This document shows, one piece after another, positions 1 to 64,000 of a DNA stretch of 64,000 bases. The stretch's first letter is position 1. Every line of letters begins with the position of its first letter. The notes under the pieces are model-generated. The model saw nothing but the letters and a program-made list of their open reading frames with translations, searched no databases and was not told the DNA's origin. Made by a program: the position numbers and the translations under genes. Location: the NCBI GenBank assembly GCA_030141605.1, contig JAQGDQ010000662.1, positions 1-64,000 on the forward strand. The letters run 5' to 3'. This DNA comes from Tubiluchus corallicola. Taxonomy: Eukaryota > Animalia > Priapulida.

Positions 1-1240
1 ATACTTTCCTGTAACGTTCAGTACGCATTTTTTGGAGAAGAAACTGCATTTCTCTTCTGCTGGTTGTTCTCGTGGGTGGTAATAGAGGACAGTCATTCTT
101 AACAGTTTATTGAGATATTTAAGATACTGAGATAATGAGATATTGAAATGAAACCTTGAAACATCAAAATAAATAATATTAAGTCTAGTAGAAATATATC
201 TGGCGCTCGTATCATATGAAAAGTTAAACAGCTTCCGTGTTGATACATTATATGCAACCTTGAGTTTGCTAAGATTGTAAGAATAAAAATGTCTCCAAGT
301 GAACATAGAATAAAAAGTAGCGCAGTAAGTAGTGATGTATATGTATGGCTGGCTGACTGAATGACTGACGTACTTACTCGCGGGTTTACTTGTGGAAATT
401 TCGAAAAGTTTAGACATTTTTTAAAGACGCATTTACTCATGCAAGCGTACAGGTGAATATATTTTGAGATCTGTAAGCAAATTGAGTTTTATTCTTATTA
501 CTGTGACTGAAATACGTGGATTTTCTGTAATTCTTATATCTCTAAGTGCAATCTGGTGTAATATAAACTATTTTTCCTATCTGCTTCATAAATCATTTTG
601 AAATACAATAAGTTTTTTCGATATTTTTATTTTAATTTTATTAAACTTTTTTTTTACTAAACTTACTATGTGCCTTATTATTTATCTTCCATTTTGGTAT
701 TACTTTTACGTATTTTTGTGATGCATTCATGTACATATATAAATGGATTTTACACTATACAAAAATAAATAAACTTAAACTTAAAGGATTTTACACTATA
801 CAAAAATAAATAAACTTAAACATAAACTGAACTACCGACGGACTGAAAGAATGAACGAACGAAAGATTAAAGGAAGAACGAATGAATAAATGAGTGAATT
901 ACAGAGCTTATCGCAAAGTATCGTCACATGGCGTATGAAGGTTTATTTTAATAGGCTGGAAGCTCCCATATACCATGAACCTAATTAAGGAATGAGCAGT
1001 AAAATAATGTGGCTTCGTGGCTAATGTGGCTTCATGGCTTTTGATATAAACGCATTTTGCACAAACGACCATAAAACCAATTTTTATCTCTTTCGCTTGA
1101 AACTGTCACGACTCCGTAAAAAGATAATTCGATTTACGGCCTGATACAGTTTTATTCATGCCCTTTTGAAGTGTTTGTTTCAAATTCTGTAAAGAGTAGT
1201 TTGTTCATTATTCTCGTTAACTCACTCCTCAATTTCTTTA

Positions 1241-1770
1241 CTGGCGCACTCACAAGGTTTATCATAGAAAACTGTGGCGCACTCACAAGGTTTATCATAG
1301 AAAACTGTGGCGCACTCACAAGGTTTATCATAGAAAACTGTGGCGCACTCACAAGGTTTATCATAGAAAACTGTGACGCGCTCACAAGGTTTATCGTAGA
1401 AAACTGTGGCGCACTCACAAGGTTTATCATAGAAAACTGTGGCGCACTCACAAGGTTTATCATAGAAAACTGTGGCGCACTCACAAGGTTTATCATAGAA
1501 AACTGTGGCGCGCTCACAAGGTTTATCATAGAAAACCGTGGCGCACTCACAAGGTTTATCATAGAAAACTGTGGCGCGCTCACAAGGTTTATCATAGAAA
1601 ACTGTGGCGCGCTCACAAGGTTTATCATAGAAAACTGTGGCGCACTCACAAGGTTTATCATAGAAAACTGTGGCGCACTCACAAGGTTTATCATAGAAAA
1701 CTGTGACGCACTCACAAGGTTTATCATAGAAAACTGTGACGCGCTCACAAGGTTTATCATAGAAAACTGT
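1241..1770. repeat. 33-bp minisatellite, ~16 copies
   Basis: Unit CTGTGGCGCACTCACAAGGTTTATCATAGAAAA, head-to-tail. Confidence 0.95.
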
Positions 1771-2964
1771 TTACTAGAGTACACTGACATGAGGGGTTTA
1801 TTAACTCGGCTTTTTAGGACATTTAAAGGAAATTCTCTTATTTTTTGAGATATTTGACATCACGCTGAAATGGTTTATTCGAACGTGTTCATTAAGACGG
1901 TTTATACCAATATGGTTTATCATAACTGTTTATAGTCACGTTTCACAAGACCAGAAGTTGTTCCTATTATCACGTGGTCTATCAGAACGTTTTGTATGGT
2001 ATTTCAGCAGCAAAATGAAGCAGCTGTTATGGAGATGCCTCATAGGCACAGACAGAGATAAAAGAGATAGACAACTCGTTAAAATTTAATGCCTTCATCT
2101 TTATAACGTAAGACACCATCAACCAAATAACCATGATGTTGAGAAACAATAAACTGCCTCCATATTTATTGATATTTTTCTGAATCTTGTCTCCTCAGCA
2201 GCCCAAACATAAACTTTTATGTAAAAGTTTTGACAGTTGAGAAAGATTAGTACATAATGATAAATTTTCCACATGCAAGAGGAAAGTTGTTACTTTCTGA
2301 TTGCCTTCCTATCCCAGTCGCTTGCTGTCCGTTGTGTGGAAGTTGGAATTGTACATTGTAGTTAGGTGCTGCCATCTATGTGCTAATCCTGTTACATTCT
2401 ACCAGCTGACTTACCTTCAGTATAATTGTATGGTCCAATGAATACACACTGGTCCTCTCCCTATTTATGGTTGTTGTGAAGCCTGTGCAACTCTGCATAG
2501 GTCAAGTTCTATACCTGTATACTGGCTGTGAAACAGGTTCTACTGACTGTTTTTGATTTCTAGGTTTTGCTCAATGTTTAGTGCAGCAGTTTTGCTACTC
2601 ATGTTTTCTGTAGTTCAATAAATACTTTTCTGTTGTGTGCAGTGCAAATATTTATTATAGATTTTTGGTTACTATCCATACTTCTCTGTGTCTAAACTCA
2701 ATCATAACAAAGTGATTGAACAACAACTTCAAAAATGACTTCACATATTGTATCTACATCATGTTCGAAGTCTATGTAGTTAAACTTGTGCTTTCTATCA
2801 ATTCTAGCGAATCTAAATCAAAATCACAGAGTAGACCTAGTCAAAACTGAGTGCTGTTGTAACCCAGTGTTTTAAAAATGCTGAAAACTAATTAAAGATA
2901 GAGAAATTTTAGTGCACGTTACTCAACAAGTGCAAAAAGTTCTACCATTAACTTTAGTTACATT

Positions 2965-3151
2965 CATCTAGCCTGGGTCACTTATGTGAGTTACGTAAAT
3001 CAAAACTATTACATCAAAAACTGTCATCTCGCCTGGGTCTCTTATGTGAGTTACGTAAATCAAAACTATTACATCAAAAACTGTCATCTCGCCTGGCTCT
3101 CTTATGTGAGTTACGTAAATCAAAACTATTACATCAAAAACTGTCATCTCG
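2965..3151. repeat. 60-bp tandem repeat, 3 copies, followed by (TA)n at ~3196-3239
   Basis: CTTATGTGAGTTACGTAAATCAAAACTATTACATCAAAAACTGT recurs at 2981, 3041, 3101. Confidence 0.95.
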
Positions 3152-3193
3152 TCCAGTGTAGAACTATTCATTAAAATAATACTAAATAATAAG

Positions 3194-3243
<50 letters not shown>

Positions 3244-3629
3244 GCACATATGTAGACTTGACACTTATTGTACTAGTGCGTACATTTAGTAATACAAAGA
3301 ACACCTGATTAAGAAAAAAACTACTTTCGTCTCAATTGACCGTTCACCCTTTAGTAAACTATCCTGCAATAGAATCGTGTTGACCTACTTAATAGGTAGA
3401 TGACCTACGTAATGACCTATGTAAAATTTATCACATATGTGACAAGAGAATTATTTGTACTAATAACGACAGAGTTGGCAGGAACATTTGAACATATAAA
3501 CTGACAATGATCAGGACATCTATAAATGATATTAACATGAACAAATATGTATAATATAGAAAATTATTGCCAAAAAATGGACGGAATGCAAATGAAAATC
3601 AATGCATCAGGAAACTTCAACCGTGCACG

Positions 3630-4770
3630 ATCTATCACTTGATAGGCTGAGCAAACAAGTGCACAGTAAGCATGGCACCATCTATCACTTGATATGCTGA
3701 GTAAACAAGTGAACAGTAAGCATGGCACCATCTATCACTTGTATGCTGAGCAAACAAGTGAACAGTAAGCGTGGCACCATCTATCACTTGATATGCTGAG
3801 TAATTAAGTGAACAGTAAGCATGGCACCATGTATCACTTGATATGCTGAGCAAACAAGTGAACAGTAAGCATGGCACCATCTATCACTTGATATGCTGAG
3901 TAAACAAGTGAACAGTAAGCGTGGCACCATCTATCACTTGATATGCTGAGCAAACAAGTGAACAGTAAGCATAGGATCATCTATCACTTGTATGCTGAGC
4001 AAACAAGTGAACAGTAAGCGTGGCACCATCTATCACTTGTATGCTGAGTAAACAAGTGAACAGTAAGCGTGGCACCATCTATCACTTGATATGCTGAGTA
4101 ATTAAGTGAACAGTAAGCGTGGCACCATCTATCACTTGATATGCTGAGTAATTAAGTGAACAGTAAGCGTGGCACCATCTATCACTTGATATGCTGAGCA
4201 AACAAGTGAACAGTAAGCGTGGCACCACCTATCACTTGATATGCTGAGCAAACAAGTGAACAGTAAGCATAGCACCATCTATCACTTGTATGCTGAGCAA
4301 ACAAGTGAACAGTAAGCGTGGCACCATCTATCACTTGATATGCTGAGCAAACAAGTGAACAGTAAGCATGGCACCATCTATCACTTGTATGCTGAGCAAA
4401 CAAGTGAACAGTAAGCGTGGCACCATCTGTCACTTGATATGCTGCGTAAACAAGTGAACAGTAAGTGTGGCACCATCTATCACTTGATATGCTGCGTAAA
4501 CAAGTGAACAGTAAGCATGGCACCATCTATCACTTGATATGCTGAGTAATTAAGTGAACAGTAAGCATGGCACCATCTATCACTTGATATGCTGAGCAAA
4601 CAAGTGAACAGTAAGCGTGGCACCATCTATCACTTGATATGCTGAGCAAACAAGTGAACAGTAAGCATAGGATCATCTATCACTTGATATACGGAGTGAA
4701 TAGTAACCATGCCACCATCTATTATTTGATATGCTGAGTAAACAAATGAACAGTAAGCATGGCACCATCA
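3630..4770. repeat. 49-50-bp minisatellite, ~23 copies
   Basis: Unit CATCTATCACTTGATATGCTGAGCAAACAAGTGAACAGTAAGCGTGGCAC. Confidence 0.95.
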
Positions 4771-7360
4771 AGCAGACATAATCATCAATTCCTTGTAACT
4801 TAACATTTTCTTTAAAACTTCATGTTGCACTAACATTGTAATAAGTGCGAAAATGCACTCAAGGAACAACTAACAAACAAAAGATAATAATAAACAATCA
4901 TGGTAAACACTTCCAATAAAGTTTTTTAAATTCTTTATAACAAGAACAATATCCACTTCATAACGGCCCACTATGTAATCAATTGTATCAAATTTTTATT
5001 GGAAAAATTCAACGTTTATTTGACTATCCACATCAGAGAAACTAACAACAGTTTTGATTTTAATAGAATAAATTAAATTTTACATCCAGCTAGAAATATC
5101 ATTAAAAGCATTTTACTGTCTAAATATACTGTTTTTTTTTAATTAATCAATAATGATTGATTGCATTTTTCTTATTGTATCCGCTATGATTATTGTTTCT
5201 ATAGATGTTCGTTATGATTGTCATAATTAGAGGCTGAAGCTGAGTCAGTTGCTACTACATCAGCTGACTCACACAGTAAATCAGCTAATTCGGTTGAGGT
5301 TGACTGACTTTTCAGCTGAGTTGGCTTAAAGAAAAAAATCAGCTAAGTCAGCTAAAGCTGCGATTTTTTTAGCTAAATAAATGACAAATTGTTAGTTAAC
5401 TGTTAAATTATGAAGACAAATTTTTTAAATAATTTGTGTTGCTTATACACAGAAAAACGCTGATGTACAAATTTAAATAATGCACTTAGAGATCATCACG
5501 ACTCGTAATGTTTTTGTTGTTGTTTTGAATTTAAAAGTATTCTTTATATTTTTCCAGCTGCTAGTGTACAATAAAAGTGTTGAATTTTTCTAAAAGAAAC
5601 TGAATAAAATTAATTATACAGTTGACTGTTTATGAAACTTCCAATAAAACTTGTACAATCAAAAGTGACCATTGAGCAAAAACATGATGCAGTTTATCTC
5701 ACAGCCGATAACTAATATAAACAACGAAAAAAACAAATTACATTTGAATAAAATAGTAGCACCAAGCATCAGAAACATGAGGTATTTGTGTTTTTTTTCA
5801 TTAAACTTATGCATCCAGAAATGGAATGATGAGAATTCAGTAAAATACACAACAACCAATTGACACTGATGTTCTAAATTCATGTACAAATAATGAATTA
5901 ACTACATTCAGGTGAAGGTTCAGACCTCTCAACTCTTAAAATTTTACCACGAGTCTCAGATTTTTACCTCGTTTCTTACAATCTAGTGGTTGGCATTAGC
6001 TTTCTCAAGGCAAACAAAAACACGAAACTTTTCTTCTGCAAACCACTTTGGAACGCTGCCAACCACGTCCAAACAGACCCATTAATAAGATAATTTTGCA
6101 TGGAAAACAATCAGGACCAGCCACCAAATTTATCAACGTATTGAATTAGCGAAGTTACTATGAAGTTGTTTAACATTTAATTACATCTTTTCGACAAAAA
6201 GTTTTGCACATAGAGATCACAACCTGGTTTTACATTTGCCATTTAAATTTCCGGGTTTGAATGAAGACTCTCCTGCTTTCCACAGCTTTTTTGTTAATCT
6301 CCAGATTTGCTGTCTTCTCTCATTGAGAGGTCTGAAACTTTGAACTTGTTCTCGATAACCTAACTGTGACATTTGCAGCAAAATGAAGAAAACATAAAAG
6401 AAGAGAAAACTCTTTCTTAAAAAAAGTTTTTGGTTGAGCATGTAGCTAAAGAAATCCTTGGCTAAATGAAGTATGTGCACGTGCTGCCATCTAGGACAAA
6501 AGTTGCAAAGCTAAGGCGATGGTGATGGCATTACATACAAACCTTAAACATGCAATTTTTTGTTGTTCTTCAAACACTGAAACATTAACTTAAAAAAAAA
6601 ACGGACAATTGTGTAAACATTTGTTCAGAATAAAGAATGCTCTAAAATATTGAAAACTATAATAGCTTATTTTAAATCAAAGCTTAGATTAAATAATAAT
6701 TACCTCGGATACTCAAATGTCATTAAACTTTCAAAGCTACGCACGACTGAGTGAATCTACTAGGCGTCTTTTTGTCACATGTGTGTGGCCGACAAATAGA
6801 AGGCGGTACCGTGATAACCATGATCATGAACTGCAGTGTTAGTTCTGATGTCATATGATGTAGAATCCATTTTCGTGATATCACGCGTTTAGAGAAACAG
6901 TAACACTTACGCAAACATGCTTGAAGTGCAAAGGAAGATGCCTGCCATTGCACAAACTGTAGTTAGTTTCTGGCATAAGCAATAGCAGTGTTCAGTTGCC
7001 GTTAATTAACGTTCTAAACCAATTATTCAAATATAAAGAACAATTGTTAACTTTTATAGGCAAGAAAATGTATATTTTAGGACAGTAAATTAAAATGAGA
7101 TTGAGTGTAAACAATTGTCCGGTCTTCCTTTAAGAGCTAAAAGACTGCTGTAAGCAATGATTCAGTGTTTAGTTACAAGCCAAAAGCCAGCCTACGTAAT
7201 GTCTCGTTGATTGTAAATCAATATTGACAGGTGAAAATTAATCAGATCTCGTATAACCTGAGGCCGCCACCAAATTTTTCCTCATCATCGACTCGTTCAG
7301 CCTGGACAAAACTTAGAACAATGATGTCCTTCAACATACAAGCAGCTACGAGTGCAACGT

Positions 7361-7481
7361 TCATCCTTCGTAGCATGCATCCGTCTTTGCGCTCGTGTCG
7401 GCCGCAGACGGACCACTAACAAATGGCCGAACTTGACAGTCGCCCTCCTCTAGCGAGGCATATGCAGCGACATCTCTGAGG
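7361..7481 (-). CDS. rGC probable terminal coding exon 25
   Basis: CTGCTCTTTCAG acceptor, GC-richer than flanks, phase-compatible frame [20 protein letters not shown]...ACYEG-stop. No conserved motif confirms it. Confidence 0.6.
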
Positions 7482-10400
7482 CTGAAAGAGCAGAAAAGTG
7501 TGTTAGGGGCGTCAAAGCAGCTTCCTTAACTCAGCATTGCAGCCACACAAAATTTCCTGGATAATGCATTCGAAATGTAGAATTTATGCAGTCAAAAGTA
7601 AAGACCCATAGTTACTGAAGGTCGGTAATGAAATCATTTAGTGAGAATGACCAATGGCCATCGTTACAGTCGTTATTAGTGAAGAAAGCAAAACATCTCG
7701 CCAGCTGCTTTAACACCCCTCGACGCTTGTCTGCTCCACCAGGAGGTTAAAATCAACACAAATTATCGTACAGCTACGCACAATTGAGCAAAATACAGGC
7801 AGGTGTGCGAGTTAGCACAGTAACTAATTAGTACTAACTACTAACTAACTAACTACTCAGTACTAACTAGCCACTATTTGCACCTGTTGAATGTATTCGT
7901 GCTAAGTGATTTCAGCTAAAGCTACCAAAAAATAATATTAATTTTGCATAGAGATAATATCTTAAAAAGGATCAACATATGATTTAGACGCGTATCATTG
8001 TGACTGAAATGTTAGTACGTTATGATTGACCAATGGTAAATAAATACAAATCTTCTTAGAATACATTACCCTGCTCATAGCATCTTCCAAAATGAATAAT
8101 TCTGGTACAAAAACCTATTTACAGACTGCTATGGCTAACGTTTTTTTACACAACAATGTACCTCTAACATGCACACATCTACAAATTCAAAGCGGAAAAA
8201 AGGAAATTGAACTTCATAAATCTAGTTTAACTGGATACGGTGAAGTTCAACAATTTCCTCCATAACTCGTTAGCCAGAGACAGACCGGGCCAATTTCTTT
8301 GTATCCATCAAAATTTTTAAAGTTTTTTTTTTCATGTAAACGATAATTATTACATACAATTTCTATAACTACTACAGATTTCTAAATACTGTAGTGCCCT
8401 AGAATTGAAGAAGAGCGGAGTGCTATTCGAATGCATTACCCAACTGCTGTTTACAACGATCAATGAAAAAATAATCTAAATTAGTTTCGTTTGCTACTGA
8501 TTTATTACAGATAATGGTGAGAAAAAACTAGCATAGCATCCTCAACGGATGAATTCATACTGGAAAGTAGACCTTCTCAAGAGAAAGCAATTCTTGCGAA
8601 TAAAAGAACGTGATGAGCACCATCAAAGCAAATGGGAAATGATTTTTCTAAGCGAAGAGATGCTTGTAAAATTAACAGGAAATACTTTGCCAGCCCCGAT
8701 TCTTAGAAAAGAAATAAATGTGACGATCATGCATCTCCATTTGCATTAACTATCTACAGAAAATAGTCATGGAAGATTTCTTGTAACAGTCACTAAACTT
8801 AAACAAAGTTCTCACAGAACACTTTCTGAAAAGGCCGACTTCCCATTACAAGTATCTTCTACAAGTCTGGTTTATACATCGTCTGTTTGTTTTCTTCTGC
8901 AAACACGCATGTGCAATGCACTTCAACAGTGGCAATTGTAAACTTTTCCCAGGAATCTCATCCAAGAAAAATCTGTGTTACAATGCACATCTCACTTGTG
9001 CGTCTTTCGCGTGAACGCTGGGCATGTCGGCCCGATTAAAATTCAAAACCAGACGAAGTACAAACCGGACCTGAGTGAATATCTATCCTTGGATGACCAG
9101 TTACATTCATTTTTCTATGAAATACTATGCAGATATGAATGGGTCAACTGTCACTGGGTGGTTTTCGTTCAAATACAAATATTTCAGCACCCATCACAAG
9201 AACTCTCAACCAGCATTATTAATGTAAACAGTCATTTCGAACTTTAGAATTTACATTTAAATTAGACTATTAGTGATCATCTTTTAAACTGTCAGAGTGA
9301 CCTTAAATATTCTCTAATGGTGTGTTCACACTAGCAAGTAACTTGCAAGCATGTTCAGACTAGAGAATAAAACTTGCTGCAAGTTACACTCTGCCAGCAA
9401 GAGTGAGCTGACACTCACTTCACTATTCACTGCAAGAAGTGTCAATCGTAACTTCCCTAGGCGTTCACACTAAATAATAACTTGCAGCAACTGTCGGAGA
9501 GTTTGCAATAACTTGCCGACAGTAACTCACGACAAAAACTTGCTAGTGTGAACATGCCATTAGTGCTAGCGGTGGTTCATTTAGTTTATTCCAGTTACTA
9601 CATCATAATAATTAAATGTTAATTGGGTTAAACTGAATATTTGCTAAAATTTAGTTCCATAGACCAGACTAAGCCAATTTTTATTCTCTTTGTATAGTCT
9701 ATTGCCATTGCCACTCTAAAGGTTTTAATTTTAAATTCTAAAGTTTTAAATTATAGTTTGCATTAATTACATTCATGAGGGCTCCCGTAAACAGGTGAGG
9801 AAATATTTCGTATTTGAATAAAAACTATCCGTTGACACATTCATATCTGGTTAGTACTAAGCAAAAGTTTCAAATTTATATTGCATTTCTGTTCCATTGT
9901 TCGTCATCGCCGCATTGTTTTCGGCTTTTACTTAATAGTCAGTTCTACATCATTGTTGACAGTAAGCCTTTGTTTCAAATTGCATTATTTTCTAAGACTA
10001 TCAGCATTACATTGTTCTATGTTTTCTATCATTGTTCATCATCATTACATTGTTCTGCGTCATTTACTACTGTTCATTGACAGGTATAATTATCCTCTCA
10101 TGGTCAATCATAGCTGCAAATGAAGAGACGCAAGTCGTAATCAACAGAAGTAGAATGAGCATCAACAATGATAAAGAAAATTCATCACTAAAAAATCTAA
10201 TGTTTTTTAAATTAATAATAAAAGTCGTTAGGAAATTATAGGCGAAAACAATGTATTGTTCGGGGACATGAAAATTACCACTTACTCGTCGTAACGGGGT
10301 AGCGGCTTATTGTAACCTCTTTTCCCATATAGCCAGTAGGTATTGACGATTTTACCCTGAAAAAGAAACATTACAATCTTTACAACAATACAGCTTTACA

Positions 10401-13400
10401 ATGGGTGGAGGTTTTTTGCCCGAAATAGTCTAACCGAGGTTGTGAATCAGTGTTGCTATGCTGGTTTTCGTCATTCACTGGGATGAGATAATTTAATTTT
10501 CTTTTCAAGATAGTAAAAGAACATTTCATTACACGGGAGAGACTTAGGCAACATGACCACAGTGACAAACAGATGAAAAACAAGTAAGCCTTTTCACAGT
10601 TTTGTTGTGCTCACGCGGAGTTGTTGTAGCTCAAAGGTTAAGTGTACCACAGCAACAAGTGTTAACTAACAAACCCCATGTAGCATGCGGGTAAAGCAAA
10701 GTCATCTGCCGCATCAGTTCAGTAACTTCTGTTGTTTTACGTGAGCTTTACTTAATTATGCATAAGTCTGCGCGTACAGTGATCTACTAGCAGGATCTTG
10801 CTTGGGAACAGCTGTTAAAATTGTTACTATTACAATAGCTCGGGCTGCGAGGCGCTGTCAAGTGTACACAAATATGTTGTCTGGTACACCTAACCTTTGA
10901 CCTTTTCACCAACACCGTCAATCGCTCGAACTGTGAAAAGGCTTACTAACAAGGTAGGTTCATTTTGAGATGATATTACGGCAATAGAATATATGTTTCA
11001 GGAGATATAGCACTTATTCCTGTGAAACATACCCGAAGCTTATCAACATTAACACAGTAGGCGCCGCTTTATAAACTCACTTTGGTGCCGCCGTGTTTTG
11101 ACCCTATTAACCAACTGAACCTATTAACCAATGGGTGTAGTACTACTGGCACAGAAGTATAAGTCACCAGTTTACTATGCACTGCAAAGGTGTTTAATCA
11201 ATTTTAGAAACGAACTAATGCCTAAGTTCCTTTGTGCAGTTAAAAATTAGAAAAAATATTTTAAAATATTAATTTATGTAAGTGAATTAGCAATAAGTTA
11301 AAAAGTATACTTTTCTAAATCACAGATTTTTCTAAGTCTGAAATTACAAAAATTACAAAAATTCCTACAAGGTCGGCTGCTTTATTTTCTCACAAAGAAA
11401 TTGGCCCACAAAGTTCTCGTAATTATAAAAATGTTGAAAATCTGTTGTTGTGCATGACAAAAACAGTTCTGAATCGTCTGCTCACTTACTCTGCTCTTAT
11501 TTGATGTTTACTCTTGTAAGTCACAAGGAATACCGGCTGATTACTGTACCTGCATCTTTGACTGTTAACTCATTAAGCCTGAAAGCGTGATTTGCAACGA
11601 GAGCATCAAAAGGAAACCGCTAGGGAAGTGATTAAATGTTTAGCTTCCAGAAATTCTTTGGGTAACAGTGGGCAACAGATTCAAAGCAAAACCGCTACCC
11701 TAGCGTATTAGTGCATGATAAACGTACCTGTTTATAAACAAAATGGTACTTAACATAATTGTTTCTACATATATAATGCACAAAAGGGAAGTAAAGATGA
11801 CATAAAAGTAGGAAAGGCTCTTTGGTGACATACAAATATCTTATTTTAAGTAGGTGAATGAAAAATATTGAGTCAATTAAGCTGAATTATTTAAGTCAAT
11901 TACCGATAGTTTTTATGTATATTTGAATAGAAGCGTTTTTGAGTCAATAAAGCAATTGAGCCTATTAACCTAAAGTCCATTAAGCAGCGCCTACTGTAGT
12001 AAAAAAGTATTAATTTTCCCATACCTTCGTCATGTCACCATTCTCAGTACTCTTTAGCGGACGCTAAAGAGAAAGAAATATTTTCAAAAATATTATATCA
12101 ATCAAAATTTAAAATTTTGACCAAATTTGGATCTACCATCATTTTAAGATCGGTCGGGTCTTAGTGACTTTTTTCGGTTCTGGAACTAAATTGAATCAAA
12201 ATAAACTCAAGCCGATGTTGATAAGCTGGAGCCAAAGTGGACTCGTCTGGAATGCCAGACAGCTTGATCAAAATGCTTAAATTACAAAAAAGATCACCTA
12301 TCCAGCTACCCATTAAAATCAGTGCTGTTTCAATTTCAGAATGATGTAATGTAAAGATATGTCAAGAAAACATAAATAAAAATGTAAAAACTGCTGTCGT
12401 CATCATCATTATCATCATCACCACCGCCGCCGCCACCACCACCACCACCAGCACCACCCCCACCGCCACCTCGATCATCGACCGCTGTCATGATGGATCA
12501 CCATCACCACCACCATCATCGACCGCTGTCATGATGGCCACAGCCAATGTCAATAGCATCATCACTGTCATTGTCGTCATTATCAGTGCTAACAACTCCA
12601 GCATTTTCGTCGTCGTCGTCATTGCCAGCAATGCCACCATCAACACCAACAACATCATTATCGCTGCCGTCATCACCAACATCATCACCATAAACACCGT
12701 ACCTTGATACTCATCTCCCCACGCTTGTTCATTTCGTAACCTTCATTTGAGCATCTTAAACCTTTGAAGAAATGTTCGCTGATCTGAATGCGATTTGCTG
12801 CAAAAACAAAAAAAACAACTTCATCAGAAGTCCACGTTAAAAACAGCCTTACACCTATATTTAAAAAAATATAACAACAAAGCTATTACAATGGGTTGAC
12901 TCTTGCAGGACCGTATAAGCAATTGCTGCATTTTGCATGGGTTCATGAAAAACTGCTCCCACTAAGCAGCGATTACATTATACTTGACAATTTCTCTAGG
13001 TTTCTACTCCTCACACAATGGATTTTCTTGCAAAATTATATATGAAATGCATTTGCTTACATTAGACAAATTAAAAATCGTTTTTAACTGAAAAATTGAA
13101 AAAAGGCTTTCAGTAACTACGCTATTTGCACTGCAACAAAGTACAGTATCACTTGTGTGCAATCGGCTAATGCAGAAAATTTCAACTATCACGCAAGTGT
13201 ACGCCAGACCAAGTTACTTGATAAGCAAAGCTGGAGTGCCTGAAAAGGGCGTGCTTTTCTTAATTTTGTACTATTAGTTTGCCTTTCCAGAAACTTTCAA
13301 ATGGACTATAATTTATACACAAACGATTATCTAGCAGTACGGAATAAGAAATTTCACATTCTTGGGACTGACATGCCTAAATGAAAAAAATAGAACTTAG

Positions 13401-16400
13401 TTAACAGTGTACGCTCACGGCTGATCAAGCATTTTCCGGGTAAACATCCAAGAAATACCTAATGGTAAAAATTGGATCAACCGTGAATCGAACACATCCT
13501 ACAGACCGATTCCCATATTGCATAATACGAATGGCTTCTATACTCCTGTTAGCTACAATGTCAACGCTTAGAGGTCATAGTAACAGAAATGCCGACAAAA
13601 CATTGATAAAACTTTGTGTTACTACAGCGGAAGAGAGTTACTAGTACATACGTCTACTTGTAGCCTCCATTTTGCCTGCGAAGCTAATGGAGTCACCAAA
13701 CAGACAATAACGTGGCATCGTCAACCCGACTACGCCAGCCACGCACGAGCCCGTATGAAGACCTAAAGTGTAAAATATAAAACATTTATTTGTTTATCTG
13801 TCTAATTAGATGTTTGTTTCTTTCTTTCTCTTTCTTTCTTTTTTCTTTGACAATTTCATTATTTGTTTGTATATAATAAAATGTTTATTTACTTGCTTGT
13901 CTAATTAGCTGTTTGTTTATTTGTTTGTTTATTTATTTCATTCTTTCTTTCTTTTGCTTTGCTTTCTTTTTTCTTCTTTTTCTCTTTCACAATTTCATTA
14001 TTTGTTTCTATATAATTAAAATGTTTATTTATTTGCTTGTATAATTAGCTGTTTGTTTATTGCTTGTTAGTTCATTTGCTTGTTTGTTTGTTTCCTTCTT
14101 TCTCTCTTTTGTTTTCATTTCTTTTTTTTCTTTTTTTATCTTTGATTATTTTATAATTTATTCATTCACTCACTCATTCATTCATTCTCCTACATATCCA
14201 ATGATTGATTGATTTATTCTGTCATTCATTCAAGCACTCACTCTTTCGTCCGTGTTTTCAAAGCACAGAGATTTTTAAGTTGACTGTAACTGCCACCAGG
14301 GACAAATCATCCACTTGCAAATCCTGAAAAAGATTTCTGATTTTCTGCTTATAACCAACAACAATCCTACAAGCAATTCTTCAAAAGCTTCAAGTAAAAG
14401 TTATGAACTGTTTTCTCAAACAATACAGCCGTCATGATGAAACTGATACTTCTACACGGCGAAATAACACAGTTGCTAAAATCAGTTCAGAAATATCGCA
14501 GCTGCAAAAGAGGACTCACATTACCTATGTGCAACTGAAGTCTTTTTCCTGCTTTGTGTCGAATTTTGAAGTCCACAGTGGCACTTAACAAGTCGAGCGC
14601 ACAGTTTGCTATCTCACACAAATGCCTATTACCATTCCTGACTGGCAAACCGCTAACGACCATGTATGCATCACCTATCGTCTCTATCTGTAATTTTAAA
14701 AAATGCAATTGCAAAGAGATTATATAGGCACAACTTTAGAGATGCTCCCTCCCCATTTACAGCGTGTTTTATTTTAAAAAGATCAGAACTGCACCTATTA
14801 TTTTTGTAGCCATCCTTCTTTCACATACAGGGTATTTCTTAGTTCCCATACAGGGCCTTCGTTAGTTACCATAAGGGCCCATAAGGACCTTTCTTAGTTC
14901 CAACGCAGGGCATTTCCTAGTTACCATACAGAGCCTTTCTTAGTTCCCATACAGAGCCTTTCTTAGTTCCCATACAGGGCTTTTCTTAGTTCCCACAGAG
15001 GGCCTTTCTTAGTTCTCATACAAGCCTTTCTTAGTTCCCATACAAGCCTTTCTTAGTTCCCATACAAGCCTTTCTTAGTTCCCATACCGGCCTTTCTTAG
15101 TTGCCATACAAGCCTTTCTTAGTTGCCATACAAGCCTTTCATAGTTGCCATACAAGCCTTTCATAGTTGCCATACAAGCCTTTCTTAGTTGCCATTCTTG
15201 GCCTTTCTTTGTTCCCATTCAGGGCATTTCCTAAGTTGCCTTTTTTAAATCGGTAAGCCACCATTAACAGCACTTCAATCTGGACGCAAAGTGAACATAA
15301 ATCCGCATTATTATAGTATGCGGAGGTCAAAATACAGCAAGTCCTCGCTTAACGACGCCCCACTTAAAGACGTTTCATTTTAGCGAAGCTATTCTTTTGA
15401 CACCTCTTTTCATTAAATGCGCATTTTTCGTTTGGCGACATTCCGTCTGACGATGGATTTTGTTGGGAACACATTAGCAACGTTAAGCGAAGACTTACTT
15501 ACAATGTTTCACTACATGCAACTAACAACCAATATGTGTAGCAAATATAATAATAAAATGACAGGTGAAATCTATGTCCAGATACATCACACAAAGTTTT
15601 GATTGCTAGCAAGGCAAAGTTACTGGTAGAAAATTCTCACTTTACCTTATACACATCGTGCACTTCAACGATTTCATCGAAAACCCCGTACACGTCGTTT
15701 AAGAAATCGACAATCTGCAAGAAAAATCGGAAAGAGCGTTAAACACAGCGTGCTTTAACTCCATCAGGACTGTAAGCGATTGCTGCATTTTGCATGGGTT
15801 CATGAAAAACTCCTCTCACTAAGCAGTGACTACGTTATATTTGACAATTTTTCTAGGATTCTACTCCTCACACAATGAATTTTCATGCAAAATTATATAT
15901 GAAATGCATTTGCTTACCTTAGACAAATTAAAACTCGATTTTTGACATATAAATTGAAAAAAGCTTTCAGTAACTGCAGTGTTCGCACTGTAACAATGTA
16001 CATTATCGCTTGTGTGCAATCGGCTAATGCAGAAAATTTCAACTATCCAGACACAACAGCATGATACACTTTGGCCAGAAACTTATTGTATTTTTAAAGA
16101 GAAATTCTTGTTAAAAGATGAAACGACCTTAATTTCTCATTGCTGATCGGTTGGCTTTTCCTGGAATAACATAACCGCATAACGCTGGACAGTTTGGACT
16201 GTAGCAAGCAGGCAATCAATAAAATAGTGTGTATGATCACACAAGTATACACCACACTAAGCTACACAGGCTAAATTGGAGTGCCTGAAAAGGGCATGTT
16301 TTTCTTAATTTTATCCAATTAAATCACTGATAAATGTTTCAACAATTAACATGATTGAATAGCCGCAATTCTCCTCAATCGAACAGTGCCTAATTAGTAA

Positions 16401-19400
16401 TCATTTAGTTAAGTCTGTGTTTATACAGTAACAGAAAACTCACAAGTCATATAAGACCCATTTTGAATGGTGCAGTCCTGAAAGAGTTAATTAAAACAAG
16501 CATTGTACAAGACGCATGCAGCATTACTACCATGTTATACTGCATACGGGATTGCTTCCGACAACGAAGCCAGAGTTGAGACACTAGCTGCATTTTCATG
16601 ATCGATTAAACCATCCGATAATCGTTTATAATCGATGAATGCAGACAAAAACCACGTGTTTGCGCTTATGAGAAACCGCCACATCTAAGTGGCAATATCA
16701 GCATGCCAAGTTTCTGCACAAATGCAAAGCCACATTGCTTGACTTTACTGCAGTGATGGCTGAAAGTATCGTGCAATTTTTGTGAACTTTTATGAAATTG
16801 ACACTAGAAGGCAGTAAATTTGCATCGGCAACTGAAAAATATCGGAAATAAAAACTATTCGGTCCCGCATTTAAGTAAGCGAAAAAACGTTGTGTTTACT
16901 CAAAACTGAGGCACATAACCAAAATATATGGCTGCTACAGAACCACATACCATAAGCATGTATAACTGTGCTAGTGAGAGAGACATTAAAAAAAATGTCG
17001 CTAGAATTTTTTTGAAAAATTATGGTAACCAACAGGGTCAACTTTAATCACTTGTATCATCGCAATGTCACAGCCCGTATCAGAAAATACCTTATCATTA
17101 TCCAAATTTACCCCACTTATGAATCAACAAGGTTTTTCAAAAGCCGCGCTTTCACAGGCTTCTCGACTTCACCAACTATCTGAAAATTTTTAAGTCCAAC
17201 AATTGCCAAACATGTGCCAAAAGTTTGCCAAACAGTGTTCACCATTGTTGCTAAAGTGTCGTTAGAAAAAATTTTAAGATGAATAAAACGCCAAACTTGC
17301 TACCGCGCTAAACTGTCATAAAGTTGTCGTAACATGCGATAAAACGTTCGCAACAATTTCAGAACTCACGAGATTTTGTCGAACATTTTGCGACGCTTTT
17401 GAGAAGGTTGAGACGACTTTTGTGATTATTTTTCCACATTTTTGCAAACCTCAGTTGTCCCTCACTTCTTTCTGTGAAACTGTCAAGAAATGATCGCGAA
17501 GTACTAACACGAGTGTCATGTAACATTTGTTTTGCAGCATAAATATCGATGAAATTGCAACGTCGTGCGAATTTCGTGCTTTATTCTTCCGATTTTCGCC
17601 TCAGAAAAAAGCCCAGAATTTGCAAAACTGCGGCAAAAGTCACACGAAAGACAAAACACAGTTGCTGGAAAAATTTGGCCACTGTTGGAAAACTTTTGAC
17701 TGTCACAAAAATGGCAAGTCCACGAGCAATCCTGACTTAAAACATCTAACATTGTCACACGCAAGAAAACTCAAACAGAATTAGGAATAAAACAGTTGAA
17801 TTTACACTTTACATCTCGGTAAAAATGCTAACCTGCATCGGGCTGCTATCAGAAGAGAGTTCTGAGAAGCCAACAATGTCAGAAAAGTAGATAGACACGG
17901 CTTCGTAATGTTCCGGCGGAACGGGCTTTCCCAGCTTCAGTGATTCGGCCACGGAGCTGTAAAAAACGTACGCGTTAATTCATTAAGAATCGGTACTTGA
18001 AAAACAGGTCGCTACGTCCATGAACAAAAGCATTGAGACACGAAAGAGCCATCCTCCAGGAATCATTATTATTATTAATCTACTGACTATTCAAATTTAG
18101 ATAAAATATACAACGGTTTATATGCTGTTTATTGAGTGCAGACGATCGGTTCGACAAGAAATATTATTATCAATGCTCGAAATTAAGCCAAAAGAAATAA
18201 TAAGTACATTTATAACAGTGCAATTAGTAATCCACATTTTATACTCTTCTGAGTTTATGATTTTTCGTTCCTCGGTAATAAGCCTTTTTCACAGTTCCAC
18301 GGAGCAATGATGATGATCGTGAAAAGGTCAAAGGTCAAGTGAAAGTGAACCTAATAATGTTATCTGAACCAAACAACGCATTTGTTTACACTTTACAACG
18401 CCCCACAGTCCACGCTGTTGTCATAGTAACAGTTTTTGGCATTAATTTTTGCTTCATTTATTCCATTTTACATGGATTGCTGTTGCTATTTTGCTAGCTG
18501 TTTTCGGATAAGAATAACATGTTAGTTTAAAACTATATACGTGTAATATATACTAAAAATAACCACGTTCTTCACCCATTTCACCTACATGTAGTTATGT
18601 GCATAAGATCATGCGACTATTATAATTAAAGGACAAGAAAAAGGGCAACTGAAGTAGGTTTCAGAAAGATCGCCTTAAAAAATTGACACCACTAAAACAC
18701 GTAAATCAGGGGAAGAAAAGGCAATGTTAAATTAAACCCAAAAAACTTTCCGTGCAAATCTATATTACTTAGCATTTCACTTACCCGCTGAAAAGACTTA
18801 CATAACTAGACTAATAATTTCAAATGTTTGTGCCAGTTGGTAAAATGTCACTGACTCACCCTCCAAGGTGCGCCACTCACTAGCCAAAAACGTATTGACA
18901 AGATACAGTAATTTAAAATTTTACTTAGTTAGTGACTTGTGCGCTACGAATGCTCTGATTATTTTTTCAAATTTTACTCAATGTTATCAGAACTTGTTTC
19001 AAACGACCTACCATTAAAATGGCTGTGCCTAACAGTCATTGCGGGAGTTTAAATTTACATGCTTTATACAGCCGATGCAAACCATGCATACGAAAAGGTA
19101 GTAGGTAAGTGGTATAAAACTTCGAGACGAATTTTTTAAGCTTTATGTAAGTGGAGGGTTTACTTGTGCTTTAAGTAAGACGTGCTGGGTTCACTTAACC
19201 TCTGACCTACAACAACTGTGCATGTGCATAGCGAAAATGTGAAAAGGCTTATTATTTTTTTATGCAGTGTTAGAAACATACTGATTATTTCTTTTGGCTT
19301 AATTTCTAGCAAAAATAAGGACATTTGTGTCGAAACAATCGTCTGCACTCAACACACAGCATGTTGAAAAGCATTAAGAATGAATGAAAAGCGTTAAGAA

Positions 19401-22400
19401 TGCATGAAAGTGTTAAGAATGCGTGAAAACATTAAGAATGCGTGAAAAGTTACAATATGGCAGATACAACATAAGAAAGTAAACTGCTTACAGGCACCAA
19501 AAGAATACAAATAATGCACAAAAGGCCAGTTGTATAACTTCCCTTACAAGTGATAATTTCAAACACGGGAAGTTTTCAGCAACCAAACTTCCACTCAAAG
19601 TCCCGAAGGTCATCATATGTCAAGAAAGAAAAGAACCGTAATCTGCACTAATATGCAACTACTTGAACTAGAAACCTACACTGGTAACAGTCGGTAAAGC
19701 AAGCGGTCAGTCTTCTGTTTTTCTTCAACGATCTGATTGGTGCGTTCCTCGACGACTTGCTCCAACTTCTTGTTAAAGTTTTCCATTGTCTCCATAATTG
19801 TGCCCATTAAATCAATCCTAAATGAGAACAATGCGGGTCATTTTTATTATTACTTTTATTACTTTCTGTTACTGCACAGATTCGTTGTTAATTACAATAA
19901 TTACTTATGATTTTGTGTCATACTAATTAGCATGTGCAATGACATACACAGCGAATGCATGACACGTTTTCATCCTTGACAACATTTAAAAACTGTGCTT
20001 AACGCAAAACCGGACCCAATCTTAAACTGCACGTCAAAACAATCTACTCTTTAAAATATAAAACACTATTTTTTAAAGAACGACTTATGTGAAAGAATTA
20101 TTACCACACAAACACAATTTTGCATTCGCGACACTAGTTCTTCGCTGTTATGTGCACTTTGCCATTCGCTAGTTAGATGAGCACTAGCGCCTACATTTGG
20201 TAAATGCATTGCACAAAAAACAGGTGCTGTACCACTCGGTTCAGACGTGTTAGTTTGTGACAAACTGCACACGTTCGACAGCTCATGCATGAGCACAGAG
20301 ATAAATTTGAAATTTGAATTTTTATCTGAAAACTTGCCTAGTTTTAGTATACCACACTGAATTCCTTACAGTAGCACTGTTCTTTAATTTTCACTTTCGC
20401 AAACAGGTGCAACACACTCGTGGAACATTTTTGCTGTTGAAAATGATGTTAGTTGGGCTCATTAATAAAGATTTCAATCTATTGCTTAACTATCAGAAAC
20501 GCTTCTGCAGTATTAATTGTGTTAAAATGTATACTTTTTATCGGACTTGAAAATGGGATAGTGTATGAAAAATCATTAAGTCTCTTGATATTTGAACCCC
20601 ATTTTTCACACTAGTTTCATTACTTGGGGCTACTTATCACCATTAACCATCTTCCTTGACATTCTCTGATGCTCCTTGACACTTTTTGATGCTCCTCGAT
20701 ACTCACTGATGATCCTTGATACTTTTTAACACTCTCTTACAGCTCTTGATACTAATTAGCATAAGCTACAACAATAAGTATGTGAGTAAAATTTTGTTAA
20801 ATTCTACACACAAGGATCATCATTGGACAGTGACCACTTACTGCCGCATTATTGAAGACACGGACAGAATTCATACTACCACAGTACTTTAATCACCATC
20901 CATTCATGTAGCAAAATATTTAAAGAAATTTGTAAACTACTTAACATGTTGGTTTTTTTTCTATGCTTAAAAACTAAACCTAGAAAAATATAACAAAGAA
21001 ACTTGCAAAAAACTGTCTATAAAGCATAAATTTAATTTATACTACCGCTGTATTGAAATTTTCAGGCACGGTGGCAAATGCCTTTCACTTGAAAATTATG
21101 ACGTAAAAGATGGATTTCGTGGCTTTTCGTAAGTGCGTCGTGGCTTTCCGTAAGCGCGCGCTGCTTAAACTAATTTAAACTTCTGTTGCTTACCTATTGT
21201 TCCTGCAAAAATAGAACAAAATCTGCTGTTTAATTTTTTTGTAAAACTTATTATACTTTGAAAAAAATTAACGTTGTTTTTCTTCAGTCGATGAACGATG
21301 TCACTGGTGGAAGAATGGGCGTTCAAAATGGAAGCACCCAAGCGTGAAATGATCGCTACTTTAAAGTCCTTTTACTAATTACAAGAGGCACTTATCACGC
21401 CTTTATTACTAAATCCTTATAACATTTTTGCGAACATTAAAATAAGCATAACCTATTTTAAAAAGGACATAACTTTCCCTTAAAGTACAAGAAAATGGCC
21501 AACCAAAGTAAGCCTCAGAAAATTCACAATGAAAAATTATTTCACCTAAGTATAATCTTAAGCAAATAAAATACTCACATTTTCGCATTTACTCCAATTT
21601 TTGTAAAATATTTCTACCGCTGCAGTAAACGTTGGCACAGACATGTTTCATTTAGCCCGCCAATTGAAAAGCCAGCATGTGACTGATCACGTGGCATGAC
21701 ATCACTCGAACACAGTCGCAGTGAGTTCTGAGCACGTGTCCTATAGAGATTTGCGTTGTGGTTCTGTGGCGCCATCTAACATGGCGCCGCTGTGACAGTC
21801 TCGCGGGAGTATTTAAAATGAAAACAAACAGGAAATTCTTTAACGTGAGTAGGATAAATGCTTAAGATTGCCTCTAATTCTTTAGCGAAAATTTTCTGAT
21901 ACTTGCTTTAACTAGACCTTTTCTTGTCCTTTAAAAAGGACATGCATTAGAAAGCATATAAAAAGATTCAATGAAAAAACAAAAGAAAAATTCATGGTGT
22001 AAATAACAATTCTTGACTTGAATAATACACGAATTCAAATTAATCTGTATGGTTTGGAAGTGCAGTATTAAATACGTCACTTTCTGAAAAGATCGCAAAG
22101 CTATCATTGTGAAGGATTTTACGTTATTTTATTACCTCAGTGTTCTCTCATTCTGTAAACCCCCTATACTGTCCTCTTTAACTGCATTCGTATGTATGTC
22201 TTGACTTGGCTTCTTTCTGTCGTGCTCTACCGACAGAGCTAGTTTATCTGGCTAGTTGGCAGTCTGTTCTTGGCTAAGAGAGTTGTTGTTGTTGTTGTTT
22301 GTCTCAGTTAAACCATTTATTTGTCAAGAGTAGTAAAGCCATGATGTAAGTTTATTTTGATTATTCAGTCTCACTTTATTATTAACTTCTTTGTTTCTTT

Positions 22401-25400
22401 TTTGGCTCAAATTAGTTTGTTATATTTTGTTATAATTTTTCTTACAGATATAAGCTTCAACAGTCCTGGAGTAACGCCCTTGAAATTGAATAATTACCAA
22501 AAGTAAAATATACTGGAATATCTGTGATTGTTTCTGTGTTTGTTTACAATACGACGGCAATACGATATGTTTAACTAACTGTCAATTTCCCCAAGAAATG
22601 AAAATGAGAGTGTTTGCAATGTGATTGCTAGGATAAGTTTTGTTCACTACACATTATGCTGATCATTTGTAGTAATCAACTCTATGCATATTGGTATCCA
22701 ATTCACATGCACCTAAGCTGAATAGAATGGAATGGCTCTCCTTGAATCTTTAAAATTTTAGTCTGTATAATTAATTTCGGAGGTTTCTGGATATATATAT
22801 ATATATATATATAAAATTCGAGGCAACAGCTACCAGGACGGCACCATTTTCTGCGATCTATATATCAAACAAAAAGTCTCGATCTAGTGTCGCCTCATTA
22901 AGGGTTTATTTTTTTAATCAGGCCCACCGGGCGAAATCCTCCAAAAATGGCCATTTTTCCGCTGTTTTTTGCAAAAATTTAACCTGTTATTCTGGAGAAC
23001 GGGAATGGACCGGAGGTGGTGCCGGTAATAGTTATTTAGCCCGTTTAACGGCTGGTGTAGTAGGCATATTTAGTGTTCATAGGAGGGCCACGGTATCCTG
23101 TAACGGACGTTTTCCCGGTCCCAATTCCCGATTTTTCCGAAATTTTGGCCTAACAGCCTGCAGAAAAACATTCTAACGATGGTTTGGAAGATTCTCGAAA
23201 GGAGATACATAGCTCTTTAGAAAGAGAAGGAACAGGGCTACACAATGATGTGGGTTACATTTTGGGATTCGCCCACCAAAAGGAGCTGCGACGAGTTGAT
23301 TGGAGGTTCCATTTTCGGCAATTCTTGTTTGGAAAACTGCTGACGTGTTGCATTGTTCTGACGTCATTCCATTATACTCTGCCTGTAATTTTGCTTCAGT
23401 AAAAGTTGCTGCTGACTTTGTGTTATAAATAAGGACTAGGTAGATGTTTGCATATTATTGATTATAAATGTATTTATATGCAAAATTTTTTGCGGGGCAT
23501 TAGCTAGTCTAACATTATTTTTTGTGCAATGTACAGCTGATGCCATAGCCTTTACTGCAAATAAATCTTACTACAAGTTTTCTTTCATTTCAAAAGTTGA
23601 CATTTCATTTTGCAGTTCAGTATTGTTTTAATTCTGAATTAGACAAAAAACCATTTTTTTAATGTTTAGGGCTCTTGAGGTGTTAAAGTGGCCCTGAGCT
23701 TCTATTCTGAAGCTTCTTCTATGTGTTCTTTTACAGCTGTAGTGAGTCATTAGCAGTGAAAGAAAACAGGAAGACACACTTTACTAGATAATAAAAGAGG
23801 AAGAATATTACTCACTTTCCGCCAGACATGTGTCGCAGTTCTTTCCGGATGTTGGCGAACGTCGGCCGCACATCCGGTTTTTCGTCCCAGCATAACTTGA
23901 TCAGTGAGATGATTCGAGGGCCCATGTCGGTGGAGTCGCTCAGCGTCGGCCGGAAGGGATTGGCCTCCCCATTCCGGACTCGATTGATGGCGTCTAAAAT
24001 GCACGAAAAAAGATGATGCTTCTTATTGTGTAATGCATTTTCTATACACGTTATGGCAACCATGACAGTAAATTATTTGTAATATATCCTATCAAAAAGT
24101 TGAAAAAATAAACACACAAAGAGAGAAATACAGTCTACGCGTTAGACTGACACGTTTTCCTCTGAGCAAAACAGAGATCTCAACTGACTGTTTTAAAATA
24201 TGCTAAAAATAAAAACATTATGCTATTACAAAAAATCAAACTATGTCAGGTAGAGTGTGATGCAAATGACAGTATGTGCTAGCCTTAATCTGTGTTGGTT
24301 TCTGTTACAATATTTTGATCTGTTATATTTTTGACATTGTGTGATGGTGTAATGTTTTTAATTGTATTATATTTTGAAACAGCCAGTCAAGTCACTGTTT
24401 TGATGTGTGTGAAAATTTGGCCATAAACCATCTACAAGTTTTGAATCTTTGTTGTGTGTTTTTACTTTTTAAATATATAGTGAAGTACTACAGATCAGCA
24501 CTTGAAGGCGTTATATCTCAAAAATTATGAAGTATAATTTGTGTGCTTGCGAAGCAAAAACATCCGCAAATCGACAATTAAGCTTTTTATCTGCATATCC
24601 TGAATCTCTATTTCATGAGGATCATTTTGATACCAAGTTTATCGCTCCATGTTATTTGTAAGCTGAGATAATCCATGTTGAAATTGAAGTGCAGGCTACG
24701 CACTGAAAAACGTATTCTTGAGAAAATTGCTGTTAAAGTCAGCCATTGTTTTTTGTCGTAACAAAACATAGCAACCGTATGAAAGTGTGGCTGCTCTGGA
24801 GTTTGCAAGAAAACATTGAAGTTACGTTTAAATCCTGTACCACATGAAGTTCTGGGTATGGCAATGGAAAAACCGCAAACAAAATTATTCCTTCCGTGAG
24901 CTGCCATCGGAGTTTGAAAATACAATTTCTGACAAGAACTCAATACTAGCTTTTAGGCAGAGAATTGGGTAAGGAGTCATAAAATCAAATTTTCAGTATT
25001 TTCTGAAGTATTTAGATTTAGTAGTATTTACAATCAACGTTGGTTTTTGCAAAAAAAAAATTGATACTTGACCAAATTTTCGATGCATTTTACTTTGAAG
25101 CAGCATAACGTAGTTTTAACTATGTCGACTTTTGGACGGTTTTGGTTTGCAAGCATGCAACTATCTTACACTACAAAAAAATCGCTTGACATTTTCCTAA
25201 TGCCTAGATGATAGCATTCTTCTCTTTTGATATCGTGTTTTTAAAATGTCTTCTTGTTAGTTAAGCAGCAACATTGGTTAAATTAGAAAAGAAACCTTAT
25301 ATGTAATTTACTTCAGAAAGAGAAAAGAACTCCAGTGACCTCCGGCTAAAACTATCAAGAACTAGTCTCGTAGAACTTGATAGTTCTAAATACCTCTAGA

Positions 25401-28400
25401 ACCATCTAGAACTATCAAGAACTATCAAGAACTAAAGTCTCACATCTGCTAGTTTCTTTAGGTTCAGAACCCTTACTCAATTTCCTTTGAGAACACTAAG
25501 TGCTGATAAAGTGTTAATTGCGTTGCTTTTTTCCAAGATTTGTGAAATGTAAATAACTCCAAAGCTTTTTGTACTAAAACTATTTGAAAATCTACTTTGG
25601 TGTCAGCACGTTCTTAAAATTATCATTTTAACCAGGAATCTTCAAAAATGGGTCACCATATTAGCACACGGCTTAAGACGAGACCCTCTTAAATCACTAA
25701 AACAGCAAAAATGGCAATCTTTTACCTCTAGGTGTAACACTGTCAAAGTTATACGGGGGACACCGATAGACCAGCTCATAAGCAACGACGGCAAAACTGA
25801 AGACGTCTCCTTTCTGGGTGCCTTTCGGGGGTGGAAAGTTCTCTCGGAGAATCTCCGGCGCGGTCCATTGCTTGTATGTGAAGATCCGGTTAGTCAAGTA
25901 TTCATTGATGTTGTCCGCCTTGCGGTGATACTTCCCTGTCTTCTGTTGACTTACTATTAAAAATAATATAATATTCATGCCTTCATAATGAAGTTTCAGA
26001 ACTAAATAATTAAACTGCTTCATCGTTTTGCTTTAGCCACTTTTTACAGCGTCTCGTCTTTTTAGAATACGCCACAATATTGTGTTCTAAATTTTTTGAC
26101 AAAATAGATTCTACAGCCACTTGTGGTTTACCAGGCCGTCACGACTATCCAAAATCTTCAAACTATAAAAAATGGCGAATCACAAGAGTTGAAAAATTCA
26201 TGGCCATTGTTCTGGAACACAACCTGCTATGACCTTAGTCTGGCGCAGCAAAACATATCGTGTACATCTGAGATGAGGCGGTTTAGACTGCTGTTATACA
26301 GCCTAGTTTTCACGAGGGTTTCACACCTTCAAACAGCCGTGCTTTCACAATCCAGTACAAATCTTTCAAAGTTCTTAAACCTTAGTGTTATTAAACTTTA
26401 AGCTACAATGTTATTTTATCGTGAACTTGTTTTTATCAACTGTGGGCACCTCATTTCATAAGAGCTATTTGGTTTCTCCTCTTTAAGCGACAGAGATGAC
26501 ATCTTGTTCACTACGCATGAATTCGTTATGTGAATTTACGAAAGCAAGGTTGCCCAACACATTATCCCTTTCTTACTTGTTAATGTTCTCTTTATTATTT
26601 CTCTTTTGAATAAACAAATTTATAACATGAAGCAATTAGTGAAAACATTTGTGTCCACAACAAATACAATAGTACCGAATTTATGTAATTCTAATGAGAC
26701 GAATTTAGTGGAAAATTTATAAAATCGTAGTCAAAACTTCATTAAATCTCTTTTGGTCGGTGGTCTGGTATTTTTGCTCTGCAAAAATTGTCGCTAAAGT
26801 TATTACTTTGAACAACTAACAAGTTATACTGTGTGTGTAAATTTTAATAAACCACGACTTTTTGGCTGAAAGAAAAAAGAGCAAAACAAGCTTCCCCCTT
26901 GATCTGCAGACCTGTGATCTCCCATGTTATTAAGCTACGATTGTATTTCTTATTTTAGCAACTACAAAAATCATGGGCTCAAGGGAAATCACCTGTTGCC
27001 CACAGTTCAAAAGGGAGACTTGCACTTGTGAAAAAAGTATCTCAGTACTTTGAAATTCTTCATTCTCTTGAGCGCCCTCTTTCCTGTTTTGTCCAGACAG
27101 CACGCTCGGCAGGCCGTAATCCGTTACTTTAAGTACCCATCGATGATCGATCAAACAGTTTGTTGACTGGAAGAAAAATCAATTTCTTTGCAATGACTCT
27201 AACAATAATAACTGCATTATAAGGAGGAGAAGTTAGAGAGTGGTCGTGAAGTGCACGCTTAGTGACCACAGTTAAAGAACACCTAGCCTATACAGTAAAT
27301 GGATGGGTGACCTCCTAGAAAACTACTTCTACATGATTTCTCCTGTCAGGTTAACAAGTTTTCTAGCGATGACTATATCGCTTTTGTCCGTTTCCATCTT
27401 AGGCTTAGTCGACTACCCCTGATAATGGGCAAACTTTTGGCCCAAACACAATTGATTTACGCACTGTGTTGAGTGCCGGACCGAGCGCTGAACTTTATAA
27501 AAAAAACATTATAGCCAAAATTGTACAACTATTGCTCACACATTGTCGGCTTTTAGATAAAGGTATAGCTATTTAAATTTAAATGAGAAAAGACAATTTT
27601 TAAGTGTCTCAAAAAACTTTCCATACAAAGCTATGTTACTTTTGCATTTAGCTTACCTGCTTGAAAGACTTGTGCTAGAAGAGAATTAAGAATTCAAAAT
27701 TTTCGCATCAGCTGGTAACATGTGACCGTTGCACTATCTCAGTGCGCATCAAAAAGCGTCATTGGTTCATAGAAAAACATACAGTACTTTGTCTGTAGTT
27801 TTGCCTAAGCTCCCGCTTGCTATTGTGACGTGCTTACTGTACACTACCTGCATCCTTGGCATAACAGCAACATCTAACTGATTAAACTTACTGGCAAAGA
27901 CAGCCAGAGCTTCAAAAGCAATGGCTAAGCAAGTGATTAAATGTTTAACTTCCAGGAATTCTTGGGTAAGGAGGTTAATTGCAGTAGACGGGCAGGTCGA
28001 AGCAAACCGTTAGGCTAGCATATTAGCACGTGATAAATGTTCCTGCTTACAAACAAAATGGTACTTAACATGATTGTTTCTATGTATGTTATAGGAAAAA
28101 AACAAACTAAAATGATATAAAAGTCATAAAACCTTATTAGTCACAGGAAAGTGTCTTACTGAAACATGTCAGGCAAAAACATTGAGTCAATTATGCAGAG
28201 TTATTTGAGTCTATTACCATTACATTTGAATAGAAGCGGCCCGTTCCAGGCGTTTTTTAGTCAATTAAGCGATTGAGTCTATTAACCGTGAGTCTATTAA
28301 GCGGCGCCTACTGTATTATTAATCTTACCGACAAGAAAAAGTAATTAAAGCTTTTGCATGGTCTCATTATATTTCAAACTTTTCGTAACATTACCTAATC

Positions 28401-31400
28401 TTGTTTCAAATGACTTACCATTAATATGGCTGCACCTAACGGTCATCGCAGGAGTTTAAATTTACAAGTTTTATATACCATTACTACTAGCCCAAGGCCT
28501 GTATGCAATAAGACAGCACATCAGTGATATAAAATTCCAAGACAAATTTTTAAACTTTCATTCATGAAGACTGTCTTCCTGTGGTCAGTGGTCAGTAGCA
28601 ACAGTAAGCATCAATGTAATAAAAACATACTGATTCCTACCTTAAGGTTGCCATGGGAACCAATTCCATGGATTTTTGTAATGGCCTCCATACCGCACGC
28701 CAGATCCATGAGCAGGCTATACTTGAACACCGGAGTTAACGTTATACCTTCATTCTCAATCACATCCTTCAAGTCACAAAGTTTAACGGCATTAATTTTA
28801 CTAAAACAGACTCAAGTTTCAGACCATAACTCAAACTGATCTACAACCTAAAATATTGAAAACACAATGCTAAGAATAACTTACATTAAAGAATTACTAC
28901 TTTGCATGTTTAACTTTGCTAGTTTTCCACCGTTGCACAGTCTTAGCCACACATGCTTAGATGGGCAACTATGCCTACATTTCAAATACAAAAAATATGC
29001 AACATACGGGGGTTGACATCAGTAAAAAATGACTAACTACACAATCCCAGTCATTCCATCATCATAGCCTCGTCAAATCACAAGCTAGCTTAGTAAAAAA
29101 TTTAAATATGAAATTCTGAGCTTGAATTTTTTTCCACTTTGTCTGTATCACTGTCAGTATCATTCATCAACACTGTATTCCAGTCTTTGTTTTGCTTCCA
29201 AAGATTTCTGCCATTTCTAATTTTTATCTGCAGTGACATTATGACCATTTCATCAATGGAATTTAATATTCACAGTCAGACCTTCATAGTTTAACACTAG
29301 CATCACTCACTTACCACAAGACTGCCCTTCTTACAATATTCCCAAACGAGACAGATGTTTGGAGGGTCGATGACGGCTCCGATGAACACATTAAGATTTT
29401 CGTGCATCACCTCTTTCACCTAAACAATAGAACAGCCATGTGTTTAGTTTGTTGGATTTACTATATCTGTTCACTATATTTTGTTAACTATTTACTTGTT
29501 TACTATAATCCAAATTTACTTTGCTGGATTTCGTTTTCTATAGAGGCTAGTGGGGTGTTACAGAAGCACACAATCCAAATTTACTTTGTACAAAAAATCA
29601 CAAAAAAAATTTTTTTATTTTAGCACATTAGGAAAATTGGATTTTTGGTCTTATTTTATGATATCCATAATCTTATGCAGCCTGGTCATAAGCAACGAAT
29701 CAGTATAACAGAATGAACTGATGAATTGTAATTTAGAAAACAGCTGAAATCCAGTAGATGGCTCTTGCAAAGGACGAGCTGGGCTTGAAAATAGAAAAAA
29801 CGGCAAAAATGATTGCTTCCCAGAACAACTAATTGAGTTTGAAAATACAAGATTTTCACGATAACTGCAAGACCAGTTTTTAGGCAGGGTAGCATGTAAC
29901 TAGTTTAACATTAAATTTTCACTATTTTTTGAACATTTTAAAGACGACTTGATGGTAGAATATAAAAGTGTAATATATTTAGTGTTTGTTTTTATAAAAA
30001 ACAAATAATAGATATTTGAGAGAATTTTTGATGCATTTTACTTTGAAGTATCACAACGTAGTCTTAACTATGCTGAATTATGAATGATTTTATATACATA
30101 AACTTTATACATAAATTTTATATACATAACTTTATATATACATATAAATATAACTCTGTATATAAATATATGTATGTATATTTAAATCTTATTTTGTATG
30201 CCTCGCTCAAGGTAAAGCCCTCGTATTTTCCTCATTTGTCTTGTGGGCGTAACTACACTTCTGAGACCCTGCAACTTGTGGGGGGGGGGGCAAGATTGCG
30301 TAATTACCAAAGATCTTACCGAAACTGAAATTTAAGAAACACGGGAAACCGATATCGAAACAAAAGCGAACCGAAATTATTTTTGCAAAACCGACTACTA
30401 TCACAACTTAAAAAAATTCTGATATAAATAAAACACTTCGTTTTTGCTTGTTTGCTTATATTTGCTCTGATGCAAGTTTATAGAAGTAGTTAGGCAAAAA
30501 ACTTAATCAAAAAAGTAAAACAATGTTTACGGTTAAAGAACATGGAGTTTAAAAAAAACTGACAAATTTCATTTTCTAAATATTTTGTTGTCTATATTTC
30601 ATAAACTATAAAATTAAATTTGGTTTTATTCAAATTAGGTTTTGATATTTCGATTGATTGAGTCTGGAGACTTTAAAGCTTTACAGTCATCAGCACTGAA
30701 GATATACCGCATTGCAGTAAAATGCATGCTACAAATGGTACAAAAACTACGAAACTTAATTTTCGATAAAAACAAAACTCACCGGAAAGTATGAAATTTT
30801 CATTTCAGTAACATCCCTGGAAGCTATGCCACTGGACAGACACAATAAACAACTTTTTCTCTAGTGATCAAAGGCAAACAAACATCAAAAAATTATAAAA
30901 AATAAATACCGTATTGAATTCCGTCAGCACGTTCTTCGTCAAAGTTATGTGCTGTTTATTCACATATTTTATCGCCACCATCTTTTCGTTAAAGTAACCG
31001 ACGTTTGTAAAAATCTGTTGTCCTCGAAGGTCGCCCAAGCCGCTCTTTCCGCCCGTGTAGCTTGAGTAACCACTAGAGGACGCTTTGCCAATTGACGGCT
31101 CTGACACAGCGCCTTCTTTTAAAGATCGGGAACCAGTAGAAATACTACCCTGTCAAATCACAACAGGAGATGTTGAAAGTGGCACGTGGTGAAATAAAAG
31201 TTAATGCTTGTAAGCGTTAAAGTCCAAAAACGTGAGATAAAAACTATATCCAAAAATTAATTTTTAATTTATTCATCAAAATTAATAGACTTGTTTACTA
31301 CATACAATTACAGTACAATAAAAGAGCAAGTATCAGTTAAGTCAGTTTTTTTACATTAACCACATATCAACAGTGGTAACTAGCGGAGTAAACTATAGTC

Positions 31401-34400
31401 CTAATCGATGTTTGTATCATTAAATAAAAATACGCTGTGTGAAGGAGTAGTGCTGTGTAAGCGCATTTACAAATTAACGAAAATTCGAAAAAATCGAAAT
31501 ATGAAATTTGAAAATAAAATTTGAACTTTCAACACTCTAATGAAAAACTACAATTACTCAACAAGAGGTAATTTCAATTTTTCAAAGTTCTTGTCTTGTA
31601 AAGGGTTAACGTACTTGACTTCCCGATCCAGTAGACGATGCAGCCGTTGACTTCTGTACCTTCCTTATGTCATCCCAGGAGAGACGCCACGCCATGAGCA
31701 ACATGCTCGCCTCTTTTTTTGAACGCCTGTAAAAGTTTTGCATAAAAGATGCGAGAACAAAACAGCAACGCAACGTTAAACAGCTGCATTTCCAGACAAT
31801 CCGCCAGTGCCAGGGTTTGGGTTCATGACAGTCTTACCAAGCTGTATATTGATGTTGAATACAAGCAATTCTGAATACACCAAATCAGAACTATACTGAT
31901 TGCGGAATTAGAAAATTGTAGGAAAAACAGCAGAACTGCACTTTCACACACGTTACTAACAGAAGCAAAATTCAGAGCAATAAGCCTTTTCACAGTTCCA
32001 GCAATTGATGGTGATCGTGAAAAGGTCAATGGTCAAACGTACCAAACAACGCATTTGTGTACAATTGCAATGCCTCGGAGCCCATGCTATTCTACTACTA
32101 ACAGTTTCAACAATTAGCTAGAACCTTACCTATTTCATTTTTTCTTGTTCCCAAGTAACATCTGCTAGTAAATCATTCTTACCTACAGACTAATGCATAA
32201 TTAAGTAAAGTCTACGTAAAACAACTGTAGTTACTGAACTGATGCACCAGAGGCTTTGCTTTACCCACACGTCACGTGATGGTTGTTGCTAGGACACGTT
32301 GCTGTGGTACACTTAATCTTTGACTTACAGCAAGTGCGCATGCGTACAACTAAACTATGAAAAGGCTTATTATTTTAATGTGACATTACTCTGCAACTAT
32401 CAATAAACTCATATAGACATGAATTTTAAATGTACAGGTTGAACTTTGGTGTACAAATAAGGCTACTTTCCACTGCATTTAATAATGGGTGCATAAAACC
32501 TTCAATGAAAATGAAAACTACATCACTATTACAGCAGTGGTGCTGCCACGCAATGTTTCAGAATAATTATATAATCATATTGTTTTATAGTCTGTCTTGT
32601 TAATCTGTCTGTGGCCTCAATGTTGCCTGAGAAATCTGCTCACAAATCACATGGCAATTACAAAAAAGTTAACTCTTTCAAGTTCCAAGTTTTTAGAAGT
32701 AAAATGAAGTTACTCAAGTGTACATTACGCTTCACCAGAATGAACTTTATTTCTATTTATTTCTTATTGTTTTTAATGTACGAGAAAAAAGGCAGGAGAG
32801 CTAGACTGGTGAATATTATCTCAAAGTTGCCGACCCGAATATGATTCGTGAAGTCGTTTGTGTTAAAGCATCTGTATAATTTGAAAGTCAAGAAATTTAT
32901 ATTGTAGATAGCTGGGGGAGGGTCCTTGAAGATAGTGTGGCGAACGGTGACATCAGTGAAACGGTCAAGGACAATGGACATTGGTCAATTTTTCGACTGT
33001 TATTCAACTTTACACAAGGTTTTAGGTTGAATTCAATTTTTTTCATAAGTATCGAGGAACTGTAGGGTAAATGTGTACCTGGGCCTTTAAAGAGGTGGAA
33101 TTCTTTAAAGGCCCAAAGAACCGAAATGAATAACAATGAACAACTCTAAAACTATGGTAACTAGACTCATGAAAGTTACAAGACCCTTGGGGCAGGGGTT
33201 CCGGCCACCGTATGGTTAGAAAACTTGGAACTCATTCAGGGTAGCAGGCAATATGTAAAAATCAGGGTATTGACATTTAATTCATGTTAGCTTGCAAATG
33301 TAGAAGGCTGGAGTCATGAAAATTAGTAGATACCTTGGCCTCAAAAAATAGTAGGGTGGACAGTGACCTCAATCGAAGGGCCAAGGTCGTTAGATATCAG
33401 TCAGTTTTTTGGCTGTCGTTGAACTACTCCCAAATCTTTGAGTTCAGTTAATTTTTTTTGGTAAGTATTAGGTACAGTGGATTAATAATCTACAACAAGC
33501 TCAACCAGGTACAGTCAGGTGTAAACACGGTAACAGCGTTATGATTGCGGATACAGATCTGATTTCGTACAGTCCTGCTGTTTAAGTACATAGTTTAGTA
33601 CAAGTAAAAATAAAAAAAAACCTGTACATAAGGACTCCAAATATCACGCATCCAGCAACGAACAAACTTGAAGCTACAGTAGCAATGATAATGATGAGTG
33701 TATCTAAAAACAAAAAATGACTGATCATTGTTCGGCAAATACCTTGATAAGACAATTAACAGGTATAATTCCCAAAAAAGTATTCCTCCAAGTTCAAGTT
33801 CCGATTAGCTTTATCTGCTATTCGGTTTCGCAAGGAAGCATACAGAGTGTCAGGAAATGATAGACCTCGCTATACTAAAAAGTATCACAGGTAGATTGAA
33901 AATATATTTTTTAATATTTTAATCGTAATATTTCTTACTTAAAAAATACATACCAAAAGTTTAACATGTTTTTAGAAAACAAGTACTGATGCTTATATGT
34001 TTTCAAAAAACACATACCGAAGCTTAATATGTTAAAAAAACACGTAGTTTAATGTGTTTTTAAAAAACACATACCAAAGTTTAATGTGTTTCAAAAAAAC
34101 ACAGATGGAAGTTTAATGTGTTTTTAAAAAACACGTACCAAAGTTTAATGTGTATTTAAAAAAACATGTACCAAAGTTTAATGTGTTTTTAAAAAACATG
34201 TACTGGAGTTTAATGTGTTTTCAAGAGACATGTACCGAAATTTACTATGTCTTAAAAATCACGTACCGAAGTTTAATGTGTTTTTAAAAAAACACGTACC
34301 GAAGTTTAATGTGTTTTTAAAAAACATGTACTGAAGTTTAATGTGCTTTTAAAAAACACGTACCAAAGTTTAATGTGTTTTGAAAAAACATGTACTGAAG

Positions 34401-37400
34401 TTTAATGTGTTTTCAAAAACATATACAGAAGTTTAACATGGTTTCAAAAAAGTGTGACGAAGTTTGATCATTTGGAATCACTTGAAAATTACCACACTGA
34501 TGTTACAGATTCTTGCGTGTAAACACCACACATTTTGATCATATCCTTAGGTTTTTCGAACGATAAAGAAGTTTTAAAACAGCAAGACAAAATAATAACT
34601 GCCAGCGAAACTTTTCACCATTTTCAAAAGTTATGACATTGCTCTACATGTCCACCATTTGCACTGCAAACTAGACAGAGACATTTCTTCAAACAACCGA
34701 TGCAGGTTTTTAACTTCTTTAAGGGGTATTTACTCTCAGCACCCAACAACTTTTACCTTTAGTTCCTCTTCATCAAATGGCTCTATGTGGCAGTCATACA
34801 TTTTCTCTCCAGGTACAGCAATCCATAGGATTAAGTCCCATTTTATTCTTGGTAACAAATCCTTGAAAGTGCTTATCATTTTGTGCAGTAGGTCATGATG
34901 TAAACTGGTTGATTTCTTTATTGTTTTGCTGCCATATATTGACTGTTTCATACGCTAATGTGGCTGTTTTTCGATTAATGATAACTGCATTGTTCCAGCA
35001 CTTAATTTTTTAACATGCAAAAGCTTTTTAGCTATAATTTAAAAACCACTAAAAGTATAAACTTGTAACTTTCACAGCAAAAAGTTAATCTATCATATTA
35101 TCAAGCTGCAAAATTTCAAGTTAGTACTGCTCTTGCTTCTAATATTACTATAGTCTAAATTTCTGCCTGTTTTGCTGCCATATATTGACTGTTTCATACG
35201 CTAATGTGGCTGTTTTTCGATTAATGATAACTGCATTGTTCCAGCACTTAATTTTTTAACATGCAAAAGCTTTTTAGCTATAACTTAAAAACCACTAAAA
35301 GTATAAACTTGTAACTTTCACAGCAAAAAGTTAATCTATCATATTATCAAGCTGCAAAATTTCAAGTTAGTACTGCTCTTGCTTCTAATATTACTATAGT
35401 CTAAATTTCGGTGCATTTTTTCTGCACGACCTGCACTACTTACAGTAGCCTGCACCTACTTACGTAATTTAATTAGTCATAATTACATACCGGACTCTTC
35501 AGGGCACAGTTCATTACTAAACCCACACGGAGGTTTGTCAGGAGGTGCAAATTGATGTCCAACCAATCCGCCGGGCCATTGAGGTTCGATCAGCTGCCTA
35601 AATACCTGAAATTGTTTGATAAATTAGCAACCAAAACAGCGCTAAAAACGTAAATTTCATCTAAGTAGAGATTACACATTAAGCAATAATGCTATAGAAT
35701 TGCAGAAATTACAGGTCATTATCCGAGGCCAAAAATTAGGCCGCAACACTACCTCCGTGCCGTTATACTCTCACCCACTACGTCGCTGATATACCTTCCC
35801 CAGTGTCTCCTTGCTTTCCTGCTCCATACTTTCAAGCTACAAGAGCAACTAGTAAGCCTTTTCACACTTCCAGCAATTGATGGTGATCGTGAAAAAGTCA
35901 AAGGTTAAGAGTACCAGACAACGTTTTTATGTACACTTGACAACGCCTCGCAGCCCATGCTGTTCTAATAGTAACAGTTTTAACAGATAGCTAAAACCTT
36001 GCCTAGTTCATTTTTTTTGTTCCCAAGCAAGATCCTGCTGGTAAATCACTCTATGCACAGACTAATGCATAATTAAGTAAAGTCCACGTAAGACAAGTGA
36101 ATTTACTGAACTGATCCGGCAGACGGCTTTGCTTTACACACATCACATGATGGATGTAGTTAAGACATGTTGCTGTGGTACACTTAACCTTTGACCTACA
36201 GTAAGTGCTCGTGCACACAACAAAACTGTGAAAAGGCTTGTTAAAAGAACATGACTGTGCAAACGACAGAAAATCAAATCCACAATGCATCATCATAACT
36301 AGCAACAATTTCTTTCACAAAAGCTGGTAAATTATTTTGAATTAGTTCAGAGTGAATGTTGGTGGCGGGGCTGGTATCTACCTCATTACTAAGGCTAATT
36401 ATCCAAAATATGACATTGAAAAGACAGAAGTATCTCAAGTCACACTAAAATGCGAATACATCATCCCTCAACAAGGTAAGCAGCTAGAATCAGAACGGTA
36501 AACAAAAACTACCCAGAGTGAGTATCGAATCCTCGTTAACCAGCCACAGCATAGCTTAATTTCGGTCACTAAGCACACACTGCATCCAGCCCACCAATAC
36601 CAAAATGCATGCAGTATCATATCACACCGGCTAAGTTTAGTTTAAATATAATTTATAGGATTGAGCAAACACTTTGATAGAATTGCAATATAATTACAAT
36701 TACAACTACAGAACATTAAGAAGACAATTATACAGCCACTGCTACTCAATATTAAAACCATTAAATTATCCTAATAAAGATCGTAAATTATTTCGAATTA
36801 GTTGCGGTGCAAATTTAAACTTAGTAGAAATTCTTTATTGGCATGAAAGATGTCCAAGACTGAATATGAAAAAAAACACAGAGTTTAAGAGTTTGAAGAT
36901 GCAACGATCAAAGCTACTGAATCGTCAATTGATTACTAAGGTTACGTAACAGCGATAAAACTGACAAACGTCAGATTAAAGTAACACATTTACTGCAGAC
37001 GAAAGAAAGCAGGGCAAAATACAATCCACGATGAAGCGAGCACAAAATGCCATCATCACTAATTGATAACGATACCTAGAATCTTTTGGCAGGCAATAAG
37101 CCTTTTCACACTTTTGTTGTGTGCACGAGCAGTTGCTGTATGTCAAACGTTAAGAGTATCACAGCAACGCGTCTTAACTACAACCGTCACGTGACGTGTG
37201 GGTAAAGCAAAGCTGTCTGCCACTCTGAACAAAAAAAAGTAGGTAAGGTTCTAGGTAGCTGTTAAAATTGTTAATAGTACAACAGCCTGGGCTGTGAGGT
37301 GTTGTCAAGTGTACACAAATGCTTTGTCTCGTACACTTAACCTTTAACCTTGTCACGATCATCATCAATAGCTGGCACTGTGAAAAGGCTTAACACTAGT

Positions 37401-38063
37401 CAGAAGAGTAATTGAGAACTAAGTGTGATTAAGCGACATCATACAACAATGTTTTGGGACATTAATGCACTTAGGAGCGTCAAAATTCTGGCACAACTAG
37501 CCAAAATAAGAAAGAGTTAACACCTCGTTTGAAAAACAGAATGAAGAAAACAATGTCTTTTACACGTTGCTTTGTACTTGCCTTAATGCTTAAAACAAAG
37601 CCACATCATTTCAAAACAAAAACCAATAAAAAATTGATATCGAGCACCTACCCGTGTTCCATCCTCCAAATTTACCACCTCCGCAAACTTCTGAAAGACT
37701 CCATCCTGATCCATGTCAGTGATCCAATAATCGGGTTCTCGATCACCCGCCTGATCCATTAGAAGATTTCCGCTCATTCCTAATTAAAGGAGCAACGAGA
37801 AACACGTCTTAACATGATGCACATCATCAATAAGTTCAATTTCTCGCCTAAATAAACGCGCAGCGGTAAAAAACTAAAAGAAAAATCAATAAGGGTAAAT
37901 GACAATGTTTATTCAACAATGCTTTGCGTATCTATCACCTTCCTAGTAAAACAATGTGATCGCATCTTAATGGATGTTCAAATTGTGTGCTTCTGTTTAA
38001 ATGTTTCTACGCACCCCACATACATGTTAAACATCCAACTTTGTAATTTAATGTTTCTATTCA

Positions 38064-38147
<84 letters not shown>

Positions 38148-41100
38148 AATTGTACCACTTTGAATTAACACATACCCCTCTGTGGTAGACATAAACGCAA
38201 ACCTACCCCCAACCCCCGACTATGCACACTATTCACTGGCACTGAACTTTTCACCTGAGACCAAAAGGTCACCTGGCCCGGTCTAGCTTGTTGCCGCTAG
38301 TTTGCACACTTCGCTTATTAGGTTACAATTAACAGATCAACAAACTATTTTGAGAAAGATACTGATTGCAACATAATGATCTATGCGCAAAAATAAAAAA
38401 AGCACAATGAATCGATGATTGCTTTACAAATCATCCGATATAAAACAAAATGATACGTAACCCATCTTACCAAATTGATGTAAAAATGGCAAATTTGGCC
38501 TCAGTCAACAATATTTCTAGCTTATTTAGGATTAGACTTAAAATTAAGATTACTTGAATATGATCAGCAATAGGATCATCATGAACAAAAGTTTCAAGGA
38601 TATATTGACGGGTTTTTTTTTTAATTAGTTTGGTTTGCAGTTGAAAAATGCATTTACCATGTAAACTCCATTTTATAGGATGGGCAACATAAGTGTATAC
38701 TTAGCTGTATTGATGCTGCAGCCTTTGTACATCTTTTTTTTACTACAGCCACTTAAAAACATTTATAGTTAAAACACCACAACTTTATTTAAACTTTAAA
38801 TTGACATAGTTAAAAAAATCTGTCAAACATTTCGACAGAGCTACTGCTGTCATTATCAGTGGTAGATTTTTACAAACATACAACTAGTTTATTGAGGCAG
38901 AGTTTACAGTATAAAACATTATGCATTAATTATGTATTTAACAGAAGCCAAATAGGTAAAGATTAAGCAGACCTGAAGAAAAGAAATTGATACAGTAACA
39001 AATAACTAAGTCTTTAGAATAAAGTTAAAGGAAATGAACTGCTTTGTGCATTAAGAGAAGGCTTATTAGGGTACATAGATAAATTTTCTTTTGTTAATAA
39101 GTCGCAGTTATTAGTAGCTGTGGTCACAACGCTGAAATTGTTAAAATCAGCTTTGTGGCCAGAGGCACAAATATGGTCATTAATGCTAGATTGAGAAGAA
39201 TTTTTAATTTCTAGCTAGTTCTAGACAAAATACCCAAATATTCACAAATTCTTACTTTAAAGTGCCTTGATGTTTTGTCATGGTAAGCAGCATTACAGCT
39301 GCTGCACTGAAATCTATGTAATATCTGACTGTAAGCATGCGAGTATTTTGTCTTTAAATGGGAACAAAGAACCTAAATTACTGCCAGATTTTAACACAAT
39401 ACGTAGATGAATACGGTGGTACAGCTGTTTCACAATATGACAGATTTTGTTTTTCACATGCAAAGACTGAGGCCCGAAAAAGTGTAGGGGTAAACACACT
39501 AGTTTTTCAGAAACAGACTGTATGACGATTTTTTTCGAAAAAAACTTTATCAAGAAATTTTTTGATGGTTAAGTCAATTAACCACATTGGAACCCTTTTA
39601 GAAATTCAAAAAACTTTTTATAGCATTGATTTCCTCATGAAATTTGTGATAGGTTGTTGATAAAATACAAAATGCTTTATGTACTAGAGTTTTTAAGGTT
39701 TTTAAGATCACATTTGAACTGTTTGCAAGTGAAAGATTCAAAATCAGCATACAGAAGCAGTAAATGTGTTCTTTCTAAAAACAGAAGTAGACAAACTATC
39801 CAGATCATGATGAAGCAGCATGTCTAGAAAGGATAAAAAACCATTATTTTCAGTATCACAAGTAAATTTGGTGAAGTGATGACATGAGTTTAAATGATCT
39901 AAAAACAAAGGTACATGATTCATAGATTTGAACGGCTTATTTATAAAACAAAGTTTACCAATGTACCCTAATAAGCCTTCTCTTAATGTACCTAGCAGTT
40001 CAATTCGTTTAACTTTATCAATTTCTTTTCTACAGGTCTGCATAATCATTACTTCTTTGGCTTTTTGCAAATACATAATTAGTGCACAGTTTACTGTATC
40101 AATTTCTTTTCTACAGGTTATTCATTACCTATGTGGCTTCTGTTAAATACATAATTAGTGCATAATGTTCTATACTATAGGCTCTGCCTATACAAACTGG
40201 TTGTATGTTTGTGAAATTTATCACTGATGATGACAGCAGTAGCTCTGTCAAAACGTTTGATAAGACTTTTTAACTGTGTAAATAAAAAGTTTTAATAAAG
40301 TTGTGCTGTTTAACTATAAACATCTTTTTTATTGTAAATTGTACTATGTCTATTTTGTTGCATATTTAATATCAATTTAGGAAATTGTCGCTAAACCACA
40401 GCAAGAGAATTGTTGTTATTAGCATGTTAAGTCTTTAGTAAAACTAATACTGTAACATGCTAGTTTTTCAATTTATTTGATAACAAATCATAATCAAAAC
40501 ATCTAATGTTGTGCGTAAACATACTTTTCCACAATCAGTCGTCTATTGACTTGGTAAAGTGTACTATTTTTTATAAAAATCTGTATATTTTAATTACAAA
40601 TGAAATGGAAAAAACCAAGATTTTTAGCAGTCTTTCATCTGTAGTGAAAGACCGGTGGCAGCTGTAATGTGTGGTCAACAATATCATTCGTATTCTTCTA
40701 TGTATGTTTGATGTTTTTCTTGTTTTAAAAAACTTTATTCTTTTTTCTGAAACAGAGCCAGTCTAAAAGTAATTTGGTACAGCCAACCGATTGTGTAGAA
40801 CTGAGTGACAAAGGCCGAATCTAGATAAAGACGTTTTCCGTGTAGCCTCTGATAATGACCCAGTGGTCATTTGCAATGCACAAACAAAATACCTTTTGTG
40901 TGGTCAGATTTCAAAAAATTTAAAAAATGTACATTTTGTCTGCCTCCATTTCAATAGTTTTTAAAAGATTTTTGCTCAGCTGTTAAGGAAACAGTTTCCA
41001 AACTGGCTGACACTGCCTGCAAAACTGAGAGACAGGACCAAGTCGGGACGATGCTGGAGTAACGGTGAGTCGGTCCAAATCCCATGCAAACGTTAGACTT

Positions 41101-44100
41101 AAAGGAGAAAAAAGTAATTTAAACTTTGTCTCTGAAAACTTTCTCACAAAATTATACTACTTAGCATTATGCTTACTTATTTAAAACACTTAGTCTATGA
41201 TTAAAAGAGAAAATTCTCAATATATCAAAATGTTCATGACAACTCGGTAAAACGGCACGGCAAGCGATAAAAAATGACTGGACGAATTTTTAAGATTTTT
41301 CACTAAGAGTGTTTTCTTGTCCTTTAAGTGAAAGAAAAAACAGATTGCTTAAGCTTTTAATGACGTGCACCATTGACACCACAACAGAAATGCTCGATAT
41401 AAAATGTAGAAGAAATAAAAGCGAATATACATTTAATTAAAAGCTTAATACAAACAACATTTTAAAGCACAAGAAAACCTTTTACTTACACAAAGCTAGA
41501 AAAATTTGCCTAAAAAATCACCTACACACTGCCTTATTGTGCACAGAGCTTGTATTAGTAGTAATGCTGTATAAAACTTGTAAATCTAAACTCCCGCGAT
41601 GACCGTTAGGCACAGCCATATTAACAGTAAGTCGTTTGAAACATGTTTAGCTAACATTGCACAAAGTTCGAAAAAAATAATCAGACATACCATAGTATAC
41701 CATTACTTTAAATGATTACAAATTTTCTTTTTTGATTACATAAATCTTTTAAGCAGGTAAACGTAATGCTAAATAATATAATTTCCTACAGAAAGTTTAA
41801 TGCAATATACTTTCTTTCCCTTTAAATATCTTTCATTGTGTAGCAGTTGCTCACATTGTGTGTTAATCTTTTAAAACAATTCAACCCACTAGGCTCCCCA
41901 ATGGAAGGAGTGATCCACCATCCAGCTTGTTCACTGTAGGATACTGTGGCAAAATCGGCAGCTAATTTATTATAACGGAAAGTTCTCTAGAATGGTACAC
42001 TAATCAGCAAAAGTTGTGAATTGGGATTTAGTTGCAAACCCATAACAACCAGAACGAATCTTTTGTTTAATTACATTATATTCGTAGTGTTAAGATGATT
42101 TACACACACATGACTAATCAAATTTTGACACCAAACCAGAAAGACAGGAAAAATGAAAAAGTGACAAGGACATAGCATGGATTTGAACCAGGGCCTTTCT
42201 GATCACATTTGCAGAACACCTTAGATCACCAAGCCACAACGGAAATGCTGAATCTGGTTGGGCAATTATAAGGGAAGAACTTTGGATTGCCTTGGTTACT
42301 GGAGAGTACGATGACTTAGTGGATTCTCTCGTTTGTTGACCACACATGTAGTTTGTGAGAACTTGCGTAAACCACCGAAAAAGTTTGATATTAATAGAGC
42401 AAAATGCGCCACATACCTTTAACAAACACCCCGCGCATGTTCTTGGCGACCTGAAGACCATCACGAGCATTTTGGTTCCCCGACAGTGTACTGTTGAGCG
42501 CGTGAGCGTACAACAACACGGCGTCATGAAGGAAAGCGGCGTATCTGTCTCCCTGGTAAAAAATCCACAAGCAAACGTATCTAATTTTCAATGAATACTT
42601 GAGTTTATAAAAAGTAAATCGTGCGTAATACCTTTAAAAAACATCCCACGCATGTTCTTTGCCACTTCTAGGCCATCACGTGGGTTTGAAGTCTTCAACA
42701 TGGTATAGTTGAGCGCGTGTGCGTACAAGAACACAGAGTCGTGCAGGAACGCAGAATAGCGGTCACCCTGGCAAAAAATTCACAAGCAAAAACAGTAGAC
42801 CTAACGAAATGCATAACGCTAGCATTGTGGCATAGATTGTACCTTTAAAGAAAATTCCTCGCATGTTTTTTGCTACATCGAGACCATCACGTGGATCTCG
42901 GCTCTGAGACATAGTATAATTGAGTGCCAGAGAGTACAGGAACACAGCGTCATGTAGAAAAGCTGCATACCTGTCACCCTACGTAAAAAATGCACAAGCG
43001 TTCCTGTAGTCAACAAGTATCTATGCTTAACGATGCAAATGCCAACGTGATGAGTACATTATATCACAAACTAAAACTGTGTTTAACATTGTAGTTGAGC
43101 AAGTCAAACACAAGGAAAATTGAGTTAGCTGACCAAGGTCAAGACTAAATAAGACATGTAAATAACTGGGGTTTTCACTGGGAAGTATCTCCAATTATGC
43201 AGCTGAAAAAACATTCGCTAATCCACCACAAATACTTTAATAATTTAGCAAATAACGGTAGACGGTCTTGCCCAAATGCCTAGAACTATTGCGCAAATGT
43301 CAAAATCAAAAGTGCTAGAAAAAAATTAAGTTATATGACCATCTGCTTGTAGCCAAAAGGTGCCTTCCCTTAGAACAAAAATGAATAAATTAGAAATGAA
43401 AAACACAAAAAAATGAAAATTTGAAAGAAAATGAAAAAACAAAAGTTGCGCGAACTTGACAGGATAACTAACTGTTCAGAAACAAGCTCAAGCATAAACA
43501 AAATAATTTTAAGAGTGAAGGCATAAAAAAATAAAACTGTCATAAAATGAAGTGCTTGGCACATACAAAGTACTTAACTACCAGTAACCAATAGTTTGTA
43601 CCTGTGTACAAATAAAGCGTACGTTCATCCGTACTAATATTAATACATACAGTTACACCTATACGAAGACAAAACACAAAGTGAGAATGGAGATTAAATA
43701 AACTCTCATAACAATTTCGCTATGCACTTTATCATGATCCAAGAAACTTTAATTTTTTTAAAACCTGAAACTGCACAACTATGTTAAACGAGTGCGCAGC
43801 GCTCCAAACATTACTATTTTATACTGAGTTCATTTAAACATACGGCAACCGATATGAATCAATTTAATTTTATATTGTTGCAATATTTTTGAATATTACG
43901 CAGCTGCCCTTCAATACTATAGCTCAGCAAGAAATTCCAGGCCTACAAGCTATGCAGAGGGGGTCTAAATTAACTATACTTGCCACTTACATAAATATTC
44001 AGCAGATCGAGTCCCAAGCCTTTAGGTATATACTGCTTCCACGGCGGCTTTCTCATTCTGTTAGCAACATCAATTCTGAATGCATCAACCTCGGGTCCAG

Positions 44101-47100
44101 TTAGCGCAGCCAAGCCCACCTGCAAATGTACAAGATGGCAATAAATTCGTCCTAGAAGTTTAACGTTTGACTTTTCGGAAGAAATACATGCACAGATGTA
44201 AAATTAAATTAATCAAATGTCCAGTAGGTAGCAGCAGAAAAGCACGTGCTTAGATGTTAAATTAAATGAACTAAATGTCCAGGAGATGGCAGCATAAAAA
44301 CACGTGCTTAGATGTTAAATTAAATGAATTAAATGTCCAGCAGATAGCAGCACAAAAGCATGTGCTTAGATATTAAATTAAATGAAGTAAATGTCCAGTA
44401 GATAGCAGCACAAAAGCATGTGCTTAGATGTTAAATTAAATGAACTAAATGTCCAGCAGATGGCAGCATAAAAACACGTGCTTAGATGTTAAATTAAATG
44501 TCCAGCAGATAGCAGCACAAAAGCATGAGCTTAGATATTAAATTAAATGAACCAAATGTCCAGTAGATAGCAGCACAAAAGCATGTGCTTAGATGATAAA
44601 TTAAATGAACTAAATGTCCAGCAGATGGCAGCATAAAAACGCGTGCTTAGATGTTAAATTAAATGAATTAAATGTCCAGCAGATAGCAGCACAAAAGCAT
44701 ATGCTTAGATATTAAATTAAATGAACTAAATGTCCAGTAGATAGCAGCACAAAAGCATGTGATGAAACCCCCAACAGTGTAAAAAATTCACTGGCCAGAT
44801 GTAAATTAAATAAGATCTTGTGCACGTACATGAAATACGCTTTCAAAGGCTTGCTTGGCTTCTTGGTTACGTTGGTCATTCGAATACCAGGTCTCCGTTG
44901 CATCTACTACATCGTCGTCAGGTAGGATATCCATTGTGTAGAACACATAGTCCCCGTTCGTCATGCCCAGATCATACGCTCGAATCATGAAGTTACGACG
45001 ATCCTTTGCAGGAGCTACTAGCATAACAACTGAAAATACACATCGACAATATTGCAAGCACATATAAATGCACAACTGTAAACACATATATGCAGCATAG
45101 CAAACACACATAAACTCACAACTGAAAACATATGTACACAACATAACAAGCACATACAAACTCGCAACTGAAAACTAACGTACACAAACATAGCAAACAT
45201 ATATAAATTCACAACTAAAAACATATGCACATAACATAGCAAGCATGTATAAACTCACAAGAGCTTACTCAAATAAGCTATTAATAGGACAAGAGAAATA
45301 AACTGCACATTAGTTATTTCAGTACCTCAATGCACTATACTGAAATGCACATTTGCTAGTGTTGAGACCGATTAAAGAATAACAATCAATTTGGGTTTAA
45401 CTCCTGATCTCAGATATTTTTTCAGCTGCTGATGCATGGATTGTATTAATACTATTTTAACTTATTTAAAAAAAAAACAGAAAATTCCACCACAAATGAA
45501 AATCACACAAAATATCACTATCTTTATGCAGTAACTTAATACATCGGCATCTCTGCTTAGACGCAAAGGTTTCTCATAGCACGAATGTGTGCTTTTAATC
45601 CATGCCTGCCTCTTTGTAAAATATATTCAATTAGATTTTCCTTATGATCATCGACATAATTATCGAATCGGTTTCATATCCAACTGATTATGAAGATCCA
45701 TCTGATTTTCCACCATTAATAATTACAGCAAAAAGAAATCATTTACAAACCTGACCTAATGAAGAGGCCCTAACTAGTACAAACAATCTACATTTCTGAC
45801 CAATCTAGCCATTTTACCCTTTCTGTTTTATGTTTCTTGCGCTAAACTACAAGTAAAAGAAAAACTTCTGCAATTAATGACTGCCTGGAATGAATTACTT
45901 CTGGTTTCTTTCTTAATTTCAGTGAGCATTTTCTTCATCTTGCGATCCGTAGGGTTATCCTCGTATTTGAGATGAGACGTAACGGTGATGTTCCTCTCGT
46001 TAAATGCATAAGCAACAGCTTTTGCAGCATCTCCCCACAACAACCTGAGAAACAGTAAAACAAAGGTTTGTACTTAGAATACTATTATTCACTTAAAAAA
46101 GACAATTACCGAAGATAAGCTCAATGGGCCCCTAAATTCCAATAAGAATTTATAGTGGCATCTGTGATATGAAATTTAAAATGGATCAGGAATGTTACAG
46201 TGAAACAATACAAATTTAAATATGGTACTTTTCTTCCAAGGACAGACGACGTGATATGAAAATCAATAACCTGCAAATGCAATACTCATTAAAAGACATT
46301 TCATTTGTTGTTAGAAGTTTTAGGTTGCAATACTATGCAGATGGGTACACAATTTTGAAATTTGTTGCTAAATTATGCTACAATTACAGTAATTGTACGT
46401 CTATGCTATACTATAGCCTGCATCTAAGTAAAGTGAAGAGAATAAGTTTGTATTTTGCAATTTGACTTGACAAATACTAACAGAACTCAGAACAATCCTG
46501 AACGTAGCATGGTTTTATTGCTCTCTGCTAAATATTCTCGTAGATTTCCAGACTCACGCACATCATGCTCAAGCATGACCGCTTGTACGTCACTACGTGT
46601 TGCACTTGTAATTGTCTATACCAACCGGTATTTCATGGTTGCTACAGACAAGCGATTTTTCGTGGTCAACTTCTGGTTAATTGCCATATAGAATAGTAAC
46701 GCCAGAAAGCTACTGAAGCCTCAATTTTATACTATGAATCTTTAAAATTTAATAGACTTTTTACAAAGCACGCAGCAATAACGCTCTTGAAAAGAAGCAG
46801 CCATTGGGAAAATGAGTAATCTTTGGATTACAAACAATGAAGTGTCTCTTGCAGTTTATTTTTTACGACTCATACATTGTGAAAGTGGGCTTTTAATTGG
46901 TGCATTTTTATTGCCTATATCTAGAACAGTGTTGAATTCTGTTCTGCTGAACAAACCGGAATTAAAGAGTAATGCACAACTAAAGCGAATTCAATTAATT
47001 TGCAACACGGTGTAGTTGATATACTATGAAACAAAAATATGTATTTAATTTGAGTATTATAAAAAGTTTAAGCATAACCGTATTACATTCTCTTGTATCA

Positions 47101-49672
47101 CTAATGATGAACTATCTATAGTGATTTTTTTCTTTTGACAGTACATACTAGTGTGCATTATAATTATACGTCTGGTATAATTATTGTTTTCTTTCAATTT
47201 TTACATACGTAGATGTCAACAATAATATTCCAAACTAATATTATGGTCGCATCGTTACAGTGTTACCAGCTGTTAAATAAAAAAATCAGAGCAAAACAAC
47301 TAGTGAGTTCAGGCAAGGTGTATCTTCTGTCATATGCTCCCACAGCAGCAGATACGATATAGTGTATGTTGTCAATAGATTCAAATAGGCAGACACATAG
47401 ACATCGCGATGCATGAAAAAAGAATCAAAAGCAATGGATAATAACAGAATTTCCACTGGTAGATGTGACCAAAGCACACAAAAGGCAAAACAACAGCAAA
47501 TTTGCGATATGCATGGATATCCACAGACTATGTTATATATTACACCGTTTTTATTTGTGAAAATCTTTCACAAACTAGAGCAAACATCGCGATAATTTAA
47601 AAAAAAGGAACAGTAGGCTGAAAAGGGACAAATCCTGATCGAAAAACAAGTCTAGTAAGCCTGCAAGTTAATCCACTTGGGACTAAATTAAGACATGTCA
47701 TTTAATCACAAGGACGTGGACGTGGCGCTACACTAAGAATTTATGTTAGAATAATACTTAAGCATACTAGCGTAACTGGTTCAAACTCAGCCAGATAACT
47801 GGTCTAAACTCAGTCCCCAATCCTGACTCCTTCGTGCTTACTTAGTTTTATAGAAAAGTAATGCGTTTCAGAAATTTCGTAAAATCTAAATTAACAACGT
47901 AATTGTGTCCTACAAGCGTGTACTATTTTCCATTAAAATAATTCTATTAGTATGTTTACCAGTTTGAAGAAATAATTCCAATACGTTTCCATCCGTAGTA
48001 ATCAAATATGTTGATTAAGAAAGCACCCAGCTTGTCAAAAGAGCCGAGCGTGCGACCCATAGTAGGATAGACAGCTTTGTCATTGAATTCTACATCAGTG
48101 GTAACCCACGTGATGAGAGGAAGATTCCAGAATGCAGCCAGTTGTCCAACTACTCTTGCAGCTAGCCACAAAACAATTAAGATAATATTGGTAACAATAA
48201 TATAATTTTCATTGTAAACAATATTAATTTTTATGAAATAAAGTAAGCAACACAATTTACAAAATTTGATGAAGTAAAAAGATGGACTTCATCATCAGGT
48301 TCATTGTGACCTGTACATCATCTACTTTTAATGGCTTACGCTTAAGCACGTTTGCTTGCAAGAAAAGTTGTTTTAGATCAGATTATCGCTCGAAAACCAA
48401 AATTAAAAAATATCATTTTTTCACAGTTAAAAGATACAGGTTTGTTCTAATAAAACCGTGATAAACTTCTTTGTAACGCGATTGTTTTTTAAAAAGTTAC
48501 AATTGCTTACAATTGTGGTTGTCATTATTGTCATTGTTACTGTCACTGGTATTTTTATTGTCGCAATCATTATCATTGTTGTTAGTCACTTTCTTGTTAC
48601 ATATTTAGAAGAGGTAACGATATTTTGTATGAATTCATGATTACCATCAGAACAGGCAGGTCCAAAGAAAACATCAATGCGTTCATTGATGTACATTTCA
48701 GCTGCATTGCCAGATGCTAGTTTACTATCACAGCTGGTATCTCTGGTTATAACCCTGAAATATTGAATCAGCAACTAAACAAAGGCTAAATTAAAACAAG
48801 GAGTGGCAATTAATTGACTCTATGGCTGACCGACCAACTGACTGACTAACTGACTGTCGACTGACTGACTATTCCTACACGGTTAAAACCCAGAAATGTT
48901 GAGTTAGTGGCAAAATATAAAAATAAATATAACTGATTAAAAACAATGAGTAACGATCAGTAGACTTTCTGCTGACTCGTTGATTGATTTACTAATTGGC
49001 CAGTGAAGAACTCATGACTGACTGACTGGCTGATTGAACGACTGTCCACCCATCGAACAACCTGCCAAGCTTCTGACTGACTGATTAATTGAAAACGTGA
49101 ACATAATTAATGAATGAGTAACTATGTGAATGTATGTAAAATAAACAAGTAAAATTAAAAAATGGAAAAGAATAAAGAAATAGCTGAACTAATGAATGAA
49201 TGATCGAATAACTGAAAAAAACAATGGATGGATGAATGAGTAACTTCATCTTTCTCTTGTCAGTCATTCGTCTGCTTTTACATTTGCTCGTTGGATTCAT
49301 TTGCTCATTTTTTCTCAAATTGATTCATTCGTTTATTTAGTTATTTCATTAAATCTTATATTCAGTCATTCATTAAGAAACTTACTTTAATCGAAAAGGA
49401 AAACCAGGATTGGCATGAACTTTCTCAATAGCTATAGACACAGCACTGGCACTGGTCACTCCACTAAAATACTCAAAATTAGCCACCCAGGGAATAAGTA
49501 GCCCAATAAGGAATTGCGGTAAACCAGATCCGTCTTCATCCAACTTTCTTACTTCTGACTTGAACGTGCCACTAGAATTTGTGAAAGTGTTGCTATTGGC
49601 TGACGTCTGTTTCAGCCCCAACACTAGTACTACCAACACCAGGAGAGCCTTCGTCTTCATTGGCTGCGACAT
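7361..49672 (-). CDS. Receptor-type (transmembrane) guanylyl cyclase, natriuretic peptide receptor-like; whole spliced CDS span, 25 coding exons using one of three alternative exon 7 copies, ~1177 aa
   Basis: Exons translated by hand join in phase via GT-AG introns (summed length 3534 nt including stop). Motifs: signal peptide, [44 protein letters not shown] helix, [59 protein letters not shown]. Confidence 0.93.
9319..9558. mobile_element. MITE (Harbinger/PIF-like ends)
   Basis: TIRs GGTGTGTTCACACTAGCAAGT / ACTTGCTAGTGTGAACATGCC. Confidence 0.7.
10286..10356 (-). CDS. rGC coding exon 24
   Basis: [23 protein letters not shown]; GTAAGT donor, phase 0 to 2. Confidence 0.9.
10585..10945. mobile_element. 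MITE family A copy
   Basis: Terminal inverted repeats TAAGCCTTTTCACAG...CTGTGAAAAGGCTTA; internal sequence shared with four other copies. Confidence 0.85.
11055..11996. mobile_element. Non-autonomous Tc1/pogo(Tigger)-like element
   Basis: TIRs CAGTAGGCGCCGCTT / AAGCAGCGCCTACTG-TA; the right half recurs at ~27830-28313. Confidence 0.7.
12395..12698. repeat. Degenerate (CAT/CAC/CGT)n trinucleotide tract
   Basis: Low-complexity triplets immediately after the exon 23 donor. Confidence 0.8.
12703..12797 (-). CDS. rGC coding exon 23
   Basis: [31 protein letters not shown]; phase 1 to 0. Confidence 0.9.
12896..13270. mobile_element. Partial copy of the 15759-16486 element
   Basis: Near-identical TTGCTGCATTTTGCATGGGTTCATGAAAAACT...TTGTGTGCAATCGGCTAATGCAGAAAATTTCAACTATC. 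Confidence 0.75.
13652..13762 (-). CDS. rGC coding exon 22 (degenerate catalytic motif)
   Basis: [37 protein letters not shown]; TAG acceptor, GTATGT donor. Confidence 0.93.
14525..14687 (-). CDS. rGC coding exon 21
   Basis: [34 protein letters not shown]...LQLHIG. Confidence 0.94.
14825..15240. repeat. 21-22-bp minisatellite
   Basis: Unit CATACAAGCCTTTCTTAGTT(C/G)C. Confidence 0.9.
15646..15714 (-). CDS. rGC coding exon 20
   Basis: [23 protein letters not shown]; 69 nt, phase 0 to 0. Confidence 0.93.
15759..16486. mobile_element. Non-autonomous piggyBac-like element (TTAA-flanked)
   Basis: TTAA-CTCCATCAGGACTGTA...TGCAGTCCTGAAAGAG-TTAA; a related copy lies at ~12896-13270. Confidence 0.65.
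17833..17956 (-). CDS. rGC coding exon 19 (cyclase, first metal-binding Asp)
   Basis: [41 protein letters not shown]. Confidence 0.93.
18279..19251. mobile_element. MITE family A copy interrupted by another repeat
   Basis: Left end TAAGCCTTTTTCACAG at 18279, right end TGTGAAAAGGCTTA at 19251; ~700 nt of other repeat sequence between. Confidence 0.65.
19680..19817 (-). CDS. rGC coding exon 18 (hinge coiled coil)
   Basis: [46 protein letters not shown]; phase 2 to 2. Confidence 0.92.
21480..21934. mobile_element. TTAA-flanked inverted-repeat element (Kolobok-like ends)
   Basis: TTAAAGTACAAGAAAA...TTTTCTTGTCCTTTAA with imperfect subterminal IRs; the same end motif occurs at 18626, 41312 and 62662. 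Confidence 0.5.
23816..23993 (-). CDS. rGC coding exon 17
   Basis: [16 protein letters not shown]...[30 protein letters not shown]; GTGAGT donor. Confidence 0.92.
25726..25953 (-). CDS. rGC coding exon 16 (5' boundary less certain)
   Basis: [12 protein letters not shown]...[35 protein letters not shown]...VTPR; best phase-1 acceptor is TTATTTTTAATAG at 25954-25955. Confidence 0.8.
27049..27166 (-). CDS. rGC coding exon 15
   Basis: [39 protein letters not shown]; phase 0 to 1. Confidence 0.88.
27830..28313. mobile_element. Partial second copy of the 11055-11996 element
   Basis: Shared AAGTGATTAAATGTTTA, ACAAAATGGTACTTAACAT and the terminal TTAAGCGGCGCCTACTG-TA. Confidence 0.7.
28641..28766 (-). 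CDS. rGC coding exon 14
   Basis: [42 protein letters not shown]; AAG acceptor, phase 0 to 0. Confidence 0.88.
29315..29419 (-). CDS. rGC coding exon 13
   Basis: [35 protein letters not shown]; GTAAGT donor. Confidence 0.92.
30910..31149 (-). CDS. rGC coding exon 12 (Ser-rich region, kinase-homology domain start)
   Basis: [10 protein letters not shown]...[23 protein letters not shown]...TEFNT; 240 nt, phase 0 to 0. Confidence 0.9.
31615..31726 (-). CDS. rGC coding exon 11
   Basis: [37 protein letters not shown] (W-x-x-x-W-x-D-I motif of rGCs); phase 2 to 0. Confidence 0.88.
31981..32369. mobile_element. MITE family A copy
   Basis: TAAGCCTTTTCACAG...CTATGAAAAGGCTTA. Confidence 0.85.
33622..33703 (-). 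CDS. rGC coding exon 10 (transmembrane helix)
   Basis: [28 protein letters not shown]; phase 1 to 2. Confidence 0.85.
33945..34465. repeat. ~31-bp minisatellite with internal palindrome
   Basis: Unit AAGTTTAATGTGTTTTTAAAAAACACGTACC. Confidence 0.9.
34630..34900 (-). pseudogene. Decayed Tc1/mariner transposase C-terminal fragment
   Basis: Across frameshifts the minus strand reads DL(N)PMDCCTW...[10 protein letters not shown]...[13 protein letters not shown], resembling the Tc1 SPDLNP-D-W and GG-H-E termini. Confidence 0.5.
34922..35409. repeat. Recent 246-bp direct tandem duplication
   Basis: TGTTTTGCTGCCATATATTG...TAGTCTAAATTTC at 34922 and 35168, almost identical. Confidence 0.9.
35491..35605 (-). 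CDS. rGC coding exon 9 (juxtamembrane Cys pair)
   Basis: [38 protein letters not shown]; phase 0 to 1. Confidence 0.9.
35853..36239. mobile_element. MITE family A copy
   Basis: TAAGCCTTTTCACAC...CTGTGAAAAGGCTT. Confidence 0.85.
37097..37392. mobile_element. MITE family A copy (opposite orientation to the 35853 copy)
   Basis: TAAGCCTTTTCACAC...CTGTGAAAAGGCTTA; internal deletion. Confidence 0.85.
37652..37779 (-). CDS. rGC coding exon 8
   Basis: [43 protein letters not shown]; phase 1 to 0. Confidence 0.9.
38068..38145. repeat. (CT)n microsatellite
   Basis: Pure CT run. Confidence 0.97.
38822..38862 (-). ncRNA. Degenerate minimal hammerhead ribozyme motif (Penelope repeat, left copy)
   Basis: Minus strand CCA-CTGATAA-T-GACAG-cagtagct-CTGTC-GAAA-TGTTTGAC. 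Confidence 0.55.
40221..40262 (+). ncRNA. Degenerate minimal hammerhead ribozyme motif (Penelope repeat, right copy)
   Basis: TCA-CTGATGA-T-GACAG-cagtagct-CTGTC-AAAA-CGTTTGA. Confidence 0.55.
42174..42237 (-). repeat. tRNA-derived SINE head or tRNA pseudogene
   Basis: A-box-like TGGCTTGGTGA and B-box GGTTCAAATCC at tRNA-like spacing; no clean cloverleaf. Confidence 0.4.
42417..42552 (-). CDS. rGC alternative exon 7c (mutually exclusive)
   Basis: [46 protein letters not shown]; 136 nt, CAG acceptor, AAAG|GTATGT donor. Confidence 0.88.
42632..42767 (-). CDS. rGC alternative exon 7b (mutually exclusive)
   Basis: [46 protein letters not shown]; 136 nt, CAG acceptor, AAAG|GTAT donor; absent from the ORF track. 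Confidence 0.88.
42843..42978 (-). CDS. rGC alternative exon 7a (mutually exclusive)
   Basis: [46 protein letters not shown]; 136 nt, TAG acceptor, AAAG|GTAC donor. Confidence 0.88.
43991..44119 (-). CDS. rGC coding exon 6
   Basis: [43 protein letters not shown]; CAG acceptor, GTAAGT donor, 129 nt, phase 0 to 0. Confidence 0.85.
44195..44810. repeat. 58-bp minisatellite, ~10 copies, filling most of the exon 5-6 intron
   Basis: Unit GATGTTAAATTAAATGAACTAAATGTCCAGTAGATAGCAGCACAAAAGCATGTGCTTA. Confidence 0.92.
44830..45029 (-). CDS. rGC coding exon 5
   Basis: [31 protein letters not shown]...[10 protein letters not shown]; phase 1 to 0. Confidence 0.9.
45026..45260. repeat. ~46-bp degenerate tandem repeat overlapping the exon 5 acceptor
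   Basis: CAACTG(A/T)AAA...CATATAAA(C/T)TCA recurs about five times. Confidence 0.75.
45899..46044 (-). CDS. rGC coding exon 4
   Basis: [20 protein letters not shown]...LTEIKKETR; phase 2 to 1. Confidence 0.88.
47960..48161 (-). CDS. rGC coding exon 3
   Basis: [19 protein letters not shown]...[14 protein letters not shown]; phase 1 to 2. Confidence 0.9.
48645..48754 (-). CDS. rGC coding exon 2
   Basis: [36 protein letters not shown]; CAG acceptor, G|GTAA donor, phase 2 to 1. Confidence 0.9.
49386..49672 (-). CDS. rGC coding exon 1 (signal peptide + ectodomain start)
   Basis: [20 protein letters not shown]...[21 protein letters not shown]; donor AA|GTAAG. A polypyrimidine-AG acceptor at 49688-49689 implies an upstream non-coding exon. 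Confidence 0.85.
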
Positions 49673-52429
49673 AGTTACATCTTCAGCCTAAAAAAGGAAA
49701 ATTAACAATGGGAGCACTTTTTACAATTTTAACTTGCACGAAAATAGGCTTACAGTGAGCGATAAAACTAATGTACTTCCCGACTCCACTTTCTATCCTT
49801 ATATTCACGCGCTTAGAATAATTAATTAAACCAAATAACCGTGCCTATACTACTCCACGTATTTTCAATTTATTTCAATTTTTTACAAGAATCATACACA
49901 CGTAAACGCATTCAAAAAGACTGAGGAAACGAAAAAGCACAGCGTTTTAGTCCATCATGGTGATTTATCTTGAGGCAAAGGGGAAAAAGTGAAACTGGAT
50001 TAGCAGAAGCCCACAATACACATGTACTCAATGAACAAAGACGGAGCCTTTTTATACCTAGAGTTGCTGTACGTTACTCATTGTTTCACCTTGTAGTCAT
50101 CTTTGGAATTTCACCTTGTAGTCAGGAATTATTTCCAGTCATATTGTAGAAATCGTAATTTTGCAAATACGTGCACAGAAAATGTTTAAAGACAATGTTA
50201 TCCAAGATGAAGACAATATTTTCTACAAATATTTTACAAAAACTGGTGATGATATTTGCGATAATATTTTGAGTGCTTTGAAAATACATGGTCAGAAAGC
50301 ATTTAAAGAACGTACTATGCCAATATGGAGACAATGTTCGAAGTTTTTCAACATGTTGTCTGACTGTGGTTTGCCAATATTGTGTAGATATCGTACCACT
50401 TTGCGCCAATATTTTTATCAATATGTGCGAACCACGTGTTTCTAATATTGGATGACAGTATCGGTATAAATATACGCAATCTTGTCGTACAAGGTGGAAC
50501 CAATGTTGGAGAAAAATATTTTATCAAGATATATGGTACCTTTGTTTTCGGGCTCTTCCTTAAGGCCTAAACCTTGTTCTGCCTATACATTAGCACACTA
50601 ACGAGAGAATGATTTCACTTGTACAAAAATGAGCTGGCTTTTCACTGGTGTTTACATATATGTGTTCCTGAGATGATGTAGAGATCTGTCTATTTTTCCT
50701 TTAAAACATTTTACGGTTTTAGCATTTAAGATCTCGGCGAGTCCGTGACTATTTGGTGACAAGATTGTGTATAGGCTATCTAGGGTTCATCAGTCTTTAT
50801 TAATTATAAAAAATGTAAGCATAATTTTAAAACTTTTACTTACCTTACTATATTAGCGACGCGTGCAAAACAAATCAGCTTAACTTTTCCGAAGTACTGA
50901 ACAACACAAGGTTTGCGAGTCAAATGAATCCTCGCAGCTTAGTTCCTTATCAAAAATAATGAGCGCATCTTTACTGATCAGATTTATAATGATCCCCCTA
51001 GGCAACTTCGATACTCCTAATTATGATCTAATTACTACTCATTTCAGCAAATAATCGATAACTATTGATTTCAAATGCAAGTTCTGCTTTCAGTTATTTA
51101 CACAACGTTTGTGTTTCCCAGTACAATAGAGCTTAAGCCAATTAATGATGATAATATGGCCTATGAAATGTAAACAGAGTATTTTGCTAACAGCAAGCAT
51201 GCACTGGCTGCATCGTGACTTATAATTAAAGTAATCACCCTGGAACGTGATTGCTTACAGGAATATGTTTATAATAATTATTGCTTTAATTTAGAATCTC
51301 AGTTCCTGATGCAAAATATTCCTGCATATTTTGTGAACCTGAAAATTATATAGCTGTGGTATGCAATTTGTCAGTGATGGTGGGACGAACTTGTCTACTT
51401 CCTTCACTTTGTTTGCACTAGGCTGTTTGTAGTTAACACATTAAAATAAGAGTATTGTTCCCAGAAATATTACACAGTACACTGTATAGTGATAGAGATC
51501 ATGAGTACGAGGTCGCGATACAGTGCTACATATGTATGGTTATGAGTGCAGGTAATGCGCAGCACACATTATACAAAACAGATCTTACATCTATGTGCCC
51601 AGTTATTGCATGCGTGCTGCTTTGTGCATGTTATTCGACAGTTCATGATAGGTACATCATTCATTTATAATACAGAGTTATACTCTAACCAGTTATCAAT
51701 AAGGCTCGCCCATTCCTCGAAATGCCGATTACTGAGCTGCTCCAAGTCGGTCCAGGTCAACCGCCTAGGAAGTAGAAAGTGAAGCGAAGTCGCTGGTTTA
51801 GAAAAGATTAGTTCACTTTCTGTTTTGTAGAGGGCGAGGCTATCACAACAGTTACAGTTTGTAGAATGGCGTGTGGGTTGTGGATTGGATTGTAGTGGTT
51901 TGTGATGTATGGTATCACTCTTTTTCAATAAGATTAATTTTCGCTATTACTTTCTTTAATTCGACTTTTTACGGTTGCGGAGCGATCTTCTAGCCTTTGA
52001 CCACTTAAGCAAGAGAGTACTAAAGTGCAAATCAAGAGAGCATTATTTTTCAGTTCATACTTGCCGGCTACCAGAATTTCTAAAAAGCAAATTTGTAGCT
52101 TTCCCGAACCTGGCTTGGATCTGCGGCAAATTTCCGCCAATTACAAAATAAGTCTTATAAAAATATAAGACAGTGGACAGTGGTGTTCCCAAATAGCTTA
52201 ACCAAAATTATCGCATTCATGACTCAGATATTTAGTAGAACATTACACAAAATGTATTTATTTGCCCAGCTTATCTTGAAAATGAATAATAAATAGAATG
52301 CACATTGTCTTGCCATACATGGTTCTCGGCTGAGGTGTTCTCAGTTTTCACTGTTAGTATACTTTGAATATTGAAAATTCTTATTTATAGATAGTTATAG
52401 GCATATTTATAGATAGTAGAATTACTCAG

Positions 52430-53586
52430 AAAACACATGTACAGCATATAGTCAACAAAATTAGCAAATTAAGTGGTGTATTAGCTAGAATACGACACTA
52501 CATAAATGTAGATGCACTACGGCTCTTATATTCTTCTCTTGTCATGCCATATCTGAGTTATGGCATTCTCGCCTGGGGTAGTGCTTCAGCATCGGTTTTA
52601 AAATCATTGGTTTCTAAACAAAACAAGATTATCAAACTTATAACATTTACTAATAAAAGGGAACATGTAACACCTTTGTATTTGCAATTAAATCTACTAA
52701 AAGTATATGATCTGTATAAATTAAAATTGCTCAAGTTTGTATATAAATTCAAAAATAATTCACTTCCGGATCTCTTCAGCAATTATTATACTTTAGCATG
52801 TCACATGCATCACCATTCTACTAGGTTTGCTACCACCCAATCTTATTTTATTGAAAGATTTAACTCATCTAAAGGCCAGAATTCTTTAAAACACCAAGGA
52901 ACTTTGCTGTGGAATTCATTATCAGACCAGTTAAAGTCAAGTAATTACAAAAAGTTAATTCTAAATTATAAAAAACAACTTATTGCAGGATACAAATGAA
53001 TGAGATATTTTACTTATGTACTTGTAATACCTATACATATTTTTTTCATTGTTACGACACTTTATGTTTTTGTTTAAGTTTTTGGTATATTTTGATTTCA
53101 TTTTGTCTGATTTACAGTTGATATAGTTTTCGATGGTTTAATTTATTATATTTTCTTTCTCGACACCTTTGGTTGATCACTGTTCTACTGTTTTTTTTGC
53201 CGTATTTTTTAGTTAATGCTCAAATTATGCATTTTCTGTTATGTTAAAAACTCTAAGTCATTTTTATTGTGTTTGCTTTGCATGATTAACAGTGTTTTAG
53301 AATTGTAAATCTTTCGTTATTTAAATTATTATGTTCTACAGTATTATGATATCCATCATTTAACTGCCAATTATACACATCAACCGGATACAAATTTATA
53401 TTGAGAACAATGGCATAATTAATTTTATTTAATCATAGCTATTTAAGGGTGGCTGACTAGATAACCTACGGGTTCTTCGCTGCCCTTCTCCTTTGCTTCG
53501 AAATATTGCATGTAGTCCTGATACTGTATTTTGATCATTCTTGCGGAGTCAATAAATAAATTGAATTGAAATTGAATTGACTTGAA
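52430..53586 (+). mobile_element. 3' fragment of a related CR1/L2-group LINE
   Basis: ORF 52544-52999 (PYLSYGILAWG...HVTPLYLQLNLLK...YFIERFN...GTLLWNSLSDQLK) aligns by eye with the C-terminus of the 59061-60983 ORF; same 3' stem-loop at 53445-53487; (TTGAA)n tail. Confidence 0.85.
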
Positions 53587-54480
53587 TAAGTCCGTAGATA
53601 CAAAAGCCCGGAGGCACATAGATTCCTGCATCTGCATCCTGCATTTTGAACCACCCTTCCCTGAAAACTTTTGCAAAAGTAACTGTGTATCAGTTCATGA
53701 GAGTTTTCAAAAGAACTCTGTATTTTTTTACAAAGAGTAAACTTAAAATCTTTAATTAACGGTTACTTTTTGAAAAATTATGGAGTTTCTATGAGTGTGC
53801 TCACTTAACACTTAATTCGTGACATTACAACAGTGCAACAGTTACAGTGTGGGTTGTTTATAGAAAGAGCTCTGCCATTGTGGATGAGAACAGCTTAGTT
53901 CCAAACTTTATTTCTAGAAATTTTTGCTAGAGAAGAACTATAGGCAATACTGCCTTTCTTACCTCATAAATTATATGTAATCCTATTTGCTGCATAATAG
54001 CTTTTTTGTTGGCCTTTCATTTGTAAGTATATAGACCTTCTCGTCACTTAGCATCATTAAAGCAGAGGAAATAAGAGACTATGTGCAATGTTTGTGAATT
54101 ATTGATTATATGTGCCTAAAGTGGTTTTGTAATGCTTTCACTTTCAAATGTAGCCTGATTTTTGATACACGGCCCCAGTCAGAGTTTGCCGATAATTGCA
54201 GTTTCAGTTTCATTCCGTTTTCGTCGAAATTTAGAAAATTTCCTAGCCGAAACTTTAAAAGTAATTTTACGTATCATTATTCCAATGTTTTAGTAGTATT
54301 TTCCAGTTTGCCCCTTCTTTTTTCATAAATAATAAAAACTGCTAAAAAATCTTGGCTAAAATAGCTTATATAAAACAAAAAAATCATGTAGTGTGTATGT
54401 TTTTATGGCAATGTGGTATGAATCTTTAGTGCTATCTGTAGATTATGAAGCTTTAAGGACTGGAGGCACAATCAACTGAA

Positions 54481-54554
54481 ATATTAAACCAGGGTTTTGC
54501 CTCCAATTACACTGCATTGAAAGTGTAATTGGAGGCAAAACCCTGGTTTAATAT
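54481..54554. repeat. Perfect 33-bp inverted repeat with 8-nt loop
   Basis: ATATTAAACCAGGGTTTTGCCTCCAATTACACT-gcattgaa-AGTGTAATTGGAGGCAAAACCCTGGTTTAATAT. Confidence 0.95.
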
Positions 54555-57051
54555 AATAATTCATGAAATATACTCGGCAACAAAGCATTTACAAATAAAT
54601 AAAGGTTTTTTGCTTGGTTGGTTTTTCAATTTTAATAGTAGCTGGTTTTGCAAAAATTATATTGATTCGGTTTTGTTTTGGTATTGGCTGCAGTTGTCGT
54701 ATTCTGCAAACGTTTTACACGCTCTTGCCATTGTGCACTAGTTTTCTTTTTGTGTTCATCTAGATGACATTTCTAAATTTGGACTGCAGTTTTTTATATT
54801 TTGTACCAAATCCTTAAAGGTGCCAACTGGACAGTAACATTGCCAACTAGGTAACGTGGCGGCGTTACGTGTAGTTAATTATTTGAACTACATGCACAGT
54901 TATGAGACTCACCTACAAATCTAATGCTTCACGTTCATTGCAAGCCCATTTTCTACTTTCCTCAAAAATTACCAGGTCACAGTTTGCAGTAAATGGCTGT
55001 GAACAAGTTATTGTGTACTCAAAAGCACTTTAGCTTTAGCACTTTTTGCTCTACATTCTTCCAGTGATTCGTAGTTCTTTCACATACTGGTACCTCAGCT
55101 GTGCATTTATTTTTCAGTAAACAGAATGCCTTGTTTTATCCGCATATGTCGACATGGTGTGCATTCTATTTATCGTCATTTTCTCCACATGTCATATAGG
55201 CAGAATAAATGCATGCCGTTAAGTGTTCCATAATTTATGTAAATATCTGCTGAACCATACGACAATGTAGCTAAAATTGCCCAGCTAGAAATACATCCCA
55301 CATCCTGAATTCAGTGAGATTTGACCTACAAGCTAGCCGTCTGTCTTTCTTATACATGTGCCTTCGCGGCTTTGTAAATCAGAGTCTCTTTTAACGTATT
55401 GCCTGGGTACCAAGTTTGGTACACAGTGAAGAAATCTTGGTACCCAGTGATGCTTAAATCAGACCAGTAGGTACCGAGATACATTGTTTCAAGGAAAAAT
55501 AAATGTTGCCCCTTTCATTGGTATGTACTACTAGTGATCCTGGCCTGGCCCTGTAAGAAATGCAGTTGGTTTATGTTCACTCCAGCATTGAAGAACTATA
55601 GGTTCCTAGTGGTTGTTCATCTGACACCTGGTGTGATGAACATGAATGGCTATACGGAACAGTACAGCTCATTACTGGCCATATAGCGACATGCACACTC
55701 AGCATATGTCATGATGTGATGACTCATTAGCTGACTGGGCTGGCTAGAGCGCTCAGAATAGGCCAGAAATAGCTGTTTCTGAAAGAAAAATTCAAAATAT
55801 TCCCCGAACCCTCCTCGCCAATCTGCGGAGAGAGAACCCCAGGGACCCTCTGGTACCCGGTCATTGTACCTTAAAAGAGGCTCTGTCGTAAATAAGCATC
55901 TATTTTAGCCTCTGTGAAGTGTTTTTCAGTGTGCGTCACAGATGGGCACATCTATTTTAACCTCCGTGAAGTGTTTTTTGACGTGCGTCACCCATGGGCA
56001 CAAGTAACCAGCTGCTACTGTTCTCGCCATCAAAGTACGGCTGTGCTGCTTCAGTAAACTGGACAATTTAGGGAGTGCATTTTTCCCTGGGCCATTCACA
56101 AGATCTGAGGCCTTTCAGTTGTGCACCCGTCTGTATCGCATCTGTCCAACATTATCAATTTTTCGTACAAATTATCCCAGCCAAGGTCGATGACCTTCCA
56201 AGTTGAAGAACAGTATGTACTGTTTAAAGTACTATTTCGCCTACTTGTCAAATCGTGCAAAAAAGTGTCTAGAGAACTTTAACACAATGGTACTGCCTCT
56301 GACAGACTATGAGCCTTGTCCTAGCTCTAATATTTCGTTTGAGTGTTTTAAGTTTTTGTGACTAACTTCTGTGTTTACATCTTATTTATAAAAAAAATCT
56401 TGAATTAGCTGTTGTTTAAACACCAAGAAGTTTGTGTAAAATGGCTCAATTTTCAGTAGGCATTATGACGGGTCTTTTCCCGCAATGTTCAGCCCAGCTC
56501 GTATAAAACAACAGGCTTAGAATTCACATCCTGTATGAGCCACAATAGTCATAATCCAAAGTAAATTATTTGTAGCTGTGTTATATTTCCCTGTATAGAT
56601 TTGGGTTGACCCCCAGTCATTACATAATGCCAAAATGTGATAAATTCTCATGAATGTTGAAGTAGCTTGATGTTTGAATTGTTTTATTTAAACGCGACGC
56701 GTCTGCAACATTGAAAATGAATAGCTCTATATATTAATCTACTGGCAGATGCTAAATGTCATTGATTCATATCACTGTTAGCTTATTAATGCCACCAACA
56801 TGGTTGTGTTTAAGTTGACTCTTGAGTTGTTACTAAGTTTTTTATTGATCTATTTTTCTCTCTTGGAGACGTGCATGTGCTGTATGGTGTATTTAGTATA
56901 ACAGCATATCTTGTGCATAGAGTTTCACACTGAATGGATATGAATCCCGAGCTTTAAGATGCACTAATGTTTCTAAGGCGGTATTTAGATTGTGTGCTGT
57001 TGTTCATGCCTGCTGGGAATTGGGATGTAGGTTTTTTTAGTACTTTCTTTG

Positions 57052-57310
57052 ATGTTGTTGTTGTCGTTGTCACTGTTGTTGTTGTTGTTGTTGTTGTTAC
57101 TGTTACTGTTGTTGTTGTCGCTGTTGCTGTTGCCTTTGCTGTCACTCTTGCTGTCACTGTCCTTGATGTTGCTGTTGTTGTAACACTGTTCTTGCCTGGT
57201 GTGAAATGGGATATAGGTTTCTCAGTACTTTCTTTGATTTTGTTGTTGTTGTTGCTGCTGCTGCTGTGTTGTTACTGTTATGGTTGTTGCTGCTGTCGTC
57301 GTCACTGCCG
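57052..57310. repeat. (GTT/GCT)n low-complexity tract
   Basis: Triplet runs; source of spurious poly-V and poly-T ORFs. Confidence 0.85.
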
Positions 57311-57663
57311 CTTTTGCTGATTGTCACGATGCGATTACTAAAAGGATAAACAAATTACATGACATTGATTCCAGTGAGGCACAGTATGCATTGAGGCAGT
57401 CAGCAAACTGGTCAGCTAAAGCATAACAGTCTTTGCTGATTGGGTGGATCTTGTACACAGTACAATACGTAGACGTGTATTACTTAACAAATGTCTCGAA
57501 CTAAAAAGAAACAAAGTAATCTTGTATGTTTGGACTAAAAATGGCCAGATTTTCATCAGGAAAACTGAATCATCTGAACCCTTCCCTGTAAACAATTTTG
57601 ATGATGTAGATAAATTAAAACACTAATCCCTTCTTCACTCGTTTGAATCAATTTCTCATTGTA

Positions 57664-59007
57664 ATGGTTAGCTTTAATTGTACTAAGTGTAATAAAACTT
57701 GCAAAGCAAATCAAAACTCAATTCAATGTGATGTGTGTTCCCTCTGGACACATCTAAAGTGTACAAAGTTGTCTCATCATGAATTTGTAAATTTAGCAAA
57801 TTCTAATGACAGTTACTTCTGCCAGCAATGCATTAATGATGTGCTTCCTTTGCAGTTCATTGATGATGATGAATTTATGGAAATGACTAATCACTATCAA
57901 TTTTCTAATTTTGTAAAAGATTTATCTTGCTTTTCATCAATTTATGACTCTTCTTCGCTAGTCCACTGTAATAGAGATGATACAGACATCGACAATTATA
58001 GACTTCAGTATGACAGCAAATACATTAATCTTGCAAATCTGAGTAGTGATAAATCCACAGATAAAGCAAACAATGACACATTTATAATACACTTTAACAC
58101 ATCAAGTTTGAGGAAATACTATTCAGACATGACTGATACATTAACACAATTTCAAAAAATGCCTGAGTTAATAGCGATCTCGGAAACCAGAATTCACGAA
58201 TCTGACACTTTTTTATGTAACATTCCAGGATATTCTTTCTTACACTATGATTCCAATACAGCTGCTGGTGGCGTAGGTGTGTATGTAAAATCTAGTCTCA
58301 ATTTTAAAATTAAACCTGAATACAAAATAAGAACTTGTAAAAATGTTATTGTTAATGGGATTAGTACAACTAGTAGACTAGCACTTGAGGACCTGTGGCT
58401 CGAAATTGCTTCCACCGATAACAAAAAATCTTTCATATTTGGAGTAATATATAGGCATCCAAACACCCCAGTCGAACATTTTCATGACGAATTAGAATCA
58501 GTTCTTTGCACTATCAACTCCACAGGCAAACCAGCTTATATATGTGGAGACATTAATATAGATTTATATCAACATGATAACAAGCCATTTATTAATAAGT
58601 ATCTCAACATGCTCTTCTCAAATCAATTTACACCAATTATCACGCGACCAACTAGAATTACTCCAACGTCACACACCTTAATTGATCATATTTATACTAA
58701 TAATCTTTCTACACCCATCACATCTGGCATCATTACTAACCCCATTGCGGACCACTTGCCAATATTTGCCATTATAAGAAATACTAATCTCCTGCACAAC
58801 AAGATTAAAAAATCAGTCAGATGTACGAGATCATTCAATCAAGGTAACTTTTTAAGCGAGCTTCAAGTTAATATAAGTAACCTAACACTGAATGATGGCG
58901 AAGCAGACATACACTCTTACTGCTCACAATTCATGGACTCGTTTAAAACATTACTTGATAAACATGCCCCACTCAAAACGTTATCAAGGAAAAACTCAAA
59001 ACTATAG
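57664..59007 (+). CDS. LINE ORF2 N-terminal part: PHD finger + apurinic-like endonuclease
   Basis: CTKC...CDVCSLWTHLKC...YFCQQC (PHD); IAISET, GGVGVYV, VIYRHP, CGDINID, TLIDHIY, ADHLPIF (APE). ATG at 57664. Confidence 0.88.
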   Translation: MVSFNCTKCNKTCKANQNSIQCDVCSLWTHLKCTKLSHHEFVNLANSNDSYFCQQCINDVLPLQFIDDDEFMEMTNHYQFSNFVKDLSCFSSIYDSSSLVHCNRDDTDIDNYRLQYDSKYINLANLSSDKSTDKANNDTFIIHFNTSSLRKYYSDMTDTLTQFQKMPELIAISETRIHESDTFLCNIPGYSFLHYDSNTAAGGVGVYVKSSLNFKIKPEYKIRTCKNVIVNGISTTSRLALEDLWLEIASTDNKKSFIFGVIYRHPNTPVEHFHDELESVLCTINSTGKPAYICGDINIDLYQHDNKPFINKYLNMLFSNQFTPIITRPTRITPTSHTLIDHIYTNNLSTPITSGIITNPIADHLPIFAIIRNTNLLHNKIKKSVRCTRSFNQGNFLSELQVNISNLTLNDGEADIHSYCSQFMDSFKTLLDKHAPLKTLSRKNSKL

Positions 59008-60983
59008 CTAAACCATGGATCACTCCCGGCATTCTTAATTCTATTAAAACAAGAAGCCGTATGTATACAACACACAAGTTATCCAACTCGCTGTATAAGC
59101 AAAATTTATATAAAACATATTCTAACAAACTTAATCACATCAAACATGCATCCAAAAAGAAGTATTACTCCCAGATCTTGGTTGCAAACAAAAATAACAT
59201 GAAACAAACTTGGAGCACTATCAATGAACTTCTCAAAATTAAAAAAAGGACAGCTAGTATAATGCCAACTAAAGTTCGTTACCAAGGCACAACCTCGTGT
59301 GACCCGCACCATAAAGCTAATGCTTTTAACAGTTTTTTTGCAAACATTGGTATATCACTGGCATCACGCATAACACAACCCGAAAACTGTAAGTATACAG
59401 ACTATTTAATGCATCCCCAAGAAAATTCTTTCTATATCACACCAGTTAGCGAAATCGAGATTTCCCAAGCTATTGATAGACTAGATCCCAATAAAGCAAA
59501 AGGCCCTTATGACATCCCAATTACATATTTTAAAATGTCTAAAAACATAATTTTAGCTCCGCTTACAAATCTGTTTAATGCGTCAATTCTGACTGGGACA
59601 TTCCCCGACACTTTAAAACTGGCAAAAGTAATCCCCATATATAAAAAAGATGATCCAAATGAGCTGAACAACTACCGACCTATCTCACTCATATCACCCA
59701 TTGCCAAAATTTTTGAGTCAATTTTATATAAACGCCTGATGACATATTTAATCAAAAATGATACAATATCATGTTTTCAATTCGGTTTCCGCAAAAATCA
59801 TTCCACAATATTAGCAACTGCTGAAATCATAGACAATCTTCTGACAAACCTAGACAATAAATTACTTACCTGCGGCATTTTTCTTGATTTAACAAAAGCT
59901 TTTGACACCGTTCAACACGACATTTTACTCAACAAAATGGACTATTATGGTATCCGTGGAATCACGCAAAAACTATTCCAGTCATATCTTACAAACAGAC
60001 ACCAGTTTACGGTTGTTGACAATTTTGCCTCTGACCGATGCTCAATTCAGTGTGGTGTACCTCAAGGAACCACCTTGGGTCCACTTCTTTTCCTGATATA
60101 TATAAATGACCTCCCTCTTTGTACTAACATGCAAGCACGACTTTTTGCTGATGACACTAACCTCTTCTTAGCAGACAAAGATACGCAAAATCTTGAGCTT
60201 AGAAGTAATGAAGAATTGATCAAAATTAACACATGGATGCGTACAAATAAGTTAACAGTAAACTATAATAAAACAAAATTTATGATCATAAGAAATAAAT
60301 TTGAAAACAATGAAAACTCCATTATAACAGTATCCATGCAAGACTGTTTATTAGAACAAGTATCAGACATAAAATATCTGGGCGTCTACATAGATGACAC
60401 CCTTAATTGGTCAACACACATAAAAAATATTACCTACAAAGTAAGCAAAGTTACAGGTATATTTTTTAAATTGAGGCATTACTTGAGCACGGATATACTA
60501 AAAATGATTTACTTTGCCATTGTGTACCCACACATTAACTATTGTATCTTATCGTGGGGCACAGCAAAAAAATCTGTTTTGAAACCTCTTACATCAGCAC
60601 ATAACAAAATTATCAAAACAATGACTTTTGCTGGGTTCCGAGATCATGCTACCCCTTCCTATTATGCTTTGCAATTATTAAAAATTAATGAAATTTATAA
60701 GCTTGAGTTAGCGAAATTCATGTTCAAGTATAAAAAGTGCATTCTACCTAAATTATATGGCAATTATTTCAAAAAGATTAGTGACGTTCACCAGTATTCT
60801 ACGAGAGCAGCTACCAAACAAAACTATTTTCAGGAAAGATTTAACACAACAAAAGGTCTACAAACTTTAAAACATAATGGTACAATTCTATGGAATACTC
60901 TTTCAGATGATCTTAAGCAATCGACTAGTATCTATCAGTTAAGTAAATTATATAAATGTCAACTCTTGCAAACTTATTATTGA
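58992..60983 (+). CDS. LINE ORF2 C-terminal part: reverse transcriptase (frameshifted relative to the APE part)
   Basis: KPWIT, NYRPISL, QFGFR, FLDLTKAFDTV, GVPQGTTLGPLLFLIYINDL, LFADDT, KYLGV. Confidence 0.92.
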   Translation, partial: KLKTIAKPWITPGILNSIKTRSRMYTTHKLSNSLYKQNLYKTYSNKLNHIKHASKKKYYSQILVANKNNMKQTWSTINELLKIKKRTASIMPTKVRYQGTTSCDPHHKANAFNSFFANIGISLASRITQPENCKYTDYLMHPQENSFYITPVSEIEISQAIDRLDPNKAKGPYDIPITYFKMSKNIILAPLTNLFNASILTGTFPDTLKLAKVIPIYKKDDPNELNNYRPISLISPIAKIFESILYKRLMTYLIKNDTISCFQFGFRKNHSTILATAEIIDNLLTNLDNKLLTCGIFLDLTKAFDTVQHDILLNKMDYYGIRGITQKLFQSYLTNRHQFTVVDNFASDRCSIQCGVPQGTTLGPLLFLIYINDLPLCTNMQARLFADDTNLFLADKDTQNLELRSNEELIKINTWMRTNKLTVNYNKTKFMIIRNKFENNENSIITVSMQDCLLEQVSDIKYLGVYIDDTLNWSTHIKNITYKVSKVTGIFFKLRHYLSTDILKMIYFAIVYPHINYCILSWGTAKKSVLKPLTSAHNKIIKTMTFAGFRDHATPSYYALQLLKINEIYKLELAKFMFKYKKCILPKLYGNYFKKISDVHQYSTRAATKQNYFQERFNTTKGLQTLKHNGTILWNTLSDDLKQSTSIYQLSKLYKCQLLQTYY

Positions 60984-63564
60984 GATAAGCGTACAGTATT
61001 TTGCCTATCTATCTGCCTCTTCATTTTACATCAGATCATCAAAACTCGCTCTGTATTTATTTATTTTTTTTTACATTATGCTTGTGTTATAAAGTAAATT
61101 TCAGTTACCATTGTTATTATGTTTCTGATGTCAGATTTTTATTTCAGTCCTTATTTCAGTTATGTTCAGTTTGATTTTTTTTTATTATTATTACTGTGTA
61201 TGAATTGTACTAACACATTATAAGCATATCATTATCAATTTTATGTCATTCGTAACACTTTATTTATTATAAGCAGTACTAACACTAATACACTAGCATA
61301 GCGCCTATAAAAAATGTTCATCACTAACCAAAGGGCAGCTGACTAGATGACCAATTGGTCTTTCGCTGCCCTTTCTTCACATTTTTGTTGCTAAATTAAT
61401 TGTATTGTAACTGTGCGTGTGTTAAAAGATAAATAAAAGATTATTATTATTATTATTAGTACAGTGTTAGCGTTATATTTTTAAGCTCAGCAACTTATTT
61501 TATAAATCACTAGCAGTTTATGCACAAGAGAACACTTAATTCATGAAAAATTTGGGTATCTGCTGATATTTAACCAGCACTCATTGATGCCACCTAGTAA
61601 TACTGTTGTGGCAGGGTTGGAACCTAGCCCGTTAGAGTCTTCTAAGATCAAGCACTAAACCAGCAGAGCCTTAATAGCCTCATTCATACGTTTTTCCTGA
61701 CTGCAAGGAAGTATGTTGAATAACGAGATAAAATACCTTATTTTTTTTTAATTGAAGTGAGGAATAAGTAACCTTTAATTGCATGTTTACAACAGGTAAA
61801 GCAACAAATTTCGAAAGGTACCAACAATACTTAGAAATAAAATCTTGCTGAATTAAGTTTTAACCTTCATGATGTGTTTATCCAGTAATTCCACTCAGGG
61901 GGAGGTATCTTCAGTCTCAACAAAGCTAATTCATTGTACAAACTTTGTAAAGCATGGATACGTGTATATATACATTTACTGAGATACATAGCTGAAATAT
62001 AAACTGCATAACCGTGATCTAGACTCCATGTAATTGCAATAAGCAGCATTACGATGTTGGAAAAATGATTAATGGTTGTTATTCTTTATTGCTACTATAA
62101 ATATTGCCTCTGGGCATTTTTGTTTATTAATGTTATAAAATAAACTATTTCAATCCCAGTTTATTACCAACAGTTTATTCTATAATGGCTTGTGGTTATT
62201 TGATGTATGCTTGCAATACGAACACTTAAAATGTTGCTGCTAGAAAACTTATTTTCTTTTAACTTTGTGCCCATTTGCAAAATTTTTCTGCATGTGTACT
62301 GAGAGGTGAAGTATATAGCTGAGTGGTCATAGTATTGCACTTGGTGACGCAAGTAAAAGTTTATGAATGGTGCTGAGGACGGTCAATTACTGGATGGGTG
62401 AAGTGGTTCGTACTCGCTCTGGACGGTTTATTCGCCATGCTGATTCTAGTTGTTAACTTCATAGAGAGACAATGTTCATACATTCGAATATGGCTGAGAC
62501 ACTTCTTATGGTTCAGTGGCTCATCTTAGATACATTCTTGATATTAAGCCCGGTTCCTGTCTTGCCCTAAACATCGGTGTTGAGTAAGCTCTGCCAATAA
62601 ATGCTGGATTCCGGTCGAATTGTATCAAAGATATTTAGAAATATATTTTCATAGAAATTCTTAAAGGACAAGAAAACACTCTTCATAAATCAGTCTTAAA
62701 AAATTCATCTTGATGCATTCGTCTTATTGCAAAAATTCGTCTTATTGCACACAGATTTTATATGAACAGTGGTATAAAACTTGCATAAAATTGTCAATTT
62801 AATATCTTGCCATGACCGTTAGGTGCAGCCATTTTAATGGTAAATCATTTAAACCAGTTTAAATAACATTTAAGTCTCTTCTACTTTTTCTAGATTGGGT
62901 TGGAAGATATCTGATTTAAAAAAAAGTCGAAAAATAGAATTTTTGGCAAAACGTTGACATCGTCTTCTTCTCATCTGATGCAATTTGATTGGACACGTTA
63001 TTTTTGAAGCCAACAAAATTCTTACACAAAGCCAGCGATTAAGCATCGTATTTCAAATCAGCAACCTTTCATCTGAAACCGTGACAAAAGCGTCATCGCT
63101 AAACTTGGCAATCTCTCATTTCAATCCTTAACTGAAATCACCGTCAAATCTTGAGATTGGATACATCTAGAGCTTACGCGGTTTTGGAAAGTTTTTCGTA
63201 CCATTACTGGTTCTGCTTCTGTGAGCCAGTGATAGTGTCCTCTCGACGATCTTGTGCTGAAATTTGTCATCAGCTGTTTGCATTCCTACATCAATGGTGG
63301 AATTTTTCTAAGATCATATAAACTACACGATCTCACGCTGCCCGATCTGCTGGAATTCGTTGTTTCGTATCAGTAATTCGTTTTATGCCTACGGTCAGCA
63401 GCATCTATTGAGTTGCTGTGAATCTGTGGTAGATTTTTGCATAATGCAGGCAGCGATATTAGTGTCCAAATAGAAGTTCAGTATCCATATATGGCTATTT
63501 AACAGCTGCGACTGGAATTTTACCTGTTCATTAAGTGATTTCGCACCGCTACCTCCAATCAATC

Positions 63565-63793
63565 ATGTCGTCTAACGCGTCTAAGGAGACCCTCCAGGAC
63601 GACGTCTTGGTCGTCGATTCGGGCTCGTTCTGGGAACCTGGTCAGTATCGTCGGACAGTAAGACGAGTGGACGACGGCTACTCTATGTGCAAAGAATTGG
63701 TGAACATGATTAGAGATAGGTGTGAGATTGAGGCAAAGTATGCTCAGGCCCTCAAGAAGCATGCAGAGGACTGGCATAAGAAGATAGAACATA
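63565..63793 (+). CDS. PACSIN: PACSIN/syndapin (F-BAR protein), first coding exon; gene continues beyond the window
   Basis: MSSNASKETLQDDVLVVDSGSFWEPGQYRRTVRRVDDGYSMCKELVNMIRDRCEIEAKYAQAL matches the PACSIN SFWE-G-Y-RTV-R-DDG-LC motif; GTAAGT donor at 63794. Confidence 0.88.
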
Positions 63794-64000
63794 GTAAGTG
63801 TCCTAATCACTCACATTTTCTCGTTTGTTTCTAAAAGGCTACCATTTTTTCTCTGCGTCACTTGGAATAAAAACACTCGGAATATATTTGAATACGTCTT
63901 AGCTTCTTATTATTGTGTCCATTTTTTATAAAACACAATGTGCTTTATTAAATGAAAATTATTTTTACGCATGTTTAAATATTAGGTTCCAGAATTTAAA

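What the first reader, a model, noticed from the sequence alone, without database searches (positions are those of the whole stretch)
13652..14531. Membrane guanylyl cyclase with a degenerate active site: possible obligate heterodimer or pseudo-cyclase
Seen: exon 22 reads [20 protein letters not shown] where active receptor GCs have [18 protein letters not shown]. The Asn is Ser (13683-13685) and the Arg is Lys (13671-13673). The RIG arginine is His (LQLHIG, 14529-14531) and KGKG is KGKI. Both metal-binding Asp (SDIVGF, IGDAYM) and the guanine-specifying Glu and Cys are retained, and the frame is intact. Knowledge: in class III cyclases this Asn/Arg pair supports catalysis; soluble GC alpha subunits lack it (GNNVTLANKFES) and work only as heterodimers, whereas receptor GCs are normally homodimers with all residues on each chain. 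Inference: this receptor is weak or inactive alone and may act as an alpha-like partner, modulator or decoy for another rGC. Together with the three-way ectodomain cassette this suggests a combinatorial receptor system in which a variable-ectodomain subunit pairs with a catalytic subunit.
Basis: partly seen in the sequence, partly recalled or inferred. Interest (0 to 1): 0.8.

Follow-up and report, generated by a model that had tools for sequence, protein, structure and literature searches.

The report
Receptor cyclase with worn-down catalytic half
This invertebrate hormone-receptor-type gene has an unbroken reading frame but has replaced both catalytic arginines of its cGMP-making enzyme, and a second copy of the same locus in another sequencing run still has the asparagine that is missing here, so it likely makes little cGMP alone and likely works as a partner or tuner of an intact sister receptor, an arrangement already known from nematodes and fungi.

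Summary
The residues are as reported. A 24-exon, 1,138-codon NPR-like receptor guanylyl cyclase has Ser1072 (for Asn), Lys1076 (for Arg) and His1044 (for the RIG Arg). Both Asp, the Glu, the Cys and Lys1114 are kept.

One correction: Asn-to-Ser is not fixed. A contig of the same locus in run X1 has Asn but keeps Lys.

The protein belongs to a hemichordate/annelid subfamily (100/100). Six of its 13 rows lack the transition-state Arg, while all 12 relatives keep the Asp/Asp/Arg side. His1044 is unique (Arg in 195 of 195 fetched). The ectodomain is conserved and the cyclase domain evolves faster.

No Asp-less complementary partner was found, so a reciprocal obligate heterodimer is not supported. 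Best reading (0.4): a weak, Asp-donating subunit that pairs with an intact paralogue. Rivals are a low-activity homodimer (0.3), a non-catalytic decoy (0.2) and decay (0.1). No activity or expression data exist here.

The principle is known (ODR-1/DAF-11, NeoR), and this scan noted a similar case in octopus. New variant of a known kind.

The parts
10282..49672 (-). Receptor guanylyl cyclase gene model, 24 coding exons, 1,138 aa: signal peptide, ANF_receptor ectodomain, one TM helix, kinase-homology domain, coiled coil, cyclase domain
   Evidence: open frame, 23 of 23 introns GT-AG; Pfam on single exons; tblastn of relatives. Splicing is predicted, not shown by RNA
35491..49672 (-). Exons 1-9, ectodomain; conserved (38-52% identity to 12 subfamily relatives) and not accelerated
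42417..42978 (-). Three 136-nt copies of exon 7 (42978-42843, 42767-42632, 42552-42417), introns of 75 and 79 nt; only single inclusion keeps the frame
   Evidence: use in mRNA not shown
33622..33703 (-). Exon 10, transmembrane helix
   Evidence: sequence
23816..31149 (-). Exons 12-17, Ser/Thr-rich juxtamembrane stretch and kinase-homology domain with its usual motifs
19680..19817 (-). Exon 18, coiled coil/dimerisation helix; 49-60% identity to relatives, faster than most of them
17833..17956 (-). Exon 19, first metal-binding Asp953 (17880-17878), alpha side, kept
15646..15714 (-). Exon 20, cyclase domain
14525..14687 (-). Exon 21: Glu993 (beta side, kept), Asp997 (alpha side, kept), His1044 at 14531-14529 in place of the triphosphate-positioning Arg (alpha side)
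   Evidence: Arg in 195 of 195 fetched GC-type proteins; His also in run X1
13652..13762 (-). Exon 22: Cys1065 kept; Ser1072 (13685-13683) for Asn, Phe1073 for Thr, Gly1075, Lys1076 (13673-13671) for the transition-state Arg. Run X1 carries Asn1072 and Ala1075 with Lys1076
12703..12797 (-). Exon 23: Gln1087 for a near-invariant His; catalytic Lys1114 (12705-12703) kept
10282..10356 (-). Exon 24: one-residue deletion in the loop after Lys1114, C-terminus and stop

Best explanation
This is an intact receptor guanylyl cyclase gene whose enzyme has lost both catalytic arginines, so it is likely weak or silent as a homodimer and likely works as the ligand-binding, aspartate-donating partner of an intact sister receptor. 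Shown: the residues, the open frame, the conserved ectodomain, the faster cyclase domain, and the repeated Arg loss in relatives. From published work: each class III site takes Asp, Asp, Arg from one chain and Glu, Cys, Asn, Arg, Lys from the other (PMC3591389 section 13; PMC2576301 passages). Inferred: both sites of a homodimer would lack the two Arg. A dimer with an intact paralogue would have one near-complete site (this chain's Asp953/Asp997 and His1044, the partner's Glu/Cys/Asn/Arg/Lys) and one degenerate site that could still bind GTP through the kept Glu993/Cys1065, as in fungal NeoR/RGC1. The partner would be an ordinary complete receptor, so the dependence would be one-sided, not reciprocal. 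The Asn/Ser difference between copies of the locus is read as relaxed constraint on the unused half-site.
For: In the subfamily (100/100 on a tree built without the cyclase columns), losses in the relatives fall only on the beta side. Position 7 is Thr, Thr, Lys, Lys in 4 of 5 annelid rows and Ile in 1 of 7 hemichordate rows. Position 6 is Thr in 2 of these 5, and position 8 is changed in 2. Asp/Asp/Arg are kept in 12 of 12. Degenerate and intact members occur in one species: Paralvinella KAK2140351 and KAK2151074, and Saccoglossus, where P0133 and P0280 share a longest-contig length of 276,142, which suggests neighbours. Position 6 also switches between Ser (5) and Asn (2) beside Lys in 7 metagenome loci of one gene type, 6 distinct cores. 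The window's ectodomain is not accelerated (fewer private changes in 9 of 12 triplets), while the cyclase domain has more in 12 of 12, p<0.05 in 4 (triplets not independent, no correction). Run X1 holds an exon of another cyclase with Asn and Arg intact (table 7, read by eye). Precedents read: complementation of half-dead RetGC1 subunits (PMC7939455, passages), NeoR/RGC1 (PMC12264004, sections 11-12), ODR-1/DAF-11 (PMC5225109 and PMC8045692, passages).
Against: His1044 replaces an alpha-side residue that all 195 fetched GC-type proteins keep, so even the donated half is imperfect. The X1 copy has the Asn. Asn plus Lys is invariant in 30 of 30 loci (21 distinct cores) of another family and occurs in three tapeworm proteins, so Lys may be functional. 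Thr at position 6 with Arg occurs in 34 of 121 motifs, mostly named teleost retinal cyclases. Capitella's two fetched members and Dimorphilus's one are all degenerate, with no intact subfamily member fetched for these species. The accelerated coiled coil (9 of 12 triplets) fits decay of signalling as well as specialisation.
Confidence: 0.4

Rival explanations
1. A low-gain but self-sufficient homodimer. Lys stands in for the transition-state Arg and His for the triphosphate Arg. The Asn copy is the working form, and the Ser copy is a weaker allele or an assembly peculiarity.
For: The X1 copy has Asn. Six of eight canonical positions are then intact, and both changes are to basic or ionisable residues. 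Asn plus Lys is invariant in 30 of 30 loci of one family and is seen in Dimorphilus and in tapeworms. The intact Paralvinella member lies inside the Arg-less clade, and the tree's minimum of 3 changes cannot separate repeated loss from one loss and a Lys-to-Arg return.
Against: Relatives carry Thr or Ile at position 7, which cannot mimic Arg. The window departs at 14 of 78 near-invariant columns, 13 with the X1 Asn, and the changes cluster on the catalytic helix. Recalled, not found in the library: Asn/Arg mutants of adenylyl cyclase lose most activity, and RIG-Arg mutants of NPR2 and RetGC1 cause loss-of-function disease.
Confidence: 0.3
2. A non-catalytic pseudo-cyclase. It binds ligand through a conserved ectodomain and acts as a decoy, clearance receptor or dominant-negative dampener of other receptor cyclases, and the cyclase fold is kept for structure only.
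For: Both half-sites are damaged in this lineage: alpha-side Arg, beta-side Arg and Asn, a nearby His, and a loop deletion. The ectodomain is conserved and carries three alternative exons, while the coiled coil and cyclase domain run faster.
Against: Both metal-binding Asp, the Glu, the Cys and Lys1114 are all kept, and the cyclase domain is still the most conserved domain (58-64% identity to relatives). Relatives keep the alpha side fully.
Confidence: 0.2
3. A redundant paralogue in early decay, or partly an assembly artefact, with no special role.
For: Two of the three X1-versus-window differences listed in exon 22 change residues, and all three lie within 10 bases. The Ser version was seen in no run. 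No RNA evidence of expression was obtained.
Against: 1,138 codons without a stop and 23 canonical introns. Coding GC is 46% against 35% in introns. The ectodomain is as conserved as in relatives. Lys1076 and His1044 are matched by X1 contigs. Arg loss is shared with distant relatives.
Confidence: 0.1

Closest known systems
C. elegans ODR-1/DAF-11 heterodimeric receptor guanylyl cyclase (PMC5225109 and PMC8045692, passages read)
   Same: Single-pass receptor cyclases that lack catalytic residues and are thought to form one active site as a mixed pair
   Different: That pair is reciprocal. Here no Asp-less partner was found, losses touch both sides of one chain, the ectodomain is conserved, and the Asn differs between copies of the locus
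Soluble guanylyl cyclase alpha subunit (PDB 4ni2_A, 3uvj_A; PMC3591389 section 13 read)
   Same: Keeps both Asp and the Cys, has a small hydroxyl residue for Asn, a bulky residue next to it and Lys for Arg
   Different: sGC alpha supplies its Arg574, whereas this chain has His. The architecture is receptor-type, not H-NOX, so the likeness is likely convergent
Chytrid NeoR in NeoR/RGC1 and NeoR/RGC2 (PMC12264004, sections 11-12 and passages read)
   Same: A subunit that keeps Asp pair, Glu and Cys, donates its Asp to the single active site and leaves a second non-catalytic site; its partner RGC1 catalytic domain is also active alone
   Different: Rhodopsin sensor, fungal, shown by assay. Which residues make NeoR's site inactive was not stated in the sections read
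Natriuretic peptide receptor NPR1/GC-A (PDB 9bcv, 9bcl)
   Same: Domain order and fold family; best PDB match of exon 21 (E 1.7e-15)
   Different: NPR1 keeps all catalytic positions. The window protein falls in a separate hemichordate/annelid subfamily
Database proteins of the same subfamily, no functional study found: Capitella ELT88558 and ELU17880, Paralvinella KAK2140351 and KAK2151074, Dimorphilus CAD5126154, Saccoglossus XP_077863909
   Same: 45-53% identity; 5 of these 6 lack the transition-state Arg
   Different: All keep the RIG Arg; only the window has His

Membership tests
Receptor (membrane) guanylyl cyclases | Ectodomain, one TM helix, kinase-homology domain, coiled coil and class III cyclase domain in one chain | tested here: met
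   gene model; Pfam PF01094, PF07714, PF00211 on single exons; full-length alignment
Receptor (membrane) guanylyl cyclases | Guanine-specifying Glu and Cys | tested here: met
   Glu993, Cys1065
Canonical homodimeric receptor guanylyl cyclases | All eight catalytic positions on one chain | tested here: not met
   5 of 8 in the window, 6 of 8 in the X1 copy
Canonical homodimeric receptor guanylyl cyclases | cGMP production as a homodimer | not testable with these tools
   needs an enzyme assay
Alpha-like (C1-type) cyclase subunit | Both metal-binding Asp kept | tested here: met
   Asp953, Asp997
Alpha-like (C1-type) cyclase subunit | Alpha-side triphosphate Arg kept | tested here: not met
   His1044; matched by an X1 contig; scheme
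Alpha-like (C1-type) cyclase subunit | Beta-side Asn and Arg lost | tested here: inconclusive
   Arg is Lys in both copies; Asn is Ser in the window but Asn in X1
Reciprocal obligate heterodimer (ODR-1/DAF-11 type) | A paralogue with the complementary pattern (Asn/Arg kept, Asp lost) in the same genome | tested here: inconclusive
   genome not held. Among 195 fetched GC-type proteins Asp is present in 184 of 184 and 193 of 193 covered positions. X1 shows only exon-22-like pieces of two other cyclases
Reciprocal obligate heterodimer (ODR-1/DAF-11 type) | Co-expression, physical pairing and functional complementation | not testable with these tools
   no RNA holder listed; needs experiments
Pseudogene | Stops, frameshifts or broken splice sites | tested here: not met
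   none in 24 exons

The most novel reading that the evidence does not exclude
An old bilaterian receptor-cyclase subfamily has repeatedly turned duplicates into catalytically half-dead co-receptors that pair with intact sisters (annelids, an acorn worm, this animal). In this lineage the co-receptor has three swappable ectodomain exons, a unique His in the phosphate pocket, and segregating Asn and Ser alleles, so cGMP gain would be set by which partner, splice form and allele meet in a cell.
Probability: 0.25. Interest if true: 0.65.

Novelty: new variant of a known kind. Interest (0 to 1): 0.4.

Why it matters
Receptor guanylyl cyclases are taught as homodimers, with C. elegans ODR-1/DAF-11 as the exception. 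If this subfamily works as one-sided partners, heteromeric receptor cyclases are older and wider than nematodes, and database entries named 'ANP receptor 1-like' hide co-receptors. Natural degenerate/intact pairs in Paralvinella and Saccoglossus, and the Asn/Ser copies here, make it directly testable how far Lys, His and Ser can replace the catalytic Arg, Arg and Asn. If the homodimer is active instead, the textbook residue rule needs loosening.

Tried and rejected
Whole-genome paralogue search: no genome is held. Expression: no RNA holder listed, which is no evidence either way; X2 is RNA only by guess. Alternative canonical exons 19-24 in the window: none by pattern, tblastn or blastn. First homologue search with exon 22 alone returned mostly fish retinal and other canonical cyclases, no orthologue. 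ESM Atlas with the Capitella cyclase domain gave generic guanylate cyclase clusters only. Structure prediction: one attempt on a relative's alignment failed on length and was not repeated, because the window's spliced domain cannot be submitted and a fold would not decide activity. Complex prediction was not run, since class III domains would pass by likeness to solved dimers. The first IQ-TREE run timed out; FastTree and a 22-row IQ-TREE LG+G4 run without cyclase columns were used. One search warned of one long-branch join outside the subfamily, and the outgroup was not monophyletic. Placing the seven Ser/Asn metagenome loci in the window's subfamily is unresolved: best hits are mixed, and a one-residue insertion in exon 23 is not diagnostic. 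Literature on Arg-to-Lys, RIG-Arg and NPR2/RetGC1 mutants: searches gave no usable passage (PMC10702138 and PMC2447327 were searched for terms without relevant hits; one search lists R989L once in PMC12186393, not read). PMC8370914 and PMC1435932 passages said nothing on catalytic residues of receptor cyclases. Considered and rejected as unsupported: that the X1 contig is a canonical distant paralogue, because it aligns through both flanking introns at about 97%. A very recent duplicate is not excluded.

Full report
Observation. The window is intron-rich animal DNA of 35% GC; no whole genome is held. I built a minus-strand model of 24 coding exons from ATG 49672 to TAA 10282. It gives 1,138 residues with no internal stop and 23 of 23 GT-AG introns. 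Single exons match PF01094, PF07714 and PF00211. Exons 21 and 22 align without gaps to NPR1, GC-C and sGC chains in the PDB. In the eight-position scheme of PMC3591389 (section 13 read; roles also in PMC2576301 passages), the alpha side supplies Asp, Asp, Arg and the beta side Glu, Cys, Asn, Arg, Lys. The window has Asp953, Asp997, His1044 and Glu993, Cys1065, Ser1072, Lys1076, Lys1114. 'KGKI' is a one-residue deletion behind a kept Lys. Only exon 7 is duplicated; there is no alternative catalytic exon.

The Asn is not fixed. Run X1 holds a third of the sampled words and has unique contigs with 0-5 differences over 330-520 bases, so it is very likely the same species. It may be the window's own source. 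One X1 contig spans 13567-13802, through both introns around exon 22, with 7 other letters and 2 gaps. Its three listed exon differences turn Ser1072 into Asn and Gly1075 into Ala, and one is silent. Lys1076 and Phe1073 show no difference, and His1044 lies in a contig with none. The divergence is like that of other X1 pieces (a two-haplotype bubble at 14245-14385; 17 differences in 324 bases at 28591-28914), so an allele is the simplest reading. The features seen in both copies are Arg-to-Lys, Arg-to-His and Thr-to-Phe.

Relatives. An ectodomain exon searched against the representative library found a Saccoglossus protein, 48% identical over the full length. Two further searches filled out the group. 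On a 22-row IQ-TREE tree built without the cyclase columns, the window is sister to five annelid proteins (96/94), and these six are sister to seven hemichordate proteins (subfamily 100/100) (FastTree on 46 rows agrees). I left out P0133 and P0280 as near-duplicates of P0271 and P0279, and thinned the outgroups from 35 rows to 22. The organism was not identified; an unchecked note on this genome suggests a priapulid.

Position 7 is Thr in two Capitella proteins, Lys in Dimorphilus and in one Paralvinella protein, Ile in one Saccoglossus protein, and Arg in the other seven relatives. Position 6 is Thr in two of the five Arg-less relatives. All 12 keep Asp, Asp and the RIG Arg. The tree needs at least 3 changes and cannot tell repeated loss from one loss and a return. 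Among 195 fetched GC-type proteins (a biased set, rich in fish retinal cyclases, with duplicates), the RIG Arg is 195 of 195, the Asp are 184 of 184 and 193 of 193 where covered, and position 7 is non-Arg in 10 of 194.

Constraint. The window departs at 14 of 78 columns near-invariant in 19 canonical cyclases, against 1-10 in the 12 relatives. The changes cluster at 1070-1081. In relative-rate triplets the window has more private changes than an annelid in the cyclase domain in 12 of 12 (p<0.05 in 4) and in the coiled coil in 9 of 12 (3), but fewer in the ectodomain in 9 of 12 (not independent, uncorrected). So the outside of the receptor is maintained and the enzyme is relaxed or reshaped.

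A pattern scan of metagenome contigs for Lys at position 7 gave 37 intron-containing loci of two gene types. One keeps Asn in 30 of 30 (21 distinct cores). The other has Ser in 5 and Asn in 2 (6 distinct cores), and the one locus that shows the upstream exon keeps the RIG Arg. The first type argues that Asn plus Lys can be under selection. The second repeats the window's Ser/Asn switch beside Lys. Whether it belongs to the same subfamily is unresolved. Thr at position 6 with Arg is also common in teleost retinal-type cyclases (34 of 121 motifs); their activity was not checked.

Partners. Loose ends in X1, read by eye, show an exon of another cyclase with Asn and Arg intact, and one with Met for Asn and Arg kept (table 7). 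Unchecked notes report at least two other receptor cyclase loci in this genome. No Asp-less partner was seen anywhere, so if there is a partner it is probably a complete receptor.

Mechanism. Most likely (0.4) the protein is a weak, ligand-binding subunit that lends its two Asp to an intact paralogue and leaves a second, non-catalytic site. This is inferred. Half-dead RetGC1 subunits complement each other (PMC7939455, passages). NeoR keeps Asp, Glu and Cys and behaves this way (PMC12264004, sections 11-12). ODR-1/DAF-11 need each other (PMC5225109, PMC8045692, passages; the latter says that formal proof in native cells is pending). The His on the donated side and the Asn copy count against a clean alpha-subunit reading, and keep a low-activity homodimer (0.3) and a non-catalytic decoy (0.2) open. 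Decay is least likely (0.1). The three cassette exons are 72-74% identical, and frame allows only one at a time, but nothing ties them to partner choice.

Novelty. Degenerate receptor cyclases are known in C. elegans, and this scan noted one in octopus (unchecked). Paper searches found no description of this annelid/hemichordate subfamily or of a His at the RIG position. The library is limited to open papers, and Morton 2004 and Ortiz 2006 were not read. No supplements were consulted. Mutational effects of the Asn, Arg and RIG-Arg positions are recalled, not found. Verdict: new variant of a known kind, interest 0.4.

Noticed in passing
window 42417-42978 (-): Three intact 136-nt copies of ectodomain exon 7, 32-34 of 45 residues identical, separated by 75 and 79 nt introns; all keep an N-x-T sequon and differ most in one short stretch.
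   Followed up: partly
window 25726-25953 (-): Exon 16 in the model carries about 26 extra residues in the kinase-homology domain, absent from the relatives aligned.
   Followed up: partly
run X1, loose ends at window 13696 and 13745: A further cyclase exon with the same intron position as exon 22, with Ser for the Asp after FG, Met for the catalytic Asn and the Arg kept: a second degenerate cyclase in this run (depth 5.8).
   Followed up: no
proteins P0009, P0034, P0060 and others: 34 of 121 motifs, mostly from named teleost retinal-type guanylyl cyclases, have Thr in place of the catalytic Asn with Arg kept.
   Followed up: partly
L002-L004, L006-L010, L012-L022 and others (30 of loci L001-L037): An animal receptor cyclase family with an invariant Asn plus Lys motif across 21 distinct coding cores; where three exons are seen the best non-repeat matches include amphioxus P0200 and retinal-type cyclases.
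   Followed up: partly
P0408 (Oculina patagonica): A coral receptor cyclase with His for Asn, Lys for Arg and His for the Asp after the YG: another degenerate beta side.
   Followed up: no
window 63535-63831 (+): Exon with an FCH/F-BAR match (PF00611, E 3e-12), start of a neighbouring gene on the opposite strand.
   Followed up: no
window 57619-59004 (+) and onward to about 60100; 52391-52996 (+): ORF with PHD-like and endonuclease (PF03372) matches, likely a decayed non-LTR retrotransposon; a second retroelement-like ORF without Pfam match.
   Followed up: no
window 1120-1845, 2902-3290, 3640-4530, 14850-15220: Tandem minisatellite arrays that give long open frames by repetition.
   Followed up: no

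What the first reader, a model, noticed from the sequence alone, without database searches (positions are those of the whole stretch)
42417..42978. Three-way mutually exclusive exon cassette in the ectodomain of a receptor guanylyl cyclase
Seen: three tandem homologous exons (42843-42978, 42632-42767, 42417-42552), each exactly 136 nt with an intact AG acceptor, AAAG|GT donor and no stop, separated by 75- and 79-nt introns. Exon 6 ends in phase 0 and exon 8 needs phase 1, so only one copy keeps frame (136 = 1 mod 3; zero, two or three copies frameshift). The peptides are 32-34/45 identical while many third codon positions differ (e.g. Arg3 AGG/CGC/AGA), which points to old duplicates each under purifying selection. 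Differences cluster in one loop (MSQSRDP / MLKTSNP / LSGNQNA), and all three keep an N-x-T sequon. Knowledge: this segment matches the FHD-LLY helix and following loop of the NPR-A/ANF-receptor ectodomain, and duplicated-exon cassettes diversify Dscam, Mhc and FGFR. I know of no such cassette in a receptor guanylyl cyclase ectodomain. Inference: one gene makes three ectodomain variants that could differ in ligand, partner or tissue.
Basis: partly seen in the sequence, partly recalled or inferred. Interest (0 to 1): 0.88.

Follow-up and report, generated by a model that had tools for sequence, protein, structure and literature searches.

The report
Three swappable exons in cGMP receptor
An invertebrate gene for a cell-surface receptor of the cGMP-making family carries three old, conserved copies of one exon, and only one copy at a time keeps the reading frame, so the gene likely makes three receptor versions that differ mainly in an outer loop predicted to be a regulatory docking surface rather than the hormone pocket.

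Summary
Observation confirmed. Three 136-nt exon copies (7A/7B/7C), 75 and 79 nt apart, lie in the ectodomain of a multi-exon NPR-like receptor guanylyl cyclase gene. Only single inclusion keeps the frame. dN/dS is about 0.10 and neutrality is rejected (p 3e-12). For copy C alone, purifying selection is shown only under a synonymous clock. A DNA contig from a sequencing run spans C, B and most of A, so an assembly artefact is unlikely. No RNA was available, so splicing is inferred. New here: (1) the variable loop aligns to NPR1 336-342, the apical surface bound by the allosteric agonist antibody REGN5381, over 25 A from ANP; it is not the natriuretic-peptide pocket. (2) A candidate docking site in intron 6 pairs with an element conserved before the acceptors. 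(3) Annelid-like relatives have doubled neighbouring ectodomain exons 8 or 9, and one unnamed contig has exon 7 doubled, so such cassettes recur in this receptor clade. The scan earlier noted a similar pair in a kinase-homology exon of an Owenia cyclase (e1-7275290). Verdict: a known splicing device, new for this family in my searches.

The parts
49386..49672 (-). Exon 1 of the receptor guanylyl cyclase (start codon, hydrophobic N-terminus read as a signal peptide, first ectodomain strand and helix)
44830..48754 (-). Exons 2-5 (48754-48645, 48161-47960, 46044-45899, 45029-44830), ANF_receptor ectodomain
   Evidence: (PF01094 E 5e-12 for exon 3)
43991..44119 (-). Exon 6, flanking upstream exon, 129 nt, ends in phase 0
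43647..43665 (-). Weaker candidate pairing site for the element before copy A (-19.8 kcal/mol, 10 of 400 shuffles reach it)
43336..43353 (-). Candidate docking site in intron 6: predicted 16-bp helix with the element before copy C, and the best intron-6 partner of the element before copy B
   Evidence: prediction only
42843..42978 (-). Exon 7A, 136 nt; the shared 7-mer GCTTGTG starts 21 nt before its 5' end (at 42999)
42768..42842 (-). 75-nt intron A-B; no yTnAy branch-point pentamer found
42632..42767 (-). Exon 7B, 136 nt; shared 7-mer starts 20 nt before it (at 42787)
42553..42631 (-). 79-nt intron B-C; candidate branch points 16, 23 and 39 nt from B's donor
42417..42552 (-). Exon 7C, 136 nt; shared 7-mer starts 20 nt before it (at 42572); best donor-consensus match of the three
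37652..37779 (-). Exon 8, flanking downstream exon, needs phase 1
33622..35605 (-). Exon 9 (35605-35491, juxtamembrane cysteines) and exon 10 (33703-33622, hydrophobic transmembrane segment)
13617..31726 (-). Intracellular exons: kinase-homology domain, coiled coil and guanylyl cyclase domain (exon boundaries beyond exon 12 located only by tblastn, not fixed base by base)
   Evidence: (PF07714 E 7e-5, PF00211 E 7e-11)

Best explanation
Three old tandem copies of ectodomain exon 7 of an NPR-like receptor guanylyl cyclase are kept under purifying selection and are likely spliced mutually exclusively, giving three receptor isoforms that differ mainly in a helix-end loop predicted to sit on the apical surface of the N-terminal lobe, away from the natriuretic-type hormone pocket. 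Shown: the copies, the frame rule, dN/dS near 0.1 and the alignment to NPR1 336-342. Inferred for exclusion: the 75- and 79-nt introns would be too tight to join A to B or B to C; any joined product, including A+C, carries an early stop and would be removed by nonsense-mediated decay. Inferred for choice: A would be the default, and pairing of an intron-6 docking site with the element before B or C would loop out the upstream copies, as in Dscam exon 6. Inferred for function: the swapped loop would change an extracellular partner or allosteric modulator, or tissue-specific tuning, rather than the core peptide pocket. My odds: mutually exclusive use of at least two copies about 0.85, all three about 0.7, the docking step about 0.35, a functional difference at the loop about 0.5.
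For: Frame: only 3 of 8 inclusion patterns are open. Selection: one-ratio codon model gives omega 0.10, neutrality rejected at p 3e-12; with free branches A and B are each below 1 (p 0.0006 and 0.011). Under a synonymous clock all three are 0.05-0.18, p below 1e-4 in each of the 3 rootings. The copies form one lineage-specific group among 45 exon-7 peptides (99/91; bootstrap not settled). Their splice sites score within the range of the gene's other exons. Structure: exon position n equals NPR1 residue n+313. The run 23-29 equals 336-342 and holds 4 of the 12 NPR1 residues listed as REGN5381 contacts (L336, A337, G339, T341; T343 is adjacent). [quoted passage not shown] A glycine found in 26 of 28 homologues, and at NPR1 339, is replaced in all three copies. 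Pairing: GCTTGTG occurs 4 times on the transcribed strand of 38 kb, 3 of them 20-21 nt before the three exons. The C element pairs with 43353-43336 at -20.8 kcal/mol, reached by 0 of 400 shuffles; the 10 other acceptors tested were reached by 72-391 of 400. Analogy: in annelid-like relatives exon 8 is doubled intact in 11 of the 44 loci with an exon-8 hit, and exon 9 in 4 of 17. The exon-8 copies split into a and b groups (100/100) with dN/dS 0.20 and 0.14 (9 pairs).
Against: With free branch lengths, omega=1 cannot be rejected for C (p 0.49), and C's private changes are 9 nonsynonymous to 5 synonymous (p 0.21). The loop's omega is 0.45, so there is no sign of positive selection. The variable columns are not significantly more variable among homologues than the rest (p 0.18), but most loop columns are variable there too. 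The docking test was chosen after seeing a hit. The three-way statistic is reached by 10 of 636 shuffles, B's pairing alone is not significant (197 of 400), 1 of 37 natural gene tiles matches C's energy, and a 1-kb partition function gives the dock-C helix a pair probability of only 0.08. A broader four-way docking scan did not clearly beat its 10 shuffles per test. Branch points are guessed from a pentamer, and none was found before B. In relatives, duplicate copies do decay (exon 8a in L047, L053 and L076; an exon-7 remnant in L050). The ligand of this clade is unknown and may not bind where ANP does.
Confidence: 0.65

Rival explanations
1. The cassette was functional, but today only one or two copies are spliced in; C (or another copy) is recently silenced and has not yet decayed.
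For: C's own branch cannot be told from neutral without a clock and its private changes are mostly nonsynonymous. Relatives show loss of one duplicate: 3 of the 16 loci with two or more exon-8 hits have a broken first copy, and L050 has an exon-7 remnant.
Against: C keeps an open frame, the best donor match of the three, the shared upstream 7-mer and the strongest predicted pairing. Under a clock its omega is 0.15-0.18 with p below 1e-4.
Confidence: 0.15
2. All three copies are used exclusively, but the proteins are functionally equivalent. The copies persist because each serves different cells or stages, or tunes expression through unproductive splicing, and the loop differences are drift in a tolerant surface loop.
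For: Loop omega is 0.45, below 1. Loop columns 23-25, 27 and 29 are diverse among homologues (entropy 2.0-3.0 bits). The loop is far from the ANP pocket in NPR1. Hatje et al. state that such exons modulate rather than greatly alter function (PMC5740500, passages).
Against: The differences are concentrated in one run (p 0.007) that coincides with an allosteric agonist epitope of NPR1. Exon duplications recur in the ectodomain of this clade.
Confidence: 0.17
3. The isoforms differ directly in small-ligand or peptide specificity because the ligand of this invertebrate clade binds near the exon-7 helix or in the lobe cleft, unlike ANP.
For: Ligands of non-vertebrate NPR-like receptors are mostly unknown and their pockets are remodelled (PMC6878697, abstract and passages). 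A splice isoform of the Bactrocera eclosion-hormone receptor with an ectodomain insertion and lower affinity is recalled (paper not held).
Against: The N-terminal part of the exon, nearest the hinge by recalled fold geometry, is almost invariant between copies; the variable run aligns to the apex.
Confidence: 0.1
4. The triplication is an assembly artefact or a chance repeat.
For: Only one DNA run holds the stretch and it may be the source sample.
Against: The copies differ at 26-28% of bases, mostly at third codon positions, which misassembly cannot produce. One 653-nt contig of X1 spans C, B and most of A with 1 mismatch.
Confidence: 0.01

Closest known systems
Tandem-duplicated mutually exclusive exon clusters (human catalogue, Hatje et al. 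2017, PMC5740500, passages and supplements searched; FGFR2 IIIb/IIIc seen only as a reference title in PMC6071210)
   Same: Homologous exons of equal length and phase that encode the same structural region; length not divisible by three, as in 60% of human clusters; short introns compatible with steric interference (donor to branch point under 50 nt, 9% of human clusters).
   Different: Three copies in a receptor guanylyl cyclase. NPR1-3 and GUCY2 had no hits in the 10 supplementary files of PMC5740500 or the 1 file of PMC8373072. No junction reads here.
Drosophila Dscam1 exon 6 docking-site/selector system (Graveley 2005, as described in PMC6071210 and PMC11802352, passages)
   Same: Candidate docking site in the intron after the upstream flanking exon, complementary to a conserved element just before the variable exons.
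   Different: Three copies rather than 48. The pairing is strong only for C, overlaps the branch-point zone, is untested for conservation across species and is weak in a global fold.
Vertebrate NPR1/GC-A (PDB 1dp4, 8tg9, 9bcl) and the allosteric agonist antibody REGN5381 (PMC11410649)
   Same: Same domain order (ANF_receptor, transmembrane, kinase-homology, cyclase). The exon aligns without gaps to residues 321-365, and the variable run matches the 336-342 part of the antibody epitope.
   Different: Nearest named relatives are uncharacterised Priapulus, hemichordate and annelid receptors. No known ligand. No such cassette found reported for NPR1.
Owenia fusiformis receptor guanylyl cyclase exon pair (earlier scan note e1-7275290, unchecked)
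   Same: Old duplicated exon in a receptor guanylyl cyclase with a very short spacer and a one-copy frame rule.
   Different: That pair is in the kinase-homology domain and has two copies 42 nt apart; this one is in the ectodomain and has three.
Bactrocera dorsalis eclosion-hormone receptor BdmGC-1/BdmGC-1B (Chang et al. 2009; named in PMC12393706 and PMC6878697 passages; the 46-residue insertion and affinity difference are recalled)
   Same: An invertebrate receptor guanylyl cyclase whose ectodomain is varied by splicing.
   Different: An insertion isoform rather than substitution of duplicated exons (recalled, not checked).

Membership tests
Tandem-duplicated mutually exclusive exon cluster | Neighbouring homologous exons of like length, same phase, intact splice sites | tested here: met
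Tandem-duplicated mutually exclusive exon cluster | Copies encode the same structural region and cannot be omitted or combined in frame | tested here: met
Tandem-duplicated mutually exclusive exon cluster | Each copy is maintained by selection | tested here: inconclusive
   Met for A and B with free branches; for C only under a synonymous clock
Tandem-duplicated mutually exclusive exon cluster | Splice-junction reads from each copy to the flanking exons, and no in-frame joining reads (Hatje et al. criteria) | not testable with these tools
   No RNA holder listed; the one guessed RNA run laid nothing on the exons
NPR-like receptor guanylyl cyclase | ANF_receptor ectodomain, single transmembrane helix, kinase-homology domain, cyclase domain in one gene | tested here: met
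   homologue P0156 matches full-length NPR1 at E 2.5e-207
NPR-like receptor guanylyl cyclase | Ligand-stimulated cGMP synthesis; natriuretic-peptide binding | not testable with these tools
   No assay; ligand unknown
Dscam exon 6-type docking/selector cluster | One upstream docking site complementary to a selector before every variant | tested here: inconclusive
   Strong for C (0 of 400), same site but not significant for B (197 of 400), A prefers another site; low probability in a global fold
Dscam exon 6-type docking/selector cluster | Conservation and covariation of the pairing across species | not testable with these tools
   No orthologous locus with the triplication was found among 80 loci
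Steric-lock exclusive exons (donor to branch point under 50 nt) | Branch point of the downstream copy within 50 nt of the upstream donor | tested here: inconclusive
   B-C intron: candidate pentamers 16, 23 and 39 nt from the donor; A-B intron: none found; branch points not mapped

The most novel reading that the evidence does not exclude
This orphan invertebrate receptor guanylyl cyclase clade repeatedly and independently evolves swappable ectodomain exons (exon 7 x3 here, exon 7 x2, exon 8 x2, exon 9 x2 elsewhere). The exon-7 swap rewrites the apical loop that an agonist antibody uses to switch on human NPR1, which would mark that surface as a natural allosteric ligand or co-receptor site in receptor guanylyl cyclases. 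Exon choice would be set by a Dscam-like docking helix that may also bring a shared upstream branch point (a CTAAT near 43390) to copies lacking their own.
Probability: 0.2. Interest if true: 0.8.

Novelty: new member of a known kind. Interest (0 to 1): 0.55.

Why it matters
Receptor guanylyl cyclases are usually diversified by gene duplication (established knowledge; several hemichordate paralogues appear). Here one gene likely gives three ectodomains by exon swapping, and relatives do the same with neighbouring exons. The swapped loop matches the allosteric agonist surface of human NPR1, so the three isoforms are a ready natural experiment on whether that surface has a native partner, and a handle on an orphan receptor clade. 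The compact 560-nt cassette is also an easy minigene for testing steric, decay-based and docking-based exclusion together. The splicing device itself is textbook, which caps the surprise.

Tried and rejected
RNA evidence: no RNA holder listed; guessed RNA run X2 laid nothing on exons 6-7C at 85% or 80% likeness. This is no evidence either way. No whole genome is held, so other copies elsewhere in the genome were not searched. A word-index protein search with copy B found no candidate. The profile search of cluster representatives gave 191 hits at E up to 0.001, of which 150 were listed, mostly short ORFs called on genomic contigs; no annotated isoform set of this gene turned up. Shared ancestry with the doubled exon 7 of P0001: not supported by the tree, but not rejected (p-AU 0.38); its DNA could not be fetched, so its roughly 44-nt spacer is inferred from the protein. 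An intact second exon-7 copy in related loci: 0 of 80; about 21 of these span exon 6 to exon 8, and they are redundant and from few host groups. Docking sites in the downstream intron, or selectors downstream of the copies: not clearly beyond 10 shuffles. Shared docking 9-mers in the annelid-like exon-8 introns: none above 4 of 9 loci. An AlphaFold model of homologue P0156 was poor (mean pLDDT 49); it was used only for helix-loop-helix at 310-344 and the NPR1-type fold match. The window's own isoforms were not folded. The organism was not identified; Priapulus, hemichordate and annelid proteins score about equally, and the atlas gave only ANF_receptor fragments. Literature: no paper held all terms; the 25 listed of 54 had no occurrence of 'receptor guanylyl cyclase'; the 6 and 7 papers were seen as listings only and looked unrelated; two searches were uninformative. 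Chang 2009 and the Drosophila exclusive-exon catalogue were not held, so an insect case could have been missed. A base-exact model of the exons after exon 12 was not built. Earlier scan notes on this genome or sequence: none.

Full report
Observation. On the minus strand, 42978-42843 (A), 42767-42632 (B) and 42552-42417 (C) are each 136 nt with an AG acceptor, AAAG|GT donor and one open frame. The introns between them are 75 and 79 nt, and no fourth copy exists in the window. With exons 1-6 upstream and 8-12 downstream, only 3 of 8 inclusion patterns stay open. Zero, two or three copies stop at codon 359, 404 or 412, and intron retention stops at 417 or 429. Peptides are 34, 32 and 32 of 45 identical, and all three copies agree at 31, 39 and 16 of 45 first, second and third codon positions. 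A contig of DNA run X1 spans 42326-42958 with one mismatch. X1 may be the source sample, but codon-structured divergence rules out misassembly.

Host gene. The exons belong to a receptor guanylyl cyclase running from 49672 down to at least 13617, with ANF_receptor, transmembrane, kinase-homology and cyclase regions. The nearest named proteins are uncharacterised NPR-like receptors of Priapulus, Saccoglossus, Glandiceps, Capitella and Paralvinella; three phyla score about equally against the window, so the organism stays unplaced. No other exon appears duplicated.

Selection. Pairwise NG86 gives dS 1.35-1.92 and dN 0.15-0.19. A one-ratio codon model gives omega 0.10 and rejects neutrality at p 3e-12. 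With free branches, A and B are each below 1 (p 0.0006 and 0.011) but C is not resolved (p 0.49), because its synonymous branch collapses. With a synonymous clock, all three lie at 0.05-0.18 with p below 1e-4 under each of 3 rootings. C's private changes are 9 nonsynonymous to 5 synonymous, so C is the weakest link. The loop (codons 23-29, chosen after inspection) has omega 0.45 against 0.056 elsewhere: faster, but not positive selection.

Where the differences fall. Seven of 16 variable residues form one run (p 0.007). The exon aligns without gaps to NPR1 321-365 at an offset of 313, so the run equals NPR1 336-342. A low-confidence model of the Saccoglossus homologue (mean pLDDT 49) places it at the end of one helix and in the loop before the next, with NPR1 and NPR-C ectodomains the best ectodomain fold matches. 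In PMC11410649 (passages and Supplementary Table 5; one supplementary file unreadable) the agonist antibody REGN5381 binds the top of the NPR1 N-terminal domain, over 25 A from ANP, and activates without ligand. Its 12 listed NPR1 residue contacts include L336, A337, G339, T341 and T343. The swapped loop is thus predicted to be an exposed apical surface with allosteric leverage, not the natriuretic-type pocket. The adjacent sequon is a family trait, while a glycine kept in 26 of 28 homologues is lost in all three copies. Against over-reading: most loop columns vary among homologues too, and invertebrate ligands and pockets are largely unknown (PMC6878697, abstract and passages).

How exclusion likely works (inferred). 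The two short introns are far below the gene's other measured introns (465-4637 nt). In the B-C intron the candidate branch pentamers lie 16, 23 and 39 nt from the donor, under the 50-nt steric limit used in PMC5740500 (passages); the A-B intron has none. Every joined product has an early stop and would be a decay substrate. For choice among three, the 7-mer GCTTGTG starts 20-21 nt before each exon and occurs only once more on the transcribed strand of 38 kb. A site at 43353-43336 in intron 6 is predicted to form a 16-bp helix with the C element: -20.8 kcal/mol, reached by 0 of 400 shuffles, while 10 other acceptors were reached by 72-391 of 400. It is also B's best partner in that intron, though not significantly (197 of 400); A prefers a site at 43665-43647 (10 of 400). 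This resembles the Dscam exon 6 arrangement (PMC6071210, PMC11802352, passages). It remains a candidate: the test was post hoc, the three-way statistic is reached by 10 of 636 shuffles, 1 of 37 natural tiles matches C's energy, and a 1-kb partition function gives the helix only 0.08.

Relatives. A profile of the three copies found 191 proteins at E up to 0.001 (150 listed). The top hit, P0001, is an ORF reading through two exon-7 homologues with an inferred 44-nt spacer. Eighty loci from animal DNA in metagenome contigs, mostly closer to annelid than to hemichordate proteins where compared, keep the same exon-7 donor and, in one paralogue group, the same 136-nt boundaries. None has two intact exon-7 copies; L050 has a decayed one. 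Neighbouring exons, however, are doubled. Of 44 loci with exon 8, 16 have two or more hits: 11 intact pairs, 1 cut by the contig end, 3 with a broken first copy and 1 internal repeat. Of 17 loci with exon 9, 4 have two copies. Exon 8a and 8b split at 100/100 (34 rows; one broken a-row was included out of frame). After dropping two near-duplicates and the broken pair, 9 pairs give dN/dS 0.20 and 0.14. Both exons also have lengths not divisible by three. The window's copies form their own group (99/91; short alignment, bootstrap unsettled), and a common origin with P0001's pair is neither shown nor rejected (p-AU 0.38). Independent, recurring duplication with occasional loss is the simplest reading. 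The loci are redundant and do not count species. An earlier unchecked scan note reports a similar pair in a kinase-homology exon of an Owenia cyclase (e1-7275290).

What is missing. No RNA holder was listed, and the guessed RNA run laid nothing on the exons, so neither splicing nor tissue pattern is shown.

Comparison with what is known. Tandem duplicated mutually exclusive exons are a well-described class, and this cluster meets the anatomical criteria while the junction-read criterion could not be tested. I found no report for a receptor guanylyl cyclase ectodomain (listings only), in the main texts of PMC5740500 and PMC9741552 (term search) or in the supplements of PMC5740500 and PMC8373072. 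The Drosophila catalogue and the BdmGC-1B paper were not held, and most subscription papers are outside the library.

Verdict. A real, old, selected three-exon cassette that is likely mutually exclusive: a new member of a known kind. Its recurrence across this orphan receptor clade and the match of the swapped loop to a proven allosteric surface of NPR1 raise it above routine. Interest 0.55; the bold reading has probability about 0.2 and would merit 0.8.

Noticed in passing
L012, L019, L025, L036, L056-L059, L072, L078, L080 (exon-8 pairs, e.g. L019 6575-6702 and 7179-7306): In annelid-like relatives exon 8 (128 nt) is doubled with intact GT donors, unusual AAG acceptors and copy-specific conserved upstream sequence; a and b copies split 100/100 and have dN/dS 0.20 and 0.14. 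Copy a is broken in L047, L053 and L076. Loci are partly redundant.
   Followed up: partly
L002, L009, L018, L021 (e.g. L009 2988-3105 and 3452-3569): In a second paralogue group exon 9 (115 or 118 nt, juxtamembrane) is doubled in 4 of the 17 loci with an exon-9 hit.
   Followed up: partly
P0001 (ORF on an unnamed contig), residues 1-52 and 67-118: Two exon-7 homologues read through in one ORF with an inferred spacer of about 44 nt: a likely two-copy cassette in another animal.
   Followed up: partly
23 of 80 loci, e.g. L041 1256-1492, L060 696-1337, L075 548-963: Exon 7 is interrupted in the same loop by a 72-504 nt insert (9 loci examined) flanked by a direct repeat of about 12 nt that contains AG but no GT donor. 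It could be a young non-canonical intron or an insertion with a target duplication.
   Followed up: partly
L050 about 1330-1475: Decayed upstream copy of exon 7 without a GT donor, about 155 nt before the intact exon.
   Followed up: partly
window 42763-42978 (-): Retention of the A-B intron would end the protein with a 25-residue hydrophobic tail and a stop, formally a truncated anchored ectodomain; probably chance, since T-rich introns read hydrophobic.
   Followed up: no
window 57619-60983 (-) and 52391-52999 (+): Long ORFs (462 and 673 aa, overlapping frames) that look like a non-LTR retrotransposon (PHD finger, endonuclease, reverse transcriptase; motifs recalled, not scanned), plus a related fragment.
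   Followed up: no
window 63535-63834 (+): Exon with an FCH/F-BAR match (PF00611, E 3e-12), start of a neighbouring gene.
   Followed up: no
window 1242-1770, 3625-4769, 44194-44761; 12863-13189 vs 15720-16046: Minisatellites of 33, 50 and 58 nt period, and a duplicated intronic block of about 330 nt inside the cyclase region.
   Followed up: no
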